Source: a virus (taxonomy: Duplodnaviria; Heunggongvirae; Uroviricota; Caudoviricetes). From it: a stretch of 64,000 nucleotides of DNA. A program made the position numbers and the translations under genes. The notes under the pieces were generated by a model. It made no database searches, was not told the DNA's origin, and was given only the letters and a program-made list of their open reading frames with translations. Location: the IMG/VR virus record IMGVR_UViG_3300025093_000001; one strand, given 5' to 3'. How positions within the stretch are numbered: the first letter of the stretch is position 1; each line of letters starts with the position of its first letter. Positions 1 to 64,000 of this stretch are shown here, one piece after another.

Positions 1-3000
1 CAAAAGTACGTCAAACTTATGATAGAGTATTTGTTAAAGATGGGGTCAGACGCTCTTCTAAAAAACAATTACATGCTACACAGTTGACTATCTATAAACA
101 TGCAGTAGAGCAAGTTACAGGTAAGCCTGTTAAGACTATTGGTATTATGGGTAGCCAGATTACTCAGCTTGGCGAAAACAATAGAATTAATGAGCTAAAA
201 ATGGAAACTCTCTATCTTCATGAAGAGGATAAAACCCTTATGGATATGATGAAAAAACATTCCACTAAGGAAGAGGTTGCATCTAATCTAATGGAGTTTG
301 GTAACACAGAGTTCTTACAAGAAGTAATTGAAGTACTTGAGAAAGAGATTGATGTACTGAAGAAACAAAAGAAGTATGACTCAGTAGGTAAAATTAACAA
401 ACTGATTGAGTATATTCAAACTGGTAATGACTTCAGTCAAATAGCTGAGTTCATTGAGTATATGCATCAAGAGTTTGTAACTGATAAGAACAGTTTAGCT
501 AAAAGATTCCAAGCTTTTGTTGATAGAATTGATACTGATAAGGACATCTCAACTGCTGATATCCTACAACAACTTGACTTATTTAAGTCTGAACAAGACC
601 TATTCAGAGGTATTGTAGAGGAACTACAGAACCTATATGAAAACTCTAAAGATATTCCAAGAGAGGATAATTCCGTATTGGATATGTTAGATAAGATTAT
701 CTCTGAGTTCAATAGAGTTGAGCGTATCTCTAAGAATAGGGTTAATCCTATATTGGCTGAACTCCTTTCAGAACAATTACCTAATCAGGATAAGAAGAGT
801 AATCTTGCTGAAGAGATTGCAATCATCAAAAAGAAACTGACTAATGAGAAATTGTCAGATAGACGTAGAAGGGGATTAGAAAATAGACTAGCTCGTATTG
901 AGGATAAGTACTATGAATCTAAAGAGTCTATTCTTAGAATGCTAAACACTGGTGACTACAAAGACATTTCTATTATGTCTGCTCATCTTAATCCTGCTGT
1001 TAGTGTTAATAACAGTATCATTGCTACGTTTGCTCTGCATATGAAAGAAGCTTTTGATAAGGTTAGAGAGCATCTGTTCGGTGTAGAAAAGATTGCAGCT
1101 AAGGCTTTTGATGAATATGCAAAGAAAGCTGGTGTATCTAGAGATAATGTTAAAGAGTTTAACAAACCATTCTATGAAGTAATTCAGGAGGGAGATAAAC
1201 AATATTACTCATTTGTACAAAAGCTTGATTATAATGCTTACAGTAAGGCAATGAAAGACTTGGCTGTAGAGGCAGAAATAGAAGCTAAAATATTAAAAAC
1301 TACTAACCCTATATATGCAGAAGCAAATGAGATTACTTTAAAATATCAACTACTACAAAAGATGGCAGTAGAAAAAGGATACAGAGTCTCAAGAGAGGCT
1401 GAGGATATCACAATTGATAATCCATATAAGCCTGGTGAAAAAGCTGTACTTATTGAAGGATATCATGCAAAGATTCGTGAAGCAAAAGCATCCACTACTT
1501 CTTATGAAGAGTGGTTCGACAAAAACTTTGTGGTTACTCCTGAAGGAACAAAAGCAGTTGGTAAAGAAGTTACTATGCCTAACTGGGATATGTTCCGTAA
1601 TGAGAAATGGAATGCAGTAATGGATGGTGGAGCTAAAGAGAAATACTATAAGTTCCTATTATCCACTTACTTATCAGGTCAACAAATGATTCAAGATACT
1701 CCAATGATGTATCGCCTACCTGGTATTGAGAAAATTGCCAATGACAGGGTTAGAGAAGGTGATACTAAAGGTTGGTTAAGAAGGACTTGGGAAGGTGCTA
1801 CTAGATTCTTACCTAATGAGCAAGAAGAATACGGTGAGGATAGGAAGATTATTCCTCATCTATATAAGCTTGACTTAGGTATGGAGAATACATCTCTTGA
1901 CCTTATGGGTTCTGTCCTTACTTATTATGCTGCAGCTAATAAACATGCAGCACAGGTACAATTAGAACCTGTAGCTAAAGCTCTATCTAAAACAGTTAGT
2001 GAAAAAGGGCCACTACATTCTGCTGAAGATAAATTAAAAGATACCAAGATTGGTAATAAATTCTTAGGAGAGTACTTCCGTAAGCATAAAGGTAATAATA
2101 CTGCTGCTATGTTGGAAGCTCTTATAGATATGCACATCTACGGTAAGACTCGATTGAAGTCTAATGCTGGTGGTGTCAACTGGAATAAAATAACAGATGC
2201 TCTAATGGGATTTGCATCATTCACACAAATTGGTGGTAATCCTGTTCTTGCTGTGGCGAACTCAATGGCTGCACATATATCTACAGCTATTGATGCTTGG
2301 TCAGGAGAGCATTTTTCAACAAAGACATGGTTCTGGGCTAAGGCTGAATACAGAAAGAATGAGCCTGGCTTTATGTCTGATATGTTGGGTACAGCCAAGA
2401 AGTCTAAGATTGGACAGTTAGCTGAATTATACGATGCTTTACAAGGAGAGTTTATAGATGAATACGGTCGTAAGATGTCTCAAGGTAAAGTAAAGAAAAT
2501 GTGGGGAAGTAAAGGTTGGTTCTCCTTTATGCATAAGGGTGAACACGCTGCCCAAGTTAAAGTGATGATGTCCATCTTAAAAGACACTAAAGTAAAAACA
2601 GCAGGTGGTAAAACCATTTCTCTGTATGATGCTTATAGTGTAGATAAGGATGGTAATTTGGCCGTACAACCTGGTGTAGAATTCCTCAACCACGAAGCTG
2701 AACGAAAAATTCATGCACTGAATAAGAGATTCAATGGTGTATACAATTCATTTGATAGACCATTGATTGAACGTCATAATGCAGGTAGACTACTTATGAT
2801 GTATCGTAAGTTTATTGCTCCCAACGTAAGAAGAAGATTCCAGGGTTGGGGCTATGATTATGAGTTAGGTGCAGAATATGAAGGTTATTACAGAACATTC
2901 TTTGGTAAATTGATTTCAGAAAGAGATGAATTATGGAATCTTCTAACTAATCAGTCACACAATCTTACTAAACAGGAAGTTGCAAATGTTAAAAGAACTG

Positions 3001-3479
3001 CAGCTGAGATAACTTATATGTTACTACTGTCAAGTATAGCTGCATTATTAGCAGCAGGATTAAAGGATGCTGACGATGATGATGAGAGGGGTATTGGAAT
3101 GACTTTAGGTATGAAGTATGCACTGTATTGGTCTATGAGAGCACAATCAGAACTTTCCTTCTACAACTTTGGATTAGGTAGTATCAATACTTGGGGATTC
3201 CCACTAAATCCAGGTGGTACATTGAAGAGTTTCCGTACTCCTTCACCTATCTGGTCAGTTGGGGAAAAATTATTCCGTACAACAGGGCTTATTGGACCAA
3301 CTCTATTTGGTCAAAATACAGCCTACTATCAAAGAAATGAGAACTATAAAACCATCTTTGGAAACCTTGCAGAAAAGGGTGACCCTAAAATCAATGTAGC
3401 ATTTATGAAACTACTTGGTCTTAATGGTTACATGTTGAATCCTGAGAATGGTATTAAGATTTTAGAAATCTACGACTAG
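1..3479 (+). CDS. Large (>1130 aa) mostly helical virion-associated protein, 5'-partial. The frame stays open back to the window edge, and the listed start at 84 is a TTG. Possible internal/ejection or tail protein
   Basis: Long ORF with no in-frame stop between position 3 and 84. Coiled-coil-like composition and one hydrophobic segment (ITYMLLLSSIAALLAAGL). Followed by a strong hairpin terminator. Confidence 0.5.
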   Translation, partial: KVRQTYDRVFVKDGVRRSSKKQLHATQLTIYKHAVEQVTGKPVKTIGIMGSQITQLGENNRINELKMETLYLHEEDKTLMDMMKKHSTKEEVASNLMEFGNTEFLQEVIEVLEKEIDVLKKQKKYDSVGKINKLIEYIQTGNDFSQIAEFIEYMHQEFVTDKNSLAKRFQAFVDRIDTDKDISTADILQQLDLFKSEQDLFRGIVEELQNLYENSKDIPREDNSVLDMLDKIISEFNRVERISKNRVNPILAELLSEQLPNQDKKSNLAEEIAIIKKKLTNEKLSDRRRRGLENRLARIEDKYYESKESILRMLNTGDYKDISIMSAHLNPAVSVNNSIIATFALHMKEAFDKVREHLFGVEKIAAKAFDEYAKKAGVSRDNVKEFNKPFYEVIQEGDKQYYSFVQKLDYNAYSKAMKDLAVEAEIEAKILKTTNPIYAEANEITLKYQLLQKMAVEKGYRVSREAEDITIDNPYKPGEKAVLIEGYHAKIREAKASTTSYEEWFDKNFVVTPEGTKAVGKEVTMPNWDMFRNEKWNAVMDGGAKEKYYKFLLSTYLSGQQMIQDTPMMYRLPGIEKIANDRVREGDTKGWLRRTWEGATRFLPNEQEEYGEDRKIIPHLYKLDLGMENTSLDLMGSVLTYYAAANKHAAQVQLEPVAKALSKTVSEKGPLHSAEDKLKDTKIGNKFLGEYFRKHKGNNTAAMLEALIDMHIYGKTRLKSNAGGVNWNKITDALMGFASFTQIGGNPVLAVANSMAAHISTAIDAWSGEHFSTKTWFWAKAEYRKNEPGFMSDMLGTAKKSKIGQLAELYDALQGEFIDEYGRKMSQGKVKKMWGSKGWFSFMHKGEHAAQVKVMMSILKDTKVKTAGGKTISLYDAYSVDKDGNLAVQPGVEFLNHEAERKIHALNKRFNGVYNSFDRPLIERHNAGRLLMMYRKFIAPNVRRRFQGWGYDYELGAEYEGYYRTFFGKLISERDELWNLLTNQSHNLTKQEVANVKRTAAEITYMLLLSSIAALLAAGLKDADDDDERGIGMTLGMKYALYWSMRAQSELSFYNFGLGSINTWGFPLNPGGTLKSFRTPSPIWSVGEKLFRTTGLIGPTLFGQNTAYYQRNENYKTIFGNLAEKGDPKINVAFMKLLGLNGYMLNPENGIKILEIYD

Positions 3480-3509
3480 AGTTCTATTACACTTCTGCAC
3501 AAAAAGAAA

Positions 3510-3540
3510 GGGGAGCCACTACAGCTCCCCTTCGTTGTTT
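3510..3540. terminator. Bidirectional rho-independent terminator (GGGGAGC/GCTCCCC stem) between convergent genes
   Basis: Perfect 7-bp GC-rich stem flanked by A-run upstream and T-rich run downstream, lying between the convergent genes ending at 3479 (+) and 3558 (-). Confidence 0.5.
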
Positions 3541-3557
3541 AATCAAAAATACTACAA

Positions 3558-3770
3558 TCAATAGTCAAAATCTTCGCCATCTTCTGTGAGGTCATCATAA
3601 GCCATATCTAAATAGGCTTGTTCATTTTGATGCATCTCATCTAGGCATATTTCACACTCTTCATTTTCATTAAGAAAACAAAGGTGTACAGCACATTGTT
3701 TATGACTGTGCTTTCGCTTCTTCTCTGTTGTCGCCATCTCCGTGTAGTGTATTGGTTTCTCTTCGTGCAA
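3558..3770 (-). CDS. Small acidic Cys/His-rich protein (possible zinc-binding)
   Basis: ORF with CxxHxC...CExC pattern; overlaps the start of the upstream gene. Confidence 0.3.
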   Translation of the reverse strand: MHEEKPIHYTEMATTEKKRKHSHKQCAVHLCFLNENEECEICLDEMHQNEQAYLDMAYDDLTEDGEDFDY

Positions 3771-4266
3771 TTAACTTGTCATAGTTTGTCTGTAGTACAG
3801 CACTTACTGTAGAGTTTAAACTAATAATAAGCACAGCCATCATATAACAAATTCTACTTAAGATTTCAGTAATGTCTCCAACTTCTAAGACTTTACCGTC
3901 ACGATAAAACTTCTTAAAACTTTCTGCAAGATATGGTAGAGTGTGGAACTCATTCTCCAAATCATACATAGCTTCTTCTGGTTCAATTCCTTTAGCTGTT
4001 GTTGAAATAACATTAGCTACATTGATACCTAATTCACCACACATGGCAGTTATATACCAATATACATCTCCCAATTCCTTGAGAACATCCTCTTTACTAA
4101 CGGATGTTGGATATACATAGGTCAAGAAGTAATCATGTAACTTATCCATCGCCTCTTGACTTTCACCAAGAAGTCCTAAATAAGTATAGGCTACTCCAAA
4201 CTTATCTACACTAGACGGGTATACTGCCGTCTTACTGATAATATTCTGATAAATTTCTACGTTCAT
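3700..4266 (-). CDS. mazG: MazG-like nucleoside triphosphate pyrophosphohydrolase
   Basis: EExGDxxW-type motif (ELGDVYWYI) and C-terminal NYDKLIARRETNTLHGDGDNRE, typical of the all-alpha MazG family. Confidence 0.6.
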   Translation of the reverse strand: MNVEIYQNIISKTAVYPSSVDKFGVAYTYLGLLGESQEAMDKLHDYFLTYVYPTSVSKEDVLKELGDVYWYITAMCGELGINVANVISTTAKGIEPEEAMYDLENEFHTLPYLAESFKKFYRDGKVLEVGDITEILSRICYMMAVLIISLNSTVSAVLQTNYDKLIARRETNTLHGDGDNREEAKAQS

Positions 4267-4268
4267 TT

Positions 4269-4472
4269 TTATTTCCTTAAAATCTCTCTCACTTTGAGTC
4301 CAAATTCATAGTCATTTGGAAACTCACTTGTCAATCTTTTCAACTCCTCTATTTTACTTTTAAGGTTTGAATATTCCCTAAGCACATCTTCTTGACGTGC
4401 GGTCATACGGGTAAAGGAAACATCCCCCATTTGAGGATGTTCCACCCATACCTTATCCTCTTGTTTAGTCAT
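4269..4472 (-). CDS. Hypothetical small protein
   Basis: ORF, tightly packed with neighbours. Confidence 0.4.
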   Translation of the reverse strand: MTKQEDKVWVEHPQMGDVSFTRMTARQEDVLREYSNLKSKIEELKRLTSEFPNDYEFGLKVREILRK

Positions 4473-4523
4473 TTTGTCTGATGAGTAAAAACAGTAGGAT
4501 TAATATTAATAACCAGCTCATAT

Positions 4524-7058
4524 TTAACATTTACTTGTTCCACAATCTGCACATTTTTGACAACCCTCTTCATATATAATGTGGGTAGAACCGCAGTTAT
4601 CACAAGTGACACCTGTTGCTTCTTCACCCTCTTTGATATACTTCTTAAGGTTTCGTGCAATTACTTTACTGAATGCCTGTAAATCTCCCTCAGCTTTATT
4701 CAACTGCTCAACTACGAATTTAATATCAGCACCATGCCTTAAGGCTGTACTAATCATTCGTGATAAAGCAGCTTCTTCATTGGACATACTGTCTCCAATA
4801 CGCTCAATATCAATGACTTCTGGGATTTTTACAGTATAGTTACTGCGAGATTGTTTAATAATATCTCCTGCTAGAACACCTCTTGGTAGATTGTATTCAT
4901 TATCAACACAGAAGACTTCGTAAGGTTTACCATCTAATAAACCTACTATAATGAGAAACTCTTCTCCATCTTTTACACTTTGATGAACTTCACATGGTAG
5001 TACTTTTGGTCTCTTGGGTGCATCTCTTGTTACGAACTTATCATTATCATCTTCTTTCTCAGTAATTAAGACACCAGAACGTGAACCATCTCTATAGATT
5101 GTAACTCCCTTTAAGCCACATTCATAGGCATACAGATAGATTTCTGCAACCTCTTGTTCTGTAACTGTTTTGGGTAAGTTAATGGTTGATGAGATACTGT
5201 GTGAAGTATACTTTTGAATAATAGACTGAATCCTCACTCTATTCATCCAATCAATATCCTCTGCACAGGCTCCATACCAAGGGGATTTGGCGAACCATTC
5301 GTCCATCTCCTGCTCAGTTAAAAGCTCTACATCTTCCACTCCCTTTATTTCCAGCCAATCTTTGAATGCTCCCATAACAATAGGGTATTCCATCCAATTG
5401 TCTCCATTCTGGTCTACAAAATCTACTCTTACACCATCTTCTCCAGGATTTACCTTCTTCCTACGGATATAGTAGTTCTTGAAGATAGGCTCCATGCCAG
5501 AAGATAGATTGGCATATTTAATAGCCTTAGCTAAGATACTCACACTACCTGTTGGAGCTACAGTAGACCATGATACATTCCTACGTCCAAACTTACACAT
5601 CTTGGAAACTTGACGAGGAAACTCTTTGTTAAGGAATTGGAAGAAGCTGTTAACTCCCTCTCTACCCTCACTTACATGGTAATTGTAATACTCCTTTTCA
5701 GGATGGAATAAAGCAAATGGTCCACGTTGAATTGCCATATCTACAGTAGCATCAAGCTCTGCAGTCATCTTAATCTTCATTACCTTAGCAATGAATCCCA
5801 TGGCTTCTTCTGAATCATACTTTAATCCTAGTGCAGCTAGCATATCACCTAAAGCTGTAAATCCACAACCAGTTCTTCTAGAAGAAGATGCAGTATCAAG
5901 AACCTTGTTCCATAAATGGAGTTCTCTAACCTTAACTTCGTCTGGCTCTGGGTCTAGATGAATCTTATTGATAATCTCGTAGATATGTTCTATCTCTAAG
6001 TCAATAAGGTTATCTGCCAATCTTTGTTGCTCATATGCAACACTATAAAGAAGTTCTTCATCTAAAGATGCTAATTCTTTAAATGGGTCTTTTACTACAC
6101 TAAACAAGTTAAGTGCCATTAGCCTACAGGCATCATATGGACCCATAAAGATTTCACCACAAGGATTAGTAGTTACTCCTTTATACTTATCATAGACAGA
6201 ATCAGGAGAGCAATCCCAATGTCTATCAATGAACATTTGACCTGGTTCAGCATTATCCCATGCATTGTGTACAATCTGGTCATAGATTTCTTTTGCTTTG
6301 ACAGTGGTAACAACCTCTCCATCAAAGATTAAATCAAAATCACCATCATCTTTCACAGCTTCCATGAACTCATCAGTCAACAGTACTGAAATATTAGCAC
6401 CTGTGACTTTAGTTCTATCTTGCTTTGCATTGATAAATTTAACCACGTCAGGATGATTACACATAATGGTAAGCATCAAAGCACCTCTTCTCCCCTTTTG
6501 GGCTACCTCTCTGGTGCTATTAGAGTATCTATCCATAAAGGAAGGAGCTCCTGTTGAGGAACCAGCTGCATTAGTAACTGAAGCATCCTCATAGCGTAGG
6601 GAACTAAGGTCTAGTCCTACACCAGCTCTTCTCTTCATGAGTTGTACCAACTCCTCATCCTTTTGGAGAATCCCTCCATAACTATCATGAGGTTGTCCTA
6701 CTACAAAACAATTAGATAGTGAACCAATTTTGTCACTACCTAAGATTGACATAATAGAACCTTGTGGTATAATATATTTAAAGTCCTTGAATAATTTGTA
6801 GATTGCCTCTTCTACCTCAGTTTGGCTGAAATCACGACTGTCTACAAACCTTTGTTTCCCATAATCAGACAATTCGTCAATTAATGCTGGGTCAAGGTCA
6901 TTCTCTTGTTGCAAGTATTCGTGCTCTATCCTAGCAAAAGGACGAGCTAATCTCCGATGCATATCATCTGGAGTTTCTTCTGAAGGTAATGCATATTTTC
7001 CGCGCCATACACTTGCTGCCATGGCATCCCCTCTAAAATATTCTTCTTCTCTATGCAT
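4524..7058 (-). CDS. nrdJ: Class II (adenosylcobalamin-dependent) ribonucleotide reductase
   Basis: 844 aa; NPCGEI active-site motif and C-terminal CxxC...CxxC zinc ribbon typical of monomeric class II RNR. Confidence 0.8.
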   Translation of the reverse strand: MHREEEYFRGDAMAASVWRGKYALPSEETPDDMHRRLARPFARIEHEYLQQENDLDPALIDELSDYGKQRFVDSRDFSQTEVEEAIYKLFKDFKYIIPQGSIMSILGSDKIGSLSNCFVVGQPHDSYGGILQKDEELVQLMKRRAGVGLDLSSLRYEDASVTNAAGSSTGAPSFMDRYSNSTREVAQKGRRGALMLTIMCNHPDVVKFINAKQDRTKVTGANISVLLTDEFMEAVKDDGDFDLIFDGEVVTTVKAKEIYDQIVHNAWDNAEPGQMFIDRHWDCSPDSVYDKYKGVTTNPCGEIFMGPYDACRLMALNLFSVVKDPFKELASLDEELLYSVAYEQQRLADNLIDLEIEHIYEIINKIHLDPEPDEVKVRELHLWNKVLDTASSSRRTGCGFTALGDMLAALGLKYDSEEAMGFIAKVMKIKMTAELDATVDMAIQRGPFALFHPEKEYYNYHVSEGREGVNSFFQFLNKEFPRQVSKMCKFGRRNVSWSTVAPTGSVSILAKAIKYANLSSGMEPIFKNYYIRRKKVNPGEDGVRVDFVDQNGDNWMEYPIVMGAFKDWLEIKGVEDVELLTEQEMDEWFAKSPWYGACAEDIDWMNRVRIQSIIQKYTSHSISSTINLPKTVTEQEVAEIYLYAYECGLKGVTIYRDGSRSGVLITEKEDDNDKFVTRDAPKRPKVLPCEVHQSVKDGEEFLIIVGLLDGKPYEVFCVDNEYNLPRGVLAGDIIKQSRSNYTVKIPEVIDIERIGDSMSNEEAALSRMISTALRHGADIKFVVEQLNKAEGDLQAFSKVIARNLKKYIKEGEEATGVTCDNCGSTHIIYEEGCQKCADCGTSKC

Positions 7059-7066
7059 TTATTTTT

Positions 7067-7363
7067 CTATTTCTCTTTATTTAAATGTTTATCTGCTGAT
7101 GCTCCTAACTTTTTCTCTATCCACATAGAGATATCCATACCAACAACACTTCCTACTACTGTACCTATTACATAAGGTATTAATAAAATAGGAGTCATAT
7201 CAGCAAGTACTAACTCTCTAAATGTTAAAAACCAGAGAGTATTAGAGCCTATAGCAGCAAATATGTGAAAGGTTTTGTTATCTCGGTTTCTACTACGAGA
7301 AACCAAAGTAAAGCTTATATTTTGAATAAAAGCTAAACAAAGAATTGTTATGATTCTAATCAT
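7067..7363 (-). CDS. Small membrane protein
   Basis: Two or three hydrophobic helices; ATGA start/stop overlap with the next small ORF. Confidence 0.4.
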   Translation of the reverse strand: MIRIITILCLAFIQNISFTLVSRSRNRDNKTFHIFAAIGSNTLWFLTFRELVLADMTPILLIPYVIGTVVGSVVGMDISMWIEKKLGASADKHLNKEK

Positions 7364-7521
7364 CAGGTAATATTTTTTTCTTCATTTTCAGTTAACCATT
7401 GTTCATATTTTTCAAGGTCTTCATAGTAGTCCTTCATACTATCATAATGAGCAGCGTTAGGTCTTTTACGAGCTTTTTCCTGATTCCACTCATCGTTAAA
7501 GTAAACTCTTTTATCCGCCAT
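7363..7521 (-). CDS. Small ORF (52 aa) missed by the ORF track
   Basis: ATG..TGA ORF (MADKRVYFNDEW...) filling an otherwise empty gap, with 1-nt stop/start overlaps on both sides. Confidence 0.3.
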   Translation of the reverse strand: MADKRVYFNDEWNQEKARKRPNAAHYDSMKDYYEDLEKYEQWLTENEEKNIT

Positions 7522-7879
7522 TACCTGCTGCAGGTTTAGAAGTACTTACTTTTGCCTCATGTTCCTTAATAGTTTGAACAATACAGGCTTCTTGAAGAAT
7601 GAAATAATTGATAATGTCACCAATCTTTTCATCTATGTAACTGTAACTCGGAAGGTTACCTTTTTCTATATCATCCAACATATCTTCATATGACATAAGA
7701 TGTTTTAGAAGGTATCCATCCAGAATTCTTTCTCGTGTGCTTCCCCTTCTTTGGGCTGCAACATTGAAGTTATGCAGTCTGTCTCCATTACGGACATACT
7801 CTTTTGCCTTAACTCCAAGTACTTGTCTAGTCTTCTCTAATCTAGAGTTTAAGACCTTATCAAATTGTTCAGTGTTCAT
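7511..7879 (-). CDS. All-alpha protein, possibly DUF1599-like or a MazG/dimeric-dUTPase-like NTP-PPase fold
   Basis: KEYxxxGDRLHNF-type motif; weak family resemblance only. Confidence 0.4.
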   Translation of the reverse strand: MNTEQFDKVLNSRLEKTRQVLGVKAKEYVRNGDRLHNFNVAAQRRGSTRERILDGYLLKHLMSYEDMLDDIEKGNLPSYSYIDEKIGDIINYFILQEACIVQTIKEHEAKVSTSKPAAGNGG

Positions 7880-8052
7880 TAGATAATGTAACCCTTTTCT
7901 TTCAATGCGATGTAGTCTTTACATTCACTGATTGAACCAGTAAATAGTGTAGTGATAGTTTCTGTCTCTGTTTCTACATTAGTAGAGATTTCTGACACAT
8001 GGAATCTGTCACCTAACAATGTTTGTTTAATTTGGATTTTTGTGTTCTCCAT
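7879..8052 (-). CDS. Small ORF (57 aa, MENTKIQIKQ...)
   Basis: Below the track cutoff; ATGA overlap with the downstream gene start at 7879. Confidence 0.3.
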   Translation of the reverse strand: MENTKIQIKQTLLGDRFHVSEISTNVETETETITTLFTGSISECKDYIALKEKGYII

Positions 8053-8201
8053 TAGTATTGATTTTGTCTTACTTTTTCATTTACAAGATTCTTAATCTTA
8101 GAATCTATATTACTCTCTTCAATCAAATCGAGTTGATGAGAGATAGGCCATTGTGCAAACCACATTCTATTAATGCGTTGCTCTACAGATTCTCTCATCA
8201 T
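8052..8201 (-). CDS. Small ORF (49 aa, MMRESVEQRIN...)
   Basis: TAATG overlap with the next ORF. Confidence 0.3.
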   Translation of the reverse strand: MMRESVEQRINRMWFAQWPISHQLDLIEESNIDSKIKNLVNEKVRQNQY

Positions 8202-8341
8202 AATAACTCGATTTCTTCGATTGATACTGGAAACTTATTTGCTGGTTGTGTACCTATATAAGCTTCCCCCTCTGTACGGTCAAACAAAAAGTAGTAAGTA
8301 CCTTTGTACTTGACCTTTGGATAATTGTTATGTCTTGGCAT
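8198..8341 (-). CDS. Small ORF (47 aa, MPRHNNYPKVKYKG...)
   Basis: ATGATGA overlap with the next ORF. Confidence 0.3.
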   Translation of the reverse strand: MPRHNNYPKVKYKGTYYFLFDRTEGEAYIGTQPANKFPVSIEEIELL

Positions 8342-8483
8342 TTCTGTTCATACATTTAACATGTGCCATCTCAGTCTTCTCAATGGTAAAATGACTATCT
8401 GGAGTAAAAGATTCAACTATTGCCTCACCCTTATTGAACTCCTCATAACCTATAAATTTACCACAGTATTCACATCTCATCAT
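8328..8483 (-). CDS. Small ORF (51 aa) with CxxC..HxxC zinc-ribbon-like pattern
   Basis: MMRCEYCGKF...HVKCMNRNAKT; start abuts the stop of the upstream gene at 8480. Confidence 0.3.
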   Translation of the reverse strand: MMRCEYCGKFIGYEEFNKGEAIVESFTPDSHFTIEKTEMAHVKCMNRNAKT

Positions 8484-8785
8484 GATATATAATGATTTTC
8501 AATCTCATACTCTGCAAAATCACTAACATCATACTTATTATGTATAACAAAGAAGAAATTTCCATATTCCATAATTTTAAGATAGCTCCAGTCTGATTTA
8601 AAGTTCCCTTGCCAATTACTATCATACAACTGATATAAGATATCAACCTTATTCTTTTGAGCATACTTACTCAATCGTTTGATTTCTTTAATATCTTTTT
8701 TAGATAGTATGATTTCTACCTCTGTTGGGGCTTCAGAATATTCTGCACACCAAGTCATAGGTGCATTAATTATTTTATCTACCAT
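8480..8785 (-). CDS. Hypothetical protein (start probably the internal ATG at 8785)
   Basis: ORF 8480..8845 overlaps the upstream phosphatase by 70 nt; an internal Met removes most of the overlap. Confidence 0.35.
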   Translation of the reverse strand: MVDKIINAPMTWCAEYSEAPTEVEIILSKKDIKEIKRLSKYAQKNKVDILYQLYDSNWQGNFKSDWSYLKIMEYGNFFFVIHNKYDVSDFAEYEIENHYIS

Positions 8786-9542
8786 GTTCGTCTGGGTATA
8801 ACTCTTTAACGAGTTCACTTTGCCAATATTCTTTAGTATTAACATCCATGATGGTCAGCTTACCAGAAAAGCCAGCACCTGTATCTAGATTCCACACATT
8901 TGCTGCATGTATAGGGTCAGTTCTATTCCAGTTTATTGTACTAGTATGTCCTATAAAGATTTCCTTGTGTTTGGTAAATCTCTTTTCATGCTCCATAAGT
9001 GCGTGTAAATCAGCACCTTCTGCAAACTGAGCCAAAGACCATAAGTCTCTATCCCAGTAGTAATCTGATGTATATGCTTCATGACCAAGACCTTTTCTAG
9101 AACGAAATCCACCATGTACAAAACCTCTGTTTTGGTCGTCTATATAATAGTTGTGGAGCTTTCTGAAAAAAATTCTATGGTCATCATTGATGTATCCAGT
9201 TCTGATATACGAATCAATAGTAGCTTGACCACCTTGTTTAGTCCATATTAGAGGTTGTTTCCCCATATGAAGCCAGTCGTGACACCATTGGTCGTGATTA
9301 CCCTTAAGGAATATGTGGTCACCAGGAAGTTCAATTAAGAATTGAATTAACTCTGCTGACTCAGACCAACCGTCTACATAATCTCCGAGAAAGATTAGTT
9401 GATCTTCTTCTGGATTTACTCCAGCTCGCTCTAGACACTGATGGAGGGCACGAAGCCCCCCATGAATGTCTCCAATCACAAATCGCCTACTCATAATTTG
9501 ACGTATTTTCTGTTGTCCTTTCCACCATACCAAAGAATCCAA
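8775..9542 (-). CDS. Ser/Thr protein phosphatase (calcineurin-like metallophosphoesterase, lambda-PPase/ApaH-like)
   Basis: GDIHG, GDYVDGW and GNHD motifs in canonical order. Confidence 0.75.
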   Translation of the reverse strand: MDSLVWWKGQQKIRQIMSRRFVIGDIHGGLRALHQCLERAGVNPEEDQLIFLGDYVDGWSESAELIQFLIELPGDHIFLKGNHDQWCHDWLHMGKQPLIWTKQGGQATIDSYIRTGYINDDHRIFFRKLHNYYIDDQNRGFVHGGFRSRKGLGHEAYTSDYYWDRDLWSLAQFAEGADLHALMEHEKRFTKHKEIFIGHTSTINWNRTDPIHAANVWNLDTGAGFSGKLTIMDVNTKEYWQSELVKELYPDEHGR

Positions 9543-9615
9543 CCTTCTTCGGTCTTGTCAAATCTAGGAGATAGGAAAAATTCAATTGCTAATAGTGTTG
9601 TGAATAATAATAACA

Positions 9616-10071
9616 TTACCACTTTACAAATTTAGCTAATCTTAGTGAATAATCCAAACCGTAGTCATGATAATTCACCATAAAATCTATTTTGAAGTGA
9701 GGATGTCCATAATATCCGTATGCTAAGCCTATTGGTGTCTCATAATCTGAGCCAATGTAGCCTCTAAACCATAAGGGATACAGGGTTAAGGTCTGCCCGT
9801 ATGGAGATAGCTTCTTGTCAAGCTTGTATTGAATACCTGCCTGAAACCAAAATTGGTCTTGCAATGTTGTGGATGCACCATAGGAGACCCTATAGTTAAA
9901 TCCAAACAGATTGTTGTGGAAAAATCCTTGATTGTAAGTGTAATGCAGCATCTGTTCTCCTCCAGAGTTAAATACTACATCAACACTTGCGTCTTGGTAT
10001 TCATGGACCCTTACTTGGGCAGAACACATGATACCCACTGCCAACAGCAGCGAAAGAAATAGTGTTTTCAT
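9616..10071 (-). CDS. Secreted small outer-membrane beta-barrel-like protein
   Basis: Signal peptide MKTLFLSLLLAVGIMCSAQ; alternating aromatic/hydrophilic pattern; C-terminal aromatic residue (..AKFVKW), as in 8-strand OMPs. Confidence 0.5.
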   Translation of the reverse strand: MKTLFLSLLLAVGIMCSAQVRVHEYQDASVDVVFNSGGEQMLHYTYNQGFFHNNLFGFNYRVSYGASTTLQDQFWFQAGIQYKLDKKLSPYGQTLTLYPLWFRGYIGSDYETPIGLAYGYYGHPHFKIDFMVNYHDYGLDYSLRLAKFVKW

Positions 10072-10177
10072 TCTTCTTCATGTTAATTAAACTTACGCTA
10101 TGTACAAAATACCAGCTAAAATGATGGCAAATGCTAATAGACCTACTGCAATTGTTTGTAGGGTTTGTTTTGTTACT

Positions 10178-10708
10178 CTATTCATATCTGAAAATCTCAT
10201 CTTTTTCTGTGGGAATAGACATATATTCCTGGTTTTCTGGAATATCTACTCCATAAATTTCACTCATTAATCTTCTCGTAGCCTCACTTTTATTAACAAT
10301 TCCCTTTGCTAATTCGGAATTGTACTTGTCTTTTAAGGCTTGAGAGAATTTAGAGTACTGACCTTTTCTAAATCTTTCTACATCATTGTTATATCTAGAT
10401 GCTACTTTGAATATATGGACAACTGTAGAGTCATCAACATCATAGTAGTCTGTCCAATTGTCAAAACTCCTAAGAGTTTCTTCAATAGATGCAAAATCTT
10501 CAAGAGAATCTACATTAAACACACAATAAAGATAGTAAGCTTCTGGTTCATGATACCACTTCCAATCGAAATGGACTAAACCAAAATCATCTAGGTATAC
10601 ATTTTCCAGCCCTAGTTGTTGTAATCCATTTAGTGAAAATTCTTTACCTTCTCCTGTAGAGATTATAGTAGGAGTTAAGAATTTAGAAGTTTTATTCCAT
10701 TCACTCAT
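10178..10708 (-). CDS. Hypothetical protein
   Basis: ORF with stop/start overlap to the upstream gene. Confidence 0.45.
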   Translation of the reverse strand: MSEWNKTSKFLTPTIISTGEGKEFSLNGLQQLGLENVYLDDFGLVHFDWKWYHEPEAYYLYCVFNVDSLEDFASIEETLRSFDNWTDYYDVDDSTVVHIFKVASRYNNDVERFRKGQYSKFSQALKDKYNSELAKGIVNKSEATRRLMSEIYGVDIPENQEYMSIPTEKDEIFRYE

Positions 10709-11664
10709 ATTGTGACTTGTCCCTTTTGTTCGTACTCAAACTTAGGATAATCCCAAACGTTTTCTTTTAAATGCCATGCCAAAGTATCAAGGCAATTCAT
10801 CCATCCTTCATAATATACACCATCTATTTCGCCACCAAAAGCTCCTACTTTGAGAGCTTCATCTGATAGTGTGTATATCATAGGAGCACCTATACGAGTA
10901 GTGCTTTCTACGAGAATCTTAAATGGTAAAATTGTATAGTCTGGATATGCAAACATCAATGCTGCAGTATAGAAAGCAGCTTGGAAGTCATACCTAAATT
11001 TATAAATAGCTTCATGAAACTTACTGGTATAACCAGCAGTAGTCTTCAAATCCCATGGTTGAATTGTTTTGTTCTCTTCATCAATTTCAATGAAATCAAG
11101 AAGAGACTTTAATTCAATATCATAGTCTTTGAATCTCCAATAGATAGCTACTTGTGTTTCTGTAGCTGATGGTATCACATGACTTGTAAAAGGATGATTC
11201 ATGATAGACTCACAAATCTCATGTGCCTTAGCTAAAGTTTCACTATCTATAACAGTTTTTCCTCGGGCTTTGACTTTATTCTCAAAGTATTGTGCATTGT
11301 CTATTACAAACTTAAGCCTAGTAGCTCTTTTATTCTTTAGTCTGTATCCTTGAGCTTCAATAATGTTATGTAGAAGCTCCTCTTCAATGACTCCTTGATA
11401 GTCAAAATTTCCCAGTACTTCACAGTGTTCGTAAAATTCATCCCATATAGACTTTATTGCTGTAGGTATACTGTTATCCTCTAGCTCAATAAATCTTTCC
11501 TCTAGCTCATTAGGAGTTAGAAGAATACAATCCACGAGGGAGCCCAGCGTTAAAGCTGAACTCTCCCCAAATGGATTATATAGTTTATATGACATTGGAT
11601 GATTACAAATTTTCTTGAGTCTAGTCTGTGAAACTGACTCACTTTCGTAATACTCCTTACTCAT
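10705..11664 (-). CDS. PD-(D/E)XK family nuclease (RecB/Cas4-like fold)
   Basis: WDLKTT (D-x-K) followed by a QxxxY motif (FQAAFY), characteristic of the PDDEXK_1 / RecB-family nuclease core. Confidence 0.55.
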   Translation of the reverse strand: MSKEYYESESVSQTRLKKICNHPMSYKLYNPFGESSALTLGSLVDCILLTPNELEERFIELEDNSIPTAIKSIWDEFYEHCEVLGNFDYQGVIEEELLHNIIEAQGYRLKNKRATRLKFVIDNAQYFENKVKARGKTVIDSETLAKAHEICESIMNHPFTSHVIPSATETQVAIYWRFKDYDIELKSLLDFIEIDEENKTIQPWDLKTTAGYTSKFHEAIYKFRYDFQAAFYTAALMFAYPDYTILPFKILVESTTRIGAPMIYTLSDEALKVGAFGGEIDGVYYEGWMNCLDTLAWHLKENVWDYPKFEYEQKGQVTI

Positions 11665-13528
11665 CGTTTATATCAAAGATGCCAAAATCATCTTGATTTA
11701 CTTGATTTTGATTAACCCTTTGTTGCTCTCTTAGTTCTGCATTCTCTCTTTCCACACGGTGAAAAGCCTCTTCTGCATTTATACGAATTGCCTCCATATT
11801 TACTGCAAATCTTTGTGGTCTCATTCTCTGAGGAGCTTCCCTTTCAGGTTCAACCTCAGGCGGTAGATTTTGGAGAAGTTTAATTCTCTTATCTAATTGA
11901 GCATCACTAAGATTATCAATTTCATATGGAGCATTAGACCTTTCAATTTCAGCATAGATATTATCACCGATGAAATCCTTATGGTATTGCTGACGTTTGT
12001 CATTGATAAAATCAAGGATTTTGTTAGCAAAAGCCTCAGGATATGCAGAACTGATTACATCTTCCAATGTAATTTTCTCTCTATTGTCCCTTACAATATC
12101 TCCGTGGTCTTCTACATAAGATAGAATAGCATTGGAAATGAGTAAGTAATTCAGAGCTGTGTTAAAATCCATTGGAGAATTGAAGATTCTGAACTCTACA
12201 GTCTCTTGAGGAAGGAAGGCATACGGTAAGAAATTAACCCAGAAGTATCTGGAATTAAGATTCCATTTGTTTGCCCCCTCTTTAGGAGAATGTCTGTTAT
12301 CCCAATTGAAACGTTGATTCTCCTTAGAACCTTCAGTCAAGAACTCAAAGAATTTGTTAAACTCTACTTTCATTCTTGCCTTGTTTGTATCAATACGGTC
12401 AAGATTCAGATTCAAGCTTTTCAAAGATTGACAATGGTCTTTTGTCTGTCTCTTACTTGTCCAATATCTATAATCTTTTTTGTATGGTGGAATCATATCA
12501 AACATTTCCTCCTGCAGTCTGTAGCACAGTTTGTACAGTGTGAGAGCATTGAGTTTACTTCTTTCAAATCCACCGAAGTGAACGTGGAAAGAGCACATCT
12601 CATTTACTCTACAGAGATTCTGTATCTCAGTATAGAATTTTTTCATAACTGCAAGACCTTTAGCTCCTGAAAATGGAATTGAGGTATACTCAATACCACC
12701 ATCCAGAGAGCCATCTCTTAGTGGAAGAAATCCTAACTTAGCTAAAGTATCTTCTGGGATTTGTCCAGACACTGTTTCAATCTCTACACCAAATGTACGA
12801 CCTTGTAAATGTTCTGCAACCTCTAAAAGAGTTTTACTTGGTGTCAAAGTGTTAGCTGCATAACCTGCCTCAGCCTTCTTCCTGTAATATTCAGAAGTTG
12901 AAACATTATACTGTAACGCTTTTGTGTAGATGTTTCCTTGGTTGCGAGTAGGTTTTCTGAATAACCTTCTTACAATTTTTGGAAGTGCTGGAACATAGAA
13001 TCCATTGCGAGGTTCCTTGATAGCTCCAGATTTTTCGACTGCTTCACTTGCTATAGGAAGAACATAAATTTCAATTCTTCTACCATAACAATCACACATC
13101 TTCTGAACCTGTTCATCATGGAACATTGGTTTTATAACCTTTGCAATGTAAACACTATTCATTCCAGTAGTATTACCAAAGTTTCCACCATAATACAAAT
13201 CAAAAATATTATCTGCAGCATTCGTTGGTATTTTACTACTATATGCAATCACATATTTACCATCCACAAAGTCTTTGATGTAAGGTCTGGCAGCAGTATC
13301 CTGAAAGAATTTAAATGTACCAGTTGCCTCATCAAAGATTATATTAGGATGATTTACTCTGTACCATTGACCATCTGACATCAGAACACATCCTTTGTCA
13401 ATGATATAGTATGCTCCCTTGATAAACCTAGTTTCAGACCTTGGAACCTTTTGTAGATTCATATTTTGGTCATAGGCTTCCACTTTTGTGAGCTTACTTA
13501 TCTTCTTTGAATTTGTTTCCTTCGACAT
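11657..13528 (-). CDS. Glutamine-synthetase-like amidoligase (Amidoligase_2 / GCS2-type COOH-NH2 ligase) with C-terminal extension
   Basis: GVEIETVSG...SFHVHFGG segment, matching the Glu-rich strand and HxH motif of GS-like carboxylate-amine ligases. Confidence 0.55.
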   Translation of the reverse strand: MSKETNSKKISKLTKVEAYDQNMNLQKVPRSETRFIKGAYYIIDKGCVLMSDGQWYRVNHPNIIFDEATGTFKFFQDTAARPYIKDFVDGKYVIAYSSKIPTNAADNIFDLYYGGNFGNTTGMNSVYIAKVIKPMFHDEQVQKMCDCYGRRIEIYVLPIASEAVEKSGAIKEPRNGFYVPALPKIVRRLFRKPTRNQGNIYTKALQYNVSTSEYYRKKAEAGYAANTLTPSKTLLEVAEHLQGRTFGVEIETVSGQIPEDTLAKLGFLPLRDGSLDGGIEYTSIPFSGAKGLAVMKKFYTEIQNLCRVNEMCSFHVHFGGFERSKLNALTLYKLCYRLQEEMFDMIPPYKKDYRYWTSKRQTKDHCQSLKSLNLNLDRIDTNKARMKVEFNKFFEFLTEGSKENQRFNWDNRHSPKEGANKWNLNSRYFWVNFLPYAFLPQETVEFRIFNSPMDFNTALNYLLISNAILSYVEDHGDIVRDNREKITLEDVISSAYPEAFANKILDFINDKRQQYHKDFIGDNIYAEIERSNAPYEIDNLSDAQLDKRIKLLQNLPPEVEPEREAPQRMRPQRFAVNMEAIRINAEEAFHRVERENAELREQQRVNQNQVNQDDFGIFDINDE

Positions 13529-15536
13529 GTTCTAAAATTTCATATGACATGATAATTAACTTAAGTTGGTCTGTTTCTGTATCAGTAAATACATACCCAC
13601 AGTCATCTCCAATCTCTTGAACTTTCTTGGCTATATAATACGCTGCTTCTAAAAGCTTTGTACTAATCTCATAACCTACTTGGTCAGGTTCAAATAGACC
13701 CATACCTTCTGCATAAGTTTGAACTAGCTGTTCAGCTTGGTCAAGACTTTGTGCAATGGCAATTTCGTCCATATCTGTCCAATCAGAGTTTGTAGTCTCT
13801 GTGAACTTATCCCAACTCTCATTGATAAGGGCATCAACACGCTCCTGAGCTGCTTTCTCCTCTTCTGCACTAAGCTCTGAAGACTGTTGGAGCATACCAT
13901 CCGTAGAGTTCTGCCCAGAAGTCGTAGGTGTCTTCTTCTCTACGGGCTTCTCCTTTTTTGGCTCTAACAATTCTGAAAAAATGTCTTTGAAATCTAAGGA
14001 AGCCTTAGTTTTTTTATTCAAATCCATTCCTTTTAAGAAAGTTTCAAAGAAAGGAGTTCTACTGTCCACAGGTTGTACATCTACCAAGTATCCATTATTG
14101 TACTCAAAGGTGTATAAACTAAATTCTGGCTTAAACTTAGCACTGAAAGTTAGTTTACCGTCCCAAGCAGGATAAGAAGATACTCTATAGTTATCATTAG
14201 TTGATGCTACAAAGGTGATGGGATATATCGAACATTTAGATAAATCACCTAAACGTGTACTATTCTCATCTAACATTGCATTAGCATCATTCATGGCCTC
14301 AAAGTCCTTACACATAATACCTTTTGCAAAGTAATATAGTGAAGCATTGAGTTTATCCTTCTTCTTATTCTTATTGTACTTTTTGCGGAAATCCCTCAAA
14401 CCTTTATTGGCTACAGCTTGAGTCATATACCATCCAAGTTGTTCACCATCTTCGCGAAGAAGCCATATACCATTGATTAAATGACCATTACGGAAGTAAC
14501 GTCCGCAACGGTAATAAATCTTTCCGCCTACGATATGGCTGCCCACGAAATATTCGTTTGGGGTTAAAAGAAGTTGATGAGCCTTGGCTGAACCTGTGAA
14601 AGTGCTGATAGGAATTTGACGTGCTCCTGAATGAGAAACTCTGGCATTAGTTCTCGTAGAAGGAGTTGTTGTTACAGCTGTACTGTTACGAGCATATGCT
14701 GTACTTAATTCCTTGCCTCTTTTTACTTTAAGCTCATTGATAACTTCACCACCTTCAAAAGTAAGGATAGTGTTGTTAGGAACTTCTTTGATGTCTTTAA
14801 GTCCAGCGAACTCAAATGGTTCTTTCATAGAAGATAGATATACACCAGTAACCTTACCTCTACTATTCACATACTGAACATAGTACAGCGGTCTTTCTTC
14901 ATCATCACCCGCTGCCCCCTTAAAGGCATAGAGCCTATCAGGATTATTCGAGTTATAGAAGATAAGAGCTGCAGCTCCTTTATACTCAGACAGAACCTTG
15001 TAGTTCTTATCATGATATAAGCGGTAAAGGAGAGCTTGTGAATCCATATTGACTGTTACCTCTTCAGGAATTTCAATATCCTTTGTAAGGTCTCTCCAGT
15101 CTATGAGACTTCCATTATGTGCTCCAATAAAGTTGTATCCAACCTCTTCATCTGGAACTTCTGGGTCATCAGTATCACACCCAAACCCAAAAGGGTGGGC
15201 ATTCTCTTTAGTGTGTGCACCTACAGTTGCTTTCCTTGTGTGAAGGATTACATTGAAGGTCTTTGTCATCTTAGGAAAGTCAAAGTCTTTGACAAAATTC
15301 CTAAAACGTGCAATACTTCCTACTCCTACATCAATGAAATTGTTGACAGCAATTCCGCAAGAGTGTATACCTCTTTCTTCATTGTATTGTCCAATAACTT
15401 TGAGAAGGAGTTCGTTTGGCTTTACTTTACCATTATATGCGCCTAATCCGCAACTTAACACATTACTCTTACCCTTAAATATTAGGAGTGAAATAAAATT
15501 CACTAAGGCAAAAGCAAAGATAAATAAACTTAACAT
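13494..15536 (-). CDS. Class II (Ntn-type) glutamine amidotransferase domain protein with an about 28-aa hydrophobic N-terminal propeptide and a long C-terminal extension
   Basis: ..LSCGLGAY.. places the nucleophile Cys at position 29, followed by GATase-II-like spacing (HSCGIAV, HTRKATVG, NGSL); 680 aa. Confidence 0.55.
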   Translation of the reverse strand: MLSLFIFAFALVNFISLLIFKGKSNVLSCGLGAYNGKVKPNELLLKVIGQYNEERGIHSCGIAVNNFIDVGVGSIARFRNFVKDFDFPKMTKTFNVILHTRKATVGAHTKENAHPFGFGCDTDDPEVPDEEVGYNFIGAHNGSLIDWRDLTKDIEIPEEVTVNMDSQALLYRLYHDKNYKVLSEYKGAAALIFYNSNNPDRLYAFKGAAGDDEERPLYYVQYVNSRGKVTGVYLSSMKEPFEFAGLKDIKEVPNNTILTFEGGEVINELKVKRGKELSTAYARNSTAVTTTPSTRTNARVSHSGARQIPISTFTGSAKAHQLLLTPNEYFVGSHIVGGKIYYRCGRYFRNGHLINGIWLLREDGEQLGWYMTQAVANKGLRDFRKKYNKNKKKDKLNASLYYFAKGIMCKDFEAMNDANAMLDENSTRLGDLSKCSIYPITFVASTNDNYRVSSYPAWDGKLTFSAKFKPEFSLYTFEYNNGYLVDVQPVDSRTPFFETFLKGMDLNKKTKASLDFKDIFSELLEPKKEKPVEKKTPTTSGQNSTDGMLQQSSELSAEEEKAAQERVDALINESWDKFTETTNSDWTDMDEIAIAQSLDQAEQLVQTYAEGMGLFEPDQVGYEISTKLLEAAYYIAKKVQEIGDDCGYVFTDTETDQLKLIIMSYEILEHVEGNKFKEDK

Positions 15537-16366
15537 TATGATTTGTGATTGAGTCCGTATTTATGATTCATGAGTTGCGGTAAGTGTTCGAGATACATCA
15601 AAGTAGTCTTCTCACCAAATGAAGGAGCTGAATTAGTCTCCAAGATTTGAAAGTCTCCTTTAGTGTTAACTCTAACATCAACTGCTCCGACATCAAGCCC
15701 TACCGCAGATAAAGCTTTCTGTGATTGTGCTACAATTTGGCACCAAGTAGTTGGTTTATTGAATTGTTCAGAATCCACATTAGTGAATTTTACGAAATTC
15801 CCATCCTCATCCAACTCTTGTTCTTTCTCTGTAGCCCAGATACAGTTGTTTGAATTGAAATACCATCTCTCTTCAGCATCAGATTTTCTAAGCTTACGGC
15901 AAGCATAGAAGCATCCAAGTGCTGAAACATGTAAACGATACTCTCTAGCTCCTGAAAAGTATTGCTCTAAGTAGTATCCTTGAGTATTACCATTAAAGAA
16001 TTGTAGTAATTGCTCTTCATTCTCAATGAACTGCATACCCCGTCCCCTACTACCAAGAACTTTCTTAGCTACTAATGGATATTTTTCAATCTCAGCAGTA
16101 TTAAAAGGGTCTGTAATGGTGTACATCTTTGGGCTTTGTATCTTACCATTCTTGAAAGCTTCTTTCATCTTCAGTTTATTTGAAGATACTTTAACAGCTT
16201 CAACGGTATTGATTTCGTGAGGAACATCTACCTGCGTAGTGCTGCCAAGACGAAATACAGACTTTCCATCAAATCTTAAGGAAGGATTCTTTCTTAAAAC
16301 TTCATGTGATGGGTGTCTTGAACGTATTCTAACGTATTTAAATTTAGGCGTCTTCATAGTTTCCAC
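15536..16366 (-). CDS. ATP-grasp ligase (RimK-like)
   Basis: PLVAKKVLGSRGRGM glycine-rich ATP-binding loop and downstream YYLEQY...EYR motifs. Confidence 0.65.
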   Translation of the reverse strand: METMKTPKFKYVRIRSRHPSHEVLRKNPSLRFDGKSVFRLGSTTQVDVPHEINTVEAVKVSSNKLKMKEAFKNGKIQSPKMYTITDPFNTAEIEKYPLVAKKVLGSRGRGMQFIENEEQLLQFFNGNTQGYYLEQYFSGAREYRLHVSALGCFYACRKLRKSDAEERWYFNSNNCIWATEKEQELDEDGNFVKFTNVDSEQFNKPTTWCQIVAQSQKALSAVGLDVGAVDVRVNTKGDFQILETNSAPSFGEKTTLMYLEHLPQLMNHKYGLNHKS

Positions 16367-16697
16367 TTTCTACAACAGGGAGACCTCTTTCTCCATCCAT
16401 AAAATACAATTCTGCAGTTGTTTCTTCTCCAGAATCAAGTATTACTTGTATGGGTCTTCTTTGATACCAATTTGGGTGTCCCTCTAACCCATCTACTCTT
16501 GGTACATCTTCTTCAGGAACATCGAATACTTCTACATGAATATTAGATGTAGGCTTATGTGATGATACAAAAGGTATCCCACTAGCATACATAGTATACT
16601 TCTCCTTTGTTTTTCCTGCGTCAACAAACTTTGAGTCTGCTAATAAGCGATTGTTTCCCCAACCTCTTCGCAGTGTTCCATATACAGCAATTCTCAT
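16344..16697 (-). CDS. Gamma-glutamyl cyclotransferase (GGCT/AIG2-like)
   Basis: N-terminal YGTLRRG motif and downstream ...LEGHPNWYQR, typical of the AIG2/GGCT fold. Confidence 0.7.
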   Translation of the reverse strand: MRIAVYGTLRRGWGNNRLLADSKFVDAGKTKEKYTMYASGIPFVSSHKPTSNIHVEVFDVPEEDVPRVDGLEGHPNWYQRRPIQVILDSGEETTAELYFMDGERGLPVVESGNYEDA

Positions 16698-17449
16698 GCG
16701 TAATCTGCAATTAATTCCCTAGCCAATTCTGGCTGTTCAAATGCCTGAAAGACTTCATTGTCATCAGGTAAAAATATTCCTTCATTGTGGTAGTCTTCGA
16801 CAATCCTCTCCACACTATCCCATACCCACTCAATCTTGTCGTTACTTTGTAACCATTCACATGAAGGGGTGCGATACTCAAAACCATAAGAGGTAGTTCT
16901 ATAAGTGCCTGGAGCACCATAGATATCTCTCCTAGAGAGTTCTGTACGAGGTTCAGCAGCAGCCAAAGGCAATCCAATATGCAGGTCAAAGAGCTTAATC
17001 ATCTTTTTGAGATTATTAATCTTCATTCCTACATGAATATGTCCACCTGCAAATCTCACGTTTGGTGGGAAGTCATCGGGACATAACAGCATAATGTTGT
17101 ACATGTTCTCTTGTGGAGCACATCCAAACATATTAGCTGTTGGGAATTGCAATGCTTTATCACTGAACACTGCCGAGTTGTTGAACCTGATTTCTACCTC
17201 TTCTGGTAGTTTTTGTTGGATAAATTCAATAGCTTGGTTCAAATTAGCTACAAAATCCAACTTTGTACTTGCTGGCGGGATGTTAAATTCAACCATTAGA
17301 TTATCACATAATACGGCATAGCCTGGTGCTAAATCTTCTGGCTCATCCTTAGTGCCATGAAAATACAACTCGGAAGGAACATACATCTCCAGGTCTGTAT
17401 TATACAGAAATGCTTCTGGGTCTGCTCCTAATGTGAATATATTATTCAT
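16694..17449 (-). CDS. Second COOH-NH2 ligase (phiEco32-like / GCS2-like GS-fold ligase)
   Basis: GADPE N-terminal motif and FAGGHIHVG HxH motif. Confidence 0.5.
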   Translation of the reverse strand: MNNIFTLGADPEAFLYNTDLEMYVPSELYFHGTKDEPEDLAPGYAVLCDNLMVEFNIPPASTKLDFVANLNQAIEFIQQKLPEEVEIRFNNSAVFSDKALQFPTANMFGCAPQENMYNIMLLCPDDFPPNVRFAGGHIHVGMKINNLKKMIKLFDLHIGLPLAAAEPRTELSRRDIYGAPGTYRTTSYGFEYRTPSCEWLQSNDKIEWVWDSVERIVEDYHNEGIFLPDDNEVFQAFEQPELARELIADYA

Positions 17450-18407
17450 AAATGTTCTTAATGAAATTTAAAAGTTCAGTTTGCCCGTAGTCTTTAACAT
17501 AGTCTGACGGGTCTTTTGGAAATCCAGTTGGAAAACTAATGGTCTCCCAACCATATTTATCACTTAGTTTGTCTGAATACTTAATACCTGCTTTATCATT
17601 ATCAAACCAAAGAATGATTTTACCAAATCTCTGATTCAATAATGCTGCAGCATTTTCAGATACAGGAGATGATTCAGACCTAACTGCTACAGCAGCATAG
17701 CCTAACTCATGTAAAGTCATCACATCTTTCCTAGACTTAGTGACAATCAGAAGATTGCCCTTATCAGGAAGTTGTGACCACCCTTCTAATACGCCACCTG
17801 ACATATTAGTTCTCCACTTATAACGTTTATCTGCCAATGGTCTGTACAGTTTGAACTTATCTTGTTCTTTGTATCTATACATTGGGTCATAAGCTTTGTA
17901 TTCATGGTAAAAGTCTCCATTAATCCAAGCGCGATAGACAGCCCTGACATTGTAATTAACTAATGTCTCTAGGCTAATCCCAAATTGAGCCCAATAATCC
18001 AAATCAGCCCGTTGAAAGGGTTGATTCACTACTTTGATTACTGTCTCTTTCTCTACTTGCGTAGGTTTGTTCAGGACAAGTTTTTTTCTTGTCTGAGGCG
18101 TTACAATTTCTTCATCTAATGATTCAATTTTATGTAAGCCTAGACCAAAGTCCTTAGAGATGATAGTTAATACCTCATAGAATGATATATCAAAGTATTC
18201 TTGAATGAACCTAAAACAATCCATATGTGTAGGGTCTCCCCCAAAATCTACAAACATCAATCTGTCATTGATATATGTAAAATAACAATCTGGATTTTTA
18301 TCAATTCTAGTAGGATTACAATACCTTGTCTGGAGTGCTATCTCATCAGGAAAGTATCTGGCATAGATATCCTCCTGGGTTATTCGCTTAAGTATTTGGT
18401 CTTTCAT
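17442..18407 (-). CDS. DNA primase (DnaG-like TOPRIM domain)
   Basis: TOPRIM signature (E...VRSESS...WFDNDKAG) in the C-terminal half; N-terminal Cys/His cluster. Confidence 0.65.
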   Translation of the reverse strand: MKDQILKRITQEDIYARYFPDEIALQTRYCNPTRIDKNPDCYFTYINDRLMFVDFGGDPTHMDCFRFIQEYFDISFYEVLTIISKDFGLGLHKIESLDEEIVTPQTRKKLVLNKPTQVEKETVIKVVNQPFQRADLDYWAQFGISLETLVNYNVRAVYRAWINGDFYHEYKAYDPMYRYKEQDKFKLYRPLADKRYKWRTNMSGGVLEGWSQLPDKGNLLIVTKSRKDVMTLHELGYAAVAVRSESSPVSENAAALLNQRFGKIILWFDNDKAGIKYSDKLSDKYGWETISFPTGFPKDPSDYVKDYGQTELLNFIKNIYE

Positions 18408-18460
18408 ACAAAAAAAGGGACTCCTTTTGAGAGTCCCTGATTAAGTACTTACTGTTCAGA

Positions 18461-19237
18461 TTAGAATGGTAATTCATCACCTCCATCTCCACTAGCAGCA
18501 AATTCTACTTCACCTTCCATTGTGTCAGGTTCTGCAGGTTTCACATACTCTTGGAAATCAGTGGTGAAATCATGATTTTTCCATTGAACTTTATTGAATT
18601 TCTTGTTAAAAGTGCGACCAAAGTCCTTAGCATACATTGCTTGGTATTTACCTTTAGTTACTCCTAACAGTCCCACGAACTCTTTGTCACCAAATCGTTC
18701 TAAAGCTCCTGTGAAAACATCAATATTTCCATTGGCAATATCTTCGTAAGGAAGGACAAATTTACCCTTCTCTGCGTCAATATTAATCCAATTAATGAAG
18801 AAAGCATAAAGCTCCTCTTCTCCATTCTTGGCAGGTCTCAAACCTGTTCTAGAGAACCAATCTAACTCAGATGTGTCATCTGGATTAGCAAGATAAGCAG
18901 TTCTACCATACTGGTTGATATACTTAATCTTACCGTTTCCTGCAGGTGGTACATCATCACCATCTACAAAGAATGCAATCTTAGTTGTGATGTTATGCTC
19001 TTCATTTTTAACATAAACATCAATCCTACCATCATAAGTAGGGTCATTAGTTCTCTCTGGGTCTAATCCTAGAAGAGCACAAAGCTCATCTTTAGTTGGA
19101 TTAACCGCTACCACTTTTACTCTACACGGTCCTGTGTAAAGCTTTCTTTCTTGTCTGAATTCTATATTATCCCAATTCATAGTCTTAGTCTTTAATTTCA
19201 ATAATTTCTCCTTCTTCAGTTCGAACCGCTTGGACAC
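18461..19237 (-). CDS. Putative single-stranded DNA-binding protein (start may be the internal Met near 19180)
   Basis: Acidic C-terminal tail ending ..DGGDELPF, as in SSB tails; sits in the replication module. Confidence 0.4.
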   Translation of the reverse strand: MSKRFELKKEKLLKLKTKTMNWDNIEFRQERKLYTGPCRVKVVAVNPTKDELCALLGLDPERTNDPTYDGRIDVYVKNEEHNITTKIAFFVDGDDVPPAGNGKIKYINQYGRTAYLANPDDTSELDWFSRTGLRPAKNGEEELYAFFINWINIDAEKGKFVLPYEDIANGNIDVFTGALERFGDKEFVGLLGVTKGKYQAMYAKDFGRTFNKKFNKVQWKNHDFTTDFQEYVKPAEPDTMEGEVEFAASGDGGDELPF

Positions 19238-19778
19238 CTTCCATATGGTCGAACAATTCTTCTGTGCAGTACAGACCTAATAGAAAATCTGCCCCAACTC
19301 TGTTAGCACCCTTTGATAAACAACGAGCCCATAACATGAACTTTGGCATCTTTTTCCAATTGTCCTTGGTGGTAAGTCCCATTCCTGTAGCCTCTTTCCA
19401 AGTAAAAGAACAAGTCTCTTCCTTGTCATTGCGATAGAAAACAATAGTTGTTCTCCTATCTACAGGTTTGTCATCACCTTCTTTGGGATACTCACTCGTA
19501 GTCCCATCACTGTAAACATACACTCCATCTTCAGTAGTGACAAATTCTACTCCTCCTTTACGTAATAATGCACCAATACCCTTAGCTGATAAACTCAGCT
19601 TTCCTTGGATAGGAATGATATAATGGAATGACTGCATTGCAGCGAATCCTAATTCCTTTCCCATTTGAGCAATTGTAAATGCATCTTCTACACTTTTCAC
19701 ATGACCAGGTAGTTTCTTGCTATCAATCAACGTTTGCAAGAAGTCCTTATGGTCTTCCATCTTCACTAATTCTGTCAT
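19185..19778 (-). CDS. RecT-like single-strand annealing protein
   Basis: C-terminal KKMPKFMLWARCLSKGANRVGADFLLGLYCTEEL resembles the RecT family conserved region. Confidence 0.4.
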   Translation of the reverse strand: MTELVKMEDHKDFLQTLIDSKKLPGHVKSVEDAFTIAQMGKELGFAAMQSFHYIIPIQGKLSLSAKGIGALLRKGGVEFVTTEDGVYVYSDGTTSEYPKEGDDKPVDRRTTIVFYRNDKEETCSFTWKEATGMGLTTKDNWKKMPKFMLWARCLSKGANRVGADFLLGLYCTEELFDHMEGVQAVRTEEGEIIEIKD

Positions 19779-20893
19779 TAACTTTTTTCTCTGTTATAAA
19801 AATTTTCGATTTCACTAGAATTGGGTGGTGGTAACTCCATGAACTCATTTACTTTTCCATCGAAAAATAAACCAGCCTTGAGGTTTGGTCTACCCAATCT
19901 GTTTTTTAACACTTTAAGAGCCCTATAATTATCTCCTAATATAGAAGTATCATACTTTAGGTGTCTCTTAATTTCGTACCTATCAGGTGCGTACAGTGCC
20001 AATACTACAAAAGCATCACGCTGAGTTAACTTGTTGTCAGCTAGTCCATCTAAAGATGGTTCGAGTTTAGCTTCTACGCTGTTACCTCTGTAAAATTCCT
20101 GCTTCTCTTTCTCAGCAGCTTGCTGTTGTACATTAACAACTGTATATCCAAAATTCTTGGATATTTGTTTTCTGCAATAGTCTGCAGACCATTTGCTAAT
20201 AGTCTGGTGTTTGTTCATCATATGACCAGTTTCCCTATCTTTCTCCTCTTGTAGGAGACTAACATGGTCTGTAATTACAATTACAAACTCATTTGGGTCA
20301 TCAGGTTCATAGTAGTCATATATCTTATGAACTTTACCACCGTACTCTACATCTCTAAAGTGATGCGTACCATTTCTATCAGCATATTCTCTCACATGTT
20401 TATACAAACCTGTTGGATTATACACCGTATCTATAACCTCAACATACTTTTCAAAGTCTTCAAAGTACTCTTGGCACTCTTCAATCTTATCAATAATGTT
20501 TTGGTCGAGTCTGTCAGTGAATGATTGTAACTCAATTACACTAACATGGATGTTATAAACCATAGCAAGTCTGTTACTAATGAGACCTAACATAAACTCT
20601 TCTTTACTTTCTTCTAAAGCGAAGTACATAATCTTGAGTTTAACATCAGATTTACATTCCTTAACAAACATGTAAGGTTCCAATACGAACAATCTCTTGG
20701 TAAACTGGGTTTTCCCAATACCACTAGATGCCGTGACTATATAGTATAAGCCTTTAACAATTCCTGGAACATGACTAGCTAATTTTGGAAAGCTAGCAAA
20801 TGGGATATTGTTAATAAGACCCTTGTCCAAATTTTCTGCAGATTGCCTAATTTTACTTAACGTATCCTTAAACATACTACATTGTTTGTTCAA
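19778..20893 (-). CDS. Replicative DNA helicase (DnaB/SF4-like RecA-fold)
   Basis: Walker A SGIGKTQF and Walker B VIVITDHVSLL; adjacent to the primase. Confidence 0.6.
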   Translation of the reverse strand: MNKQCSMFKDTLSKIRQSAENLDKGLINNIPFASFPKLASHVPGIVKGLYYIVTASSGIGKTQFTKRLFVLEPYMFVKECKSDVKLKIMYFALEESKEEFMLGLISNRLAMVYNIHVSVIELQSFTDRLDQNIIDKIEECQEYFEDFEKYVEVIDTVYNPTGLYKHVREYADRNGTHHFRDVEYGGKVHKIYDYYEPDDPNEFVIVITDHVSLLQEEKDRETGHMMNKHQTISKWSADYCRKQISKNFGYTVVNVQQQAAEKEKQEFYRGNSVEAKLEPSLDGLADNKLTQRDAFVVLALYAPDRYEIKRHLKYDTSILGDNYRALKVLKNRLGRPNLKAGLFFDGKVNEFMELPPPNSSEIENFYNREKS

Positions 20894-21362
20894 ATGGGTT
20901 TTCAGGCTCTACAAAACCATCTGCAATTTGTTCACACTCTGCAGCCAAATTGGATGCTCCATCTTTTAAAATGAAATAGTGTGCCAACTGCATATACTTG
21001 TAGTTTTCCCTGGCTTTTCTTTCTACATAGCGGTGTGTTGCTTCGAGTATAAGGTCTTTATCATATTCAGGGTATTCTTTCAAAAACTGACGCATCTTTT
21101 TGATGCAAGCTTGTTTAGAACCCTTGACTAGATAACCTCCACTTCTTACTCCTGAAGGGAATAGACTTCTGTATTCATCTATCCATTCAACAACTTCTTT
21201 CAACTTAGGTGTTAACTTTTTAGCATTCACCTCTGCGAGAGCTTCTTCTGCTCTCTTTGTGAAAATTACTTCTCCATCTCCTCTTTCAACATATCCTCTA
21301 TTCTCAAGTTGCCTAAGCACTCCAAGAACATCGCACAATTGAAGTAATTTATCATTATCCAT
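20877..21362 (-). CDS. Hypothetical protein (possible winged-helix replication accessory)
   Basis: ORF in the replication module. Confidence 0.4.
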   Translation of the reverse strand: MDNDKLLQLCDVLGVLRQLENRGYVERGDGEVIFTKRAEEALAEVNAKKLTPKLKEVVEWIDEYRSLFPSGVRSGGYLVKGSKQACIKKMRQFLKEYPEYDKDLILEATHRYVERKARENYKYMQLAHYFILKDGASNLAAECEQIADGFVEPENPFEQTM

Positions 21363-21386
21363 TTTACAAATGTACTCCTTTTTTTA

Positions 21387-21569
21387 CTAATAAACAAAAT
21401 TATTGTACCGTTCAAGGAACATTTGTTCCTCAAATTCATCGCGAAGGTCTTCATCCTGCATATCAAGCATTGCTTGTTCCTTTGCAGCGTCATATTCCTT
21501 TCTTCTTTCTTGAGATTGTCTGATAAAAAACTCATCAACAGTCTCAACCTTTTTACTAATCAGTGGCAT
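21387..21569 (-). CDS. Small acidic protein
   Basis: 60-aa ORF; the alternative overlapping ORF 21266..21547 looks less protein-like. Confidence 0.3.
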   Translation of the reverse strand: MPLISKKVETVDEFFIRQSQERRKEYDAAKEQAMLDMQDEDLRDEFEEQMFLERYNNFVY

Positions 21570-22309
21570 ATGATTTTGGCTTGTGTTGTTATTTTATGGT
21601 CACTAGACCATCCATCAGTTGATTGCTTATACCTCTCATCATTAGCTTCTCTAAGAAATTCCTCTACTGTAAGACCAGTTTTAATTGATTTTGCAGTAAC
21701 ATTAGAGTGATTAAATTCCTCAGTAGTGAATACTCGCTTTTTGTGTAAACAATTATCCCATAGAGTTAGTAAAAAACTCATAGGGTCATGCTTTTCAACA
21801 TCGAATTTAAACAATCCTTTAAAAAACTTAGCATTCTGAAACAAGTGTCTACGACTCTTTCCAGTATCTCTAGGCATATACCAGAGACTTCGAAAGAAAT
21901 TCAATAAAATCAAGTTATGTTTATAACTAAGTAAAAGCTTGTACTTAATCCATACTGTTGACTTTTGAGTGATTATTCCTATTTGATTGTTATAAAGCGT
22001 ATCAAGATGTTTTCCCCAGTTATCGTTAAGTTTATACTCAGGCTTAAGTTTGTTAAAATCTGGTTCAATTATCTCACATGGTGTGATTAAATTGATGATT
22101 TTAACTAATTGTTCAGTTATCTCTGGAGTCTCTCCCCCCTTAGTATGAAAAAGGATTTCCTTCCTATCATCACAATGTCTTTTTATAAAAGAAAAACACG
22201 CTTGTGTTGCAGGATTTGAATCAAACTTTCCCTTTTCATTTAATACACCACCTTCTACTCTAAAATTCCCAGCTTTGCCCATACGAATCTTATTAAAGAA
22301 TTTCATCAA
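21560..22309 (-). CDS. Hypothetical protein
   Basis: ORF. Confidence 0.45.
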   Translation of the reverse strand: MMKFFNKIRMGKAGNFRVEGGVLNEKGKFDSNPATQACFSFIKRHCDDRKEILFHTKGGETPEITEQLVKIINLITPCEIIEPDFNKLKPEYKLNDNWGKHLDTLYNNQIGIITQKSTVWIKYKLLLSYKHNLILLNFFRSLWYMPRDTGKSRRHLFQNAKFFKGLFKFDVEKHDPMSFLLTLWDNCLHKKRVFTTEEFNHSNVTAKSIKTGLTVEEFLREANDERYKQSTDGWSSDHKITTQAKIICH

Positions 22310-22949
22310 ATAGATACTTGTTGATGATGTAACCCATTACTCCCATGACAATTCCATCACTGAGTTGTCTTTCTGGATGTCCTTGAATAGCCAAAGAGTT
22401 ACTTTTTGGATAGTAAACTATCTCAGGCTCATTTTGAACAGTATAGGTTTCTCCATCACCACGCTCATACAAGGAGCTACGGCTTGGTTCTGCCCAAGCA
22501 ACTAATTCATATTCATCCTTTGGTAGATTATATGGATACATCATTTGGTGATGTGTAGAAGTCATGGCAATTTTAACGCCATTATTCTTCTTATTGAATC
22601 TAACTGAGTGCTTTCCAACCATTGCGTGACTGGACACATTTTGCACTAGTTTTCCACCATTCATGACTGTAAGAAACTGCGAACCTCTACAAATACCCAA
22701 CATAGGTATTTTCATAGCTGATGCCATAGCAAAGACTCTTGCCTCTAATTCATCACGTTTTGGGTTTGCATATGTTGTTGGGTGAAACTTTTCACCATAG
22801 TACTTAGGTGACACATCAGCACCACCAGTAAACAGAACTAAATCTGCCTCAGTTAGTACTTTAGTATCTCTAGGCTTAATATCTAAGCCATTTAAGACAC
22901 CTATATAGCTTAAAGCTCCTCCTACAACATAAACGTTCAGTTGTTCCAC
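22293..22949 (-). CDS. Class I glutamine amidotransferase-like hydrolase (peptidase C26 / PuuD-like gamma-glutamyl hydrolase)
   Basis: GICRGSQ nucleophile elbow (Cys) with downstream His...E catalytic positions. Confidence 0.65.
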   Translation of the reverse strand: MEQLNVYVVGGALSYIGVLNGLDIKPRDTKVLTEADLVLFTGGADVSPKYYGEKFHPTTYANPKRDELEARVFAMASAMKIPMLGICRGSQFLTVMNGGKLVQNVSSHAMVGKHSVRFNKKNNGVKIAMTSTHHQMMYPYNLPKDEYELVAWAEPSRSSLYERGDGETYTVQNEPEIVYYPKSNSLAIQGHPERQLSDGIVMGVMGYIINKYLFDEIL

Positions 22950-24054
22950 TAAATGTTTTTTGCATTTATGTATTCAACAGGTCCATCTAAGTCCTGCAAT
23001 GCTTTAGCTACCCATTTCTCATCCTGAGTTTGTAACACCTGCATAATATAAAATTCTGCTTGATGTCCCTCTCTCCATCTTACGATACGTCCAAGACGTT
23101 GGATAAGTTCTCTTGGTTGGCTATTTAATTGCACTACAAGGGCTTTATCGACATTAGGTATGTTAGTACCTTCATTGACCTTATCAGCTACTCCTAAACG
23201 GCTTATTTTGCCCTCTATGAACTTCTTATATGCCTCATCATTAGTCTTAGAATGAAAAGTGTGAGCACACAACTCATCAATTCTAGGAATTGATTTATGG
23301 AATATAAGGATTCGGTCTTCTTTTGGAAGTGAAGCCAATAACCTAGTGGCTACATTATGCTTACTTCTCAAATTATAGATAAATCTCATTCTGTTAAGGT
23401 ATAAGTACTTAGGTACATCCTTACCTGAGAACATTATTCTCCTTATTTGATTAGACAAGTATTGATACTGCTGCATTTCGGTCGTATAAAAACGATTCTT
23501 CTTATTACCAGCTAAGATATACTTCTCTTTATCATCTAAGAAAGACTCTATAATCTTGATTTTATATGGTGCTGCTATTCCTAAAGCAACTGCTTCATCT
23601 AATGGTAAATGGTAAACCACTTTTAAACCAATAGACTCTAACAATGACCTTTTAACCTCTTCATGAGGTGGTGTTGCAGACAAACCAATGGTATTTCCTA
23701 CCTTGTTCTGTTGAAAAAATTGATAATTGTTTTCAGTAATTCTATGACATTCATCAAGAACTACTAGGTCAAATTCATAACCCTCTAGTTTGTTGAGACT
23801 GGCATAACATACGAGATGGACTTTGCTGAAATCAGAACCCCACTTAACAAATTCTTGTTTAATCCCTTCATCTCGGAGTTTCTCTGTGGGTACAACCCAA
23901 AGGATTCTCCTCTTCCCTTGTTCTTTAGCAATTCAACGTAGTCAATTCCTACTTTTGTTTTACCAGTTCCTGTAGCCATAGCTACTAAGCCACTACCGCC
24001 TTGCGACGTGACTGCTTGTAATGCTTCTTTTTGGACTCTATCCTTTTCTTGCAT
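22949..24054 (-). pseudogene. SF2 (DEAD/DEAH-like) DNA helicase interrupted by a -1 frameshift near 23925..23935
   Basis: N-terminal piece (23785..24054) carries Walker A ATGTGKT. After a one-base frame change the reading continues RILWVVPT...DLVVLDECHR...GLSATP and then motif VI QRLGRIVRW into 22949..23683. Confidence 0.6.
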
Positions 24055-24509
24055 ATACCTAAATCAATAACATAGATAGTCACTTTCCTTTTTGAATTAG
24101 GATTGTAACTCTCCTGAATCTTATTTGCAATTTTCCTTACATCTGCTGCAAATTCTGGAGCTTTTATCTCATTATTTGACATGAGAAATTGCCCAGTTGC
24201 CCTTTTCAGTGACCATATATCCTCCATAGGCTTATAGAATTCAGAAAAGATACGTTCTAGAAGACTTTTTGTAGTTCTTCTAGAGTCTAACATAATGTTC
24301 AATCTTTCTGTGTTCATAGCATATTGAGAAATGAACTTTGTACCACATGAACCTGCAAGAGTAGTTATATTAAACCCTATTAACACATCCAAACCTGTTG
24401 TTCCTAGTCTGAATCTGTTTGTTGTTATTTCAACTTGGATTTGTGGATGATACTCTTCTCTGAAATAAGGAAGTATAGCTGCCCTAAATCTTCTACTATC
24501 TCTGCTCAT
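23985..24509 (-). CDS. Hypothetical protein
   Basis: ORF; overlaps the helicase start by 70 nt. Confidence 0.4.
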   Translation of the reverse strand: MSRDSRRFRAAILPYFREEYHPQIQVEITTNRFRLGTTGLDVLIGFNITTLAGSCGTKFISQYAMNTERLNIMLDSRRTTKSLLERIFSEFYKPMEDIWSLKRATGQFLMSNNEIKAPEFAADVRKIANKIQESYNPNSKRKVTIYVIDLGICKKRIESKKKHYKQSRRKAVVA

Positions 24510-25099
24510 TAGAATGGAGAATAATTGTCGTTACATAAAACTGAAACCCTGTTACCAAAGCTATCATAATTTTCTACAGTTCCTAAATCTAACTCTGGAA
24601 TACAATTTAGACTAAGAAAAAATGATGTCTGTGGAATATTCAGGTTGTAACGTTGACCTAAAAATTCTACTTGACACACTTGTTGGTACTTATAATCCTT
24701 AACGCTGCCTTCAAATACTGCTGAAGTAGCTACTAATGAGGTTATTACAATCTCATTAGCAAGCTTTGTTTCATTCAGAAATGCTTGAACTGCATTGCGT
24801 TTCTCGTGGTTAGGCATAAATGTAATAACTTTGTCAGCTGATGTGTACAAAGCTAGCATTAAACCTAATAATCCTATTTGGTCAGTAGTATTCTGAGTGA
24901 CCAAAACAGGCAGATTTGGTTTGAAAGTACTCATTTGTTCATCAAGAACTTTACATAATGAGTACACCATCATAAATTCTTCAAACAGATTAGTGTCGAA
25001 GCTATGATATTTTTCCATTCTTGTCAAAAACTGATTAACAATACCCAAATTAGGGTCTTTAATCAACTTAGATAAGAATTGATTCTGAACATCTAACAT
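24509..25099 (-). CDS. Hypothetical protein
   Basis: ORF. Confidence 0.45.
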   Translation of the reverse strand: MLDVQNQFLSKLIKDPNLGIVNQFLTRMEKYHSFDTNLFEEFMMVYSLCKVLDEQMSTFKPNLPVLVTQNTTDQIGLLGLMLALYTSADKVITFMPNHEKRNAVQAFLNETKLANEIVITSLVATSAVFEGSVKDYKYQQVCQVEFLGQRYNLNIPQTSFFLSLNCIPELDLGTVENYDSFGNRVSVLCNDNYSPF

Positions 25100-27076
25100 T
25101 TAATGTTTCCAATAGGAAGTTATTTGAGGTTCAGCTTGTAGAGGAACTACTTTACAGTAGTAGTTACCTGCATTTTCCATGCATACTTTTAAAAGATTTG
25201 AGACGTGTTCAGCAATTTCTTCAGGGCATTCCACTACAATCTCATCATGAATGAAGTTACAAATCTTAACTGTAAACAGTAAGTTCTGCTCTATCAACTT
25301 GTTGAGAAATAGTATACCTGCTACTTTTGTGATACTCGCTGAAGTTCCTTGAATAGGATAGTTCAATGCTTTTCTCTCAATTGCAGCTTTCTGTCTATAA
25401 AAAGTGCTAACGACTGGTCTTAACTCTCTATGAAAGTATTCATCGTCTTTTTCTTTATGGTATCTGTACTCATCCCAAAATTCTGGAGTGAGTTTCTCTT
25501 GTTCTGTATCAAACCATTGCTTATCAAAGAATAGTTTGGATTGGTCTACCTCATTAAATAGAATATATCCCTTTTTCCATAACTCATCTTTCTTCTTCTT
25601 GAAATAGTCATTTAGACCTGGGAAGGCATCAAAGTAAGCTTTGTATACAGCTTCTCCCTGTTCAATAGGAATAGATAAATTGTTTGATATTGTCCAACCA
25701 TTACCACCATAGTTAATGGCAAAACCTGCAGCTTTAGCAATCTGTCTTAATTCAGGATAATTGGCTTTAATCTCCTTAAGAGATAAACCTTTCAACTCAG
25801 GGAATATCTTAGAAGCAACAAAACTGTGCATATCTCCAAGATTCTGTGCATAGAAATGCAACAATCCCTCATCCATAGACTGATTGGCTAATACAATCTG
25901 CTCTTGTCCTGAATAGTCAGCTACAACAAGAGTATTACCCTCTTCTGCAACAAAGCAACTTCTTACTTCTTCTGCAGCAGGGATATTTTGGAAGTTTAGA
26001 GTCTGTACACCTGTACTAGAATCTTTACCACCAGAACTGAGTCTCATAGTGTCCATTATTTGAGTAAACTGTGTATGCAGTCTACCAGAGGCAGGATTAA
26101 TCTGGTCAGTTACATTAGTACCATAAGTAGATACTTGTTTTTGCAAACCTTTGTACCTAAGATACACAGGTAAGATAGGATGTTTATCCTTTTGAGGTCT
26201 TATTACAGGGGCCTCGATACTTTTGGATTTCTTTCCATCTTTTTCAACTATTAGGTCTAAACCTAAATCCTCAAAGAAGGGAATGACTTGGTGAGAACTA
26301 TTCCAATTGATAGCAGAACCAACAGGTAGGAACATGTCCAACTGTTTTTCTTGATACTTTGGAAAATCTCTTATGATATAATCATCCAACTCTTTTTCAA
26401 CCTTCTCTAGCTTTTCAATATTCCTTTTGTATAGAGATAACCACTTCTCCTTGTCCAATTTAAATCCACAGAATTCACAGTAAGCAAGTACAGGACAATA
26501 GGAATTTTGAAGGCGAATAGCCCTCTCTAAACCTAGTCTCTTTACTTTCTTCATCTGCTCTGTGCGAATTTGATTAAGATACTTAACATCACGTCCCGCA
26601 TAAGTAATTACAGTGTCGTCTAGCCCACGGTAATGAATTTGACCACGCACTTCCTTACTAAGCTCAACGTTGCAGTATCTTTTAACCAAGGCATCAAGAC
26701 TCATTCTAAGGAATCTTGGTTTACCTAAATTAAGCATTCTTTCCACGAGATATGTATCATACACTTTAGTGCAGACAATATTATTCATGAATAAGAATCT
26801 CAAATCAAATTTTGCATTTTGAAATAAGTATGTTTTATCTGACTGTTCAAAAAACTCTTTATAATCAGCAATAGGATAATCCTTTTCACTAATTACAAAT
26901 TGAGTATTTCCGTCACCTATCTGCCAACACAATAGATTTTTAGTCCAAGGGTCAAAACCCTCAGTCTCTGTGTCAACTTCAACAAACTCCTTATCTTCAA
27001 AATATTTTAATGCATCTTCAATAGATGCAAGGGGAATGGACTCTCTCTTCTCCGAATCTCCTACAAAATATATCAC
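25100..27076 (-). CDS. polA: Family A DNA polymerase with 3'-5' exonuclease domain
   Basis: Exo motif EVDTET; motif B RQIAKAAGFAINYGG; motif C IHDEIVVE. Confidence 0.85.
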   Translation of the reverse strand: MIYFVGDSEKRESIPLASIEDALKYFEDKEFVEVDTETEGFDPWTKNLLCWQIGDGNTQFVISEKDYPIADYKEFFEQSDKTYLFQNAKFDLRFLFMNNIVCTKVYDTYLVERMLNLGKPRFLRMSLDALVKRYCNVELSKEVRGQIHYRGLDDTVITYAGRDVKYLNQIRTEQMKKVKRLGLERAIRLQNSYCPVLAYCEFCGFKLDKEKWLSLYKRNIEKLEKVEKELDDYIIRDFPKYQEKQLDMFLPVGSAINWNSSHQVIPFFEDLGLDLIVEKDGKKSKSIEAPVIRPQKDKHPILPVYLRYKGLQKQVSTYGTNVTDQINPASGRLHTQFTQIMDTMRLSSGGKDSSTGVQTLNFQNIPAAEEVRSCFVAEEGNTLVVADYSGQEQIVLANQSMDEGLLHFYAQNLGDMHSFVASKIFPELKGLSLKEIKANYPELRQIAKAAGFAINYGGNGWTISNNLSIPIEQGEAVYKAYFDAFPGLNDYFKKKKDELWKKGYILFNEVDQSKLFFDKQWFDTEQEKLTPEFWDEYRYHKEKDDEYFHRELRPVVSTFYRQKAAIERKALNYPIQGTSASITKVAGILFLNKLIEQNLLFTVKICNFIHDEIVVECPEEIAEHVSNLLKVCMENAGNYYCKVVPLQAEPQITSYWKH

Positions 27077-27085
27077 TAATTCCTC

Positions 27086-27754
27086 CTAACTTTTGTATGA
27101 CAATACGACAATTTCATGCCCAGTGTTTTTGTTTACAAAACTGTCTATTTCTCTAAAACCAAAATAGATTAGGGCATCAATTTGGGCTTTTTGACTATCT
27201 CTTCTTAGATAGACAATGTTGTGAGTCCTCATTTTAGTTATCTCTTCTAAGATTTCACGTTCCTCACTTGTTATCTTACCAGTGCCCCCTTTCACATTAT
27301 GAGCAAAATCTGAAATAACAGTAGCTCCACAACAATCTGGAACTTGTTCAGCAGCAAAATATCTAAGAGTACCCCCTTGTGTAATTTTAGGAGCTAACCT
27401 GTAATTCTGTGAAGTTGTAACACTTGCGAATATACACATATTACGGATAGCTTCTGCCTCAGCCTTAGTTTTAGCAGTGCCTAAGATTACTAAACCATTT
27501 TCAAAAATAGTTTTATCTCGCTCCTCATCATAGTATACTGGACTTGTCTTAAGACGATCGTAAACTTTACCATTTTCGTATATACTTTCTCCATATCCAT
27601 CAGTATCTTCAAAGGTTACTTTATCACCATTAATGTCAATGAGTAACCCTTTAAATACATCATATGCAGTGTCAGAAGCAATTGAGGGATAGATATACTT
27701 ACAAATATACCAATGTCCTACTTTAAGCTTTAAATCACGACAATTTATCTCCAT
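27086..27754 (-). CDS. GNAT-like fold protein, paralog of 28001..28591 (shared CCG-x-V motif)
   Basis: PDCCGATVISDF...VKGGTGKI aligns with GCCGIVVSTG...YRGKGIGT of the neighbouring GNAT. Confidence 0.35.
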   Translation of the reverse strand: MEINCRDLKLKVGHWYICKYIYPSIASDTAYDVFKGLLIDINGDKVTFEDTDGYGESIYENGKVYDRLKTSPVYYDEERDKTIFENGLVILGTAKTKAEAEAIRNMCIFASVTTSQNYRLAPKITQGGTLRYFAAEQVPDCCGATVISDFAHNVKGGTGKITSEEREILEEITKMRTHNIVYLRRDSQKAQIDALIYFGFREIDSFVNKNTGHEIVVLSYKS

Positions 27755-28023
27755 CTTACTACAGTTATGAGGTGAAGCATTTTAGTTCGGAATTTATGTA
27801 GTACATTGACTTCATAATCCAAATTAAGCTCCTTTCTCAGTTCCTTGTTAGAGGTTTTCCAAATAGGCACAATTACATGGCTTTTCTTTCTACCTCTTGT
27901 GATTTTTCTGTTGTTGCCTGTAGGCATCTTATATCTACGAAGCCTCCGCGAGGGAAACTCTTGGCGTAGAATCTGTCCTGGCCTCAGGTGCAGAATGTCT
28001 TCATGTGTTACGGTCCTGTTCAT
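27745..28023 (-). CDS. Small basic protein
   Basis: ORF. Confidence 0.3.
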   Translation of the reverse strand: MNRTVTHEDILHLRPGQILRQEFPSRRLRRYKMPTGNNRKITRGRKKSHVIVPIWKTSNKELRKELNLDYEVNVLHKFRTKMLHLITVVRWR

Positions 28024-28591
28024 TGAGATTGTAAATATGAACTCCTAAATCATTCCCTGTTCTAGGGTTATTGAACGTATTGACGAGTTCCCATTCATTA
28101 CGTTCCAAAATTTTTTGTTGTGGTGTATTACTGAGGATAGTGGTACACATTAAACATCCAAATCCATTAGCTCTCGCTATGTCTTTACGAAGTTCATTAA
28201 GAATAGTACCAATACCTTTACCTCTGTACTTTGGGTCTACAGTAGACCCTGTAGAGACAACTATTCCACAACATCCGGGCATTTGTCTCATGGTAAATTC
28301 TGAAATTACTTTACCACTAAGAGTGAGTAATCTGAAAGTCTGCCTACTTGAGTAATCATACCCATAGTTTAACTTAAAGGTATAACCATTCCCGTAATCT
28401 CTGACAACAGCCCAGCCGTGCCCAAGAATATCAGTTAGTTGTTGTTCATAAGGTTTTAAGACATCTTGTCTTTTACTTGTAACCTGTTTGACAACTCTTT
28501 TGAGCTTTCTAAGCCCTCGATTTAAACTAGCCATTTCATAAGTTTTTAGTGGACCTGAGGGGAGTCGAACCCCCGTCCAGCGTAACATCAA
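28001..28591 (-). CDS. GNAT family N-acyltransferase
   Basis: RGKGIGTILNEL (R/Q-x-x-G-x-G acyl-CoA binding motif) after a beta strand. Confidence 0.55.
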   Translation of the reverse strand: MMLRWTGVRLPSGPLKTYEMASLNRGLRKLKRVVKQVTSKRQDVLKPYEQQLTDILGHGWAVVRDYGNGYTFKLNYGYDYSSRQTFRLLTLSGKVISEFTMRQMPGCCGIVVSTGSTVDPKYRGKGIGTILNELRKDIARANGFGCLMCTTILSNTPQQKILERNEWELVNTFNNPRTGNDLGVHIYNLNEQDRNT

Positions 28592-28954
28592 ATATACAAA
28601 TTATACATGCTTAAAAATTAGGGCTGAATCTGGAATTCAACCTCCACCAGGGTAGTGATAACAGCTAAACCTACGGGTCTTTCAAGGATACTGTCACTCC
28701 AAATTTATACTCTCCTTATCCTTTTTCGAGTTAAATTTTACCCCTTTTCTGTTCCTAGGTAGGGATAACACCTGCTGCATTACGCTACTGCTACTTCACG
28801 CTCTGCAACTACCATAGTTGAGATGAACTCTTCTACAGTAGTGTTAGATAAACTGTTTCCAGTTATTTGTTAATTTACGAGATTCAAGTCAGAGTAAATC
28901 AATCTGACTGCATGTTCATATACTCTCAGATACCTGTCAATTCCAGTCAGGCCC
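28550..28954 (-). ncRNA. ssrA: Candidate tmRNA (ssrA-like), about 405 nt
   Basis: Minus-strand 5' end GGGCCUGACUGGAAUUGACAGG closely matches the tmRNA 5' consensus GGGGCUGAUUCUGGAUUCGACGGG. The 3' end GGACGGGGGUUCGACUCCCCUCAGGUCCA gives a T-arm plus a 7-bp acceptor pairing with the 5' end, including a G3-U wobble. CUCGUAAAU and an internal about 30-codon open frame ending ..VAVA-UAA sit where a tag ORF is expected. Confidence 0.5.
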
Positions 28955-29361
28955 TAAAATAGTTTCTTCTGTAAACTGGCTTCAAAGCCGTATAAGAAGA
29001 TTTTCACATTTAATCCAGCTAAGTTAGCCAGATTTATCATGTGTTTTGTTCCTTTTGAACGTCCGTCCCAAAATACTACCAATGCATCAGCATAGTCAGC
29101 CATTTGTTTGTTACGGATATATCCTGCAGATTTACCATGTTTATCCCAGTCTGCAGGAAACTGACGAAGGGGAATAGAATGCTCTTTGGCAAACTTTTCC
29201 CCCAATCTATCAGCTCCTCTTGCAGTGCCTGAGACAATCTCACTTATCTCAGCAATATCGTAGTTATTTAACAATATATGCTTAAGATGAGCATAGTCTG
29301 TAAAGTCTCTGCTACCTGCAATTATGAGTTTCATTCGAAAGGTATTGAATACTCTTGACAA
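28954..29361 (-). CDS. SLOG-fold protein (DUF2493/YspA-like, LOG/DprA-related Rossmann fold); predicted nucleotide-binding
   Basis: IIAGSRDF...GxARGAD...ALVVFWDGRSKGTKHMI pattern. Confidence 0.5.
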   Translation of the reverse strand: MSRVFNTFRMKLIIAGSRDFTDYAHLKHILLNNYDIAEISEIVSGTARGADRLGEKFAKEHSIPLRQFPADWDKHGKSAGYIRNKQMADYADALVVFWDGRSKGTKHMINLANLAGLNVKIFLYGFEASLQKKLF

Positions 29362-29443
29362 TAATTACAGATATTCATTCCTCCCACATCTGGAGTACCT
29401 GTTGGAACCTAGCCAACAGTGTATTCTTGACAATATGGACAAA

Positions 29444-29752
29444 TCATTCTTTTGGTTTATAAACTGGGTCAAATCTTCTAACTGTAAGGTTAGGAAGATG
29501 GTCTTTGTGAAAGTTCTCAACTCTCATTAAGAAACTTCTGAAAGAAATTCTGACCAGACCTTGTGGTACTGTGACAGATTCTTTCCCTCTAAATTTTCGA
29601 GTCAATTTCTCTACTAATTTAGGAACTTTAGGATAATTCTTGATTCTCCTACGGTAATAGTTCCACTCCGCAACTTGGGCTTTTGTGATTTCCATTAGTT
29701 GTACTTTTCGAAGTTCATTTTGGACATGAATTTTCTCTCTAGTTTTGTCCAT
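29444..29752 (-). CDS. Hypothetical basic protein
   Basis: ORF. Confidence 0.4.
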   Translation of the reverse strand: MDKTREKIHVQNELRKVQLMEITKAQVAEWNYYRRRIKNYPKVPKLVEKLTRKFRGKESVTVPQGLVRISFRSFLMRVENFHKDHLPNLTVRRFDPVYKPKE

Positions 29753-30240
29753 TTACTAGGAGACTTCCATCTACCTCTTGCATAAATATAGCGAGCTTTT
29801 CTCCATGAGCTGTCTCCTAAGAGATAGCAATCTTTGGACATTGCTATACATGCAATCAATAGATTCTTTCTGGTCTTCTTGGTGAGACCTAACCTTTTAG
29901 AGTATATCCTCCATGTGGAGTTTATCATTTGTAAATCTCCGTGAGAAGATTCACCTGGGACATACCATGGCCCTATGATGAAGTTAGAATCATTAGGATT
30001 TCTCCATCCTGATTCATTCATCCCTACATCATAAATGTATTTTTTAGGCACATTAAAACTGTCACAGTAGTACGCTACCTGTTTGAATATCCATCCTTCA
30101 GGTAGGTCAAGTTCTACAGGTTTGAGTATCACTGGAGTAGTGACCTTTGCAGGTTCTACAACCTTCCTGTTTTCTTTGCGGGATGCAAATATAAACAAAA
30201 AACAGAGTAATATCAAACCAATGTTTCTGATTATTTTCAT
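29695..30240 (-). CDS. Secreted lysozyme-like protein (possible lytic transglycosylase)
   Basis: Signal peptide MKIIRNIGLILLCFLFIFAS; NESGW...GDLQMINSTW resembles the SLT catalytic Glu-Ser plus GLMQ region. Confidence 0.4.
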   Translation of the reverse strand: MKIIRNIGLILLCFLFIFASRKENRKVVEPAKVTTPVILKPVELDLPEGWIFKQVAYYCDSFNVPKKYIYDVGMNESGWRNPNDSNFIIGPWYVPGESSHGDLQMINSTWRIYSKRLGLTKKTRKNLLIACIAMSKDCYLLGDSSWRKARYIYARGRWKSPSKWTKLERKFMSKMNFEKYN

Positions 30241-30290
30241 GTTATAACCAATTAGGTGGGTCGTGATTTTCTACATAATTACATGGCATA

Positions 30291-31007
30291 TCAATACACA
30301 TTTGTATTGGCATCATGGTGGTCTACTTCGACTAATTCTTTATTACGAAGTAGTTCCATAATATGAGAATAGCTAATAGGACCATAATATCCAAATTGGT
30401 TGAAAATAGTATCAACTCCTACATCCATAGCTTTACGTTTGTAATAGTCTGGTGTAGTGTGATACATAGAATTGTGGCAATGACCATGAAGATGTATCCA
30501 TCCTTTCATATGACCATTCCACACAAAGAGTGGATAGTGACAAAGTACGAAATTATACTTCTTAGCTTTTTGTTGACGACCATTAACAATTGGTTGAGCC
30601 TCTACAATTGTCAATTCAAGTAATTCATGAACTGATTTGAAAAGATGTTTATAGTGAGCTCTAATCCAATGGTCATGGTTTCCAAATACTAAATGCACAT
30701 TTTTACATAGAATTCGGTCAAGAAAATGAGGAATCTGAGTCTTATCACCAAAAGCAAAGTCACCTAAATGAATAAGAGTGTCATTGGGTTGAACTCTTTT
30801 ATTGATTTCCTCTAGAAGAAGAGTATTCATATACTCTAGATTTTCGTTCATATCACGCATACCACCCTTTTTCCACTTACTGATACCTTTTACAATATTA
30901 GTATGGTTAAAATGAGTATCTGATGTAAACCAGATATTACCATCATTTGTATTTAATCGCATGAGGATTGTTTTGTAGCTTGTGATACATATCCAATTGT
31001 CTTTCAA
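30291..31007 (-). CDS. Calcineurin-like metallophosphoesterase (candidate polynucleotide 3'-phosphatase)
   Basis: SDTHFNH, GDFAFGD, GNHDHW and HGHCH motifs. Confidence 0.7.
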   Translation of the reverse strand: MKDNWICITSYKTILMRLNTNDGNIWFTSDTHFNHTNIVKGISKWKKGGMRDMNENLEYMNTLLLEEINKRVQPNDTLIHLGDFAFGDKTQIPHFLDRILCKNVHLVFGNHDHWIRAHYKHLFKSVHELLELTIVEAQPIVNGRQQKAKKYNFVLCHYPLFVWNGHMKGWIHLHGHCHNSMYHTTPDYYKRKAMDVGVDTIFNQFGYYGPISYSHIMELLRNKELVEVDHHDANTNVY

Positions 31008-31416
31008 GTATCTCTTTGCCTACCTTACGAATACGTAGGGTCTGACGCTCTAATAGAGTACCCATATCAGCATCGAAATACTTGTATTCCACATCAATTC
31101 CCTTATCTTTCAAGACATCATATCTTTTAAGGTATTTGAGTTTTAGATGTGTAGCATCAACAATGACTGTTTTGTTTAGATTAAGAGAGCTGTGTATCAA
31201 TATATTTTCATATATTGTAACTTCTTTCTCTCTTGCAGGAAAGTCATGTCGAAGGTAATACTCTTTAATGTTATCTTCAAGATAACCAAAGAGTAACTCG
31301 CGAATCTTGTCCCTATTGACAATAACAACATTGTTAGGGTCTTTTATATGGGCCTCATGAGCCCAGGTAGATTTACCTGAGCCCGAAGGTCCAATAAGTA
31401 TGATTAACTTAGGCAT
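30943..31416 (-). CDS. P-loop NTPase/kinase (candidate polynucleotide 5'-kinase)
   Basis: Walker A GPSGSGKST at the N-terminus; about 157 aa; adjacent to the phosphatase and RNA ligase. Confidence 0.55.
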   Translation of the reverse strand: MPKLIILIGPSGSGKSTWAHEAHIKDPNNVVIVNRDKIRELLFGYLEDNIKEYYLRHDFPAREKEVTIYENILIHSSLNLNKTVIVDATHLKLKYLKRYDVLKDKGIDVEYKYFDADMGTLLERQTLRIRKVGKEILERQLDMYHKLQNNPHAIKYK

Positions 31417-31811
31417 TATGACATTACGGTTTGTAACTGTTTTAAAACTTCTTTCAGATGTTTGTTATTATCATAGATACCCATGAAGGCATCTTGAGAG
31501 ATATTTTGTCGTTCAAAGAGATTCTTCACAATAAAAGAATCGCTAAAGAACCTAGATTTACATTGAGTAAGTACCTCTGCAAACTCACCATCTGAAGTCA
31601 TAAGTGTACAAAGATAACCATCATTTGTCTTCTTTAGAAGAACATATGGATGATTGAAGATTGGATGCATAAATATATCACCAACTTTGAATTGTTCAGG
31701 TGTACCAAGATGTTTATCTTTTGGAAGAGACTGTATCCAACGAAACAGTTCATCTCTTGTAGGTAAATTTTGCATCTCACGCAATTTCTCTAATAGGTCA
31801 TCACGTTTCAT
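31416..31811 (-). CDS. Hypothetical protein
   Basis: ORF between the kinase and ligase. Confidence 0.4.
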   Translation of the reverse strand: MKRDDLLEKLREMQNLPTRDELFRWIQSLPKDKHLGTPEQFKVGDIFMHPIFNHPYVLLKKTNDGYLCTLMTSDGEFAEVLTQCKSRFFSDSFIVKNLFERQNISQDAFMGIYDNNKHLKEVLKQLQTVMS

Positions 31812-33115
31812 GCGGTATCCTCAATATTAGATTCTCCTGCATCAAGTTGTTTAGTCTCAAATTCAAGAAATTCAAAGCTTTTCAACTTATAAATCTCATA
31901 TTCATAGAGTCTTTCAACTCTGAGACATATACCTTCAGCAGGAACCTTGTTGTTACACCTAAAACATCTTTCACCATTAGCATAGTCATCCTCTAAATTA
32001 GAGATGAATTTTTCATGCCAATACTCACCAGTATGCAGTTGAGGATATAAATCTCTCGCTTTACCTGTAAAATACCTGTAAGATGGATTCAATCTGTTTC
32101 TCAAACAGAACTCAACTATCTGTGGTGTAGACAACTCCATAACTACTCCATTTGGATTAGTATAAGTTATTCTATACACTTCAAGTTTGTGTTCTCCTGG
32201 TCTGCAACCATAATCAAATGGTTTTTGAATGAAATTTCCTTCCTTATCATAGCCTATCATCTCTCCATAGAGAGTAAAGCCTTTAGGAATTTTGTATCCA
32301 ATCTCATCTTTGATGTCTTTCCACAAATCATAGCCATAGAAGTGGTCTTGTCCCTTTGGGTCTTCGAACTGTTTATTCTTAACTACTCGTCTTGAACCAT
32401 AGACCAAATCATACTCTTCTGTTTGTATCTTAACACCAAGATTAAGGAGTACTTTCTCAATCCAATTTAACTTCTTCTTTACTAGCACATTACTGACCCA
32501 CCACGAGGTTCCATGTGTCTTATAGGTAATAGAGATAGTATCTGATGGCTTGATATTAGACATGTATTTTCTGAGATTATCAGTATCTACATGTAAATGT
32601 ACTTGTCCCTCAATCAGTCTTGACAGGGCTGGTTTTTTGCCTTTTTTGTTAGGTGGTCCATCATGTTTGTTGACCTTTTTGATGTATTTCTTGAGAAGCA
32701 ACTTCTCATTGATAGTATCAAACTCAGTATTAACAAAATCTGATGGATTTTTATTGACACCAGCCCATTCAAATACATGATTAGCTGGTACAATATATCC
32801 CATACTCCTCTCACCTCTGAGGCTCATGGCTTTGACTCTACAATGCTTTTCAAAGAACCCACCTTCATCTGGTTCTGTATTGAGAGTCTTGTCTCTAAAA
32901 CTATTAGTCTTAGAAAGAAAGTCTTTATTAATCTGACACTCCACAGGAAAGTATACATAGATATCTCCATCTTTTGCTTTCATGTCAGTGATTACATTTT
33001 GAAAGTCTATGAGACAGGTTTGTAGCCTATCTGCATTAGAATGTTTCTGTAATCCCTTTAGTTTAACAACCTTAGCTAAATAGTTAGGGTTAAACTGGTC
33101 GCTTTTCTTGAGCAT
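31808..33115 (-). CDS. RNA ligase (Rnl2-like nucleotidyltransferase)
   Basis: Motif I YKTHGTS matches the T4 Rnl2 KIHGTN lysine-adenylate motif. Confidence 0.55.
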   Translation of the reverse strand: MLKKSDQFNPNYLAKVVKLKGLQKHSNADRLQTCLIDFQNVITDMKAKDGDIYVYFPVECQINKDFLSKTNSFRDKTLNTEPDEGGFFEKHCRVKAMSLRGERSMGYIVPANHVFEWAGVNKNPSDFVNTEFDTINEKLLLKKYIKKVNKHDGPPNKKGKKPALSRLIEGQVHLHVDTDNLRKYMSNIKPSDTISITYKTHGTSWWVSNVLVKKKLNWIEKVLLNLGVKIQTEEYDLVYGSRRVVKNKQFEDPKGQDHFYGYDLWKDIKDEIGYKIPKGFTLYGEMIGYDKEGNFIQKPFDYGCRPGEHKLEVYRITYTNPNGVVMELSTPQIVEFCLRNRLNPSYRYFTGKARDLYPQLHTGEYWHEKFISNLEDDYANGERCFRCNNKVPAEGICLRVERLYEYEIYKLKSFEFLEFETKQLDAGESNIEDTA

Positions 33116-33128
33116 TCTTAATTAAGTA

Positions 33129-33344
33129 TTAATCCGCTTCAACTATATAATACCAAACAAGTATGATATTCAAGATTATCCAAGTAACAACGGGGACAGC
33201 TTGTCTACCATCAGGAGCACACTCATGCCAACAAAGGACATTAGACTCTCCCCAAGTAATTGAAGCCCCTATCCAAAGGGTTAGGGTAAAGGCTATAAAA
33301 GCAATTATTACCTTTTTTCTAACTAAATTATTACGATAACTCAT
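33129..33344 (-). CDS. Small membrane protein
   Basis: Two hydrophobic helices. Confidence 0.35.
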   Translation of the reverse strand: MSYRNNLVRKKVIIAFIAFTLTLWIGASITWGESNVLCWHECAPDGRQAVPVVTWIILNIILVWYYIVEAD

Positions 33345-33489
33345 AGATTTTTGATTATTGGTTCTTTACCTCCCTCAAAAACTATCCAAATTGTGCAACA
33401 GGGAAGTATATTGATGCACAGTCTTTTGTTGAACTTTGAATAGTGGAGCCCTATCCAGAAACTCCACCATCGAAAAAGAAATCCTGCTT

Positions 33490-33822
33490 TCATGATATAA
33501 AGTATTTCCAATATTCTTTTACTGCTGAGGCAAATTCTTCAAGATTTTTTCCACCAGAAACTGTTCCACCCATAGTTCTACATAAAATACCCTTAATGAT
33601 AGGATAATAATTATCTCCACTATATAGACCATTGTCAGGACTTAAGAAACCATACATTTTCTTATATGAAAAATCTATAGTTCCAATAGAAGAATCTTCC
33701 CAAAAGCTAACACCATTAATTTTAAGTGTTCTTTTACCTCTAAAGTTAAGTTTAGGAGAATAACCTTCCCAAACTCTTTCTTTAAAGTTCAGTTGCCAAT
33801 CTTTTAGTTCTTGTAAAGTCAT
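33490..33822 (-). CDS. Hypothetical protein (start moved to the internal Met to avoid the tRNA)
   Basis: ORF 33490..33879 overlaps tRNA-Leu; the internal ATG gives MTLQELKD... Confidence 0.4.
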   Translation of the reverse strand: MTLQELKDWQLNFKERVWEGYSPKLNFRGKRTLKINGVSFWEDSSIGTIDFSYKKMYGFLSPDNGLYSGDNYYPIIKGILCRTMGGTVSGGKNLEEFASAVKEYWKYFIS

Positions 33823-33836
33823 TATTGTTTTTTTAG

Positions 33837-33922
33837 TGCAGGAGGAGGGAGTCGAACCCTCACGAACATTACTGCTCACAGGATTTTAAGTCCTGCGTGT
33901 CTACCAATTCCACCACTCCTGC
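33837..33922 (-). tRNA. tRNA-Leu (anticodon UAA), type II with long variable arm
   Basis: Acceptor GCAGGAG/CTCCTGC; anticodon stem CAGGA/TCCTG with loop CUUAAAA; T-arm GAGGG-TTCGACT-CCCTC; 86 nt. Confidence 0.6.
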
Positions 33923-34014
33923 ATACCACTAGAGAAAGTATTTCAACTCTCTGTAGGCGACTATATTTATCATCTATAATTATTAAATCCCTACGCCTGT
34001 GCGACCTAGTGTTG

Positions 34015-34088
34015 TACACCCAATAGGAGTCGAACCTATAACCTACAGCTTAGAAGGCTGTCGCTCTATCCAATTGAGCTATGAGTGT
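34015..34088 (-). tRNA. tRNA-Arg (anticodon UCU)
   Basis: Clean cloverleaf: acceptor ACACTCA/TGGGTGT; D-arm GCTC..GAGC; anticodon arm ACAGC-CUUCUAA-GCTGT; T-arm ATAGG-TTCGACT-CCTAT; 74 nt. Confidence 0.7.
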
Positions 34089-34192
34089 ATATAGAGATAA
34101 ACTCTATATGTCTTTTTGCATCCATTTGATTATCTTGCGAATTGCAATGAATACTAGGCAAAGACAGCCTAAATAGATTATACTAACTGTTG

Positions 34193-34567
34193 TTATCCCC
34201 ATAATAGAATCAAATAAACGGTTAGAATAATCCTTATGTTGTGTAGTAATTGGTCAAGACCCATTACATTTACAGCTTCCCACATTCTGTCTTCTTGAAG
34301 ATATCTGGTTGATACACGGCTTGTAATACTATCAATAATGTAGTGAGTTACAAGAGTTATGGGTATAAACAACCACATCCAATGAGTAAAACCTACTCCT
34401 ACAGTAAGAATAAGAATAAGTGGAATATAAGAGAATGAGTAAATACTCACATGTCTTATTAGAGTATCTAGCTGACTAGACTTACTTTGCCTAGTGTCTA
34501 AATCCTGAAGGATATAGTCTGCCAAATAATGATAGACCAAAAATCCAATGATTAATGCTGTATACAT
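34193..34567 (-). CDS. Integral membrane protein
   Basis: Three or four hydrophobic helices. Confidence 0.45.
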   Translation of the reverse strand: MYTALIIGFLVYHYLADYILQDLDTRQSKSSQLDTLIRHVSIYSFSYIPLILILTVGVGFTHWMWLFIPITLVTHYIIDSITSRVSTRYLQEDRMWEAVNVMGLDQLLHNIRIILTVYLILLWG

Positions 34568-34570
34568 TTG

Positions 34571-34597
34571 AAAAAAAGGGGAGACCTAAGCCTCCCC
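34571..34597 (-). terminator. Rho-independent terminator downstream of the NadV gene
   Basis: On the minus strand, GGGGAG-loop-CTCCCC followed by a run of seven T. Confidence 0.45.
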
Positions 34598-34607
34598 TTG
34601 CGACAGT

Positions 34608-36086
34608 TTAAACCAAGGCTGCGACACGCTCCCTGATTTGGGTTAAAGTTGTTGGGTTGAAGAATAGTCCATCCTCATAGATTGTTTGGAGTTCCCCCTC
34701 TCTTTCTTCTAACCAACTTACTTGGTCTTTTAATACAAGACCATCAGCGGTTTTCACAACTTGAAGTAGTCCCTTGGCACTCTTTTTAGTTCCGTCATCA
34801 GTAATAGGGTCTTTGTAGATTTCTCTACCAATTACTTTTCCCTCGGCATCTGTAATTTCTACATAAGTTGCTTTCATAGCAAAACCAAAAGTGTCACGAG
34901 TGTTGAACTGGTAAGTAAAGCTTCCTATGCCCAGTACCACGTTAGTACTTGCAAAGCCTTTCTGTTCCAACCGTTGACATATTTCTTCAGCTCTTTCCAA
35001 GGTGATAGAGTCTCCATAGATTGCTCCAATCTTAGGATTTAGAACTTTGTATCCCTGCTCATTTACAGTTCCACCAAATTCATCCCAAAGGAGTTCAATT
35101 ACACCTTTGTGTTCAGGTAAAGTTTTCATGTCTTCTCGGTCATCCATTACAGTTCCACAAAGGATGTCAGCAGGATTACCAGAATCAGGACGAATGACAA
35201 TTTTACCATCTCTTGCAAGAATTTCATCATGTAATTCAGGCAAATAAGCTGTCAACACTTTCCACAAGTCCCATGTATCAGATACAATGGAGAGAATACC
35301 TTTAGGAAAGATAGACATAAGCCTACGAAATGTGTCAATTTCAGTTTCATGACCACCAGCACACATCACTGAGTGCTCGGTAGCATTTACTGAGTAAATC
35401 ACTCCATCAGGTTCACGATAGTATTTTCTGGCGCCATGTATTGTTGGCAAACTATCAGAACCTAAGAAGCTTGTTGCATGACCTAATCCTGAACTAATGA
35501 CAGCTTCGAGGGAGTCCATGCCTCTCATAGAGAAATCATGTCCTTGAAAATCCACAAAGCCGACATTATCAGCATCGGTCTTGAGTGCCCATTTAGTGAG
35601 TACTTTCTTGAACTCAAGGGCAATTGTTGCGGATGTAATAGGTTTCCACAACAAGTTGGAGATTAAAGTCTCCAGGAAGTTTGTCAACCAGAAGAACTCT
35701 TCATAAGTATTCTTAATGGTTAACACGGGTACACCAATGGGACACAACGTTCCTTCTTCCAAGGCTTTCATTTCAATAGGGAGAAAACCTAAATCCCACA
35801 GGGCTTCGATATGAGAGACATCATAATCCATACCTAGGTACATGGAATACTCGTCTTTAATCTCATTACAGACTGCTCTTTTGGGTTGATTGAAGAAATC
35901 ACGTTGAAAACCATCGTGTATTTGATGCATGACCATTTGGAGTCCAAAGACAACTACGCTGTCTATTCCATTTGGTGCATACTTATTGCTTCGAGGTGTA
36001 AAGTTGGATACAACCAAACTTGTTCCCTCTGGATACATAGGCATGTGACCTGTTTTGTACCCATCAGTTCCTAAAAATGGATTCAT
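34608..36086 (-). CDS. nadV: Nicotinamide phosphoribosyltransferase
   Basis: N-terminal MNPFLGTDGYKTGHMPMYPEGT matches the NAMPT family N-terminus; about 490 aa. Confidence 0.8.
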   Translation of the reverse strand: MNPFLGTDGYKTGHMPMYPEGTSLVVSNFTPRSNKYAPNGIDSVVVFGLQMVMHQIHDGFQRDFFNQPKRAVCNEIKDEYSMYLGMDYDVSHIEALWDLGFLPIEMKALEEGTLCPIGVPVLTIKNTYEEFFWLTNFLETLISNLLWKPITSATIALEFKKVLTKWALKTDADNVGFVDFQGHDFSMRGMDSLEAVISSGLGHATSFLGSDSLPTIHGARKYYREPDGVIYSVNATEHSVMCAGGHETEIDTFRRLMSIFPKGILSIVSDTWDLWKVLTAYLPELHDEILARDGKIVIRPDSGNPADILCGTVMDDREDMKTLPEHKGVIELLWDEFGGTVNEQGYKVLNPKIGAIYGDSITLERAEEICQRLEQKGFASTNVVLGIGSFTYQFNTRDTFGFAMKATYVEITDAEGKVIGREIYKDPITDDGTKKSAKGLLQVVKTADGLVLKDQVSWLEEREGELQTIYEDGLFFNPTTLTQIRERVAALV

Positions 36087-36991
36087 CTGTTATCAGGGTT
36101 AAAAAGTTCAATTACATTCAAATTATCAGGCTTTTCCTCAATAGTACCATCCTCATCAACAACATGCATATAGTAATCATATGTGCTATTGGTGGTGTAT
36201 ACTCTATCAAAGTAACGTACTACTGAATCTTTACCTAAGTTTTGTACAGTCATATGACTGACAGCCAGGAATAATCTTCCTGCATTTCTCTCTCGTAATA
36301 ATTTGGCTAAACCTTTAAAGGTTCCACCATATACGCAAATATCATCAACAATGAGTACATCCTTACCCTTAAAGTCATTGACTGAAAGAATTTGATGTAA
36401 CTTACCATCTACACGAGATTTAGACGCAGAGTGAACCTTACCTCCCCATCTTAGCCTTTTAACTGTATCCATAAGAGGCTTATAACCTCCTGCATCAGCA
36501 GCTAAAAGATGAACAAGAGGATACAGTCTTTCATTTACAGTTGTAATATAATGGTCATGTACCCACTCTGCAGGTAAATGATATACATTTATTGCTAAGT
36601 CTTGAAGTACTTTCTCAATGAAAGTATAATTCTTTAAGATTGCGACATTATTCAAACCCATTTCCACTGCTTGAGGATTGTGTGGATGATAAATAACATA
36701 AATATCTACATCTAAAGAATTAAGAAAATCAAGAACTATCTTGAGACTATAAGAATACCGCCCAAATCTTGAGTCAGCCTGTGCATCAATAAGACGAGGA
36801 AGAGTTACCTGTAGCTTTCTACGATTCATTGAATCATATTGTCTAAAAGCATCAACATACTGTGCTAATTGCCACAGTTGTTCATAGTTTTGGATGCGCC
36901 ATACTATCTCTGATTTTTTAGCATCATCAGTTCTGAAATAAGATGTACCATCAGGATAATTGTGCATCAATATAGGTTTATCACTCATCAT
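36083..36991 (-). CDS. PRTase-fold protein, ribose-phosphate pyrophosphokinase (PRPP synthetase)-like
   Basis: VLIVDDICVYGGT PRPP-binding loop at the position expected in Prs; about 300 aa; translationally coupled to nadV. Confidence 0.5.
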   Translation of the reverse strand: MMSDKPILMHNYPDGTSYFRTDDAKKSEIVWRIQNYEQLWQLAQYVDAFRQYDSMNRRKLQVTLPRLIDAQADSRFGRYSYSLKIVLDFLNSLDVDIYVIYHPHNPQAVEMGLNNVAILKNYTFIEKVLQDLAINVYHLPAEWVHDHYITTVNERLYPLVHLLAADAGGYKPLMDTVKRLRWGGKVHSASKSRVDGKLHQILSVNDFKGKDVLIVDDICVYGGTFKGLAKLLRERNAGRLFLAVSHMTVQNLGKDSVVRYFDRVYTTNSTYDYYMHVVDEDGTIEEKPDNLNVIELFNPDNR

Positions 36992-37370
36992 CTTCTTCTT
37001 TACAAGCTATAAACTTGAATTGTAAGTTACATTCATTGTTGGCTAATACACACTTGTACGGTGAAATGAAAAGTTTCACCTGTGTATCATTTGGGGCTGT
37101 ACCTTTTAGAATAAAATATTCATCTTTAAAGCTGAACATCTTATCTAATGTGTACACTCGTTGTTCACCATTAAAATATAGTGTAAAACTGTCTAAGTCC
37201 ACACTCAGAGTTATTGAAGCTGGTTGTGCTGGTGAACAAGTATCTACACATGATGATTTAACATTAGAGTTAAAACAAAATGCAGTACTATCATAATCGT
37301 ATTGTACGATTTGAGAAAAGCTAGTCCATGTAAAGCAGGACAATAGTAGGGTGAAGAAAAATGCTTTCAT
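36981..37370 (-). CDS. Secreted protein
   Basis: Signal peptide MKAFFFTLLLSCFTWTSFSQ. Confidence 0.45.
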   Translation of the reverse strand: MKAFFFTLLLSCFTWTSFSQIVQYDYDSTAFCFNSNVKSSCVDTCSPAQPASITLSVDLDSFTLYFNGEQRVYTLDKMFSFKDEYFILKGTAPNDTQVKLFISPYKCVLANNECNLQFKFIACKEEDDE

Positions 37371-37382
37371 ACATTCTGAGTT

Positions 37383-37411
37383 AAAAAAGCCCTCATATTT
37401 CAGAGGGCTTT
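37383..37411 (-). terminator. Rho-independent terminator (usable in both directions) after the SPFH gene
   Basis: GCCCTC-loop-GAGGGC with A-run on one side and T-run on the other. Confidence 0.45.
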
Positions 37412-37442
37412 GTCCAATTATGAAACTATTCTATGTATTACC

Positions 37443-38756
37443 CTATTTGGATAAACTTTTCTCGATGTCCATGAGCATTTTAATACCCAAGGCATCCATT
37501 GGTGATGCTCCACCATTGCCTCCACCTGTCACTACGACATTTGGCACTTTTACTTTGGCTAACTCAGCAGCAATACCAACCCGAGTCTTATAGTCCCATT
37601 CAGCCTCTTCCTGAGGCGTGAGACCAGCAGCACGGAGAGCTCGGTTTGCAGCAGCCTTAGCATCTTGCTCTCGTTGTACTTTGAGTGCAATATACTTAGC
37701 CTTTTCTGCATTTTCCTGTTCTACCTGTTTTGCTTTACGAGCCCGAATTACTGACTGTCTCTCATCAGCTTCCTCTTTGGCAGTTACTTCAGCAATAAGC
37801 TTTCGACCCTTTACAATGGCCTCTTGCTCTTCCTGTTGTGCTGTAATGAGTCGCTGTTTCGAGGTAGCTTCATCTGCTGCTGCATCAATCTTATCCTTAA
37901 GCTTAGCATAAATACGCTTGTCATAGCTTACACGGTCAATTGATGCAAATGATGCAAACAGATTGTACTTCTGAATGTCAGATACAGTTCGGAGAATATT
38001 ACCATTTTGGTCACGTTTCTCATCAGTAATGATGTAAGTCTTTGTGGAAGAATCAGGTAATGTCTTCACCTTAGTTTCAGTTACCAAAAGAACCTGTCCA
38101 TTACGGAGTTGGTCTTGGAAATAGTCTTTTAATTGTGACTGTCCTCCAGAATAATGTTCTTCTGATGTCATCCGTTGACATGAGTAACTGGCCGTTTCTT
38201 TCTGATACTGGATAAGAGTAGTTTGTTTTAAGTTATCAATGTTGTTATAAGTTGTGTGTAACTCCAACATGTCAACCTCATTAACAGGTAAATCCCATTT
38301 CACAGTATGAGAAACATAGGCATTATCACCTTCTGCAAATGTAGCGGAGTGTCTTTTCTCCCAATAATCTGCTTCTTGTGACCGTTTATCCTCTGCTGAT
38401 ACTTGTACAGTTACGTTATTAGGCCAAGTAGTTACCTTAGAGAAGAACCCACACCAATACCATCCAGGAGTGAATTTTACCCACAGGTCACCATCGACAG
38501 TCTGAACAACTTGTCTATTACCAGCATCATTGTTAGCTAAGGGGTTTGAAATCCCTGCAACAATTAGTAAGATGGAAGCAAAGAATAAACTTACAATTCC
38601 ACCACGACTTAAGCTAAGACCTCCAAGAACTCCAGGCTTAACCCGTTTACCATTCTCTTCACGTTGGGCATTAGCCTTGTCAATTTGTTTGTTAACTGAA
38701 CTTACAGCCAACAGGAACACTGCAATGAGTAGTCCCAATACACCGAGTAGTGTCAT
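37443..38756 (-). CDS. SPFH/band-7 (prohibitin/HflK-like) membrane protein
   Basis: N-terminal TM helix, long coiled-coil Glu/Ala/Lys region, C-terminal ...PNVVVTGGGNGG typical of the band-7 family. Confidence 0.55.
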   Translation of the reverse strand: MTLLGVLGLLIAVFLLAVSSVNKQIDKANAQREENGKRVKPGVLGGLSLSRGGIVSLFFASILLIVAGISNPLANNDAGNRQVVQTVDGDLWVKFTPGWYWCGFFSKVTTWPNNVTVQVSAEDKRSQEADYWEKRHSATFAEGDNAYVSHTVKWDLPVNEVDMLELHTTYNNIDNLKQTTLIQYQKETASYSCQRMTSEEHYSGGQSQLKDYFQDQLRNGQVLLVTETKVKTLPDSSTKTYIITDEKRDQNGNILRTVSDIQKYNLFASFASIDRVSYDKRIYAKLKDKIDAAADEATSKQRLITAQQEEQEAIVKGRKLIAEVTAKEEADERQSVIRARKAKQVEQENAEKAKYIALKVQREQDAKAAANRALRAAGLTPQEEAEWDYKTRVGIAAELAKVKVPNVVVTGGGNGGASPMDALGIKMLMDIEKSLSK

Positions 38757-38789
38757 ACAATAATTAAATATAGGTTAGAAATTATACTA

Positions 38790-38813
38790 AAATAAGGGGA
38801 GTTACCTCCCCCT
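38790..38813 (-). terminator. Candidate terminator hairpin (GGGGGAG/CTCCCC)
   Basis: GC stem followed by a T-rich stretch on the minus strand. Confidence 0.3.
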
Positions 38814-38828
38814 ACTTCAATACATAAA

Positions 38829-39104
38829 TTACAATCCAAGCAAATCCTTGATGAAATCATCAAATGTATGCTCTGTTACAGGTGGTTCAACAATGGTTGT
38901 AAGCCATGTTCCTGCCATTTTGAGCATGTCAAATACAGGGGTTTTGAGGACTTCAGTGACAGGTCTTTTTTTACCAAAGCCATCATACACACTGATTTTG
39001 AATACTTGCTCATTTGAAACAACATCGGAAGTTGGTTCAGCCACAAATCTATGCCCTTCAAGCACAAATTCATATTCATTCCAGACTAGCCTACTCATAA
39101 TCAT
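38829..39104 (-). CDS. Hypothetical protein (start trimmed to the internal Met)
   Basis: The listed N-terminal K/R-rich stretch looks like an out-of-frame reading of the neighbouring acidic gene. Confidence 0.35.
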   Translation of the reverse strand: MIMSRLVWNEYEFVLEGHRFVAEPTSDVVSNEQVFKISVYDGFGKKRPVTEVLKTPVFDMLKMAGTWLTTIVEPPVTEHTFDDFIKDLLGL

Positions 39105-39306
39105 CAAACCAGTCCTCCTCAACCTCTTCTTGTTCTTGATTACCCTTCTTTTCATCTTCTTTTTTGAAATCTTCAATTGGGTAATAAGGTTTTTCATCCT
39201 TTTGTTGCTCAACAGTGGATGTCTGTTGGTTCTCTTCAGTGGTCTCACCACAAGGAACACATGCTACAGCAAAGAACAGTAGCATTAGTAATGTCAGATA
39301 TTTCAT
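39091..39306 (-). CDS. Small acidic lipoprotein
   Basis: MKYLTLLMLLFFAVAC lipobox-like signal, followed by a Glu/Asp-rich tail. Confidence 0.4.
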   Translation of the reverse strand: MKYLTLLMLLFFAVACVPCGETTEENQQTSTVEQQKDEKPYYPIEDFKKEDEKKGNQEQEEVEEDWFDDYE

Positions 39307-39376
39307 AATCTTAAGAATGGGGCTTAAAGAGTATTCAATAACACTAGAATCCACCCCTTAGAACTCTTGTTCTATT

Positions 39377-39862
39377 CTAAAATTCATGACAATCATATAA
39401 AGGCATGACAATCATATAAAGGTCTGAAAAATATTTAGACGGGTCACTGTCTTTCAATTTACAAACCTCATATAACATTTTAAATTTTTCTTGACCTAAT
39501 GCTGTCAATCCACTTTCATTCCAATGTGCTGATTTATCATGCAATCCTTGTAGATAATTCCAAAACATAGGGTCTGTCAAATGCTTTACGTCTTCTTTGA
39601 GAGTAATCTTTGATATACAACGTGTGGCAGACTTACCCTCCAGTTCTTTCAGTTTTTTGTAAGATTTTGGGTTAACATGACGTGCAAATGCACATTGTTT
39701 GTTGTCAGGACCAAAATATAAACAAACTACCTCTTCTTTTCCGTCATCATCTATATCTGTCCTGGTACTTCTACGAGAAGGGTCTTCGGAATAAAACTCT
39801 ACAGTTTCTTCCAATACTTGTAAGTATGTTTTCTTTTTCATGTTGGTTAATATTAAAGACAA
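39377..39862 (-). CDS. Hypothetical protein
   Basis: ORF. Confidence 0.45.
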   Translation of the reverse strand: MSLILTNMKKKTYLQVLEETVEFYSEDPSRRSTRTDIDDDGKEEVVCLYFGPDNKQCAFARHVNPKSYKKLKELEGKSATRCISKITLKEDVKHLTDPMFWNYLQGLHDKSAHWNESGLTALGQEKFKMLYEVCKLKDSDPSKYFSDLYMIVMPLYDCHEF

Positions 39863-39879
39863 GGGAGCCGAAGCTCCCC
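39855..39879 (-). terminator. Candidate terminator hairpin (GGGAGC/GCTCCC)
   Basis: GC stem followed by a T-rich stretch on the minus strand. Confidence 0.3.
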
Positions 39880-39912
39880 TATCTTAGTTGACATTACTCA
39901 ATAGCATCACTC

Positions 39913-40134
39913 CTATTGAGCAAAGTAATGAGTCAAAAGTTCTCCTATGTAATAGATAGTTAAAAGACCAGAGATAACTGTTAATATGAAAAAGAGTATC
40001 CCTATTCTAACCTCCATAGCTTCATAAAATTTCCGAAGAGAGATATAAAAAGAAATAAAGGTTAGTACTACTATTGCTGAAAATGCAAAGGACATCATAG
40101 TGTCACCTCCCCACCATTTACATGAAGTAAACAT
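39913..40134 (-). CDS. Small membrane protein
   Basis: Two hydrophobic helices. Confidence 0.4.
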   Translation of the reverse strand: MFTSCKWWGGDTMMSFAFSAIVVLTFISFYISLRKFYEAMEVRIGILFFILTVISGLLTIYYIGELLTHYFAQ

Positions 40135-40370
40135 ACTGGTCTGAACTCGTAATCATGGTCAATCATATTAAATTCACCTTCGAGTCTAATTACATCGCCA
40201 ACACTAGTGTTGCGAATACCTAACTTTTTATAGTCAGGATTGTGGTTCTTAGCTTTAGCAAAAGCATGTTTCATACTAACAGCTTTTACTGTTGCCACAT
40301 GATTAAATGTGACATCAAGTTCTTTGTCCTTGTTGAGGACAGATGAGTGAAGAATTGCGTAATGTTTCAT
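40095..40370 (-). CDS. Hypothetical protein
   Basis: ORF. Confidence 0.4.
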   Translation of the reverse strand: MKHYAILHSSVLNKDKELDVTFNHVATVKAVSMKHAFAKAKNHNPDYKKLGIRNTSVGDVIRLEGEFNMIDHDYEFRPVCLLHVNGGEVTL

Positions 40371-40471
40371 TTTATTTTGAGTTTGTGGTTAGATAAAAGA
40401 ATTAAACTGACTGCATGGGATTCCATACCCATATTGACCGTGAGCCACAGTCAGTTCTAAGGGTGATTAAA

Positions 40472-40645
40472 CTAGCAGTCAGCTAATTCAGAAGTTGTTT
40501 TCTTGTATGTATCTCCAAATGTATAGCCACATACTAATCCTGCTAAACAGGCTATGAGCATACTACCCTCTAAGACACACCAAATAAATAATATGATGGC
40601 AGAGAGAGCTGTTATGAGATAAAAGATAAGGTTAAAAGTTTTCAT
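40472..40645 (-). CDS. Small membrane protein (57 aa) missed by the ORF track
   Basis: MKTFNLIFYLITALSAIILFIWCVLEGSMLIACLAGLVCGY...; start lies 6 nt from the upstream stop. Confidence 0.35.
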   Translation of the reverse strand: MKTFNLIFYLITALSAIILFIWCVLEGSMLIACLAGLVCGYTFGDTYKKTTSELADC

Positions 40646-40650
40646 ACTTT

Positions 40651-40965
40651 CTAGTTGTAAGTGATAAATTGGTAATGCTTGTTGGATGAGCCACTCACTA
40701 ATTTGTGATGGCTTTGAGAGTTGTCATAATAAATGGAAATGTCAAAGTTATTTCCAATAATGACAATAGTATCTGTACCTTTAGGCACAGTAGTAGTTAA
40801 ATTGAGGTCACCTCTAACATCAAACCAACCTTGTGAAGTTTTGAGACTGTATGAACTACTAGAGTTCACGATTATCTCTCGCTCCACAAGGTTTGATTCA
40901 ACATTAATATCACCACATGATAGTAACATCATGATGGCACAAAATGAAAGAAACAAGATTTTCAT
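40651..40965 (-). CDS. Lipoprotein
   Basis: MKILFLSFCAIMMLLSCGD lipobox. Confidence 0.45.
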   Translation of the reverse strand: MKILFLSFCAIMMLLSCGDINVESNLVEREIIVNSSSSYSLKTSQGWFDVRGDLNLTTTVPKGTDTIVIIGNNFDISIYYDNSQSHHKLVSGSSNKHYQFITYN

Positions 40966-41396
40966 CCTTTACAGTCTTTAAGTGAAAGTAAGTAATGTCT
41001 TTGAGCTTTCTTATTTCGTTTATCCTGTATCGACTTAAGCTTTTGAGCTTTGATAGATGCGAACACATAGTCTCTAAAGCATACCTTAGACAATCTCTTA
41101 GAGTATTTGTCATAGATATGGTCTTTCCAGAACCAGAAAGGCACAGCATTAAATGTTATTACTGTGTCTTGTTTTTCAGTAAAGTCTATACCATTACCAG
41201 AATACTTAGCAGATGAGATAAATGGACGATGAGTGTTTACATTAACGATTCTGATAAAATACACCTCATTGTCTGGAGATGTTAATGTGAAATCAGAGAT
41301 GAGACCATAGCTTACAAGCCTTAATGTTTGGATGGTTACAAAGATAGTAAATACAAAAATGGCCATATATAATAGCCCTGTTCTAAAGTTTTTCAT
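40962..41396 (-). CDS. Membrane-anchored protein
   Basis: N-terminal TM helix. Confidence 0.45.
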   Translation of the reverse strand: MKNFRTGLLYMAIFVFTIFVTIQTLRLVSYGLISDFTLTSPDNEVYFIRIVNVNTHRPFISSAKYSGNGIDFTEKQDTVITFNAVPFWFWKDHIYDKYSKRLSKVCFRDYVFASIKAQKLKSIQDKRNKKAQRHYLLSLKDCKG

Positions 41397-41436
41397 GAGT
41401 GTGATATTTTGTTAGAGTAATGTAAATGTAAGTGGT

Positions 41437-41464
41437 AAAGAAAGAAAGGGGCTTCACAGCCCCT
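41437..41464 (-). terminator. Rho-independent terminator
   Basis: GGGGCT-loop-AGCCCC followed by TTTCTTTCTTT on the minus strand. Confidence 0.4.
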
Positions 41465-41524
41465 CTCACTTTGTTAACTAAACTACTAACTAATAAGTCT
41501 ACCAACTTACTTGAGTTCTCATTG

Positions 41525-41773
41525 TCAATCAAATGACCACAGTCTAGCTGATGAGATTAATAAATGCATGAGTGCGTCTGCATCAATGTAAAGATTATTA
41601 GAGATTTCTCTCAAAGCACACACATGGGTTAAGCCATGTACTTCACATAGAGACCAGATTAAAGTCTGGCACTTACTACATACTCCATTATAAACTTCCA
41701 TTTCAGCAATGTCCCTTACGAGGCTAATGAGGTGTCCCCCAACCATTAAACTTACTCTTTTCATTTCAATCAA
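41525..41773 (-). CDS. Hypothetical Cys-containing small protein
   Basis: ORF. Confidence 0.4.
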   Translation of the reverse strand: MIEMKRVSLMVGGHLISLVRDIAEMEVYNGVCSKCQTLIWSLCEVHGLTHVCALREISNNLYIDADALMHLLISSARLWSFD

Positions 41774-42383
41774 CTACTTTGCGAGCAGTATCATGCCTAC
41801 ATATTGCAGTAGGATAACTCTATTGTTAGAGCATGTGCGTTAACACTTTGGCTTAGTTGCATAGAATTAAAATTTCTACTCCTATATAAAATCTTGGACA
41901 GGACGTGGTTAACGCTTGTATGTCATGCTATCTTTTGGATAGTTTAGACACCAACGCCCCGTTGTAGCTGTCACACTACGTTAATAAACGAGAGTTACCT
42001 CATCTATTAATGAACACAACTTACCATGCTTGACAACATGTTTCGGTCATATCCTACTGATTACTTATTGATTCACCTTTTGGCTTCACTCACTACCCAC
42101 TGATTCTGAGGGTAGCCATACTCATCTGATAAGACTCTGTATGGATTTCAGCTTGCTTACATGGACTGTGCAGAGTACAGCACAAAGACTTTAATATAGG
42201 AATAGTCTTCATTTTATCCTCATCACTGAGGTTATCCTTACGACAATAAGCTGCCGTGTCATTTAGTAGTCTATCAAGTAGACTTAACGCACACACCATG
42301 AGCATCTAAACTCTGAGGGTATGACAATGTGTGCTTGAAGGGAGAATACTCTCCCTCCCTCACTCAACCAATTGGTAATAAAA

Positions 42384-42647
42384 CTACCAATTTCTTTGTT
42401 TGCCAAACTTCAACACTCTAGGTGAGAAGAATTGAGCAGCCTTCCAAGCTCTTTTGAGTTCAAGGAAGTATGATAGGTCTGTAATGAGGACGAGACCTAT
42501 TAGAATGTATTGTGCATAGTGGTTGTCTAACTCTACAAGGTAGAAGAAGAGATAGATGTAGATAATTGTGATTATCCACAGTATGCAATTGATGAAGAAG
42601 ACAACACGAAACTTCATGTATCTCCATGCATGTTTAAACTTTTTCAT
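42384..42647 (-). CDS. Small membrane protein (holin-like candidate)
   Basis: Two TM helices; overlapping start/stop with its neighbour. Confidence 0.4.
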   Translation of the reverse strand: MKKFKHAWRYMKFRVVFFINCILWIITIIYIYLFFYLVELDNHYAQYILIGLVLITDLSYFLELKRAWKAAQFFSPRVLKFGKQRNW

Positions 42648-42925
42648 GAGGTGTGATGTTTATAGTTAGTCAAGGCAGATTTGGCAAATCCCCAATTGAG
42701 TTGGAGAAGATAGGCAGCAAGAGCTGAACCAAAAAGACTCATGATGATGAAGAAGATTGCATCTCCTGAGAATGGTATTTCTACTAAGAAGATGTAGATT
42801 GTCAAACCAGATAGCATCCACATGAGGATAGCTATGATGGCAACTTGTCTGAACTGTCTAACAGTCCAAGCAAATCTTAGGATTGTGATGAATGTCATAA
42901 TGTCTTTTTTAAAGAAAGAGAACAA
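42644..42925 (-). CDS. Small membrane protein (holin-like candidate)
   Basis: Two or three TM helices. Confidence 0.4.
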   Translation of the reverse strand: MFSFFKKDIMTFITILRFAWTVRQFRQVAIIAILMWMLSGLTIYIFLVEIPFSGDAIFFIIMSLFGSALAAYLLQLNWGFAKSALTNYKHHTS

Positions 42926-43038
42926 GGCGGTAGTGCTCTCTTGTTGTCAATTTTCCACCACTATTCACTCATAATAAATAGTATTGACTTTTGTACAAGC
43001 GTCCTCGTACCCCTATATCTTGAAGTAATTGGGGGTTG

Positions 43039-43245
43039 TCATAGTTCTAACAACCCCAAATTGTTTTCTTGAAATTCTTTCAATTCTTTTTCTGCTTTTG
43101 CCAATCTTTCTAAATGATAAGATGCAATTGTTGTGAGGCCTAATTCAAAGGCTGCGAGATGATGTCTTTTGTAGTACATACATCTGTTAATGAGGGAAGA
43201 TTCTATTTGTCTTGCCTCAATTGAGAGTTCTGTGATAGCAATCAT
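43039..43245 (-). CDS. Hypothetical protein
   Basis: ORF. Confidence 0.35.
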   Translation of the reverse strand: MIAITELSIEARQIESSLINRCMYYKRHHLAAFELGLTTIASYHLERLAKAEKELKEFQENNLGLLEL

Positions 43246-43314
43246 TGGTATAATGTTTATGAGTAATTAGCTATTAATTAGTAGTAGATTAAGATAAGAG
43301 AAGAGATAGAAAAG

Positions 43315-43342
43315 AGTGTAAAAGGGGTTTGGAAATCCCCCC
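43315..43342 (-). terminator. Terminator hairpin (GGGG...CCCC), second of a tandem pair
   Basis: GC stem followed by a T-rich stretch on the minus strand. Confidence 0.35.
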
Positions 43343-43409
43343 AACCACACATCTTCTCTGTCTCCTCTCCACTTTTATCTATCGTGTCTAAGGGTTTCTA
43401 GAGACCAAA

Positions 43410-43427
43410 GGGGTTTATACAACCCCT
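43410..43427 (-). terminator. Terminator hairpin overlapping the stop codon of the 43415..43879 gene
   Basis: GGGGTT-loop-AACCCC followed by TTTGG on the minus strand. Confidence 0.35.
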
Positions 43428-43879
43428 TGTGCATCTGCCAACAGTTGCTGTGCAGCAGCATTGTTGTCAGTTGAAGATTCAATGCCTTGTTTCTGCAATG
43501 CTTGCAGCATGGCAATTGCCTCCTTGCGTCCACCGCCCAATTGTACACCCTTCTCGTGGAATCTGTAGGTATACTGTGGTGTAACACCATCATCCTGCAT
43601 CTTCACGTTGCCATTCTCATCATACAGTAGCACCATGGTGCGGTCGTAGTTGAGTACTTCGTCACCTGATGCATAGGTGTCACCACTGTTGAGTGTTCCA
43701 TCAGTTTGGGCCCAGCCCATTGATGTGTCTGATACTAGTCCCTTAGCAGTAGTCTGCTTGCGAAACTCTGTCCAATGCAGATTTCTCTCTGCAAGTTGTT
43801 TGACCTTGGACAATCCTGTTCTTCCGATTTTAATTTCCATTGAATTAAATAAATTGATTAAACATTTGACCCTATTCAA
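43415..43879 (-). CDS. Hypothetical protein; first gene of the minus-strand block
   Basis: ORF adjacent to the divergent intergenic region. Confidence 0.45.
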   Translation of the reverse strand: MNRVKCLINLFNSMEIKIGRTGLSKVKQLAERNLHWTEFRKQTTAKGLVSDTSMGWAQTDGTLNSGDTYASGDEVLNYDRTMVLLYDENGNVKMQDDGVTPQYTYRFHEKGVQLGGGRKEAIAMLQALQKQGIESSTDNNAAAQQLLADAQGVV

Positions 43880-44016
43880 GGCAGGGGGTCTTCTCCCGCA
43901 CTTTTAAGTAGGGGGGCTGTTTAATTGGCTCCTCTCCATCTCCATTCTCTTTCCAACTTTAAAATTTTTGTATAATTTTTTTCCTTACAACTTCATTTGT
44001 AATTGTAAGAGAGATT

Positions 44017-44211
44017 ATGTATATTTGTAGTATGATTGAATTAAATAAGAAAGATGATAATCCTATTTATGGTGGCACCCTCTCAAGGTATCTTCAAGAA
44101 GGACATGCTAAAGAGGTAAAGTATATTGACTCTAATGGAGACTATGTACTTAAGCATATTATAGATTGGACTCACTTTCATAAATGGAGAGAAGAAAATG
44201 GGTACCTTTGA
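44017..44211 (+). CDS. Hypothetical protein
   Basis: ORF. Confidence 0.4.
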   Translation: MYICSMIELNKKDDNPIYGGTLSRYLQEGHAKEVKYIDSNGDYVLKHIIDWTHFHKWREENGYL

Positions 44212-44343
44212 CCAGTTTTATATAGATATATTCTCAGAGATGTTGCAAAGTAAGGAGCAACAGTTGAGGATGGAGGGGCTCAGAGGAGAAGAACTTAAGA
44301 AAGCCCTGGAAGATTACGAAGAAAGATTGATTAAAGATTATAT

Positions 44344-44748
44344 GTGATGAAAGTGATGGGAGAAACTATAGATGCTAAGTTGGTTAGGATGACTCTGGAG
44401 GAGTATAGTAAGTTTCAAGAGTATTTGCAACAGGAAAAGGTGAAAGAAGATTACCCTTTTCTATTTGAGAAAATGAGTCAAATGATGGATTCAGAAATTA
44501 AAAAGACTCAACAGGAAATAGAGAACTTTAAGAACACTATGGAAGAGTGGAATATGTTTAAGGAAGGAGGAGCACCTAACTTAAATATTACTCAAGATAG
44601 CACTCTTGATGAAGTTAAGGCTCATATGAGGTATTTTTGTCCTGGATTAGAGGATAAGGAGATTTCAGATAAGCTGGCAAAGCATTATAGAGAGAGTCAT
44701 ATTACTACTGTAGGAGATTATGTTTGGTTTGTAGATGAAAAAAGTTAG
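44344..44748 (+). CDS. Hypothetical protein
   Basis: ORF. Confidence 0.45.
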   Translation: MMKVMGETIDAKLVRMTLEEYSKFQEYLQQEKVKEDYPFLFEKMSQMMDSEIKKTQQEIENFKNTMEEWNMFKEGGAPNLNITQDSTLDEVKAHMRYFCPGLEDKEISDKLAKHYRESHITTVGDYVWFVDEKS

Positions 44749-44751
44749 AAG

Positions 44752-45129
44752 GTGGCAAATAGAAATAGAGATAAAGGACATAGATTCGAGCGTTGGTGGG
44801 CGAGGGTATTTAGAGAAGAGTTAGGTTTTAAGTTTTGTAAGACCTCAAGGCAAGCATCCAGATTACTCGATGATTGCGGAGTAGACTTAGATGGAATTCC
44901 ATTTAACATTCAATTGAAGAATGGTTATGTAAAGGGAATTAATTACACTAAACTGTTTGAGGATATTGATGCGAAGCTTAAAGAGAATTACATGCCAGCA
45001 GACCCTAGACATGTATTCCCTTCTATTGTGATTCACAAGAGGGGAAGGAAGGAGAGTGAACACCATGTAGTTATGCAAGCTAAGGATTTTAGAAAATTGA
45101 TAGAGATGGCATTTAAGAATAAGAACTAA
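44752..45129 (+). CDS. Hypothetical protein
   Basis: ORF. Confidence 0.45.
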   Translation: MANRNRDKGHRFERWWARVFREELGFKFCKTSRQASRLLDDCGVDLDGIPFNIQLKNGYVKGINYTKLFEDIDAKLKENYMPADPRHVFPSIVIHKRGRKESEHHVVMQAKDFRKLIEMAFKNKN

Positions 45130-45326
45130 TGTGGTATGCTATATTGAGATTGAGTCTGCTGGGTTTAGTGTTGATACTAGTCATTGGGCAGATATTAGGT
45201 CTCACTATAGCATTATCAGTTTTGTTTGTATTTGTTAGAGTGTTATTGACAGCAATATTCTATATATCAATTCCAAAGATTATACTGTATTTAACAGATA
45301 TGTATGGAAAAAAGAAAAAACACTGA
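45129..45326 (+). CDS. Small membrane protein
   Basis: Two TM helices. Confidence 0.35.
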   Translation: MWYAILRLSLLGLVLILVIGQILGLTIALSVLFVFVRVLLTAIFYISIPKIILYLTDMYGKKKKH

Positions 45327-45963
45327 GAAGAGAGTGCCAAAAGGAGAGATAACATTTAAGTTACAGTTAACAGAAGAGCAAAAAGAAGCTAAGGCTAATA
45401 TCTTGGCTAACACTATTTCAGTTCTAACTGGAGTTGCAGGGAGTTCCAAAAGCTTCCTTGCTTGTCAAGTAGCATTGGATATGTTCTTTAAAAGGCAGAT
45501 TAATAGAATCTCCTTTTGTAGACCTACAGTTGCTACAGAGGATTTGGGTCACCTTCCAGGGACTCTTGAGGAGAAATACTTTCAATGGTGTCTACCTCTT
45601 ATAGATAATATGTATAAGATGTATGACAAGCAGAAGATAGATGAGATGATTCATCAAGGTGATATTATCTTTAGACCTCTGCAGTTTGTTGCGGGAGTTA
45701 CATTTGATGATGAAGTGGCTATTATGGATGAAGCACAGAATGCAACTAAGGAGCAGATGGTGAGATTCCTTACTAGGATAGGGCCAAACGCTAAGGTATT
45801 GATTACAGGAGACCCCGCACAGATAGACCTAAAGCAGAAGAGTCGTTCTGGCTTGCAGAGGTTGATTGATGTGGAGCATAAGATAGATAAACTTTATGTG
45901 GCTCATCTGAAGGGTAACTATAGAAATGATATTGTGAGAGAGGTTTTGACACACTACGCATAA
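45304..45963 (+). CDS. phoH: PhoH-like ATPase
   Basis: Walker A GVAGSSKS and ITGDPAQIDL, characteristic of the PhoH family. Confidence 0.75.
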   Translation: MEKRKNTEKRVPKGEITFKLQLTEEQKEAKANILANTISVLTGVAGSSKSFLACQVALDMFFKRQINRISFCRPTVATEDLGHLPGTLEEKYFQWCLPLIDNMYKMYDKQKIDEMIHQGDIIFRPLQFVAGVTFDDEVAIMDEAQNATKEQMVRFLTRIGPNAKVLITGDPAQIDLKQKSRSGLQRLIDVEHKIDKLYVAHLKGNYRNDIVREVLTHYA

Positions 45964-45974
45964 TTTTTTTCAAC

Positions 45975-46001
45975 TTATTCTTGCATATATCACAAGAATA
46001 A
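45975..46001 (+). promoter_or_regulatory. Perfect 9-bp inverted repeat hairpin (TTATTCTTG-N9-CAAGAATAA) with a TATATTTG -7-like box just downstream
   Basis: Read directly from the sequence; sits at the head of a 320-bp ORF-free stretch. Confidence 0.3.
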
Positions 46002-46285
46002 CTTATATTTGTATATTGTTAGATGCAATACCAGCATTTCAGCTCCGAGGGCCAGAAGGTAGTTAGGGGCTTAGACGTCGGATTAGTAAGCTTAAATAAA
46101 GCTGAGGTTTTCTCCGATACTAACAAAAGGCTTGATAACGAGCAGTAGGTGCGAGACTAGATTAGACATAGGTAAAGGTCTCCTGAATTAACAGGTGTTT
46201 ATTAGTCCCAGGTTATAACGCACTGCCTACTAGCGAAGGTAAAAGCTGAAAAAGACAGGAAAGAGAGATTTCTATAGGGTAGAGT

Positions 46286-46504
46286 ATGTCTAAAGAGAAT
46301 TACAGTAGGGTTGTTGAGATATTTGAATATGTTGTCAACGAATCTAAAGCAGAGTATGTTAGGAAACTGATGAAGGATTTAAAAAGTCCTTTGGCGGAGG
46401 AGGGGATACTGGCTTCGTACAGAATGGATACTAAGACAAACGAATATGTAATTATGCTCTTGGATATTAAAACAAGGCTCAACACTATATTAATAGGACA
46501 ATGA
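46286..46504 (+). CDS. Hypothetical protein
   Basis: ORF. Confidence 0.4.
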   Translation: MSKENYSRVVEIFEYVVNESKAEYVRKLMKDLKSPLAEEGILASYRMDTKTNEYVIMLLDIKTRLNTILIGQ

Positions 46505-46520
46505 AAAATTTAGGCGGGGG

Positions 46521-46850
46521 TTGCGGATGTGGCTCCAAACCAAAACGATAATGAACTTAAGAATTAACACAGTGGAAAAAACTATCGAGGTTTTAGATGC
46601 ACTCAGCTTTGAGGAGTTGACTGCATTTATTGAACTCAATAACTATCGCGACTTTACTATTGTTAGTAGAGCGAGTGATACCATTGTGTCCAGTCCAAAC
46701 TATATCCCCTTTATAGGCGGGAATGGTAATTGGGACCAACTTGATTGGGTTGTAACGTGTGATAATCAACATATTGAACAACTACTCAAGGTGGACACAG
46801 GCGGGCCTTCAATAGAGGAGTTAGAGGATACCTCTACCACTGATGACTAG
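46521..46850 (+). CDS. Hypothetical protein
   Basis: ORF. Confidence 0.4.
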   Translation: MRMWLQTKTIMNLRINTVEKTIEVLDALSFEELTAFIELNNYRDFTIVSRASDTIVSSPNYIPFIGGNGNWDQLDWVVTCDNQHIEQLLKVDTGGPSIEELEDTSTTDD

Positions 46851-46870
46851 AAATAGTCTCTCTATTAGGA

Positions 46871-46897
46871 GCCCCCTCTAACCCAGGGGGCTTTTTT
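46871..46897 (+). terminator. Rho-independent terminator
   Basis: GCCCCCT-loop-AGGGGGC followed by TTTTTT. Confidence 0.6.
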
Positions 46898-46914
46898 GAA
46901 TATTTAAAAGGACT

Positions 46915-47739
46915 ATGAAACTCTCAGTAAACAAAATTCTATATCATTGGTACAGTAAAGTAAATGAGAACTGCAAGTATTGGTATTTTCAATTTAGTCT
47001 TGCACTATTACTTCTAATAAGTGGAGTATTTTCAGCTGGAGCTACTAATTTAGTAGGATGTCCAGATAGTACGTATTGTACAGATAGTATTATTGTATTG
47101 TGTTATGATAGCAATGCTTATCTAGACACTGTTGACCAGGTACAATTCAAAGTTATTGGCACAGGAACTTGGTTTATAGAGAGTGTCGACAGTGTTGTTG
47201 GTGGATGTTTATTTATAAGCAACCCTTCTCTTGATTGTGATACTGATATTTTCTCAAATCTTAAATTTGATGATAAGAATGGTACTCGAATAGGGAGCTG
47301 TAGCGGTCAAAATATACCCTTACCTGTTGAATTAATTAGATTTACTGCGGAAAGAATTGGAACGGCTGTTTTAATAGAATGGGCCACCGCTTCTGAATTT
47401 AATAATTCTCACTTCCTACTTGAGAGGTCTACTGACTATACAGAATGGAAAATAATCAATGTGATACCTTCTGCAAATCCATTCAGCAATCAAGTCTTAA
47501 CTTATAGTTATCTTGATAGAGAAGCGCACAAAGATGTTACCTATTACTATTCTCTTACTCAAGTGGATTTTGATAATACTACAACTAACTATGGATTAAC
47601 TGTAGTCAATGGAAGTGAGTTTGAATATCCTGTAGAACAGTCACTTGTTTACGATATAATTGGAAAAGAACTTAGTACGGCTACTGATTATAGAATTATA
47701 AGAAGGAATGGGAAAGTTAAAATCATTGTTAAACATTAA
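46915..47739 (+). CDS. Secreted Cys-rich protein with a C-terminal beta-sandwich domain of the type found on Bacteroidetes surface/secreted proteins (possibly secretion-system associated)
   Basis: N-terminal hydrophobic signal-like segment; Cys-rich middle; C-terminal ELIRFTAERIGTAVLIEWATASEFNNSHFLLERSTDYTEWKII...YYYSL pattern. Confidence 0.45.
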   Translation: MKLSVNKILYHWYSKVNENCKYWYFQFSLALLLLISGVFSAGATNLVGCPDSTYCTDSIIVLCYDSNAYLDTVDQVQFKVIGTGTWFIESVDSVVGGCLFISNPSLDCDTDIFSNLKFDDKNGTRIGSCSGQNIPLPVELIRFTAERIGTAVLIEWATASEFNNSHFLLERSTDYTEWKIINVIPSANPFSNQVLTYSYLDREAHKDVTYYYSLTQVDFDNTTTNYGLTVVNGSEFEYPVEQSLVYDIIGKELSTATDYRIIRRNGKVKIIVKH

Positions 47740-47777
47740 TAATGAGATATTTTGTATTTGGTGCTTATAACAAAAGA

Positions 47778-47799
47778 AGACCCCACGAGGGTCTTTTTT
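47778..47799 (+). terminator. Rho-independent terminator
   Basis: AGACCC-cacga-GGGTCT followed by TTTTTT; makes the overlapping ORF 47742..47951 unlikely to be real. Confidence 0.55.
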
Positions 47800-47845
47800 A
47801 CGTTATAAGAGAAAAACTTATAAAAAATACTTGCATGGTATTATA

Positions 47846-47853
47846 TTTTATCT
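47846..47853 (+). promoter_or_regulatory. Candidate Bacteroidetes-type -7 promoter box (TATATTTG) 12 nt upstream of the ATG at 47866
   Basis: Matches the TAnnTTTG consensus; position appropriate for a short leader. Confidence 0.3.
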
Positions 47854-47865
47854 TATATTTGTACT

Positions 47866-48084
47866 ATGATTTCAAAAGAGAATCAGAAAAGGTTCAGAAC
47901 AATTGGGGAACAAATCCTAGCCCAAATACAGTGGGAACGAGAAGAAGCTGATAGAAGGGAGAAGAAAAGAAGGAACTGTAATCACGAAGAGTATGACACC
48001 TACACAGAGTGTATTGATTATCACAAGAGAGACTTTGGTACATTTTGTAAAAACTGCGACGCTCTTTTAGATTCAAATGGATAA
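47866..48084 (+). CDS. Small Cys-rich (zinc-finger-like) protein
   Basis: CNHEEY...C...C..C pattern. Confidence 0.45.
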   Translation: MISKENQKRFRTIGEQILAQIQWEREEADRREKKRRNCNHEEYDTYTECIDYHKRDFGTFCKNCDALLDSNG

Positions 48085-48154
48085 TGCGGGGAGAATGAGT
48101 ATTCCAGCTGGTCTCATAAGCCAGCCTCCGTGGGTGCGACTCCCACCTCCGCAA
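48085..48154 (+). other. tRNA-like element (acceptor-like stem TGCGGGG/CTCCGCA, T-arm-like GTGGG-TGCGACT-CCCAC, 8-nt loop hairpin GCTGG-TCTCATAA-CCAGC) lacking a clear D-arm
   Basis: Stems read directly in an 83-bp gap between two + strand CDS. Confidence 0.25.
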
Positions 48155-48167
48155 CTAAAGAAAACAA

Positions 48168-48404
48168 ATGGGAAAACAAAGATATAAACTTAGAATACCT
48201 GCGGAAATTACGGACCAAGGGTATTTTACTCGAAGACCTAATCCCACAAGAATGCATACAGCTTATTATGAGGTGCATATTACAGAAGCCTCAGAGCTGA
48301 CCCCAGACGAATGGATGGCTATTGTAGATAAAATGGCTAACATTGGTGGGATGGGAAATCTGAGAGTAGAGAAGATTGGAGAGGAATATGATACTGAGGA
48401 ATAA
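48168..48404 (+). CDS. Hypothetical protein
   Basis: ORF. Confidence 0.45.
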   Translation: MGKQRYKLRIPAEITDQGYFTRRPNPTRMHTAYYEVHITEASELTPDEWMAIVDKMANIGGMGNLRVEKIGEEYDTEE

Positions 48405-48765
48405 ACAAGAGGTTAGCTTAAAGAATTTTTACAAGGAGTTCTTGAGTCATGTATCCAATAGTCTACCTTCTAATAGGAGATTGACTAAGATGGAGCTTGA
48501 AGTCTTGACTGAATTTTGGGCTCTTGAGGGTGAACTGGTAGAACTTGATAGGTTCTCTACCTCTGTTAAGAAACATATCAGAGAAAATGTCTTCAAGTTT
48601 AAGAATTATACTGGACTTGAAAACTACATAAGTCAACTGTATAAGAAGGGATATATAGTTAAAAAGGATGGAAAGAAGATAATCAATCCTAACTATGACC
48701 TTCCAAAAGAAAGAATTAGGAATCAAGGAAAGTTTACGTTAGTATATGAGTACGAGATTGCATGA
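48376..48765 (+). CDS. Hypothetical protein
   Basis: ORF. Confidence 0.45.
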   Translation: MERNMILRNKQEVSLKNFYKEFLSHVSNSLPSNRRLTKMELEVLTEFWALEGELVELDRFSTSVKKHIRENVFKFKNYTGLENYISQLYKKGYIVKKDGKKIINPNYDLPKERIRNQGKFTLVYEYEIA

Positions 48766-49052
48766 TAGATTTAAATAAACTAGCCGAAAACCTGGAATGG
48801 AGTGATAAGAAAGCAACCTACTTCTATCACTCCCTCTTTCAAATGATTTTGGAGGAGATGAAGAATCCTGAGATGAAGACGATTCATCTGCAGAACTTTG
48901 GTAAGTTCTATGTCAAAAAGAACAGGATTGATAAGGTGATACAAGCTTACATCAAACGTATCAGAAATGGTGAGGGAGATGAAGAGTATAACAAGGAAAG
49001 AATTAGAAGCTTATGGAAGGCTCGGCAAGGTAAAAGTTATAGAAGAATATGA
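48762..49052 (+). CDS. Hypothetical protein
   Basis: ORF with ATGA coupling. Confidence 0.45.
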   Translation: MIDLNKLAENLEWSDKKATYFYHSLFQMILEEMKNPEMKTIHLQNFGKFYVKKNRIDKVIQAYIKRIRNGEGDEEYNKERIRSLWKARQGKSYRRI

Positions 49053-49369
49053 TAGAGGTCAAGATGCTAGTTGATTTTTATGATGATGTTGAGGTAGAAA
49101 TAGAAGTTGAAAATGAAGAAGGTGAGTTGGTAACAGTTACGGAGACACAGGAAGTGATGGTCAAAAAGGATAAGGTAATCAAGAGGATGACTGAACCTTA
49201 TGCACTTTATCCAAGACAATGCTTTAAAAGAGATGGGTCTTTATATAGAGATCGAACAACTGTATATGATGACCTTACCAAGGAGGTATATGTAATTAAG
49301 GGTTCTTATAATAGTATTAAGAAGATGTTAGAAGGAGAATCCACTAAAGTAGGTTTTAAAAAACAATGA
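49049..49369 (+). CDS. Hypothetical protein
   Basis: ORF with coupling. Confidence 0.45.
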   Translation: MIEVKMLVDFYDDVEVEIEVENEEGELVTVTETQEVMVKKDKVIKRMTEPYALYPRQCFKRDGSLYRDRTTVYDDLTKEVYVIKGSYNSIKKMLEGESTKVGFKKQ

Positions 49370-49746
49370 TAAACACAATTGAAGATTTAGTAACAGCACT
49401 GAAACAACTCGAAGTAAGGGCGCACGCATGGGAGTGGAATACTGATAATGCAGCAGAGATTGATGCGATTGATGAATTCTATAACAGTCTACACTCCCAT
49501 CTCGAAGACTTCGTAATTCTATCTATTGGTAGATTCGGGCTGAAGGAAGAAGGAATAGGGTTCGAGGATTTGAGTTATCAGCCGTATTCTCAAGAGTATG
49601 TCGATTGGATATTAGAGAAGCTGGAAGAGTTTCTTATCAATCACTTAAAGAATCCACAAACAGATTTCACTCCAGAGTTGGAAGCTGTAATTGTGAAGAT
49701 GATTCGAGACATTACTAAGTTTAACTATGCAATGACTATTAGCTGA
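49366..49746 (+). CDS. Hypothetical protein
   Basis: ORF with coupling. Confidence 0.45.
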   Translation: MINTIEDLVTALKQLEVRAHAWEWNTDNAAEIDAIDEFYNSLHSHLEDFVILSIGRFGLKEEGIGFEDLSYQPYSQEYVDWILEKLEEFLINHLKNPQTDFTPELEAVIVKMIRDITKFNYAMTIS

Positions 49747-50036
49747 TGAAGTTATCAGACATTACATTAAAGAACGTAAAAGCATTCATCCAGGGCAATG
49801 CCAGACTATTAGGAGATAGGTTTGGAATGGTGGATAAGCATGTGCAGGAGCAAGTAGCTTGGAGAGCAACTTTGTGTACTGACTGTGCAGAAGCTGGAGA
49901 ATGTAAAGTATGCGGATGTTCTGTACCTGGAAAATGGTATGTGAATAAAAGCTGTAATGATGGAGAGAGATTCCCAGATATGATGGATGCTGAAACCTGG
50001 GAGAAGTATAAAAACGAAAACAATATAGAAATATGA
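49746..50036 (+). CDS. Small Cys-rich protein (possible zinc-binding)
   Basis: CTDCAEAGECKVCGCSVPGKWYVNKSC. Confidence 0.45.
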   Translation: MKLSDITLKNVKAFIQGNARLLGDRFGMVDKHVQEQVAWRATLCTDCAEAGECKVCGCSVPGKWYVNKSCNDGERFPDMMDAETWEKYKNENNIEI

Positions 50037-50425
50037 GTATTAGTGAAGATTTACCTATCAGTAGGTTAAGAGGAGACAAGTTGATTGTGCGTAGGTATGA
50101 ATATCCTAAGCAAACAGATTCAGGACTTATTTTACCTGACAGTTATCAAAAGTTGAAGGAAGATGTACATGTGACACACGACTTGCCAAAGTTTCAAAAC
50201 AGGGGAGAAATCATTGCTATTGGAGATGGTGTTGAGGATGGAGTTTATGCGTTAGGGGATGTTGTACATTTCCAACCTAACTTTTATACCCAAGCTATTT
50301 TTGATAAAAGTGACATGGGAATTATCTTAGACAAGAGTCCTTATGTAGACAACGCCGAGGTTATTGTAGATGCTACAAACGGCGTAGACTGGATTGAGAA
50401 AGTAGAATTAGCAAGTGCTGAATAA
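50033..50425 (+). CDS. GroES-like co-chaperonin (phage Gp31/Cpn10-like)
   Basis: GDKLIVRR...SGLILP...GEIIAIGDG...GDVVHF aligns with GroES R.IV.R...SGIVL...G.VLAVG.G...GD.V.F. Confidence 0.55.
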   Translation: MSISEDLPISRLRGDKLIVRRYEYPKQTDSGLILPDSYQKLKEDVHVTHDLPKFQNRGEIIAIGDGVEDGVYALGDVVHFQPNFYTQAIFDKSDMGIILDKSPYVDNAEVIVDATNGVDWIEKVELASAE

Positions 50426-51407
50426 GTTATTAGATATAGAGTTTTATAAACGGACGGGTCATGCAGTATTAGCTTGTGTGACCCTTCTGTATTTAACCGT
50501 AGCCTATATCTTTGGGGTGGATGTAAATATGAGTATCTTTGCAGACCTCACAATTATAGCAGGTTCCTTGGTATTGTTACCAAGAATTAAATTGAGTGGA
50601 GTAGAAAGTTCCTCTCGTCTTGATAGAAATATCTTCGGGTATTTCTTTTTAGGTATTATAGTATTTGTGGCAATAGGAGACTCTCACGGATTCCTCTCCT
50701 TGCCAAAGGATTCAAAGGTTGAGTTCTTTAGTATTATCGCACAAATATGTATGGTTCTTTTCGGAGTATCTAAGTTTGAGGTATCACGAAATGCCATTGA
50801 ATCCGTAAAGGATGCTCTCAACTGGAGAAGAGGATACGCATCCATGATGTCCTCTTATTATGAGGACGTGTCCAATGGTGTTGAGGTAGATGAACCAGAG
50901 GCAGAGAAAGCACAGGTTAAATTGGAGAAAGAAACTGCTGAGATGGCAGAGGGAGTCCCACAAGGTAACCTACTCGCAGCTATGCAGAAGTATAGAGGAA
51001 TGTGTGAGATTAAAGGTGCTGGACATAATAAGAAATTGATTAAGTTAGCTAAGATGGCTGGCTTTGATTGGTACAATAAGGATGAAATTCCTTGGTGTGC
51101 CGTGATGATGAATATCTGTTGTATGATTGCAGGTGTAAGGGGAACTCAATCCGCTATGGCTAAGAGCTTCTTAAGATGGGGACGAGAAGTCTCACTTGAA
51201 GAAGCTAGGAAGAATATAGGTAGAGTAATTGCTGTATTCCATAGAGGCGAGAGTTCCAAAGACCCGTCTGGGCATGTAACTGCTGTAGAGGCTATTGCTC
51301 CTGATGGAAAGAGTATTATTGGTATTGGTGGTAATCAGGGAGACTGTGTAAAGAGCTCTAAGATGCGAATTGATACTTGGAGATTTATTTCATTTAGAAT
51401 GATATGA
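50415..51407 (+). CDS. Membrane-anchored TIGR02594-like (CHAP/NlpC-P60-like papain-fold) putative cell-wall hydrolase
   Basis: N-terminal TM helices; C-terminal NKKLIKLAKMAGFDWYNKDEIPWCAVMMN...SGHVTAVEAI with conserved Cys and His. Confidence 0.45.
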   Translation: MLNKLLDIEFYKRTGHAVLACVTLLYLTVAYIFGVDVNMSIFADLTIIAGSLVLLPRIKLSGVESSSRLDRNIFGYFFLGIIVFVAIGDSHGFLSLPKDSKVEFFSIIAQICMVLFGVSKFEVSRNAIESVKDALNWRRGYASMMSSYYEDVSNGVEVDEPEAEKAQVKLEKETAEMAEGVPQGNLLAAMQKYRGMCEIKGAGHNKKLIKLAKMAGFDWYNKDEIPWCAVMMNICCMIAGVRGTQSAMAKSFLRWGREVSLEEARKNIGRVIAVFHRGESSKDPSGHVTAVEAIAPDGKSIIGIGGNQGDCVKSSKMRIDTWRFISFRMI

Positions 51408-51892
51408 TAGGAGTATATTTGTTTTTAGGAGTATTATTAAGTAGTCTACTTCACATTTATGTAGAGGCTAGATTGGACAAAGCCACCAGAGATAGGGGAG
51501 AATCAGTTAATCATGTACTTGGAGCATCCATTTATTTGATAATGGCGTTACTATTAGGGGTAGTAGTAAAAGACCATACTAACATTCTTACAGGTATAAT
51601 GGGAGCTATTACTTCACTGTCAACGAGATTACTATTCTTTGACCAGATATATAATACCCTGACTGGTAAGCCAAGATGGTACAGAGGTACTGTATCTTGG
51701 TGGGACACTAAATTTTATATTCCAAGGATTCCTAGATATGCTATCTTTTTCTTGAGTACACTATTCTTTGTAGATAGACTTTATGAGATTTATGGAGATG
51801 TAGTATCATGGACATTGGCAGGAATGGTTGCATTAGGAGCTATACTTGGAATGATTGTACATTCAGTAAGACAATTAAATGGAAGAGATTGA
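51404..51892 (+). CDS. Integral membrane protein (holin-like or lysis accessory candidate)
   Basis: Four hydrophobic helices; directly follows the hydrolase. Confidence 0.45.
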   Translation: MIGVYLFLGVLLSSLLHIYVEARLDKATRDRGESVNHVLGASIYLIMALLLGVVVKDHTNILTGIMGAITSLSTRLLFFDQIYNTLTGKPRWYRGTVSWWDTKFYIPRIPRYAIFFLSTLFFVDRLYEIYGDVVSWTLAGMVALGAILGMIVHSVRQLNGRD

Positions 51893-52148
51893 TAAAATGG
51901 TAACGCCAATTAGTAAGGCGATATTAAGAGTAGCTGTATCAGTGTTTCTGATATTCTTAGGATATGCAGTAGTATTGACAGCAAAGAGACCTGTGGTTCC
52001 ACCACAGATAATTGTACCAAAGACATATGATGAAAACGAAAGGAAAATTGTTCAAAAAATGGATAGCATTAGTAAGCTTCCTGTTGATAAGCAGCGTGAG
52101 TTATTCAATGAACTCACAGAGGAATACAGGTCAAGATACCTTGACTGA
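51879..52148 (+). CDS. Small membrane-anchored protein
   Basis: N-terminal TM helix. Confidence 0.35.
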   Translation: MEEIDKMVTPISKAILRVAVSVFLIFLGYAVVLTAKRPVVPPQIIVPKTYDENERKIVQKMDSISKLPVDKQRELFNELTEEYRSRYLD

Positions 52149-52419
52149 TGCATATATCAGCCACATACCTGATACTACTATACACGTTCCTACTGTTGCT
52201 GATAGTATGCTCCTGCCTTGTATTGATTGCTTTCTACGCATTCAGGCTATTGAGGCGGATAAGCAAGCGTGTATTAAAGATAATCTTAGATTAGAGATTG
52301 AGAATGCAGCTTTGTTCACAGACAAGGTTACATTAGAGATGAAATTACGAAGAACTAGAAGAATTGCTGTTGGCCTCGGAGTAGGCGTAGCAACTACAGG
52401 ATATTTATTACTTAGATGA
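52012..52419 (+). CDS. Small protein with C-terminal TM helix (spanin-like candidate). The true start is probably an internal Met near 52207; the 5' part overlaps 51879..52148 in another frame
   Basis: C-terminal IAVGLGVGVATTGYLLL; K-rich N-terminus looks out-of-frame. Confidence 0.3.
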   Translation: MYQRHMMKTKGKLFKKWIALVSFLLISSVSYSMNSQRNTGQDTLTDAYISHIPDTTIHVPTVADSMLLPCIDCFLRIQAIEADKQACIKDNLRLEIENAALFTDKVTLEMKLRRTRRIAVGLGVGVATTGYLLLR

Positions 52420-52952
52420 TATTTGACTTAGTAGATAACGAACCGAAGATAACAATTGAAGGTATACATATACCAGAACTAAAGGAAGTGTGGGAGGCTG
52501 ATGAGACCCCAGAAAAACTCAGAGCCTCTCAACTGCTTCCGTATATTTATCATATGTCAGATTATAAATCTGTGTATGCTAAGTTAGAAACGGAGACAAG
52601 GAAGAAACAAGTAGAAGAAGACTACTTAAAACTTCCCTTGAATGAGCAGGAGCAAGCTATGGTAGATGCAGCTATTGAGAAGTATATGCAACTACAGGAG
52701 ACTCCAGCAATGAGATTACTTAATGGGGCTGAGCATGCAATGAATAAACTGACTCAGTATTTCTATACAGTTGATTTTACTGAAAGAGATATGCAGGGAA
52801 GACCAGTTCATTCAGCTAAAGATGTAACAGCTAACATTGATAAACTAGGTAAGATTGTTATCTCACTTAGAGAATTACGAAAAGAAGTTGAACGGGAACA
52901 AGCTACAACCAAGAAGATAAGAAGGAATGTAGTTCCATCACAAATACTATAA
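52416..52952 (+). CDS. Candidate small terminase subunit (by position)
   Basis: 178-aa helical protein immediately upstream of the large terminase candidate. Confidence 0.3.
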   Translation: MIFDLVDNEPKITIEGIHIPELKEVWEADETPEKLRASQLLPYIYHMSDYKSVYAKLETETRKKQVEEDYLKLPLNEQEQAMVDAAIEKYMQLQETPAMRLLNGAEHAMNKLTQYFYTVDFTERDMQGRPVHSAKDVTANIDKLGKIVISLRELRKEVEREQATTKKIRRNVVPSQIL

Positions 52953-52953
52953 T

Positions 52954-55119
52954 ATGTACGACCCTACCGTAGCGTATAAAATTGAAGATGAAAAAAGCAG
53001 AATACCAGAAGAAGTTCACAACCAAGTTTCTGAACTCTCCCTCTATAATCCTGTGCGTAACCTGGGATTTGATTATCTTTTCTTTACTGACAGTTCGGTA
53101 TTCCGTCCTGCAGCAAATGCCTTCGAGGAAAATGAAAGAAATGGAAACCCATGCTACACAACAGCTATTCCAGGGACTACACAATACAGAAGATTCTGGG
53201 AAAAGGAACTTGACAGATGCATCAACGGATATACCGTCGGCGGGGTCAGGATTACAGGAGAACACTATTTCTATTTAAATTATGGAAGAATTGAAAAGAG
53301 AACAGAGAGAAAGGATGGAACAATCACAAAGACTGAGGAGTTTCCCGACTTCTTGTCTATGGATTACTACTGGTTCCTTACTTTGGAACGTGCAGAAAAC
53401 CCAGTCAAGTATGGACGCTCGCACATGGACAAAAGAGGAATCATCATGGCAAAAGCCCGTAGAAAGGGTTGGTCGTTCAAAAACGCAGCTGGTGCTGCTT
53501 GGATTTACACGTTTTTTGAAAAGTCTAGGGTTGTTATAGCATCTGAACTAGAAGAGAAAGCACTTAACACTTTCTCAATGTTCAAGACGATGCTGAACCA
53601 TTTGAATAAATATACTGAGTTCAGACATCCAACACTTAAGGATACACAGACATTCATTAGGTCAGGATGGATTGAGACAAAGAATGGACAAGATGTTGAG
53701 GAGGGTTATAAGTCTGAAGTCTTCATTTTAACTCTTAAGGATAAACCAGACAAGGCAGCAGGTCTGTCATGTACTAGACTAATCTTTGAAGAGGCGGGAC
53801 TTATCCATCATCTCAAGAAAGCATTTAGATTCGCGGAACCTACAATGCGAGATGGTAAATATTGGGTTGGAATTCCTATTGTGTTTGGTACAGGTGGAGA
53901 TATGGAAGGTGCAACTCAAGACTTCTCTGAAATGTTCTTAGACCCACAACCATTCAACTTGGAGAGATATGACAATATCTATGAGTTGCATGAGATGCAG
54001 ACCAAGTGTGGATACTTCGTAGATGAGATGTGGTATAGACCAGGATGCTCCTATGTAGATGAAAAGGGTGAGATACATTGGTCAGTAGATGACAATGGTA
54101 ATGCTAATAGGTGGGTTGCAGAACTTGACCTTGATGAGGAGAGGGTAAATGCCCTTGGTTCCTCTAAAACAGATTATGACGTACTTATCACTCAAAAGTG
54201 TAAGACTCCTTCAGAAGCATTCTTAACACCTGAAGGTAACGTATTCCCAGTAGCTGAATTGAAAGCTATAGAATTACGTCTAAGAAAGAATGATAGATAT
54301 AAGAAGATTGGAACTCCAGGTATACTAGAGTGGGGTAGAGAAGACACAAGACCTGTGGTATTTAAACCTCGTCCAGACCTGACTCCAAACTACTACTATC
54401 CATTCAAACAGAGTGTAAAGGCTGAGGGTGCAGTGGTAATATACCAATCACCACCAGAGGAACAATATCCTTCTAGTCTTTACAAGATAGGATATGACCC
54501 CGTTAAATTTGATATTGTGAACGGGAAGTCAGTATTTAAATCGTTAGCCTCTATATATGTGTATAAGAGTCTCCAGAAATTTGAGTATGGATACGATGAG
54601 ATTGTAGCAGAATATACAGGTAGGTATGAAGATACTGACCAGATAAATGAGATTGCCCTTAAGCTTTCTCTGTATTATGGTAATGCCAAGATAATGCATG
54701 AGAATGAAATTGGAAAGGATGTAATCTCTTACTTTAAGAGGAAGGGTAAGCTTCACTTGTTGGAGCATCAACCAGATTCGGCTATAGGCAGGGTTATTAG
54801 AAACTCTAAGGTGACAAGACCATACGGTTCACCTATGAATGATAAGATGAAAGCTGCTTGTGAGAAATGGGCTCTTAATTGGATGTGGACTGAAAGAGGA
54901 CACAATGAAGACGGAGAGAAGGTATACAACATGGATTTAATTCCATCCTTAGGATTGATTCAGGAGCTGAAGGCATACAACAGGGATGGGAACTTTGACC
55001 GTGTGATGGCATTCTTCCAACTAATGTTGGTCGTAGAAGAATACAAAGAGGTGGAAGTTGCAAAGACTGAAACCAATCCAATCGCCAAGCAATTATTAGA
55101 AAGACATGCAAGAAAATAA
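52954..55119 (+). CDS. Candidate terminase large subunit
   Basis: 721 aa; first large gene of the morphogenesis block; deviant Walker A-like AKARRKGWS near residue 165 and hhhhSELEE Walker B-like segment. Assignment rests mainly on order and size. Confidence 0.45.
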   Translation: MYDPTVAYKIEDEKSRIPEEVHNQVSELSLYNPVRNLGFDYLFFTDSSVFRPAANAFEENERNGNPCYTTAIPGTTQYRRFWEKELDRCINGYTVGGVRITGEHYFYLNYGRIEKRTERKDGTITKTEEFPDFLSMDYYWFLTLERAENPVKYGRSHMDKRGIIMAKARRKGWSFKNAAGAAWIYTFFEKSRVVIASELEEKALNTFSMFKTMLNHLNKYTEFRHPTLKDTQTFIRSGWIETKNGQDVEEGYKSEVFILTLKDKPDKAAGLSCTRLIFEEAGLIHHLKKAFRFAEPTMRDGKYWVGIPIVFGTGGDMEGATQDFSEMFLDPQPFNLERYDNIYELHEMQTKCGYFVDEMWYRPGCSYVDEKGEIHWSVDDNGNANRWVAELDLDEERVNALGSSKTDYDVLITQKCKTPSEAFLTPEGNVFPVAELKAIELRLRKNDRYKKIGTPGILEWGREDTRPVVFKPRPDLTPNYYYPFKQSVKAEGAVVIYQSPPEEQYPSSLYKIGYDPVKFDIVNGKSVFKSLASIYVYKSLQKFEYGYDEIVAEYTGRYEDTDQINEIALKLSLYYGNAKIMHENEIGKDVISYFKRKGKLHLLEHQPDSAIGRVIRNSKVTRPYGSPMNDKMKAACEKWALNWMWTERGHNEDGEKVYNMDLIPSLGLIQELKAYNRDGNFDRVMAFFQLMLVVEEYKEVEVAKTETNPIAKQLLERHARK

Positions 55120-57505
55120 AGAAACACCAAAGATGTACAGGGAGAGAGTCTCAAAGGGACTAAAGACAAAAGGGTGGCACGTTGCCAGAGCCCAGGAGAT
55201 TGACTCTACCTCCAGCTTTGATTATTTGTATGATAAGGATTCTGTTAACTATGACTTAGTAAATGGTATCCTTAATCAGGCAGACTTTGAATATGTGACA
55301 AAACCTTATGGTATTGCTCCAAAGGCTCACCTGCCAGAAGAGATGCAAAGTTTCCCAATCCTAACCAATAACATCAAATATTTGGAAGGGGAACTTCTAA
55401 AGAGACCTCGTAACAATAGAGTGACTGCAGTTAATGCTGAAGCCATTTCTGAGTTCTCTAAGAAGAAAGCTGAATTAGTATCTCAATTTGTAATCTCTGA
55501 GATTAAGAAAGCTCGTCTGCAAGAACAGATGGAGCAGAATCCAAATATGACTGAAGAGCAGCTCGCGGAACTTGAGCAGCAAATCATGTCACCAGAAGAA
55601 ATTGAAAAGTATATGAGGACTGATTTCAGAGACTCATATGAAACATTAGGAAAAGAAATCTTAGGATATCTGGACCGCAAACTGCATATTAAACAACTGG
55701 AAAGGACTGCGTGGATGCATGGTCTTATTTCAGGACGTGAGATTTATTATGTAGGTATTGAAAATAAGAATCCAATTTTGAGAGTAATCAATCCTCTCAG
55801 GTTTGACTGTGACCTAGACCCAGACCTTATTTTCATTCATGATGCTGAATGGGCAAGAACAGTTGACTTTATGTCTCCTTCAAGAGTAGTAACTCTATAT
55901 GGTGACCACCTGACTAAACAGGAGATTAACATGTTATATGAGAGAGGTCGTAAGGGTAGTGCAGCAAGAACACAGGTAGATGATAAGTGGGAGTTTGAAT
56001 CTGACATCTCTGATTGGGATTTGAATGATAACCACGATGAGTATGTATCTGACAATAAATTAGAAGTAGTACATTATGTCTGGAGAAGTTGGTACAAAGT
56101 TGGTTTCCTTACATTCATTGATGAAGAGGGTATGGAACAAACTATGCAAGTTCCTGAAGGATATACTCTCAATAAAGACAGGGGTGATATTCATATTGAG
56201 TGGGAATGGTGGCCAGAAATTAGAGAGATAACTCGTATTGATAATGATATTTGGATTAAGGATGGAGTACTTGAAGATACTCCTAAAGACCCAGATGACC
56301 CTTATTACTGTCCACTACCTTATACTGGTGTATTACATAATAACCTGAACTCTAAAATTACTGGTCCAGTAGACTTAATGAAGCCTTTCCAGTACTTCTA
56401 TGACATTGTACATAGAATGGTACAAAGGGATTTAAGTTCTGATAAGGGGAGAAAATTGGTTGCTAACATTAATCAGATTCCTGTATCAATGGGAATTGAC
56501 TTAGATAAGTGGCAACACTATCTTGAGGTTGATGATATCATTTGGGTAAACCCTAATGAAGAAGGTAATCAAGGTGCTGACCTTAACTCATGGAAGAATA
56601 TTGATATGACTGCAGCCCAGTCTATTGATAAGAAGGTACAGTTACTAGAATATATTGAGAGACAATGTTCCAAAGTGATTGGTATGAATGATGCCAGATT
56701 GGGACAACAAGGAGGTAGAGAGCTTGTAGGTACTACACAACAACAGATTCTACAGTCTAATTATGCAACAGAACCTTGGTTTGCTACTCACGAGTTGGGT
56801 AAGAAAGCTGCTTTGGAACTGTTACTTAATATGGCTAAGAACTGTTATCATAAGTATCCAAAGACTCACTTGGCTTATACACTCTCAGACCTTTCTAGAA
56901 AAGTAGTAGAGATGGACGTAGATAAACTTCCATTCTGCCACTTCTCAGTGTTTATCTCAGACTCATCTGATGATATGCGTATGTATGAGGAGCTTAAGCA
57001 AATTGCTCATGCTGCAGTACAAACACAATCTGCAACACTCTCTACCATTGCTACTATGATTAGAGCTAACGCATCTCCTGGAGAGCTTATTGAAACACTT
57101 AAGGAAGGTGAAGAAAGAATGCAGCAAATTCAAGCACAACAAGGACAACAGGAACTTGAGCAGACTAAGATGATTGAGGAAGCCAAGCAACAGTTAGAGA
57201 TGATGAAGCTTGAACTTGAGAAGTATAAGATTGATATGGATAATGCTACTAGAGTTGAAGTGGCTAAGATTGGAGCATTTAAGTTCCAAGAAGACCTGGA
57301 CTCTGATGGAAACAATATTCCTGACCCACTTGAGATTGCTAAGTTTGAGGAAGAAGCTAATATGAAGAGAGAAGAATTAGCCCTTAAAGCTACAGAGATG
57401 CAACAGAAGATGGATATTGAGTTAGAGAAACTTAGAGTTAAAGAAGAAGAGATTAAGTCTAAGGAAAAGATAGCTAGGTCAAAACCTAAGCCAACTTCGA
57501 AATAG
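55106..57505 (+). CDS. Candidate portal protein
   Basis: 799 aa; follows the terminase candidate; C-terminal coiled-coil/Lys-rich extension. Confidence 0.45.
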   Translation: MQENKETPKMYRERVSKGLKTKGWHVARAQEIDSTSSFDYLYDKDSVNYDLVNGILNQADFEYVTKPYGIAPKAHLPEEMQSFPILTNNIKYLEGELLKRPRNNRVTAVNAEAISEFSKKKAELVSQFVISEIKKARLQEQMEQNPNMTEEQLAELEQQIMSPEEIEKYMRTDFRDSYETLGKEILGYLDRKLHIKQLERTAWMHGLISGREIYYVGIENKNPILRVINPLRFDCDLDPDLIFIHDAEWARTVDFMSPSRVVTLYGDHLTKQEINMLYERGRKGSAARTQVDDKWEFESDISDWDLNDNHDEYVSDNKLEVVHYVWRSWYKVGFLTFIDEEGMEQTMQVPEGYTLNKDRGDIHIEWEWWPEIREITRIDNDIWIKDGVLEDTPKDPDDPYYCPLPYTGVLHNNLNSKITGPVDLMKPFQYFYDIVHRMVQRDLSSDKGRKLVANINQIPVSMGIDLDKWQHYLEVDDIIWVNPNEEGNQGADLNSWKNIDMTAAQSIDKKVQLLEYIERQCSKVIGMNDARLGQQGGRELVGTTQQQILQSNYATEPWFATHELGKKAALELLLNMAKNCYHKYPKTHLAYTLSDLSRKVVEMDVDKLPFCHFSVFISDSSDDMRMYEELKQIAHAAVQTQSATLSTIATMIRANASPGELIETLKEGEERMQQIQAQQGQQELEQTKMIEEAKQQLEMMKLELEKYKIDMDNATRVEVAKIGAFKFQEDLDSDGNNIPDPLEIAKFEEEANMKREELALKATEMQQKMDIELEKLRVKEEEIKSKEKIARSKPKPTSK

Positions 57506-57567
57506 CTATACATCCAAAAACTTTAAACAAAAAAAATTTGTAAATATAAATAATAAAACTTATAATT

Positions 57568-58734
57568 ATGGAAAACAACGAAGGTAAAATTACTTTTAGT
57601 GACGTTTTGGACGATGCAGGCTCTCCTTGGGAGCTATTAGACGATGAGTCTAGCACATTTATGCCAGATGGATTTGGCGTACCTACGACTCCTCCAACAC
57701 CTACTCCAGCTCCTAAAGATACAACAGAGGAACCTGAGGTAGACCCAACACCAGCTCCAGATACTACATTTGAAGATGAGTTAGAAGAAACTCCAGAGGT
57801 AGTAGATGAGCCAGAGGAAACAGAAGATGATGAGGAAGATGATATCTTCTCTTACATTGGAAATACTCTAGGAGAAAAGGGAATTTTAACAGTGTCAGAA
57901 GACACTAAGTTTGAATCAGGAGATGATATCTGGAATGCAGTGCAGAGTAAGATTGATTCAGAAGTTCAGGCTTACAAAGATTCACTTGGAGAGGATTCTC
58001 GTAAGTACATTGAATACTTAGAGGCAGGTGGTGACCCTAGCAGGTATATAGCGGTCAACGCACAATCAGATTTCTCAACACTCGACATCTCTGATAAAGA
58101 GAATGCTAAGCGAGTGCTTTCTGAGTTTTATAAAGCTAAGGGTTTCTCTGAAGCTAAAATCACTAAGTTGATTGAAACATCTGAGGATTTAGAAGAATTG
58201 GAAATTGATGCTAAAGATGCACAAGAGTTCTTCACTCAAAAGAAAGAAGCTGATAAACAAGCGTTGATTGAGCAAGAGGCTAGAGCACTCGAAGCAAGAC
58301 GTAAACAAGAGGAACAGTTCACACAAAACCTTGAAGACTTCGTACAGAAACAAGAGGCTGTAAGAAACTTCCCTCTAAAAACTAAACAGCAAAAGCAAGA
58401 GATTCTTGACTACATGTTTAAGAAAACAGTACCATTTGAACAGAATGGTCAGACAGTTAAGATTTCTCAATATATGGCTGATAAGATTAAAAGAAATCAA
58501 GATGAGGCAGCTAAAACAGAAGACCTCATTTTTGACGCTTTAATTATGAAGTATGGGTCTGACCCAATTCAAAAGAAAGCAATAACAGACCGTAATAGAA
58601 AGTTGGCTGACTTAGGTAAGAGACACCGTAGTAACAGCACTAGTACTAAACTGTCAGGGTCTGGTGGAAAGAGTAAAAAACCAAGAGGAGGTTCACATTC
58701 ATTCGATGACCTTGATTGGGAAACATTAAATTAA
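57568..58734 (+). CDS. Candidate scaffolding protein
   Basis: Acidic Pro/Thr-rich N-terminus, extended coiled coil, basic C-terminal tail; sits between the portal and capsid candidates. Confidence 0.45.
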   Translation: MENNEGKITFSDVLDDAGSPWELLDDESSTFMPDGFGVPTTPPTPTPAPKDTTEEPEVDPTPAPDTTFEDELEETPEVVDEPEETEDDEEDDIFSYIGNTLGEKGILTVSEDTKFESGDDIWNAVQSKIDSEVQAYKDSLGEDSRKYIEYLEAGGDPSRYIAVNAQSDFSTLDISDKENAKRVLSEFYKAKGFSEAKITKLIETSEDLEELEIDAKDAQEFFTQKKEADKQALIEQEARALEARRKQEEQFTQNLEDFVQKQEAVRNFPLKTKQQKQEILDYMFKKTVPFEQNGQTVKISQYMADKIKRNQDEAAKTEDLIFDALIMKYGSDPIQKKAITDRNRKLADLGKRHRSNSTSTKLSGSGGKSKKPRGGSHSFDDLDWETLN

Positions 58735-58751
58735 TAAATTAACAAACAAGA

Positions 58752-60194
58752 ATGGCAACTGCAAATCTAACGACTAAATTCAGGTTCCGTCCATGGCACG
58801 CTAATGATACAGAAATGAATCACTTGGCTAATGCTGGGTTGGTTACTACTGAGAAATTGTCCCGAAGACTCGAAAGACAGTTCATTTCTAAGAAGAATAT
58901 GTATAACCCTATGCAAGCGTATGGGGCTGCTTCTCCTAAGAATGTTAAGAAAATGACACAAGATGTCATCGAGTGGGAACTTATGGGTGCATCTGACCGC
59001 CCTCTTGTAATCGTTGAGGACGTGAGTCCTACTGACGTTTATAAAGGAAAAGGTCAGTCAATCTTCAATCTGAAGTTTGATACTAACTGGTGGAAAGTAG
59101 GGGACGTAATTGCTCCTGCAAACAAGAAGTACTTACTTCGTGTTCAAGTAGCACCTTACAAAGATGGTAATGGATACATCTATGGTGTACAATTCCTTGA
59201 AGACGACCAAAGCCTTTATCTGCCAAGTTCATATGTAGCTCCTGGTCAACGCTTCGCAAAACTATTCTCTACTTACGGAGAAGGTTCTGACAGCGCAGGT
59301 AGTGTACATTTCGCAATGCCTTTCTCTCTGCAAACTCAAACATCTTTAATCAAGAAAGAATATAAGATTACTGGGGATGCTCATATGAAGGGAGTATTGG
59401 AAATTGCATTGATGGATGAAACTGGAAAGATTCACGATTCAAAATGGATTAACTACGCTGATGCTGAGTTCAAAGCTCAGTTCGCAAGAGAAAAAGAAAT
59501 GCTTCTGTGGTACGGAAGAGAGTCTAACAACACTCCTGACACTACTGGCCGTCCAGTGAGAACTGGTGCTGGTATTGAGCAGCTGATGGAAAGTGGACAC
59601 CTTCACTACTACAACAAGCTTACTACTAAGCTTATCCAAGAATACTTGATGGATATCTTCTACAACCGTGTAGGATTCAATAGCCGTCACGTAATTGGTT
59701 ACACTGGTGAGTACGGTGCATTGGCTCTTCACAGAGCTCTTGCTGACGATGCCAACAAATTCTTAACTATGGATACTAGTATCATCGGTGATGCTGCTGG
59801 TTCTGAGTTCAATGTGAATGCTAAAGAATTTGGTCGTCAGTTTGTAAGATATCGTGGTCCTAATGGAATCATCTTTGATATCGCTTACAACCCATGCTAT
59901 GATGACACATCTAAGCAGTGGTTGATTGACCCTGTAACAGGTAAACCAGCTGAGTCTCAGAAATTCACTTTCTTTGACCTTAGCGATAAAACAGGAAATG
60001 GTAACTTATTCCTTCTGCAAGGAACTAAGAAATCAGGATATGTTTCTGGTCTGACTACACCTTACGGTCCTTCTAATGGAGCTATGATGAGTAACTCTGA
60101 GGACGCGTACACTATGATTGAGTATGAAGAAGCAGGTGTACAAATCGTAGACGTATCTAGATGTGGACAGTTGAGATTGTCTGTATCTGCCTAA
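58752..60194 (+). CDS. Candidate major capsid protein
   Basis: 480 aa; immediately follows the scaffold; followed by a strong terminator. Confidence 0.4.
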   Translation: MATANLTTKFRFRPWHANDTEMNHLANAGLVTTEKLSRRLERQFISKKNMYNPMQAYGAASPKNVKKMTQDVIEWELMGASDRPLVIVEDVSPTDVYKGKGQSIFNLKFDTNWWKVGDVIAPANKKYLLRVQVAPYKDGNGYIYGVQFLEDDQSLYLPSSYVAPGQRFAKLFSTYGEGSDSAGSVHFAMPFSLQTQTSLIKKEYKITGDAHMKGVLEIALMDETGKIHDSKWINYADAEFKAQFAREKEMLLWYGRESNNTPDTTGRPVRTGAGIEQLMESGHLHYYNKLTTKLIQEYLMDIFYNRVGFNSRHVIGYTGEYGALALHRALADDANKFLTMDTSIIGDAAGSEFNVNAKEFGRQFVRYRGPNGIIFDIAYNPCYDDTSKQWLIDPVTGKPAESQKFTFFDLSDKTGNGNLFLLQGTKKSGYVSGLTTPYGPSNGAMMSNSEDAYTMIEYEEAGVQIVDVSRCGQLRLSVSA

Positions 60195-60210
60195 TGAATA
60201 TTAAGAGATT

Positions 60211-60245
60211 GGGGTGGGAATCCTCCCACTCCACTTTCTTTCTTA
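60211..60245 (+). terminator. Rho-independent terminator after the capsid candidate
   Basis: GGGGTGGGA-atcc-TCCCACTCC followed by a T-rich run. Confidence 0.5.
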
Positions 60246-60270
60246 ACTAAAACAAAAACGAAGATATATT

Positions 60271-61074
60271 ATGGATAACAATCAAATCATTGTTATGCCT
60301 GTGGTTAGAAGAAAGCCATGGGTTAACACATCACAGTTCAACAAGAACAAAGTAATGGAGGCGAACACCACAGTACAAGCGTACTCTGGACAGAATGGTC
60401 TCCAAACAGGTTTAGAAGGGAATAAGGAACTTCAAGAGGAGTTTGAAAAAGAACTGGGACTAGCTCCTGGTACATTAGCCCCAACGCTCTCTAATGATTA
60501 TTGGTCAGAAGAGGTCAATATTAAACTTGAGGATGGTCCTACTACATTCAGTAAATCTCATCCAAAGGACAGGCTAAAAATTCTCATTTTACAAAATCAC
60601 CCTCTCGTGGCTAACTCACTTGCTGAGGTATCACCAGAAACTGATTTTTACATTGTAGATGAAGTCCTAGAACAAGAGAAAAAGCTTAACAAAGCAGAGA
60701 AGAAAGAAAGAGCATATGCAATCTTCTCTGAGATGTCACCATCTGAAAAGAGACAATTCCTTAAGATGTTTGGAAAAGGTGGAAACGAGATGTCAGATGT
60801 TGATGTTAAAGCTGAACTCTCAACTATTCTAGAAGACAATGTTGACGACTTCCTCTCTAAATCAGAATTCTCTAAAGAGAAATTAACCATCAGAGCATTT
60901 ATCTTTGATTTGGTACAGTACGGAATCTTGAGAATCCGTGGTGGCCACTACTTCGACTCTGATGAAGATAAAGGAAACTTAGAGGCTCTAACCACTTATT
61001 TCCTTTCACCTAGTAAGCAGGACGCTTATTTGACCTATAAAGAAAGATTAGAACACGCTAAACTCGGTAATTAA
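60271..61074 (+). CDS. Virion structural protein (possible head completion/adaptor)
   Basis: ORF in the structural block. Confidence 0.4.
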   Translation: MDNNQIIVMPVVRRKPWVNTSQFNKNKVMEANTTVQAYSGQNGLQTGLEGNKELQEEFEKELGLAPGTLAPTLSNDYWSEEVNIKLEDGPTTFSKSHPKDRLKILILQNHPLVANSLAEVSPETDFYIVDEVLEQEKKLNKAEKKERAYAIFSEMSPSEKRQFLKMFGKGGNEMSDVDVKAELSTILEDNVDDFLSKSEFSKEKLTIRAFIFDLVQYGILRIRGGHYFDSDEDKGNLEALTTYFLSPSKQDAYLTYKERLEHAKLGN

Positions 61075-61823
61075 TGACAATAGAGGAAATGCATATTGAC
61101 TTCAAGCGGAAGTACAATAAGGTAGACTCGGAGAAATACAGAAACTTTAGACCAGAAGAAATTGATTTATACCTTAATGAGGCTCAAGAACTTCTGATTA
61201 AAAGTAAAGTAAAAGGGTTCGAGGCTTCACAAAAACTTATTGATGACTTACGTCCACTTCTAGTTAAGCATGAAGAAGATGCAGCACAACCTCTTGCGAC
61301 ACCAACAGTACAGGGGAACGCGTATATCTTTGACTTAAGCACACTAGGTACAGTTGATAATAGACTAAAGTACCTCTACCACATGCGCTCAGTAGTAAAT
61401 GCTACTAAGACAGGATGTAACACAGAGGAACTCATCTGTCGAATTGTACAGACTGATGACCTTAGTGAAGCTTTAGTCAGTGAGTTTTACTCACCCTCTT
61501 TTGAGTGGAGAGAAGTTCCAATCTTATTTGCAGGTGACAAGGTGTATGTCTACTCAGACGGAACTTTCACAATTGATGAATTAAAGATAGACTACTTGAA
61601 AAGACCAGTTAGAATGGCTAACCCTAATGCGGTTAAAAATTCAGCAGGTACAATCATAGGCTATAATCATCCAGATGGCACTCCAGCAGTACAACAAGAC
61701 TGCGAGATACAATCTACTTTCTTTTGCCGTGAAATTGTAGATGAAGCTATCAGGATAGCAACTATTGACTTGGGTGACCCAAGACTACAAATGGCAAATA
61801 TTAAAACACAAATTAACAAATAA
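61074..61823 (+). CDS. Virion structural protein
   Basis: ORF; ATGA coupling with the upstream gene. Confidence 0.4.
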   Translation: MTIEEMHIDFKRKYNKVDSEKYRNFRPEEIDLYLNEAQELLIKSKVKGFEASQKLIDDLRPLLVKHEEDAAQPLATPTVQGNAYIFDLSTLGTVDNRLKYLYHMRSVVNATKTGCNTEELICRIVQTDDLSEALVSEFYSPSFEWREVPILFAGDKVYVYSDGTFTIDELKIDYLKRPVRMANPNAVKNSAGTIIGYNHPDGTPAVQQDCEIQSTFFCREIVDEAIRIATIDLGDPRLQMANIKTQINK

Positions 61824-61842
61824 CTTTTAAATTTAAACTAAT

Positions 61843-63180
61843 ATGGAAACTAGAGTATTTAGAGTACTATCAGGACTAGCTAATACTGCTGTAGAAGCTG
61901 CAGGGTCTCCTCTGTACGCTCCTACAACTGGTGCTATTGTTTTACTTCAAGGTCAAATTGGACTGTATGATGTAGACACTCTTACTTCTCAAAACCCAGC
62001 AACAGGGTTAAGTAGCCTTACGCCTGGAAAATATTTCTTCGCATTGGGTACTGACGCTAATGGTGAAATCACTGACACTGCTGCGGTGGCTGAGAGCTTT
62101 GTAAAGTCTCTTATCATCGACACAACACAACCTCTGAAGATGACACAGCAAGCAGCTGTTACTGCTGTTACTCAACAAAAGTCCTTCACTTGGACTTCAA
62201 CAGACTGTGAGACAGAGTATTGTATTAAAGTAAATATCAACTCTCCTCAAATTGCACAAGCAATGGGATGGAACCCATTGTACAAATCTTTCAACGTAAC
62301 TACTGATTGCTGTGATGACAGCTGTGACACTTGTGGTGGTGGAGATTGCGACGCACTTGCTGACCTGATTGTTACTGCAATCAATGATGACAAGGATGCA
62401 TTCTTGACTGCAACTAAGAACACTCAGTATGACTTAGCATGGTCTAGTGTAGACATTAGTGCTTATGCAACTTCTGCTGCTGATTCTAACTTCACATTTG
62501 GTGGCGAAACTTTTGTATTCACTTCAGGTGATTATACTGGTGATGCTGCTGGTGATGCAACAGAATTAGAAGACGAGCTGCAAGCATTTCTTGATGCAGC
62601 TAATCTAGGAGGTACTGTAACTGTTACTCGTAACGGTGCTGGTGACTACGATATTGCTATTGCTGGAACTTATGTTTCTGCAGCTACTTTAGATGCATCT
62701 GGAGAAGATGACGCTGCTACACCAACTGCAACTACTAACGGATGTCCTAATGTATCTGTAATTGCGAACATTCCTGCAATCGCGCAGTACTGTTCAATGC
62801 CTACAAATGTATTGGATGTTGACGTTGTAACCTTCGATATGTACGGAGATTGCGGATGGGATTGTAACTTCACAGAGGTTGAAAACAGAGCTGCAGTTGC
62901 TGCAGAAGGTACAGGAGCTTACGTTCTTGGACTGGAGCAAGAAGCTACTGGCTATGGAAAAGACCACTGGTACAGACTATCTGGAATGTTACGTCCTGAC
63001 ACAGGAAGAAGTACATTGACAGATTCAAGTTTAACACACAAATTATATGTGATTGAACACCAAGACCTTCACGAAGGTGCTCCATCAGGACACTACTTCC
63101 GAAGTGTTTGGAAAACTATCATCGCATGTCCTACTACGTCTACAAGTGCAATCTCAGGATTGGACACAACTGTAGCGTAA
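61843..63180 (+). CDS. Virion structural protein, Thr/Ala/Asp-rich with a Cys cluster (TDCCDDSCDTCGGGDCD)
   Basis: 445 aa, beta-rich composition. Confidence 0.4.
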   Translation: METRVFRVLSGLANTAVEAAGSPLYAPTTGAIVLLQGQIGLYDVDTLTSQNPATGLSSLTPGKYFFALGTDANGEITDTAAVAESFVKSLIIDTTQPLKMTQQAAVTAVTQQKSFTWTSTDCETEYCIKVNINSPQIAQAMGWNPLYKSFNVTTDCCDDSCDTCGGGDCDALADLIVTAINDDKDAFLTATKNTQYDLAWSSVDISAYATSAADSNFTFGGETFVFTSGDYTGDAAGDATELEDELQAFLDAANLGGTVTVTRNGAGDYDIAIAGTYVSAATLDASGEDDAATPTATTNGCPNVSVIANIPAIAQYCSMPTNVLDVDVVTFDMYGDCGWDCNFTEVENRAAVAAEGTGAYVLGLEQEATGYGKDHWYRLSGMLRPDTGRSTLTDSSLTHKLYVIEHQDLHEGAPSGHYFRSVWKTIIACPTTSTSAISGLDTTVA

Positions 63181-63270
63181 TAGATAAGGATTTATATCTT
63201 CAATTGTTTTCGTAATACGGTAGGGGGATGGGTCTAACCTATCCCCTTATTTATTTAAAAATTAACACAC

Positions 63271-63780
63271 ATGAAAGGATTAAACTACGTCCCTGAAAAT
63301 GGGGGCAATATTGACAAAAGACTTCGCAATCTAGAATATGCAGTTGATTGTGTACCATACGCTTCGGGTGTCTTTACTGTTCAAGGACTAGCTTTAACAG
63401 ATGCAACAGCTTCTACGCTTGCTTTTACAGCAGGAGAAAATGATAGAGTGACTGTTGATGCTACTGCTGGCTCTACTAAAATTTTAGCTGCAGGATTCTA
63501 TAAAGTTGATGTATCTGGATTCATCCAGTTTATTACTGATTCTGTTGCTGCTACTGGACAGTTGGATGTTTTGGTTAATGGAACATCAGTACTTACAACT
63601 GGTGATGGAGCTGCTGCTACAACAGCAGGTGCTGTCGTACCTGTAAGTGGTACTATAATTCTAGATTTAGAAGTAAACGACGTAATTACCTTTACTATCA
63701 CTCTTACTGGAGATGATGGTGATACTAGTGCAACTTTGGGAAATGCTTCATTTAGCCTCTTTCGCATTAAAGCAGGGTAA
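63271..63780 (+). CDS. Beta-rich virion protein (Ig-like/decoration or fibre candidate)
   Basis: Gly/Thr/Ala/Val-rich with alternating pattern. Confidence 0.4.
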   Translation: MKGLNYVPENGGNIDKRLRNLEYAVDCVPYASGVFTVQGLALTDATASTLAFTAGENDRVTVDATAGSTKILAAGFYKVDVSGFIQFITDSVAATGQLDVLVNGTSVLTTGDGAAATTAGAVVPVSGTIILDLEVNDVITFTITLTGDDGDTSATLGNASFSLFRIKAG

Positions 63781-63783
63781 TGA

Positions 63784-64000
63784 ATGACTACAGCAGAGTT
63801 CAAGACAAGATTAAATGAGATTCTATTTAATAGGTCTCGTGTAGGTCAATACCAATACGATGAGTTTCGTAGGGTTGACTATGAGGTAGCAAAACTTCTG
63901 GATGAGTATCTCACCAGTTTTGTGTCTGCCCCTGTCTATGCATACATTGCTGTAACTACAACATACACAGTCTTAACGACTGACTATATAGTTGACTGTA
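63784..64000 (+). CDS. 3'-partial ORF running to the window edge
   Basis: ATG at 63784 opens a frame (MTTAEFKTRLNEILFNRSRVGQY...) with no stop before position 64000. Confidence 0.4.
   Translation, partial: MTTAEFKTRLNEILFNRSRVGQYQYDEFRRVDYEVAKLLDEYLTSFVSAPVYAYIAVTTTYTVLTTDYIVDC

What the first reader, a model, noticed from the sequence alone, without database searches (positions are those of the whole stretch)
11657..17449. Five-gene amide/peptide-bond ligase cassette (amidoligase, Ntn-GATase II, ATP-grasp, GGCT, second COOH-NH2 ligase) inside the replication module
Five adjacent minus-strand genes overlap by a few nt and so look co-translated. They encode a GS-like amidoligase (GVEIE...SFHVHFGG), a class II Ntn glutamine amidotransferase, an ATP-grasp ligase (PLVAKKVLGSRGRGM), a gamma-glutamyl cyclotransferase (YGTLRRG) and a phiEco32/GCS2-like ligase (GADPE...GGHIHVG). 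Two independent ATP-dependent carboxylate-amine ligase folds, an ammonia/amide-handling GATase and a gamma-glutamyl-cleaving enzyme are together the toolkit for building and trimming gamma-glutamyl or peptide-like conjugates. Such phage cassettes have been predicted computationally, but no product or target has been determined. Candidate roles are peptide tagging of a phage or host protein, synthesis of a small-molecule signal, or modification of a nucleotide or polyamine. Placement between the primase and nuclease suggests early or middle expression.
Basis: partly seen in the sequence, partly recalled or inferred. Interest (0 to 1): 0.9.

Follow-up and report, generated by a model that had tools for sequence, protein, structure and literature searches.

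The report
Phage amide-ligase and glutamine-amidase gene cassette
A crAss-like phage carries a compact set of enzymes that form and cut glutamine- or glutamate-type amide bonds; the set occurs in hundreds of unrelated phages and was predicted in 2009, but what it makes or modifies is still unknown.

Summary
Five overlapping minus-strand genes at 11657-17449 encode a GS-fold Amidoligase_2, a class-II Ntn glutamine amidotransferase, a RimK-like ATP-grasp ligase, a GGACT gamma-glutamyl cyclotransferase and a phiEco32-type COOH-NH2 ligase. All keep their catalytic residues.

The window is a roughly 102 kb crAss-like phage. The cassette lies between primase and a PD-(D/E)XK nuclease. The isolate Cellulophaga phage phi14:2 and the human-gut phage cr108_1 have it at the same position after the primase, with a uracil-DNA glycosylase as the next gene.

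In 60 IMG/VR loci with full flanks that hold the COOH-NH2 ligase, 58 have the GATase, 57 the amidoligase, 51 the ATP-grasp, but only 22 the GGACT. A sixth enzyme, a Peptidase_C26 class-I amidotransferase, co-occurs in 51 of 60. In the window it lies 5 kb upstream (22293-22949).

The GATase and amidoligase are adjacent in 76 loci in either order, which suggests a two-subunit enzyme. The ligase family is almost confined to phages.

The most likely function is an early-expressed, glutamine-fuelled pathway of successive amide ligations that builds and trims a gamma-glutamyl or peptide-type conjugate. The acceptor is unknown.

This is a new member of a known, computationally predicted kind. Interest is moderate.

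The parts
16694..17449 (-). phiEco32-type COOH-NH2 ligase (PF14395; GCS2/GS-superfamily carboxylate-amine ligase), 251 aa
   Evidence: Pfam 55.4 bits (cut-off 25) and PHROG 3815 E=1e-43. Invariant in 43 homologues: D10 P11 E12 D49 E54 C110 R132 H137 H139 D155 R173 E191 R193. No solved-structure relative by sequence or by profile.
16344..16697 (-). GGACT/AIG2-like gamma-glutamyl(amine) cyclotransferase, 117 aa
   Evidence: Pfam GGACT 79 bits. The YGxL motif (Y6 G7 L9) and Glu72 are conserved in 34 homologues. Present in only 22 of 60 fully flanked loci.
15536..16366 (-). RimK-like ATP-grasp ligase, 273-276 aa
   Evidence: PHROG 2599 E=8e-25 and NCBIfam rimK_fam 2.9e-9. Profile A5 against the PDB: alpha-L-glutamate ligases 7qyr 2e-14, RimK 5zct/4iwx 2e-12, cyanophycin synthetase 2e-12. 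K64, E142, R144, K158, D230, E243 and N245 are conserved.
13494..15536 (-). Class-II (Ntn) glutamine amidotransferase or amidohydrolase domain (residues 29-270), plus a lineage-specific C-terminal region (mixed alpha/beta domain 339-489 and helical bundle 557-675); 680 aa
15453..15536 (-). 28-codon hydrophobic leader (MLSLFIFAFALVNFISLLIFKGKSNVLS) in front of the catalytic Cys29 of the GATase
   Evidence: No in-frame start codon lies next to Cys29. Leaders of 26-29 aa with Leu at -2 occur in 12 of 79 IMG/VR GATase ORFs examined and in about half of the closest relatives; the others start Met-Cys. Modelled as a helix, residues 2-19.
11657..13528 (-). Amidoligase_2 (glutamine-synthetase fold) catalytic domain (about residues 240-520), with an N-terminal beta-rich domain (15-112) and a C-terminal coiled tail; 623 aa
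22293..22949 (-). Peptidase_C26 / class-I glutamine amidotransferase (gamma-glutamyl hydrolase-like), 218 aa; probable sixth member, detached from the cassette in this genome
   Evidence: Pfam Peptidase_C26 76.8 bits. Cys87 (GICRG), His191 and Glu193 (HPE) are intact. Present within 8 kb of the COOH-NH2 ligase in 51 of 60 loci and directly adjacent in 27. Adjacent in L008, L009 and cr108_1.
17442..18407 (-). Toprim DNA primase; upstream neighbour, overlaps the cassette by 8 nt
   Evidence: Pfam Toprim_2 and PHROG 12622 E=3.5e-47. A primase is the upstream neighbour of the cassette in L007, L008, phi14:2 and cr108_1.
10705..11664 (-). DUF3799 / PD-(D/E)XK exonuclease-VIII-like nuclease; downstream neighbour, overlaps by 8 nt
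   Evidence: Pfam DUF3799 48.3 bits and PHROG 412 E=1.6e-39.
18416..18438 (-). Terminator-like hairpin with a T-run just upstream of the primase; a possible 5' boundary of the transcription unit that holds the cassette
   Evidence: 9-bp stem with 5 GC pairs followed by TTTTTTT. This is a consensus match only; function was not tested.

Best explanation
The cassette is a virus-specific, early-expressed enzyme module. It carries out successive ATP-dependent carboxylate-amine ligations coupled to hydrolysis of glutamine or gamma-glutamyl amides, and so builds and then trims a gamma-glutamyl- or peptide-type amide conjugate in the cytoplasm of the infected cell.

It appears to work as three units.
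(1) The Ntn GATase and the GS-fold Amidoligase_2 form a two-subunit enzyme. The amidoligase activates a carboxylate as an acyl-phosphate. The GATase either delivers ammonia from glutamine (glutamine-dependent amidation) or reverses the bond (a gamma-glutamyl-amide ligase/hydrolase pair, as in GmaS/NMG synthase or EgtA/EgtC).
(2) The Peptidase_C26 enzyme and the COOH-NH2 ligase form a second pair of the same logic, as in PuuA/PuuD.
(3) The RimK-like ATP-grasp adds an amino acid, most likely glutamate, to a carboxylate. Where GGACT is present it removes a gamma-glutamyl group from an amine as 5-oxoproline, as in BtrJ/BtrG.

Shown here: the folds, the intact active sites, the tight conserved linkage, the restriction to viruses, and the position in the module that is early in phi14:2. 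Inferred: the pairing logic, the order of steps, and above all the acceptor. My leading guess for the acceptor is a small amine-bearing metabolite such as a polyamine or a short peptide, rather than a protein or DNA.

For: Co-occurrence in 60 fully flanked IMG/VR loci: GATase 58, amidoligase 57, ATP-grasp 51, C26 51, GGACT 22, all on one strand. The GATase and amidoligase are adjacent in 76 loci, in both gene orders (41 and 35), with a median gap of 1 nt. C26 and COOH-NH2 ligase are adjacent in 27 loci and ATP-grasp and GGACT in 12. Jumbo-phage-sized contigs keep only the two GATase+ligase pairs, which argues that these pairs are the core.

The nearest characterised ATP-grasp relatives are RimK-type alpha-L-glutamate ligases. 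The best NCBIfam matches of C26 include gamma-glutamyl-GABA hydrolase and gamma-glutamyl-CDP-amidate hydrolase.

Early timing: the phi14:2 cassette g037-g041 sits in the replicative module, which is the early class, and SU10 proteomics agrees. No tag or carrier protein is encoded nearby in the window. The published comparative-genomics view of linked ATP-grasp and COOH-NH2 ligases is successive peptide ligations in metabolite, cell-wall or cofactor synthesis (PMC4431377).
Against: No substrate, product or phenotype is known for any member (literature searches). The two chemical readings of each GATase-ligase pair, ammonia donor versus gamma-glutamyl hydrolase, cannot be separated by sequence. 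The GATase lacks any recognisable synthase or acceptor domain, and physical coupling to the amidoligase is inferred from gene adjacency only. RimK, PafA/Dop and GGACT precedents act on proteins, so a protein target is not excluded. The preference for a small molecule rests mainly on negative evidence. Only two of the six structures were modelled.
Confidence: 0.55

Rival explanations
1. Protein or peptide tagging. The ligases attach glutamate(s) or a short peptide to a host or phage protein, in the manner of RimK polyglutamylation of S6 or of Pup ligation by PafA/Dop. The amidases and GGACT edit or remove the tag.
Confidence: 0.2
2. Modification of cell-envelope precursors. This would be glutamine-dependent amidation or amino-acid addition on peptidoglycan stem-peptide or other envelope precursors, for example to block superinfection or to tune lysis. 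This is the suggestion attributed to Iyer et al. 2009 for phiEco32.
For: The suggestion is cited in PMC10580990. The hydrophobic, TM-like leader on the GATase would place the proenzyme at the inner membrane. The ATP-grasp gives weak hits to D-Ala-D-Ala ligase and pseudomurein ligase models. Known precedents pair a GATase with a ligase on lipid II (MurT/GatD; established knowledge).
Against: The leader is absent from about 80% of homologues (63 of 79 start Met-Cys). None of the other five proteins has a signal or membrane segment. Hosts span Pseudomonas, Enterobacteriaceae, Vibrio, Rhizobium, Bacteroidota and cyanobacteria, which have different envelope chemistries. No Mur-ligase or transglycosylase partner is present.
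Confidence: 0.12
3. Nucleotide or DNA hypermodification. The enzymes would append or amidate an amino-acid-like group on a base or nucleotide, to protect phage DNA from host nucleases.
For: The cassette sits inside the replication module and next to a primase in very different phages: the window, L007, L008, phi14:2, cr108_1, TL and Slicky01. Two unrelated primase families are among the commonest neighbours, in 34 and 19 loci. UDG and thymidylate-synthase-like genes are close by in phi14:2 and L008.
Against: The scanned window ORFs include no base hydroxymethylase, 5-hmdU kinase, aGPT-Pplase or glycosyltransferase. No nucleic-acid-binding domain was detected in either modelled protein. Known thymidine hypermodification pathways use other enzyme classes (established knowledge). 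Adjacency to a primase can simply reflect shared early timing.
Confidence: 0.08
4. The genes are unrelated auxiliary metabolic genes that happen to be neighbours, for example generic boosters of glutamine or glutathione metabolism taken from the host.
For: Several genome papers list them simply as AMGs of possible bacterial origin.
Against: Co-occurrence and adjacency are conserved across phage groups that share little else. The COOH-NH2 ligase family is nearly absent from cellular genomes. Only 59 loci were found in 185,579 species representatives, almost all on MAG contigs, many of them in the size range of phage genomes, and 24 of the 30 long loci carry four or more of the cassette families.
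Confidence: 0.03

Closest known systems
The phage amidoligase cassette predicted by Iyer, Abhiman, Burroughs & Aravind 2009 (Mol Biosyst 5:1636; phiEco32-type COOH-NH2 ligase, Amidoligase_2, GAT-II, ATP-grasp, AIG2). It is annotated in Cellulophaga phage phi14:2 (g037-g041), Pseudomonas phages of the LUZ24/TL group, Salmonella phage 7-11/SE131 and phiEco32-like phages.
   Same: The five protein families are the same and lie on one strand, in the early or replication region and next to the primase. The gene content matches phi14:2 and the order is nearly the same. The function is unknown in every case.
   Different: Sequences are only 28-57% identical to any relative found. In this genome the C26 gene is detached by 5 kb. 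The amidoligase carries a fused N-terminal beta-rich domain, whereas many other phages have a short amidoligase preceded by a separate gene of about 208 aa in which no homology to that domain was detected. The GATase carries a hydrophobic leader. The Iyer paper itself could not be read here; its content is taken from citing papers and from my own knowledge.
Bacterial gamma-glutamylation pathways for amines: PuuA/PuuD (putrescine), GmaS with N-methylglutamate synthase (methylamine), and the aniline/naphthylamine GS-like ligase plus GATase-like hydrolase pairs
   Different: The phage ligases belong to other families (PF12224, PF14395), not to GlnA/PuuA. No oxidase or dehydrogenase steps are encoded. 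The purpose is not catabolic. Similarity is at the level of fold and logic only.
BtrJ/BtrG of butirosin biosynthesis (an ATP-grasp gamma-glutamyl ligase and a gamma-glutamyl cyclotransferase that removes the protecting group)
   Same: An ATP-grasp ligase gene lies next to a GGCT/GGACT-fold gene: adjacent in the window, L007, L008, TL and phi14:2, and in 12 loci of the survey.
   Different: No acyl carrier protein or aminoglycoside genes are present. The phage ATP-grasp is closer to RimK. The comparison rests on established knowledge, not on a sequence test here.
Pupylation (PafA ligase and Dop deamidase, both GS-fold) and RimK/LysX-type modification of a protein C-terminus
   Same: Two GS-fold enzymes occur in one system, together with a RimK-like ATP-grasp.
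   Different: The window encodes no Pup-like or LysW-like substrate protein. The GATase, C26 and GGACT enzymes have no counterpart in those systems.
Ergothioneine EgtA/EgtC (a GCS2-type gamma-glutamyl-cysteine ligase and a stand-alone class-II GATase-fold gamma-glutamyl amidohydrolase)
   Different: No EgtB, EgtD or EgtE homologues are present. The phage GATase has a large extra C-terminal region.

Membership tests
Amidoligase_2 (PF12224), glutamine-synthetase-fold carboxylate-amine ligases | Profile match above the curated threshold | tested here: met
   29.4 bits against a cut-off of 22, residues 307-464; PHROG 2443 'amidoligase' E=2.6e-15.
Amidoligase_2 (PF12224), glutamine-synthetase-fold carboxylate-amine ligases | GS/GCL-type fold with conserved metal- and phosphate-binding Glu/His/Arg | tested here: met
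Class-II (Ntn) glutamine amidotransferases | Ntn fold with the Cys nucleophile, the Asn-Gly oxyanion hole, and the Arg/Asp that bind the glutamine backbone | tested here: met
Class-II (Ntn) glutamine amidotransferases | The catalytic Cys is the free N-terminal residue of the mature protein | not testable with these tools
   Cys29 follows a 28-aa leader with no start codon beside it. The leader would have to be removed, as the propeptide of B. subtilis PurF is. This needs N-terminal sequencing or intact mass measurement.
Class-II (Ntn) glutamine amidotransferases | A fused synthase or acceptor domain of a known type (PRTase, SIS, PP-loop, FMN) | tested here: not met
   Residues 330-680 have no Pfam, NCBIfam or PDB match beyond generic helical bundles. 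The protein therefore resembles stand-alone Ntn amidohydrolases such as EgtC, or is one subunit of a two-protein enzyme.
ATP-grasp, RimK-like alpha-L-glutamate ligases | ATP-grasp core with the conserved Lys, the Mg-binding Asp/Glu-x-Asn, and profile similarity to RimK | tested here: met
   K64 E142 K158 D230 E243 N245 are conserved in 75 homologues. Profile against the PDB: 7qyr 2e-14, 5zct and 4iwx 2e-12. Single-sequence Pfam hits are at or below cut-off.
ATP-grasp, RimK-like alpha-L-glutamate ligases | Glutamate as donor and a protein C-terminus as acceptor | not testable with these tools
   Needs an enzyme assay. NCBIfam scores are far below the equivalog cut-offs (36.7 against 143 for rimK_fam), so it should not be filed as RimK itself.
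GGACT / AIG2-like gamma-glutamyl cyclotransferases (PF06094) | Profile match, the YGxL substrate-binding motif and the catalytic Glu | tested here: met
   79 bits against 22.8, covering the full length. Y6 G7 L9 and E72 are conserved (100% for E72) in 34 homologues.
Phage phiEco32-like COOH-NH2 ligase type 2 (PF14395) | Profile match and the conserved acidic/His/Arg active-site set | tested here: met
   55.4 bits against 25 and PHROG 3815 E=1.4e-43. D10 E12 D49 E54 H137 H139 E191 R193 are invariant in 43-85 homologues. The fold itself was not modelled.
Peptidase_C26 / class-I glutamine amidotransferases | Profile match and the Cys-His-Glu triad | tested here: met
   76.8 bits against 20.5. Cys87 lies in GICRG; His191 and Glu193 lie in HPE.
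The conserved phage amidoligase cassette (Iyer et al. 2009 type) | Co-directional linkage of COOH-NH2 ligase, Amidoligase_2, GAT-II and ATP-grasp (with or without AIG2) in phage genomes | tested here: met
   42 of the 60 fully flanked IMG/VR loci have C26, L, A, G and M, 15 of them also with GGACT. The same sets occur in TL, SE131, Slicky01, phi14:2 and cr108_1.
Pupylation-like or LysW-like carrier/tag systems | A small tag or carrier protein with a conserved C-terminal Gln/Glu encoded in the locus | tested here: not met
   No small Zn-ribbon or acidic-tail ORF lies near the cassette in the window, L007, L008, phi14:2 or cr108_1. The Zn-ribbon family seen in 27 other loci has variable C-termini.
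Thymidine/cytidine DNA hypermodification modules | A base hydroxymethylase or thymidylate-synthase homologue together with a kinase or pyrophosphorylase-transferase | tested here: not met
   None was found among the window ORFs scanned. Not every small ORF was scanned.

The most novel reading that the evidence does not exclude
The six enzymes form a pathway that exists only in viruses and makes a product with no cellular counterpart. Two glutaminase-plus-GS-fold-ligase pairs, a RimK-like ligase and a cyclotransferase would together convert a host amine or carboxylate (for example polyamines, or a gamma-glutamyl peptide or thiol) into a new amidated gamma-glutamyl conjugate. That conjugate would reprogramme the early infected cell or disarm a host response. 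In this lineage the pathway would be gated by a membrane-tethered zymogen form of the Ntn amidotransferase.
Probability: 0.25. Interest if true: 0.8.

Novelty: new member of a known kind. Interest (0 to 1): 0.45.

Why it matters
The cassette is one of the most widespread conserved enzyme sets of unknown function in tailed phages. More than 528 IMG/VR contigs hold the marker ligase. It occurs in crAss-like phages, including a human-gut one, in LUZ24-like Pseudomonas phages used in therapy studies, and in phiEco32-like coliphages. It costs about 6 kb of genome and is almost absent from cells.

Finding its product would reveal a new way in which phages rewire host nitrogen, glutamate or polyamine chemistry, or modify a target, early in infection.

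This window does not open the question, which has stood since 2009. The survey made for it does sharpen the question in three ways:
- It adds the C26 amidase as a core member.
- It demotes the GGCT to an accessory.
- It points to two glutaminase-ligase pairs as the minimal core, and names a cultured crAss-like model (phi14:2 on Cellulophaga baltica) in which deletion and metabolomics are feasible.

Tried and rejected
- Megablast of the cassette against 50,697 phage records found nothing. Single-protein pattern scans of IMG/VR also found no close relative. Relatives came only through alignments and protein searches.
- Single-sequence searches of the PDB were empty or spurious for the COOH-NH2 ligase, GATase and amidoligase. 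Profile searches were also empty for the COOH-NH2 ligase and amidoligase. The HLA hits for the ATP-grasp single sequence are noise.
- I tested whether the N-terminal domain of the amidoligase is the fused equivalent of the separate ~208-aa gene (TL gp16-like) found in other phages. Iterative HMMs found it only in fused form, so the idea is unsupported.
- I tested whether the C-terminal domain of the GATase occurs in other contexts. It found only 3 hits among 1.8 billion representatives.
- I considered a LysW-like carrier after finding a Zn-ribbon and acidic-tail family in 27 loci. I rejected it because the C-terminus is not conserved and the family is absent from the window and its close relatives. 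It has no Pfam match.
- A lipobox reading of the GATase leader was rejected. Position -1 is variable and often bulky, and Leu is fixed at -2.
- The sigma-70 promoter scan was uninformative: fewer sites than in shuffled sequence, and Bacteroidota and crAss early promoters differ from the consensus.
- The Iyer 2009 paper and the De Smet 2016 LUZ24 metabolomics paper were not held.
- The amidoligase alignment was too divergent for a genome-contig scan.

Full report
**Observation**

- 11657-13528 (623 aa)
- 13494-15536 (680 aa)
- 15536-16366 (276 aa from a GTG; 273 aa from the ATG at 16357, the start that metagenome gene callers use)
- 16344-16697 (117 aa)
- 16694-17449 (251 aa)

Neighbouring genes overlap by 35, 1, 14-23 and 4 nt. 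The end genes overlap the flanking primase (17442-18407) and nuclease (10705-11664) by 8 nt each. All the quoted motifs are present in the translations.

Profile searches confirm each assignment:
- Amidoligase_2: 29.4 bits against a cut-off of 22.
- GATase_6: 31.5 against 27.
- GGACT: 79 against 22.8.
- COOH-NH2_lig: 55.4 against 25.
- ATP-grasp: marginal in Pfam, but E=8e-25 against PHROG 2599. As a family profile it scores 2e-14 against solved RimK-like alpha-L-glutamate ligases.

**What the genome is**

The plus-strand half of the window encodes a terminase, a portal and a major head protein. The closest isolate matches are crAss-like phages: Flavobacterium phage FpV4 at 39.6%, Bacteroides crAss001-like phages and Cellulophaga phi14:2.

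The identical genome occurs in metagenomes as a 102,410-bp contig. There is no nucleotide-level match among 50,697 deposited phage genomes. The window is therefore an uncultured member of Crassvirales or a close environmental relative. The cassette lies in its replication module, which also holds PolA, a DnaB-like helicase, the primase, the nuclease and ribonucleotide reductase.

**Are the enzymes intact?**

Alignments with 23-89 homologues each show conservation of the catalytic sets.
- GATase: Cys29, Arg101, Asn141-Gly142 and Asp165, which are the nucleophile, the glutamine-backbone binders and the oxyanion hole.
- Amidoligase: Glu249, Glu251, Glu280, His315, His317, Glu445 and Arg447.
- COOH-NH2 ligase: Glu12, Glu54, His137, His139, Glu191 and Arg193.
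- ATP-grasp: Lys64, Lys158, Asp230, Glu243 and Asn245.
- GGACT: the YGxL motif and Glu72.

The extra parts have no recognisable relatives. These are the N-terminal beta-rich domain and C-terminal coil of the amidoligase, and the GATase domain at 339-489 with its C-terminal helical bundle. The GATase C-domain is essentially confined to this lineage.

**Conserved linkage, and a sixth member**

The COOH-NH2 ligase was used as a marker. I built iterative HMMs for each family from the window proteins and annotated all loci.

Among the 60 loci with at least 6 kb on both sides of the ligase:

| Family | Loci with it (of 60) |
|---|---|
| GATase | 58 |
| Amidoligase | 57 |
| ATP-grasp | 51 |
| Peptidase_C26 (class-I amidotransferase) | 51 |
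| GGACT | 22 |

All the genes lie on the ligase strand.

The C26 gene was not in the finding. In the window it lies at 22293-22949, with an intact Cys87/His191/Glu193 triad. In L008, L009, cr108_1 and many IMG/VR loci it directly abuts the COOH-NH2 ligase. The two are adjacent in 27 loci.

The GATase and amidoligase are adjacent in 76 loci, in both orders (41 and 35), with a median gap of 1 nt. That pattern is typical of subunits of one enzyme.

Contigs of jumbo-phage size keep only C26, the ligase, the GATase and the amidoligase. The minimal core therefore looks like two glutaminase-plus-GS-fold-ligase pairs. The ATP-grasp is a frequent third ligase and GGACT an accessory.

**Distribution**

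Isolated phages carry the set in several groups:
- The Pseudomonas LUZ24/TL group: COOH.NH2 ligase, a hypothetical gene, amidoligase, GATase, ATP-grasp and GGCT, then primase/helicase one gene further on.
- Salmonella SE131/7-11.
- Pseudoalteromonas Slicky01.
- phiEco32-like coliphages, and PA11- and VPp1-like phages.
- Two members of Crassvirales. Cellulophaga phage phi14:2 has primase g036, GGCT g037, ATP-grasp g038, COOH.NH2 ligase g039, GATase g040, amidoligase g041 and UDG g042. The human-gut phage cr108_1 has primase, ATP-grasp, two hypothetical genes, C26, COOH.NH2 ligase, GATase, amidoligase and UDG.

A scan of one genome for each of 185,579 bacterial and archaeal species gave the opposite picture. 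It found only 59 loci, nearly all on MAG contigs, many of them in the size range of phage genomes. Of the 30 long loci, 24 carry four or more of the cassette families. The marker family is thus essentially viral.

**Timing**

In phi14:2 the whole replicative module is the early class and is transcribed by the virion-packaged RNA polymerase (bioRxiv 10.1101/2020.03.07.982082). The cassette is inside that module. SU10, a phiEco32-like phage, lists the ATP-grasp, GATase and YtfP-like proteins under 'early gene products' in its proteomics table (PMC4281155). Early expression of the window cassette is therefore inferred by homology, not shown. A terminator-like hairpin lies just upstream of the primase (18416-18438). 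It may mark the start of the unit.

**An unexpected detail**

Cys29 of the GATase is preceded by a 28-residue leader with a 19-residue hydrophobic stretch, and there is no start codon next to the Cys. The same kind of leader is found in about half of the closest homologues and in 12 of the 79 IMG/VR GATase ORFs examined. It is 26-29 aa long, has basic residues after the hydrophobic stretch and has Leu fixed at -2. The other homologues start Met-Cys.

An Ntn amidotransferase needs a free N-terminal Cys, so the leader must be cut off. It may act as a membrane-tethering or inhibitory propeptide. That reading is an inference.

**How it most likely works**

All three hydrolytic members act on the gamma-amide of glutamine or on gamma-glutamyl-X. 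All three ligases make amide bonds through acyl-phosphates.

Known systems with the same pairings are all ways to put a glutamyl or amide group on an amine or carboxylate and later take it off:
- PuuA/PuuD, a GS-like ligase with a C26 hydrolase.
- GmaS with the GATase-like subunit of N-methylglutamate synthase.
- EgtA/EgtC, a GCS2-type ligase with a stand-alone Ntn amidohydrolase.
- BtrJ/BtrG, an ATP-grasp with a gamma-glutamyl cyclotransferase.

These comparisons rest on established knowledge of those pathways, on fold-level matches and on model-level matches. They do not rest on orthology.

I therefore read the module as a glutamine-fuelled, multi-step amide-ligation pathway acting early in the cytoplasm. 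Sequence cannot decide whether the glutaminases supply ammonia to the ligases (amidation) or reverse gamma-glutamylation (a carrier or protection cycle).

The acceptor is unknown. I favour a small amine or peptide metabolite for three reasons. No tag or carrier protein is encoded nearby. No nucleic-acid-related domain or hypermodification enzyme was found. Only one protein, and only in some lineages, has any membrane feature. These reasons are mostly negative evidence, so the rivals keep appreciable weight.

**Comparison with what is known, and novelty**

The cassette is the one described computationally by Iyer et al. 2009. Later papers cite it as possibly modifying the cell wall or making secondary metabolites (PMC10580990; PMC4431377). 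Ten full-text searches found no experimental product, target or phenotype up to mid-2026.

The window is a new, divergent member in an uncultured crAss-like phage, so it is a new member of a known kind. My analysis adds the following:
- The C26 enzyme as a core component.
- The low conservation of GGACT.
- The pair structure of the module.
- The virus-restricted distribution.
- The leader variant of the GATase.

Interest is moderate. The underlying question is open and worthwhile, and cultured models exist, but this locus by itself is not surprising to a specialist.

Noticed in passing
window 22293-22949 (-): A Peptidase_C26 / class-I glutamine amidotransferase gene with an intact Cys-His-Glu triad. 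It lies outside the finding's coordinates but co-occurs with the cassette in 51 of 60 loci, and in many phages it directly abuts the COOH-NH2 ligase.
   Followed up: yes
window 15453-15536 (-): A 28-codon hydrophobic, TM-like leader precedes the catalytic Cys of the Ntn GATase. It is conserved in a subclade, with Leu fixed at -2 and no nearby start codon. This implies a propeptide, possibly a membrane-tethered zymogen.
   Followed up: partly
window 52954-60194 (+) and the whole window: The genome is crAss-like. Terminase, portal and major head match crAss-type PHROGs, and the head protein is 39.6% identical to that of Flavobacterium phage FpV4. The identical genome is a 102,410-bp metagenome contig (ENA ERZ27265261; also JGI 3300025057).
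   Followed up: partly
window 34608-36086 and 36083-36991 (-): A Nampt/NAPRTase-like gene overlaps a Prs-like phosphoribosyltransferase gene, a pair resembling phage NAD+ salvage or reconstitution genes. Homologous pairs sit near the cassette in Slicky01 and SE131.
   Followed up: no
window 30943-31416 and 31808-33115 (-): An AAA_33/zeta-toxin-like kinase (polynucleotide-kinase-like) lies near an RNA ligase (PHROG 968). This may be an RNA or tRNA repair pair.
   Followed up: no
window 18416-18438 (-): A strong terminator-like hairpin (9-bp stem followed by T7) lies in the 53-nt gap just upstream of the primase start. It is a possible attenuator or boundary of the primase-cassette-nuclease unit.
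   Followed up: no
window 9616-10071 (-): A 151-aa ORF with a Bacteroidota-style signal peptide (MKTLFLSLLLAVGIMCSAQ...) and an aromatic-rich, beta-strand-like sequence. It has no family match and could be a secreted or outer-membrane protein encoded among early genes.
   Followed up: no
window 28001-28591 (-): A GNAT acetyltransferase domain (Pfam E=3.9e-6) lies in the replication-side gene block. A third amidoligase-type fold in the same genome may or may not be related to the cassette.
   Followed up: no
L007 5628-7639 versus window 19778-20893: In the relative whose COOH-NH2 ligase is 56% identical, the DnaB-like helicase gene is split into 54-aa and 272-aa pieces by a GIY-YIG/NUMOD homing-endonuclease gene. 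The window gene is intact (371 aa).
   Followed up: no
L013, L016, L022 and 24 other IMG/VR loci (e.g. L013 15235-15468): A family of about 68 aa with an N-terminal Zn-ribbon (MRCLSCN...DLCNxCF) and an acidic disordered tail lies just downstream of the ATP-grasp in phages with the order ligase, ~208-aa gene, amidoligase, GATase, ATP-grasp. Its C-terminus is not conserved, and it is absent from the window.
   Followed up: partly
L003 6794-7363 (TL gp16) and 37 other loci: A conserved protein of about 208 aa with no known domain sits between the COOH-NH2 ligase and a short amidoligase. It is a possible further subunit, with no detectable homologue in the window.
   Followed up: partly
L031 10126-10773, L035 14175-14873, L063 11195-11857, L072 12138-12800: A second, short (215-232 aa) Ntn-like ORF matching the GATase profile follows the amidoligase in some phages. 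It begins Met-Cys-Ile-Ile in the two whose N-terminus was read (L031, L035).
   Followed up: no
L013 14776-15222 and 12 other loci: A family of about 106 aa next to the ATP-grasp gives a weak, sub-threshold match to the glycine-cleavage H protein (a lipoyl-carrier fold; E=0.006).
   Followed up: no
L092-L150 (GTDB species-representative genomes): The COOH-NH2 ligase family is almost absent from cellular genomes. Only 59 loci were found, nearly all on MAG contigs, many of them in the size range of phage genomes and probably mis-binned phage. They include bins labelled Saccharibacteria and other CPR groups.
   Followed up: partly

Follow-up and report, generated by a model that had tools for sequence, protein, structure and literature searches.

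A one-piece tmRNA gene with a long tag reading frame in a phage related to crAss-like phages

The window, a stretch of 64,000 nucleotides of viral DNA (IMG/VR record IMGVR_UViG_3300025093_000001), carries a tmRNA (ssrA) gene on its minus strand at 28550..28954, corresponding to RNA nt 1-405 up to the discriminator A. The Rfam covariance model RF00023 matched window positions 28547-28954 along the full model (1-374) with 78.1 bits (E 1.3e-28), well above its gathering score of 47 bits, so that the tmRNA proposed here on the minus strand by a first-pass annotation was borne out by the covariance-model check it had called for. ARAGORN, which it had also named as a check, called no tmRNA at 28550-28954. 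The score is 78 bits for the window RNA versus 115-148 bits for host-type Bacteroidota tmRNAs. RF00023 was matched and RF04321 was not, and the parts of the gene follow one another colinearly, which identifies the one-piece and not the permuted two-piece form. CCA is not encoded, the discriminator A (window position 28550) being followed by CUA; the Bacteroidota tmRNA genes compared likewise do not encode it. The presence of a full-length one-piece tmRNA encoded by the phage is thus confirmed. The gene had been described as filling an ORF-free gap of 362 bp. The gap exists and the RNA fills it, but the real intergenic space is 419 nt; the smaller figure arose because the downstream ORF call was TTG-extended, while the start of that gene is the ATG at 28534. 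Neither promoter-like sites near the tmRNA gene nor a terminator-like hairpin inside the RNA exceeded chance expectation.

Immediately upstream, a YAcAr/SLOG-domain gene (28954..29361, minus strand; Pfam PF10686, 5.5e-15) overlaps nt 1 of the tmRNA with its stop codon. Downstream lies a GNAT-family acetyltransferase of 177 aa (28001..28534, minus strand; Pfam PF00583, exact protein P0121). Further upstream on the minus strand, an RNA-repair set (30291..33115; PHROG 547, 505 and 968, Pfam AAA_33) comprises a phosphoesterase (30291-31007), a polynucleotide kinase-like gene (30943-31416) and an RNA ligase (31808-33115), and is followed by tRNA genes for Leu(UAA) and Arg(UCU) at 33836..34088 on the same strand (ARAGORN, Rfam). 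Within 8 kb and on the same strand, the RNA ligase, kinase, phosphoesterase and two tRNAs are accompanied by NAMPT and PRPP synthetase genes. No SmpB gene was found in the 64-kb window.

That the RNA is phage-encoded, as first proposed, is evident from the genes for terminase, portal, major head protein, DNA polymerase and RNR, with hallmark genes flanking the locus on both sides. The capsid and terminase match phages of Bacteroidota only, and the phage, with a genome of about 102 kb, is related to crAss-like phages and to Flavobacterium phage FpV4, the tmRNA gene lying in its replication/auxiliary module. Six independent assemblies contain the tmRNA (the window and five identical copies), inside contigs of about 102 kb with identical gene order; JGI, ENA and Logan assemblies show the same arrangement at 100% identity. 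All copies of the window allele being identical, they are uninformative on constraint. The fetched flanks of the DNA polymerase relatives (L001 and L003-L005, 39-59% identity) contained no tmRNA when scanned at E up to 1 for L003-L005 and at the gathering threshold alone for L001, and an ORF-free gap in L003 considered as a candidate is not a tmRNA. Its absence from the fetched flanks of the closest of these relatives (53-59%) indicates that not every member of the group has the gene.

The tRNA-like domain is complete. The acceptor stem is formed by GGGCCUG, including G3 (nt 1-7, 28948..28954, minus strand), and CAGGUCC (nt 398-404, 28551..28557, minus strand), with all seven pairs made, in agreement with the 7-bp stem with a G3-U wobble described in the annotation; the canonical T-arm it had recognized is GGGGG-UUCGACU-CCCCU (nt 381-397, 28558..28574, minus strand), with 5/5 pairs. 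Together with the G3-U70 pair, the discriminator A, a T-loop of the UUCGANU type and no anticodon arm, these elements constitute a tmRNA tRNA-like domain. In the closest relative, locus L141, pair 5 of the acceptor stem changes from C-G to U-A and two T-arm pairs carry compensatory changes, as they also do family-wide. The G-U acceptor pair is invariant in 12/12 family members, with the remaining acceptor and T-arm pairs covarying. Helix 2, placed by the Rfam alignment, joins nt 19-45 with the invariant CAUGC (28910..28936, minus strand) to nt 345-376 with UAAGCAUGUA (28579..28610, minus strand), the latter strand showing covariation. The CAUGC helix is paired at 5/5 positions, and covariation extends over helices 2-4 of alignment A3.

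Pseudoknot 1 (28870..28909, minus strand) is a compact H-type knot upstream of the resume codon, with loops of 0/0/8. Its 7-bp S1 is AGUCAGA/UCUGACU (nt 46-52/62-68) and its 9-bp S2, within the same interval and strand, is UUGAUUUAC/GUAAAUUAA (nt 53-61/77-85); the CUCGUAAAU segment assigned early on to the pseudoknot-1 region proved to be the 3' part of this knot. Five of the nine S2 pairs are changed in L141 (four by double changes, one to a wobble) with complementarity kept, and across the family too the sequence of S2 varies while its complementarity is preserved. Pseudoknot 2 (28738..28773, minus strand) consists of S1 AGGUG/UACCU (nt 182-186/194-198) and S2 UUAUCCC/GGGGUAA (nt 187-193/211-217), with an invariant minus-strand loop AACAGAAAA at nt 202-210, and is supported by family comparison. 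The pseudoknot 3 region (28684..28738, minus strand) contains a supported stem AAGGAUA/UAUCCUU (nt 232-238/265-271) with a compensatory A-U to U-A change in L141; a second minus-strand stem, AAAUUUA/UAAAUUU (nt 217-223/248-254), is tentative, two of its pairs being broken in L141.

At the expected site of pseudoknot 4, folding gave only a 9-bp hairpin, GGUUGAAUU-CCA-GAUUCAGCC, followed by a U-run (28622..28642, minus strand), and did not establish the knot. This hairpin is the 3' segment that the first-pass annotation had flagged. Of the classical four pseudoknots that were to be looked for, two or three are clear and the rest are not. Helix 5 is poorly formed, and the hairpin that family members form before the stop codon is disrupted in the window RNA. 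In E. coli, helix 5 and pseudoknots 2-4 are replaceable (PMC2481249). A 10-bp hairpin occupies the tag-coding region (nt 113-122/138-147, 28808..28842, minus strand); a comparable one (helix 8) is seen in the tag of family members. The 3' segment had also been reported to complement the 5' end in part. An 8-nt Watson-Crick match does exist (nt 9-16/318-325), centred on the GGAAUUCC palindrome, but it is marginal (P ~0.03 in dinucleotide shuffles) and gained no support from the relatives.

The tag frame (28780..28860, minus strand) opens with GGA at RNA nt 95, closes with UAA at nt 173-175 and encodes GNSLSNTTVEEFISTMVVAEREVAVA in 26 codons; the open frame ending in VVAEREVAVA-UAA, estimated at about 30 codons, is thus real and slightly shorter. 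The frame-setting U90 A91 and the resume codon GGA (nt 95-97) lie at 28858..28865 (minus strand), with A91 four nt before G95; in E. coli, A86 sets the frame under the ruler rule (PMC2481249). The context UAACU directly before GG is identical to that of more than 60 Bacteroidota tmRNAs, which resume at GGC, and L141 also resumes at GGA. A reading of the tag as (L)ETVYLTLL, starting with CUG/GAA (nt 93/96) and stopping at UAG (nt 120-122), would give nine codons like host tags; E2, Y5 and that length recur in the host tag GENNYALAA, and the UAG lies at the top of the strongest local hairpin. This frame is very improbable: the frame-setting A sits four nt before GGA, L141 uses the same GGA, and L141 and 13 other relatives keep the long frame as a peptide. 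An accidental 2-nt deletion that frameshifted a host-type tag was likewise considered and rejected, the long frame being conserved in homologs.

The tag ends in EVAVA, so that the departure from the usual ALAA noted in the annotation is real and no canonical ALAA-type degron is present. The suggestion that the phage thereby avoids normal proteolytic routing finds no support, as the C-terminus of the tag is still hydrophobic and ends in Ala (AVA), with one Ala fewer than the family AVAA, and relatives end in AVAA, AIAA, LILA or LELA, the first three of which are near canonical degrons.

The T-loop of the window RNA is an empty group I intron homing site, between U387 and C388 (28567..28568, minus strand). 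In a sibling genome (L098), otherwise identical, this site holds a 670-nt group I intron (RF00028, 103 bits) with an antisense LAGLIDADG gene; the two ENA contigs, of 101,740 and 102,410 bp, differ by exactly this intron. The window allele is uninterrupted and is not of the intron form. In L098, L141/L142 and L138-L140 the intron lies between UU and CGAAU, a site that is also used in the bacterium Marinoscillum luteum, whereas the window T-loop, which has no intron, reads UUCGACU instead of the UUCGAAU of the intron-form genes. The phage introns and that of M. luteum carry a related LAGLIDADG gene, which is antisense to the intron in the phage copies and sense in M. luteum. T-loop introns of this kind (subsite 3) have been reported solely in the class Bacteroidia, and the 2025 tmRNA database paper described no phage intron-form tmRNA. 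A scan of the genome collection for T-loop introns returned 11 loci, of which only L106 was real. A mobile intron in the T-loop is what would be expected of a transcribed, conserved target.

The relatives allow selection to be assessed. Besides L141, which has the same frame, related tmRNAs whose 26-codon tags are conserved occur on at least 13 further viral contigs (family loci in IMG/VR: L115, L116, L118, L121-L124, L127, L130, L131, L133 and L135; in Logan: L141/L142). Between the window and L141 the tags are identical at 15 of 25 residues and have SNTTVE-F-STM-VA in common; the 25 aligned codons comprise 8 identical, 7 synonymous and 10 replacement differences (7 conservative). Pairing persists at 64 of 71 base pairs, in 11 cases through double changes. 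Across the family, paired cells amount to 93%, compared with 81% after shuffling and about 44% in slid controls, and double changes occur in 38 of 73 pairs, a number matched by none of 500 shuffles. Variable sites in the family tag fall at the three codon positions as 7/6/19, and residues 7-26 are nearly invariant, with mostly synonymous changes. At the level of sequence comparison, both the RNA structure and the tag peptide are shown to be under purifying selection, in the window's own lineage and in the wider family.

We define the long-tag lineage here by resumption at about nt 90-95, a tag of about 26 codons with a C-terminal EVA[VI]A(A) encoded by GAAGUAGCA..., and an invariant AACAGAAAA loop 23-26 nt past the stop. 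The window RNA belongs to it, and has in common with the family a homologous scaffold, the resume position and tag length, an identical 16-nt tag end (GUGAAGUAGCAGUAGC) and the invariant pseudoknot 2 loop. The core family tag is [AGD]xTxSxRVAEG[ED]AILAS[IL]F[GA][ED]VA[VI]AA, which the window tag resembles only at the C-terminus, its first 20 residues being divergent; it is closest to the tags of L141 and L119 (P 0.0005 for L119), the latter 27 aa long and acidic. L118 and L119 are 98% identical upstream of the tag versus 38% within it. Family RNAs range from 349 to 684 nt because of expansions after pseudoknot 2.

Searched by megablast, 50,697 phage records gave no match to the region, and the matches of sensitive blastn to other phage tmRNAs were confined to their universal 3' T-arm/acceptor end. 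No viral contig matched an exact 22-mer or the first two-anchor pattern, a final viral scan for window-type tags returned L119 again and nothing else, and a scan of one metagenome yielded 85 loci, all host-type Bacteroidota (GE..YA[LM]AA tags), with zero relatives. ARAGORN, the standard route in phage annotation (as in Pharokka), failed to call the window gene and about two in three of its relatives; copies split by an intron escape the Rfam tmRNA model as well. Published phage tmRNA frequencies are therefore probably underestimates.

Taken together, we consider it likely that the locus is a functional phage ssrA of the standard one-piece form, of Bacteroidota ancestry and a divergent member of the long-tag lineage, which would provide extra rescue capacity. 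The RNA would be co-transcribed with the long minus-strand gene block, excised by host RNase P and 3' processing enzymes, and given its CCA by a host enzyme. Host AlaRS would charge it with alanine via the G3-U pair, and with host SmpB it would enter ribosomes stalled on broken or non-stop mRNAs. Translation would resume at GGA (nt 95), positioned by A91; Ala plus GNSLSNTTVEEFISTMVVAEREVAVA would be added, with termination at UAA and release of the ribosome. The benefit probably lies in more ribosome rescue during infection, when host shut-off or host nucleases damage mRNA and tRNA and ribosomes would otherwise be locked up; a role in countering host nucleases is suggested by context, namely the neighbouring genes for RNA repair, tRNAs and NAD salvage. 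Tagged fragments are probably still degraded by proteolysis via the hydrophobic Ala C-terminus, and the conserved long tag body suggests an additional recognition step.

The main competitor of this reading, which we regard as rather unlikely, holds that selection acts mainly on the tag, truncated and mainly host proteins being marked with a peptide that a dedicated factor, of host or phage origin, recognizes, with amino-acid recycling, sequestration or signalling as the purpose. The peptide is indeed conserved far past the C-terminal degron across diverse phages; the window and L141 tags have residues in common; unrelated phage tmRNAs also have long acidic tags (25 aa in cluster C mycobacteriophages, 27 aa in L119); the L118 and L119 tags differ wholly on near-identical scaffolds, as if the tag type were selected; and selective tagging of host proteins has already been proposed (PMC9004378). 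However, no candidate partner was identified, the RNA hairpin inside the tag could account for part of the conservation, and in E. coli the tag template is replaceable with rescue intact (PMC2481249), which makes ribosome release the better established benefit. Peptide-level selection on the tag also argues against a decoy that titrates SmpB or competes with host tmRNA, blunting quality control or a tmRNA-dependent defence or signal. Such inhibition has a precedent in the TLD-only RNA of mycobacteriophage DS6A, whose expression in E. coli inhibits the endogenous tmRNA (PMC4131195, PMC11915505), and without an SmpB gene in the window the RNA would compete for the host protein. Yet a decoy needs no pseudoknot 1, frame-setting context, open tag frame or stop, all of which are kept, and we find this role improbable.

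Decay of a host ssrA copy that is now functionless would account for the low Rfam score (78 versus 115-148 bits), the degenerate helix 5 and pseudoknot 4, the loss of the ALAA end and the tmRNA-free flanks of the nearest polymerase relatives. It is hard to reconcile with compensatory changes relative to L141 in the acceptor stem, T-arm, helix 2 and pseudoknots 1, 2 and 3, with the synonymous or conservative tag substitutions and the covarying family, or with a phage-adapted composition and an exact fit between two genes in a compact genome, and its probability is accordingly very small. Smaller still, to the point of being negligible, is that of an attP-type ssrA fragment left as an integration-site remnant by a temperate ancestor. 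Integration into ssrA is common, and 3' fragments of the gene are frequent in prophages (PMC9004378, PMC11915505). The window gene, however, is complete, with a 5' half, pseudoknot 1 and tag of its own; a scan of about 50 window proteins revealed no integrase, and the crAss-like and FpV4-like phages to which this phage is related are lytic.

Beyond a functional ssrA, we tentatively hypothesize, while leaning against it on present evidence, a phage-specific tmRNA lineage with at least two tag types (...RVAEGEAILASIFGEVA[VI]AA and ...SNTTVE-F-STM-VA...) selected as peptides and exchangeable between near-identical scaffolds, in which phage and host ssrA swap a homing intron via the T-loop. If true, phages would attach a purpose-built peptide to stalled products, read by a specific factor, beyond boosting host-type rescue, and phage tmRNAs would be far commoner than the reported 2.3% of genomes. 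The related viral tmRNAs bear on the role of phage tmRNAs, a question that has stood since the first ones in mycobacteriophages: their tag is clearly selected as a peptide, so it matters to these phages beside ribosome release and can be used as bait for partners. The RNA-repair, tRNA and NAD-salvage neighbours point to a testable role in translation upkeep when the host attacks RNA or NAD, and the otherwise identical genomes with and without the T-loop intron offer a natural pair for studying ssrA homing between host and phage.

Phage tmRNAs, including long acidic non-ALAA tags, have long been known and are widely annotated, and the first-pass annotation overrated the novelty of the locus; the viral lineage that carries this tmRNA apparently is undescribed, and its tag is kept as a peptide. 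The Bacteroidota one-piece tmRNA (RF00023; tags GE[NTSE][NTS]YA[LM]AA) has the same G3-U tRNA-like domain as the window RNA, the same UUGACAG...CAUGCAG helix 2, pseudoknot 1 and UAAGCAUGUA near the 3' end, and UA at -5/-4 ahead of a Gly resume codon. The window RNA differs in being phage-encoded and AT-rich, in having 26 codons instead of 9-10 and an AVA end instead of ALAA/AMAA, and in its degenerate helix 5 and pseudoknot 4. Cluster C mycobacteriophages (Bxz1 group; tag ATDTDATVTDAEIEAFFAEEAAALV) resemble the window phage as large lytic phages with phage tRNAs and a complete one-piece tmRNA, whose tag is similarly long (25 aa), acidic and non-ALAA with a hydrophobic end; host phylum and scaffold are different, and the alignment is confined to the T-arm/acceptor end. 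Kinship of the long tags described here with the mycobacteriophage tag was examined and is not significant (P 0.67 with the window tag). CrAss-like Burzaovirus (cr7_1, cr124_1) and marine myophages such as Melnitz come from the same broad phage groups or habitats as the window phage and encode tmRNAs with non-ALAA tags (D/GNVNNIVDYTNVA), but their genes are circularly permuted (RF04321), in contrast to the standard one-piece gene of the window. Mycobacteriophage DS6A likewise encodes a tmRNA tRNA-like domain; its RNA, which inhibits tmRNA, has neither tag nor pseudoknots, whereas the window RNA keeps every part needed for tagging.

The RNA encoded on the minus strand at 28550-28954 of the window (5' GGGCCUGACUGGAAUUGACAGG ... 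GGACGGGGGUUCGACUCCCCUCAGGUCCA 3') is a real, structurally intact, phage-encoded tmRNA, as the first-pass annotation had correctly read it. RF00023, the Rfam model of the standard one-piece tmRNA, matched it over its full length (window 28547-28954; 78.1 bits, gathering score 47; E 1.3e-28); ARAGORN called three tRNAs in the window and no tmRNA. The two ends form the proposed 7-bp acceptor stem with a G3-U pair (nt 1-7/398-404; tmRNA nt n is window 28955-n), accompanied by a T-arm at nt 381-397. The discriminator A at 28550 is followed by CUA, so CCA is not encoded in the gene. The stop codon of the upstream gene overlaps nt 1 and the downstream GNAT gene starts with an ATG at 28534; the tmRNA thus fills the intergenic space.

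The surrounding genome is that of a phage, with a large terminase (52954-55119), a family A DNA polymerase (25100-27076), portal and major head proteins, RNR, primase and helicases. The capsid and terminase matched only phages of Bacteroidota, namely Flavobacterium phage FpV4 (Fipvunavirus; 40% and 34% identity, respectively), Cellulophaga phages and crAss-like phages. Independent assemblies of the same phage were found in JGI, ENA and Logan data, with flanks 99.99-100% identical, an identical tmRNA and largest contigs of about 102 kb. Because the genome is a phage genome and was independently assembled, the RNA is phage-encoded, and host flanking DNA or an att fragment was ruled out as its source. 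Another phage, L004, whose polymerase is 53% identical to that of the window, carries a LAGLIDADG_2 gene beside a weak group I intron match (L004 15348-16458; 30.8 bits, below threshold); introns and homing endonucleases seem common in the window's phage group.

Helix 2 comprises an invariant CAUGC/GCAUG segment (nt 41-45/345-349) and a 7-bp segment (nt 31-37/358-364). The four expected pseudoknots were recovered in part: pseudoknot 1 is a compact H-type fold (stem 1, nt 46-52/62-68, 7 bp; stem 2, nt 53-61/77-85, 9 bp), pseudoknot 2 spans nt 182-217 with the A-rich loop AACAGAAAA, pseudoknot 3 has one clear stem (nt 232-238/265-271), and the place of pseudoknot 4 is taken by no more than a 9-bp hairpin with a U-run after it (nt 313-333; hairpin at window 28622-28642, minus strand). 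This last element is terminator-like and is unsupported in any relative. The suggested complementarity between a 3' segment and the 5' end amounts to 8 nt between the hairpin loop region and a D-loop-like segment (nt 9-16; window 28939-28946, minus strand), with P ~0.03 against shuffles and no counterpart in any relative. The parts known to matter in E. coli (PMC2481249), namely the tRNA-like domain, helix 2, pseudoknot 1 and the resume context, are kept here and the later pseudoknots are loose or expanded, a conservation pattern that fits the E. coli requirements.

The long internal frame noted earlier runs for 26 codons (GNSLSNTTVEEFISTMVVAEREVAVA) to a UAA stop at nt 173-175, and a 10-bp hairpin (nt 113-147) lies within the tag-coding region. 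The resume context is U90 A91 A92 C93 U94 followed by G95 G96 A97. Bacteroidota tmRNAs have the same UAACU-GG context, their resume codon being GGC instead of GGA. The frame in E. coli is set four nucleotides downstream of conserved A86 (PMC2481249), and A91 likewise stands four nucleotides before G95. The closest relative, the L141/L142 tmRNA from Logan, was reached by tracing the homing endonuclease of an intron in L098, a sibling genome of the window phage. Over the first 273 nt, its identity to the window RNA is 72%; it has the same GGA resume codon and encodes the tag GDVSNTTVEDFLSTMEVAQEELILA. The 25 aligned tag codons comprise 8 identical and 7 synonymous codons plus 10 replacements, seven of them conservative. 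Of the window base pairs mapped onto L141, 64/71 are kept, 11 through double changes and 3 through wobble changes. Double changes occur in the acceptor stem (pair 5), the T-arm (two pairs), the CAUGC helix, helix 2, stem 2 of pseudoknot 1 (four pairs), stem 1 of pseudoknot 2 and the stem of pseudoknot 3. This codon and base-pair pattern establishes that both structure and peptide are under constraint in the window's own lineage. The conserved GGA and the constrained tag also remove an alternative short tag frame.

Initial searches of phage records, viral contigs and one metagenome returned no long-tag relatives. A scan permitting a longer body recovered viral contigs with 26-27-codon tags starting at nt 92-94, and two motif scans enlarged the set. 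Full tmRNAs were obtained at 13 loci (349-684 nt); ARAGORN misses seven of them, which score 64-84 bits with RF00023, as well as the window tmRNA. The 12 core loci (L115, L116, L118, L121-L124, L127, L130, L131, L133 and L135), on IMG/VR contigs of up to 121 kb, share the tag [AGD]xTxSxRVAEG[ED]AILAS[IL]F[GA][ED]VA[VI]AA, a conserved 26-residue family ending ...RVAEGEAILASIFGEVA[VI]AA. Variable sites at codon positions 1/2/3 number 7/6/19, with 11 codons varying only synonymously and 4 invariant; this third-position excess indicates purifying selection on the peptide, which would therefore be translated. The window RNA has in common with this family the resume position, the tag length, the invariant AACAGAAAA and an identical 16-nt tag end (GUGAAGUAGCAGUAGC, encoding ...EVAV-). 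In the L116 contig, the DNA polymerase is split by two GIY-YIG endonuclease genes.

An alignment of 12 sequences, in which the 5' part through pseudoknot 2 was joined to the 3' part, gave 73 pairs in RNAalifold, with 93.1% of cells paired versus 81.0% in shuffles and 39-47% in slid controls. Changes on both sides occurred in 38/73 pairs, compared with 19.2 in shuffles (0/500 reached 38) and 9-16 in slid controls. G3-U is invariant; between lineages, pseudoknots 1 and 2 have diverged in the sequence of stem 2 but have kept its complementarity. The L118 and L119 scaffolds are identical at 91/93 positions before the tag (98%) and at 32/84 within it (38%), the L119 tag being significantly similar to that of the window (P 0.0005). 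Two further near-identical scaffolds, L139 and L140, carry the tags GNRIVRIAA and ARVINFTPAVAVVRIAA. Such unrelated or differently sized tags on near-identical scaffolds look like cassette-style tag replacement.

Over 20.5 kb, L098 is identical to the window except for a 670-nt T-loop insertion and one base, C391A, in the T-loop four nucleotides into exon 2; two ENA contigs of the phage (101,740 and 102,410 bp) differ by exactly these 670 bp. The insertion (L098 9298-9967; ENA ERZ27265261 k141_2878621), whose empty site lies between window 28568 and 28567, is a group I intron (RF00028, 103 bits, E 1e-25) within ...GGGGGUU, intron, CGAAUCCCC... Its -1 U pairs with G in P1, its last base is G, it carries an antisense LAGLIDADG gene (137 aa), and splicing in silico restores the canonical UUCGAAU loop. 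A 2025 tmRNA database paper lists four subsites for introns in the T-loop, of which subsite 3 is reported from class Bacteroidia alone (PMC11915505); by our reading of its numbering, the UU-CGAAU insertion point is subsite 3. That the two genomes are otherwise almost identical suggests that the intron was gained by homing, or lost, very recently and that the flanking exon was co-converted.

A related intron and endonuclease occupy the same site in L141/L142 (intron 77% identical), in the phage contigs L138-L140 (two of the three about 100 kb) and in the tmRNA gene of Marinoscillum luteum (GCA_044005705.1; L137 2244-2920; GGGUU, intron, CGAAUCC). The bacterial LAGLIDADG gene is on the sense strand, whereas the phage one, about 40% identical, is antisense. 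The presence of the intron in a bacterium is compatible with its exchange between the ssrA genes of hosts and phages. A 4-kb contig binned as an uncultured Flavobacterium MAG (L106 758-4016) looks like a second phage fragment, with the gene order HNH endonuclease, Thg1-like tRNA-repair enzyme and tmRNA. The latter has a 16-residue tag, GKVVSFPQRVSARLAA, read by eye; a group I intron (83.5 bits) carrying an antisense HNH gene is inserted after UUCGACU. An Rfam scan of L098 scored only the intron and did not call the split tmRNA, and L141 and L138-L140, which came to light through BLAST and motif search alone, had no Rfam tmRNA call. Because ARAGORN misses the window tmRNA and 7/13 relatives, phage annotation pipelines based on it probably undercount tmRNAs.

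These comparisons show a tmRNA, carried by a phage, whose structure and tag are both under selection. Since a search for nearby promoter-like sites gave none above chance, it would be processed out of a polycistronic transcript. CCA would be added, host AlaRS would charge the RNA through G3-U, and the charged RNA, using host SmpB, would enter stalled ribosomes; translation would resume at GGA, add the 26-residue tag and terminate. A search of the window with an approximate SmpB query found no homolog.

Directly upstream on the minus strand lies an auxiliary cluster (30291-36991) with phosphoesterase, polynucleotide kinase-like and RNA ligase genes (30291-33115), tRNA-Leu(UAA) and tRNA-Arg(UCU) (33836-34088), NAMPT and PRPP-synthetase-like genes (34608-36991) and DUF3307. 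Its gene content suggests RNA repair and NAD salvage, two kinds of function already known from counter-defence. In the putative phage fragment L106, too, the tmRNA adjoins a tRNA-repair enzyme. As context and not proof, the neighbourhood suggests a gene block sustaining translation and metabolism under attack. Near their tmRNAs, other long-tag phages share little with the window phage, homologs being found for only two window ORFs: a PhoH-like protein (45304-45963, plus strand; L120 and L134, 42-44% identity) and a helicase-like ORF (22952-23932; about 30% identical to L124, L127 and L131). Elsewhere, ARAGORN called a 71-nt tRNA-Met(CAU) (48085-48155, plus strand) that falls below the Rfam tRNA gathering score in a whole-window scan. 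Amidoligase, glutamine amidotransferase, COOH-NH2 ligase, GGACT and Peptidase_C26/GATase genes in the replication block (11657-16366 and 22293-22949, minus strand) may form a small-molecule or nucleic-acid modification pathway.

The first known phage tmRNAs were those of Bxz1-type mycobacteriophages; others occur in phage G, huge phages, marine myophages and crAss-like Burzaovirus, and one survey found tmRNAs in 2.3% of 18,146 phage genomes (PMC9004378). Long acidic non-ALAA tags have already been annotated in cluster C mycobacteriophages, and the window gene therefore belongs to a known kind. The annotated Burzaovirus tmRNAs (L006, L007) differ in being of the permuted two-piece form (RF04321, 66 bits; tags D/GNVNNIVDYTNVA); in crAssphage cr7_1 (NC_055895.1; L006 2942-3305), a tRNA-Cys call overlaps the 3' end of the annotated tmRNA. 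No match to the long-tag lineage was found in the isolated phage records searched, and the tag strings are absent from indexed papers and supplements within the collections searched. Two things thus appear to be undescribed so far, the viral lineage whose 26-codon tags are conserved and the occurrence in phages of tmRNA genes of the intron form. The conserved tag family, the tag swaps and the intron polymorphism together offer a good entry point to why phages carry tmRNAs.

Follow-up and report, generated by a model that had tools for sequence, protein, structure and literature searches.

A Probable Three-Enzyme RNA End-Healing and End-Sealing Operon in a crAss-like Phage

Introduction

The locus considered here raises the question of whether the adjacent genes for an RNA ligase, a P-loop kinase and a phosphoesterase in a crAss-like phage act together in mending broken RNA and, if so, which enzyme performs each step. 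The analyzed stretch of DNA (hereafter, the window) comprised 64,000 nucleotides. Healing and sealing of RNA cut by ribotoxins is a classic phage counter-defence, so that the presence of such a cassette is not surprising in itself.

Results

Organization of the Cassette and Its Surroundings

The ligase, kinase and phosphoesterase genes named in the sequence-only reading were all found on the minus strand within positions 30291–33115, and according to the ORF map and family assignment their products were three unfused proteins, as that reading had proposed. The interval, however, contained four ORFs, since an ORF of 131 aa located between the ligase and kinase genes had been missed (Table 1). 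Stop and start codons overlapped at every junction of the four ORFs (ATGA at the ligase/orf131 junction, TAATG at the orf131/kinase junction, and a 17-nt overlap of the kinase and metallophosphoesterase (MPE) genes), and therefore the ORFs form one transcription and translation unit, that is, an operon. The HMM E-values obtained, like the repeated occurrence of these genes together in other phages, were far beyond chance. Given homology and gene context, the conclusion from family assignment and conserved gene neighborhood that the interval encodes a healing-and-sealing set consisting of a 5′-kinase, a phosphoesterase and an ATP-dependent RNA ligase is well supported.

Table 1. Features of the cassette and of the adjacent RNA genes in the window.
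Feature	Position	Strand	Evidence
tRNA-Arg(TCT)	34014–34088	−	ARAGORN; Rfam RF00005
tRNA-Leu(TAA)	33836–33922	−	ARAGORN; Rfam RF00005
ATP-dependent RNA ligase, 435 aa, Rnl5 architecture	31808–33115	−	PHROG 968, PF21189, Foldseek, profile vs. PDB
Lys199 codon, predicted AMP-accepting nucleophile, motif I YKTHGTS	32519–32521	−	Sequence; aligned to NgrRnl K170
orf131, 131 aa, between ligase and kinase, passenger	31416–31811	−	No family match; overlaps both neighbors
Stand-alone polynucleotide 5′-hydroxyl kinase, 157 aa, without fused phosphatase	30943–31416	−	AAA_33, PHROG 505, PDB matches
MPE, 222 aa, aq_1665 (1xm7)/cd07390-type; predicted 2′,3′-cyclic phosphodiesterase/3′-phosphatase	30291–30959	−	PHROG 547, profile, AF2/Foldseek
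tmRNA	28547–28954	−	Rfam RF00023, 78.1 bits (gathering score 47), E-value = 1.3e-28, full-length model match

The cassette was flanked by RNA genes on the same strand. Both tRNA genes, already pointed out from the sequence, were located 0.7–1.0 kb upstream of the ligase gene (RF00005 scores of 61.9 and 71.5 bits for tRNA-Leu and tRNA-Arg, respectively), and the previously suggested tmRNA candidate, located 1.3 kb downstream of the MPE gene, was recovered by Rfam and not called by ARAGORN. A tRNA is a plausible candidate target of repair. Genes of NAD salvage, namely, NAMPT and a ribose-phosphate pyrophosphokinase-like gene, were found 3.5–6 kb upstream. No Hen1 or methyltransferase family was detected among the minus-strand window ORFs scanned.

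Although orf131 is translationally coupled on both sides, it is a passenger gene that does not accompany the cassette in a conserved manner. It matched no family in Pfam, PHROG or NCBIfam, and its profile, from a family of 131 representatives at 50% clustering, had no match in PDB or Pfam. Neither a ligase nor a kinase was found within 6 kb of its homologues (0 of 17 IMG/VR loci), and the closest relative (locus L070) lacked it, with the ligase, kinase and MPE genes directly joined.

RNA Ligase

The ligase matched the PHROG 968 family "RNA ligase" (E-value = 4e-56) and consisted of an N-terminal OB domain (residues ~1–145; PF21189 at residues 13–110, E-value = 5e-5), a basic linker of low model confidence (148–176) and a nucleotidyltransferase (NTase) domain (~177–430). 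The adenylation lysine was present: YKTHGTS occupied residues 198–204 and contained motif I (KTHG, K199), followed by motifs Ia (SRR, 241–243), III (LYGE, E285), IV (EGICLR, E394) and V (KLKS, K410/K412). Residues K199, E285, E394 and K410 were invariant in 22 diverse members of the family (alignment A3) and aligned to K170, E227, E312 and K326 of the Naegleria ligase NgrRnl. This enzyme was also the best Foldseek match of the AF2 model (pLDDT 78; E-value = 5e-13, ~426 columns, both domains) and was matched by the family profile A3 in PDB (E-value = 3e-17). T4 Rnl2, in contrast, was matched by the profile only in the NTase domain (residues 261–364, E-value = 1.8e-6), and T4 Rnl2 and REL1 were matched by Foldseek likewise only in this domain (E-values from 1e-7 to 5e-6, ~270–300 columns).

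Consequently, the earlier assignment of the ligase to the Rnl2 type has to be replaced: only ~23 residues follow motif V, the C-terminal helical domain of Rnl2 is absent and no other C-terminal appendage is present, whereas the N-terminal OB domain is that of Rnl5-like enzymes (NgrRnl and DraRnl) and not the C-terminal OB domain characteristic of DNA ligases. The window ligase shares the domain architecture and fold of DraRnl and NgrRnl; however, its identity to NgrRnl in the fold alignment was ~15%, and it was ~95 residues longer than the Rnl5 enzymes, with insertions following motif I and preceding motif IV. The match to TIGR02306 (RNA_lig_DRB0094) covered residues 16–208 only and scored 33.7 bits (E-value = 1.7e-8), far below the cut-off of 151.15, and therefore the protein represents a divergent phage branch and not a DRB0094 equivalog. 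The distinction between Rnl5 and Rnl2 matters mechanistically. Sealing of duplex nicks by DraRnl and NgrRnl depends on Mn2+ and requires a ribonucleotide 3′-OH end. The characterized Rnl5 enzymes act on nicked duplexes, with feeble activity toward single-stranded RNA, and their physiological substrates were described as unknown (PMC4408790, PMC5397189).

Polynucleotide Kinase and Metallophosphoesterase

The P-loop reported for the kinase (GPSGSGKST) was confirmed at residues G9–T17 (K15, S16), with D36 as the predicted general base and with R39, R124 and R128. The protein matched AAA_33 (E-value = 5e-17) and the PHROG 505 family "polynucleotide kinase" (E-value = 5e-31), and its matches in PDB were Pnkp1 (4xrp, the best, E-value = 1.7e-9) and T4 Pnk (1ly1/1ltq, E-values from 2e-8 to 6e-8), so that the matches were to polynucleotide kinases and not to dNMP kinases. 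Residues K15, S16, D35, R38 and R126 of T4 Pnk aligned to K15, S16, D36, R39 and R128. Among 51 aligned kinases from the neighborhoods studied, D36 was found in all and K15 in 49 (two gaps), whereas the acceptor-binding Arg residues, present in the window kinase, were found in roughly half. The family matched 1336 GenBank phage records, and 22 of the 25 sampled rows were annotated as polynucleotide kinase. A HAD (DxDxT) domain was found in none of the four cassette ORFs using Pfam, PHROG and NCBIfam.

The phosphoesterase noted from the sequence proved to be a genuine MPE (PHROG 547, E-value = 3.5e-46), although its start is most likely ATG 30959, giving 222 aa, and not TTG 31007, because homologues start at the former. 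The motifs D14-x-H16, G66-D67, G93-N94-H95-D96, H141 and G159-H160-x-H162 were invariant in an alignment of 20 sequences (A2), and a C-terminal D213-H214-H215 motif was conserved and specific to the family. In sequence and among solved structures, the closest relative was Aquifex aeolicus aq_1665 (1xm7; cd07390 MPP_AQ1575), matched both by the profile (E-value = 3.5e-11) and by Foldseek using the AF2 model (pLDDT 88; E-value = 1.4e-9); in comparison with aq_1665, the phage protein had an additional beta-hairpin insert and the C-terminal DHH motif. It should be noted that aq_1665 was solved by structural genomics and has no known function; the match therefore says nothing about the substrate of the MPE. 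The lambda-phosphatase type of bacterial Pnkp was also considered for the cassette MPE and was ruled out, since aq_1665 alone was matched, with no match to 1g5b (lambda-phosphatase) or 4j6o (CthPnkp) by sequence profile or Foldseek. Its gene neighborhood suggests that the MPE would be the 2′,3′-phosphate-healing enzyme of the cassette.

Gene Neighborhoods in Related Phages

The neighborhoods of ~150 related phage loci were compared, including 68 anchored on the ligase and 80 anchored on the MPE (IMG/VR). A Pnk kinase was present within 6 kb in 31 of the 68 ligase-anchored loci, and 16 of these 31 contained a HAD phosphatase, fused or adjacent, as in T4; the fused kinase–HAD form is exemplified by L001 (DIDGT motif). 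Loci with a stand-alone kinase had an MPE beside it (L005, L045 and L068) or, in the L016/L023 type, a divergent Metallophos protein. In the closest relative, L070, the gene order ligase–kinase–MPE was the same as in the window, whereas in L071 these genes were rearranged and accompanied by NAMPT, Prs and a cREC domain; thus, the kinase–MPE pair persisted through the rearrangement. RlaP and a CCA-enzyme-like nucleotidyltransferase were found near the cassette in relatives. No partner occurred within the flank examined in 33 of the 68 ligase loci.

The kinase and the OB–NTase ligase were each present in 31 of the 80 MPE-anchored loci, always on the same strand, and HAD was present in one. The gap between the kinase and MPE genes was ≤20 bp (abutting or overlapping) in 15 of the 31 kinase-bearing loci and ≤1.2 kb in 27. 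In four loci (L001, L002, L009 and L015), a complete kinase–HAD Pnkp was accompanied by a short member of this MPE family, and therefore the MPE is not simply a substitute for HAD. According to a survey of jumbo phages, calcineurin-like phosphoesterases occasionally take the place of HAD in phage RNA repair (PMC7824862).

Discussion

The cassette is a largely ordinary, split-up form of the familiar set of phage enzymes that mend RNAs after cleavage by host defences. On balance, it is probably a three-enzyme RNA end-healing and end-sealing operon, functionally equivalent to the Pnkp and RNA ligase of T4 and mycobacteriophages, with the kinase unfused and the HAD phosphatase replaced by an aq_1665-type MPE. 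Judging from the gene context, the MPE would open and remove the 2′,3′-phosphate, leaving a 3′-OH, and the kinase, given its strong homology and conserved catalytic residues, would transfer a phosphate from NTP to the 5′-OH. The ligase, whose assignment to the Rnl5 type is established and whose substrate is predicted, would then be adenylylated on Lys199, transfer AMP to the 5′-phosphate and seal the break, which, as for the characterized Rnl5 enzymes, would probably be held as a nick in a base-paired structure such as a tRNA or rRNA stem-loop.

One of the closest known counterparts is mycobacteriophage Cjw1, which differs from the crAss-like window phage in host phylum and phage lineage. Its ligase belongs to the same family (34% identity over 98% of the length) and is encoded 0.8 kb from, and on the same strand as, a biochemically characterized Pnkp (pseT) with established RNA end-healing activities; tRNA genes are present in Cjw1 as well. 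The ligase, Pnk and tRNAs of cluster E phages were described as tRNA-repair and counter-defence genes (PMC5511906). The Cjw1 kinase, however, is fused to a HAD (DxDxT) phosphatase, whereas the window encodes an unfused kinase, with the aq_1665-type MPE gene next in order. Likewise, T4 Pnkp with Rnl1/Rnl2 follows the same logic of a 5′-kinase, a 2′,3′-phosphoesterase and an ATP-dependent ligase, and its kinase is homologous; here, in contrast, the ligase, which has an OB domain at the N terminus and lacks a C-terminal domain, is neither Rnl1 nor Rnl2, a binuclear metallophosphoesterase takes the place of the HAD phosphatase, and the three polypeptides are separate. The bacterial systems Pnkp–Hen1 of Clostridium thermocellum and Pnkp1–Rnl–Hen1 of Capnocytophaga gingivalis use the same kinase, MPE and ligase chemistry, and in the latter, the source of Pnkp1, the ligase is also a separate polypeptide. 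They differ from the window cassette in that its kinase and phosphatase are unfused, its MPE is not of the lambda-phosphatase type and its ligase is Rnl5 and not Rnl4.

Several observations were weighed against the reading as an RNA-repair operon, namely, the loci without partners, the weak fold match to a nuclease MPE, the duplex preference of Rnl5 enzymes, the DNA-repair phenotype of DraRnl (PMC4408790, PMC5397189), the TIGR02306 shortfall, the MPE beside a kinase–HAD Pnkp and a second MPE in the window. Some of them would fit action on DNA or on RNA–DNA junctions, in which 5′-OH and 3′-phosphate or damaged ends are cleaned by the kinase and phosphoesterase, or flaps are trimmed by the MPE as a nuclease, and the ligase seals nicks with ribonucleotide 3′-OH ends, for instance when primers are processed or phage DNA undergoes ribo-patch repair; we regard this as unlikely. 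[quoted passage not shown] The second-best structural neighbor of the MPE was an ssDNA endonuclease of P. putida belonging to a nucleic-acid repair cluster, but this match was marginal (E-value = 4e-3, TM ~0.4). In Cellulophaga phage phi17:2, an MPE homologue is located between the primase and DNA methylase genes. DNA polymerase A is encoded ~3 kb from the cassette, and the scanned window ORFs included no separate DNA ligase; the window, however, covers 64 kb of the ~102-kb genome, so that a DNA ligase gene may sit elsewhere. T4-family Pnk kinases phosphorylate DNA too. On the other hand, the immediate neighbors of the cassette are the tRNA, tmRNA and NAD-salvage genes, relatives carry the RNA-specific RlaP, the CCA-enzyme-like nucleotidyltransferase and cREC, and the homologous ligase of Cjw1 is paired with a characterized RNA end-healer.

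The tight coupling of the kinase and MPE genes, which abut or lie close together on one strand and stay paired when gene order changes, together with the presence of the MPE in loci where a stand-alone kinase lacks HAD, makes it distinctly improbable that only the ligase and kinase repair nucleic acid while the MPE degrades a defence signal or acts as a protein or nucleotide phosphatase and merely shares the early-gene neighborhood. Consistent with such independence, the MPE family is very widespread, with 1313 GenBank phage records, the two cultured-phage loci inspected had no annotated kinase beside the MPE homologue, neither a kinase nor a ligase was found within 10 kb in 34 of the 80 MPE loci, and family members accompany a complete kinase–HAD Pnkp. 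Calcineurin-like phage phosphodiesterases have been proposed to degrade signalling nucleotides (PMC7824862). The second MPE (positions 8775–9542), which is lambda-phosphatase/CthPnkp-like (1g5b, E-value = 1.4e-8; 4j6o, E-value = 3e-4), is predicted to be a protein that could serve as an alternative 3′-healing enzyme. As for the 157-aa P-loop protein, the NAMPT and pyrophosphokinase-like genes upstream, the position of the L071 homologue beside a Prs-like gene and near NAMPT, the breadth of AAA_33 and weak NCBIfam matches to several small-molecule kinases would be compatible with a kinase of NAD salvage, for example a nicotinamide-riboside or nucleotide kinase. This seems very remote, since the best matches were all polynucleotide kinases, the Pnk-specific Asp general base was found in every aligned sequence, the acceptor-binding Arg residues are retained in the window kinase, and relatives carry the same kinase domain in fusion with the HAD phosphatase of Pnkp.

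With RNA repair by the operon as the preferred reading, the conserved operonic link of an Rnl5-clade ligase with end-healing enzymes, tRNAs and tmRNA provides a directly testable context for a group whose studied members, DraRnl and NgrRnl, do not yet have a defined physiological one. The tight and recurrent pairing with the Pnk kinase likewise suggests a concrete activity for an MPE family that is very common in phages and in which aq_1665 is the only solved member. Tentatively, and with somewhat less than even confidence, the aq_1665-type MPE may represent a third class of RNA 2′,3′-end-healing enzymes, next to the HAD domain found in T4 Pnkp and the lambda-phosphatase-like domain found in its bacterial counterpart, forming a widespread phage RNA-repair module of three polypeptides together with an unfused Pnk kinase and an Rnl5-type ligase. 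If so, countering RNA-cleaving host defences would be the first defined physiological role of Rnl5 ligases. The region is also one more example of how genes of translation rescue, RNA repair and NAD salvage cluster in crAss-like and marine phages.

Organization of the Cassette

The cassette (30291-33115, minus strand) was found within a long run of minus-strand genes. The ligase, kinase and metallophosphoesterase (MPE) genes described in the sequence-only reading were all present, but as part of a set of four ORFs rather than three, the additional one (orf131) being located between the ligase and kinase genes. The longest reading of the MPE gene began at a TTG codon (31007), and alignment with 19 homologues placed its start at an ATG. 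The sequence ATGA was common to the ligase stop and the orf131 start, TAATG was common to the orf131 stop and the kinase start, and the kinase and MPE genes overlapped by 17 nt; because these junctions overlap, the four genes form one tightly coupled unit. No blastn match to the cassette DNA was found in GenBank phages, and its relatives are detectable at the protein level only. An identical ligase was present on a 102-kb contig.

Coordinates of the cassette genes and other features of the window
Feature	Size	Position	Strand	Remarks
Ligase	435 aa	31808-33115	-
orf131	131 aa	31416-31811	-
P-loop kinase	157 aa	30943-31416	-
MPE	222 aa	30291-30959	-	from ATG at 30959
NAD-salvage pair, NAMPT and ribose-phosphate pyrophosphokinase-like		34608-36991	-	upstream of cassette
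YAcAr/YspA-type SLOG protein	135 aa	28954-29361	-	PF10686 5.5e-15
tmRNA		28547-28954	-	Rfam RF00023, 78.1 bits, E 1.3e-28, full-length; downstream of cassette
Second metallophosphoesterase	255 aa	8775-9542	-	PF00149 2.6e-13

Ligase Architecture

The motif YKTHGTS, noted earlier from the sequence, was located at residues 198-204 of the ligase. PHROG 968 "RNA ligase" matched the protein end to end (4e-56), the sole Pfam match was the N-terminal "PHA02142 OB-fold" domain, and TIGR02306 (DRB0094/DraRnl family) gave a weak, sub-threshold NCBIfam match. The best PDB fold matches of the AlphaFold2 model (pLDDT 78) were all to the Naegleria gruberi RNA ligase (NgrRnl; E 5e-13, both domains aligned), whereas T4 Rnl2, REL1 and other ligases aligned with the NTase domain only (1e-7 or worse). 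A single-sequence phmmer search against the PDB produced no match, and profile A1, constructed from close homologues, produced marginal matches only, with motif I of T4 Rnl2 misaligned owing to an insert that follows this motif; this was resolved by the fold search and by the broader profile A3, to which more distant phage relatives were added (NgrRnl 3e-17, T4 Rnl2 1.8e-6). In the A3 alignment, ligase residues K199, E285, E394 and K410 were found opposite NgrRnl K170, E227, E312 and K326, and all four were invariant in the 22 diverse family members compared (22/22). The fold match, the A3 profile match and the aligned invariant residues show that the ligase has the Rnl5 architecture, that is, an N-terminal OB domain and an NTase domain without a C-terminal domain. 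The earlier designation of the ligase as "Rnl2-type" was consequently abandoned, since NgrRnl matches across both domains and T4 Rnl2 across one; the NTase domains of the Rnl5 and Rnl2 families are related. The ligase is longer than the Rnl5 forms (~430 vs ~340 aa), with one insert following motif I and another preceding motif IV, and represents a divergent, longer branch of Rnl5.

The insert before motif IV bears cysteines: a C-F-x-C motif (residues 384-387; window 31950-31966, minus strand) and C337 were invariant among close relatives, and C304 was nearly so. This insert, modelled at low confidence and missing in the NgrRnl-like short forms, may contain a metal-binding element formed by the cysteine motif. 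In three related phage loci (L058, L060 and L063), the ligase homologue gene was interrupted (about 6001-8170), with halves ~0.75 kb apart, suggesting an intron, intein or homing-endonuclease insertion.

Kinase, Phosphoesterases and orf131

The P-loop GPSGSGKST was found, as previously noted, at kinase residues 9-17. The kinase matched AAA_33 (5e-17) and PHROG 505 "polynucleotide kinase" (5e-31), its closest solved relatives being Pnkp1 of the Capnocytophaga Pnkp1-Rnl-Hen1 repair complex and T4 polynucleotide kinase. Residues K15, S16, D36, R39 and R128 aligned opposite T4 K15, S16, D35, R38 and R126; of 51 kinases gathered at related loci, all kept the Asp and 49 kept the P-loop Lys, the other two having a gap there.

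Alignment of the MPE with its homologues showed that the binuclear-metallophosphoesterase motifs D-x-H, G-D, G-N-H-D, H and G-H-x-H, as well as a family-specific C-terminal DHH, were all invariant. Its only clear solved relative, by both sequence profile and fold, was Aquifex aq_1665 (1xm7), followed by a marginal fold match to the Pseudomonas putida ssDNA endonuclease MPE (4e-3). The cassette MPE does not belong to the lambda-phosphatase class found in bacterial Pnkp (kinase-phosphatase). The second metallophosphoesterase, 21 kb from the cassette, does belong to that class: it matched lambda phosphatase 1g5b (1.4e-8) and, over nearly its full length, the CthPnkp phosphatase 4j6o (3e-4); by sequence it is an alternative candidate for the healing of RNA 2',3'-phosphates.

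The orf131 family (131 representatives at 50% clustering) had no Pfam or PDB relative in profile searches. Its conserved motifs were GDV-x2-H-x2-F-x-HP-x-V, LTS and SRFF; the GDV..., [HR]P.V.L and LTS motifs resemble those of MazF/PemK. A MazF/PemK-like RNase was not supported, with hhalign probabilities of 9% and 1% against two approximate MazF sequences. A conserved fourth component was rejected: orf131 was missing in the closest relative, L070, and its homologues in 17 IMG/VR phage contigs had no ligase or kinase nearby. We therefore regard it as a passenger gene that has entered the operon.

Gene Neighbourhoods in Related Phages

Among 68 loci anchored on ligase homologues, a Pnk-type kinase was found within 6 kb in 31. 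In 16 of these 31, it was accompanied by the HAD phosphatase domain of T4-type Pnkp, either fused or in an adjacent ORF, and the fused protein of L001 contained the DIDGT motif. A stand-alone kinase was followed directly by a metallophosphoesterase in L005, L045 and L068. The "kinase-only" class of the first-pass counts arose because the MPE profile was too narrow: in the two such loci inspected (L016 and L023), the kinase was followed at ~0.5 kb by a 224-aa ORF of the same size class as the MPE, which in L023 encodes a divergent Metallophos protein. L070 had the ligase, kinase and MPE (56% identical) in the same order; the rearranged relative L071 had the MPE, kinase, Prs-like gene, NAMPT, cREC domain and ligase in a different order. 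In 80 MPE-anchored IMG/VR loci, a kinase was found in 31 (15 at <=20 bp and 27 at <=1.2 kb) and an OB-NTase ligase also in 31, both invariably on the strand of the MPE; HAD was found in only one. An RlaP gene and a poly(A)-polymerase/CCA-enzyme-like gene were close by in relatives. The ligase family included 437 records from cultured phages, 296 of them mycobacteriophage records, where it is annotated as RNA ligase; in mycobacteriophage Cjw1, the homologue lay 0.8 kb from pseT, a characterised Pnkp.

Genomic Surroundings

The family A DNA polymerase (25100-27076, minus strand) had its nearest relatives in crAss-like phages (38-41% identity) and a Leptolyngbya phage (45%), placing the window in a crAss-like lineage. 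In several of these relatives, the polymerase gene was split by endonuclease insertions. Upstream of the cassette, on the same strand, were tRNA-Leu(TAA), tRNA-Arg(TCT), a DUF3307 membrane protein and the NAD-salvage pair, comprising a 492-aa NAMPT (NAPRTase 8.6e-40 plus NAMPT_N) and a 302-aa ribose-phosphate pyrophosphokinase-like protein (PHROG 619, 9.5e-32). In L071, the same pair adjoins the kinase, MPE and ligase genes and the cREC domain. The YAcAr gene, located between the cassette and the tmRNA, belongs to a SLOG family linked to NAD/ADP-ribose-derived signalling. The tmRNA, which ARAGORN did not report, abuts the YAcAr ORF, and its 3' end is overlapped by a long TTG-started GNAT ORF reading (28001-28591). 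RlaP, CCA-adding enzyme, cREC, Hen1 and DNA ligase were not found among the window ORFs scanned. A separate cluster of peptide/amide-bond enzymes (11657-17449 and 22293-22949, minus strand) included Amidoligase_2, class-II glutamine amidotransferase, ATP-grasp-like, GGACT (gamma-glutamyl cyclotransferase, 5.7e-22), phiEco32-like COOH-NH2 ligase and Peptidase_C26/GATase proteins, which suggests a phage peptide-tagging or small-molecule synthesis module. The tRNAs, RNA repair, NAD salvage and SLOG genes of the window correspond to the set surveyed as "conflict" functions of large phages (PMC7824862). This 2021 jumbo-phage survey also records that calcineurin-like phosphoesterases occasionally take the place of HAD in phage RNA repair.

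Proposed Function and Alternatives

The kinase and ligase chemistry is predicted from strong homology and conserved catalytic residues, and we infer the action of the phosphoesterase and which RNA is repaired. Rnl5 enzymes that have been characterised join nicks in duplexes whose 3'-OH strand is RNA, and they act only feebly on single strands (PMC4408790, PMC5397189); by analogy, the break repaired by the cassette would probably be held in a base-paired context. The main competing explanation, that the cassette works on DNA or RNA-DNA junctions, has a modest probability; a DNA-repair phenotype is described for DraRnl (PMC4408790, PMC5397189). Far less credible is a small-molecule kinase: tblastn matched 1336 GenBank phage records, and a 25-row sample contained 22 annotated as polynucleotide kinase and none as dNMP kinase. 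The dNMP kinase alternative named earlier is unsupported, as matches and residues are those of a polynucleotide kinase.

Somewhat less probable than action on DNA is an MPE unrelated to repair. No partner was seen inside the flanks of roughly half the loci, whether anchored on the ligase or on the MPE. The MPE family occurred in 1313 GenBank phages, and no kinase adjoined it in two cultured-phage loci inspected; gp017 of Cellulophaga phage phi17:2, upstream of the MPE, was rejected as a kinase (no similarity). Four ligase-anchored loci contained a complete kinase-HAD Pnkp together with short MPE-family members, so the MPE may add something beyond HAD or do something else altogether.

An RNA repair cassette of this kind would work like the Pnkp and RNA ligase of T4 or mycobacteriophages, and like bacterial Pnkp-type systems. 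However, it is not a strict member of any of them, because its ligase is Rnl5-like rather than Rnl1, Rnl2 or Rnl4, its kinase has no fused HAD, its MPE is not lambda-phosphatase-like, and the Hen1 partner of bacterial systems was not seen among the window ORFs scanned. Phage Rnl5 homologues, ligase-Pnkp pairing and occasional calcineurin-like phosphoesterases are already on record, and the cassette is therefore only modestly new. Its value lies in offering a setting in which two little-understood families, Rnl5 ligases and aq_1665-type phosphoesterases, can be tested.
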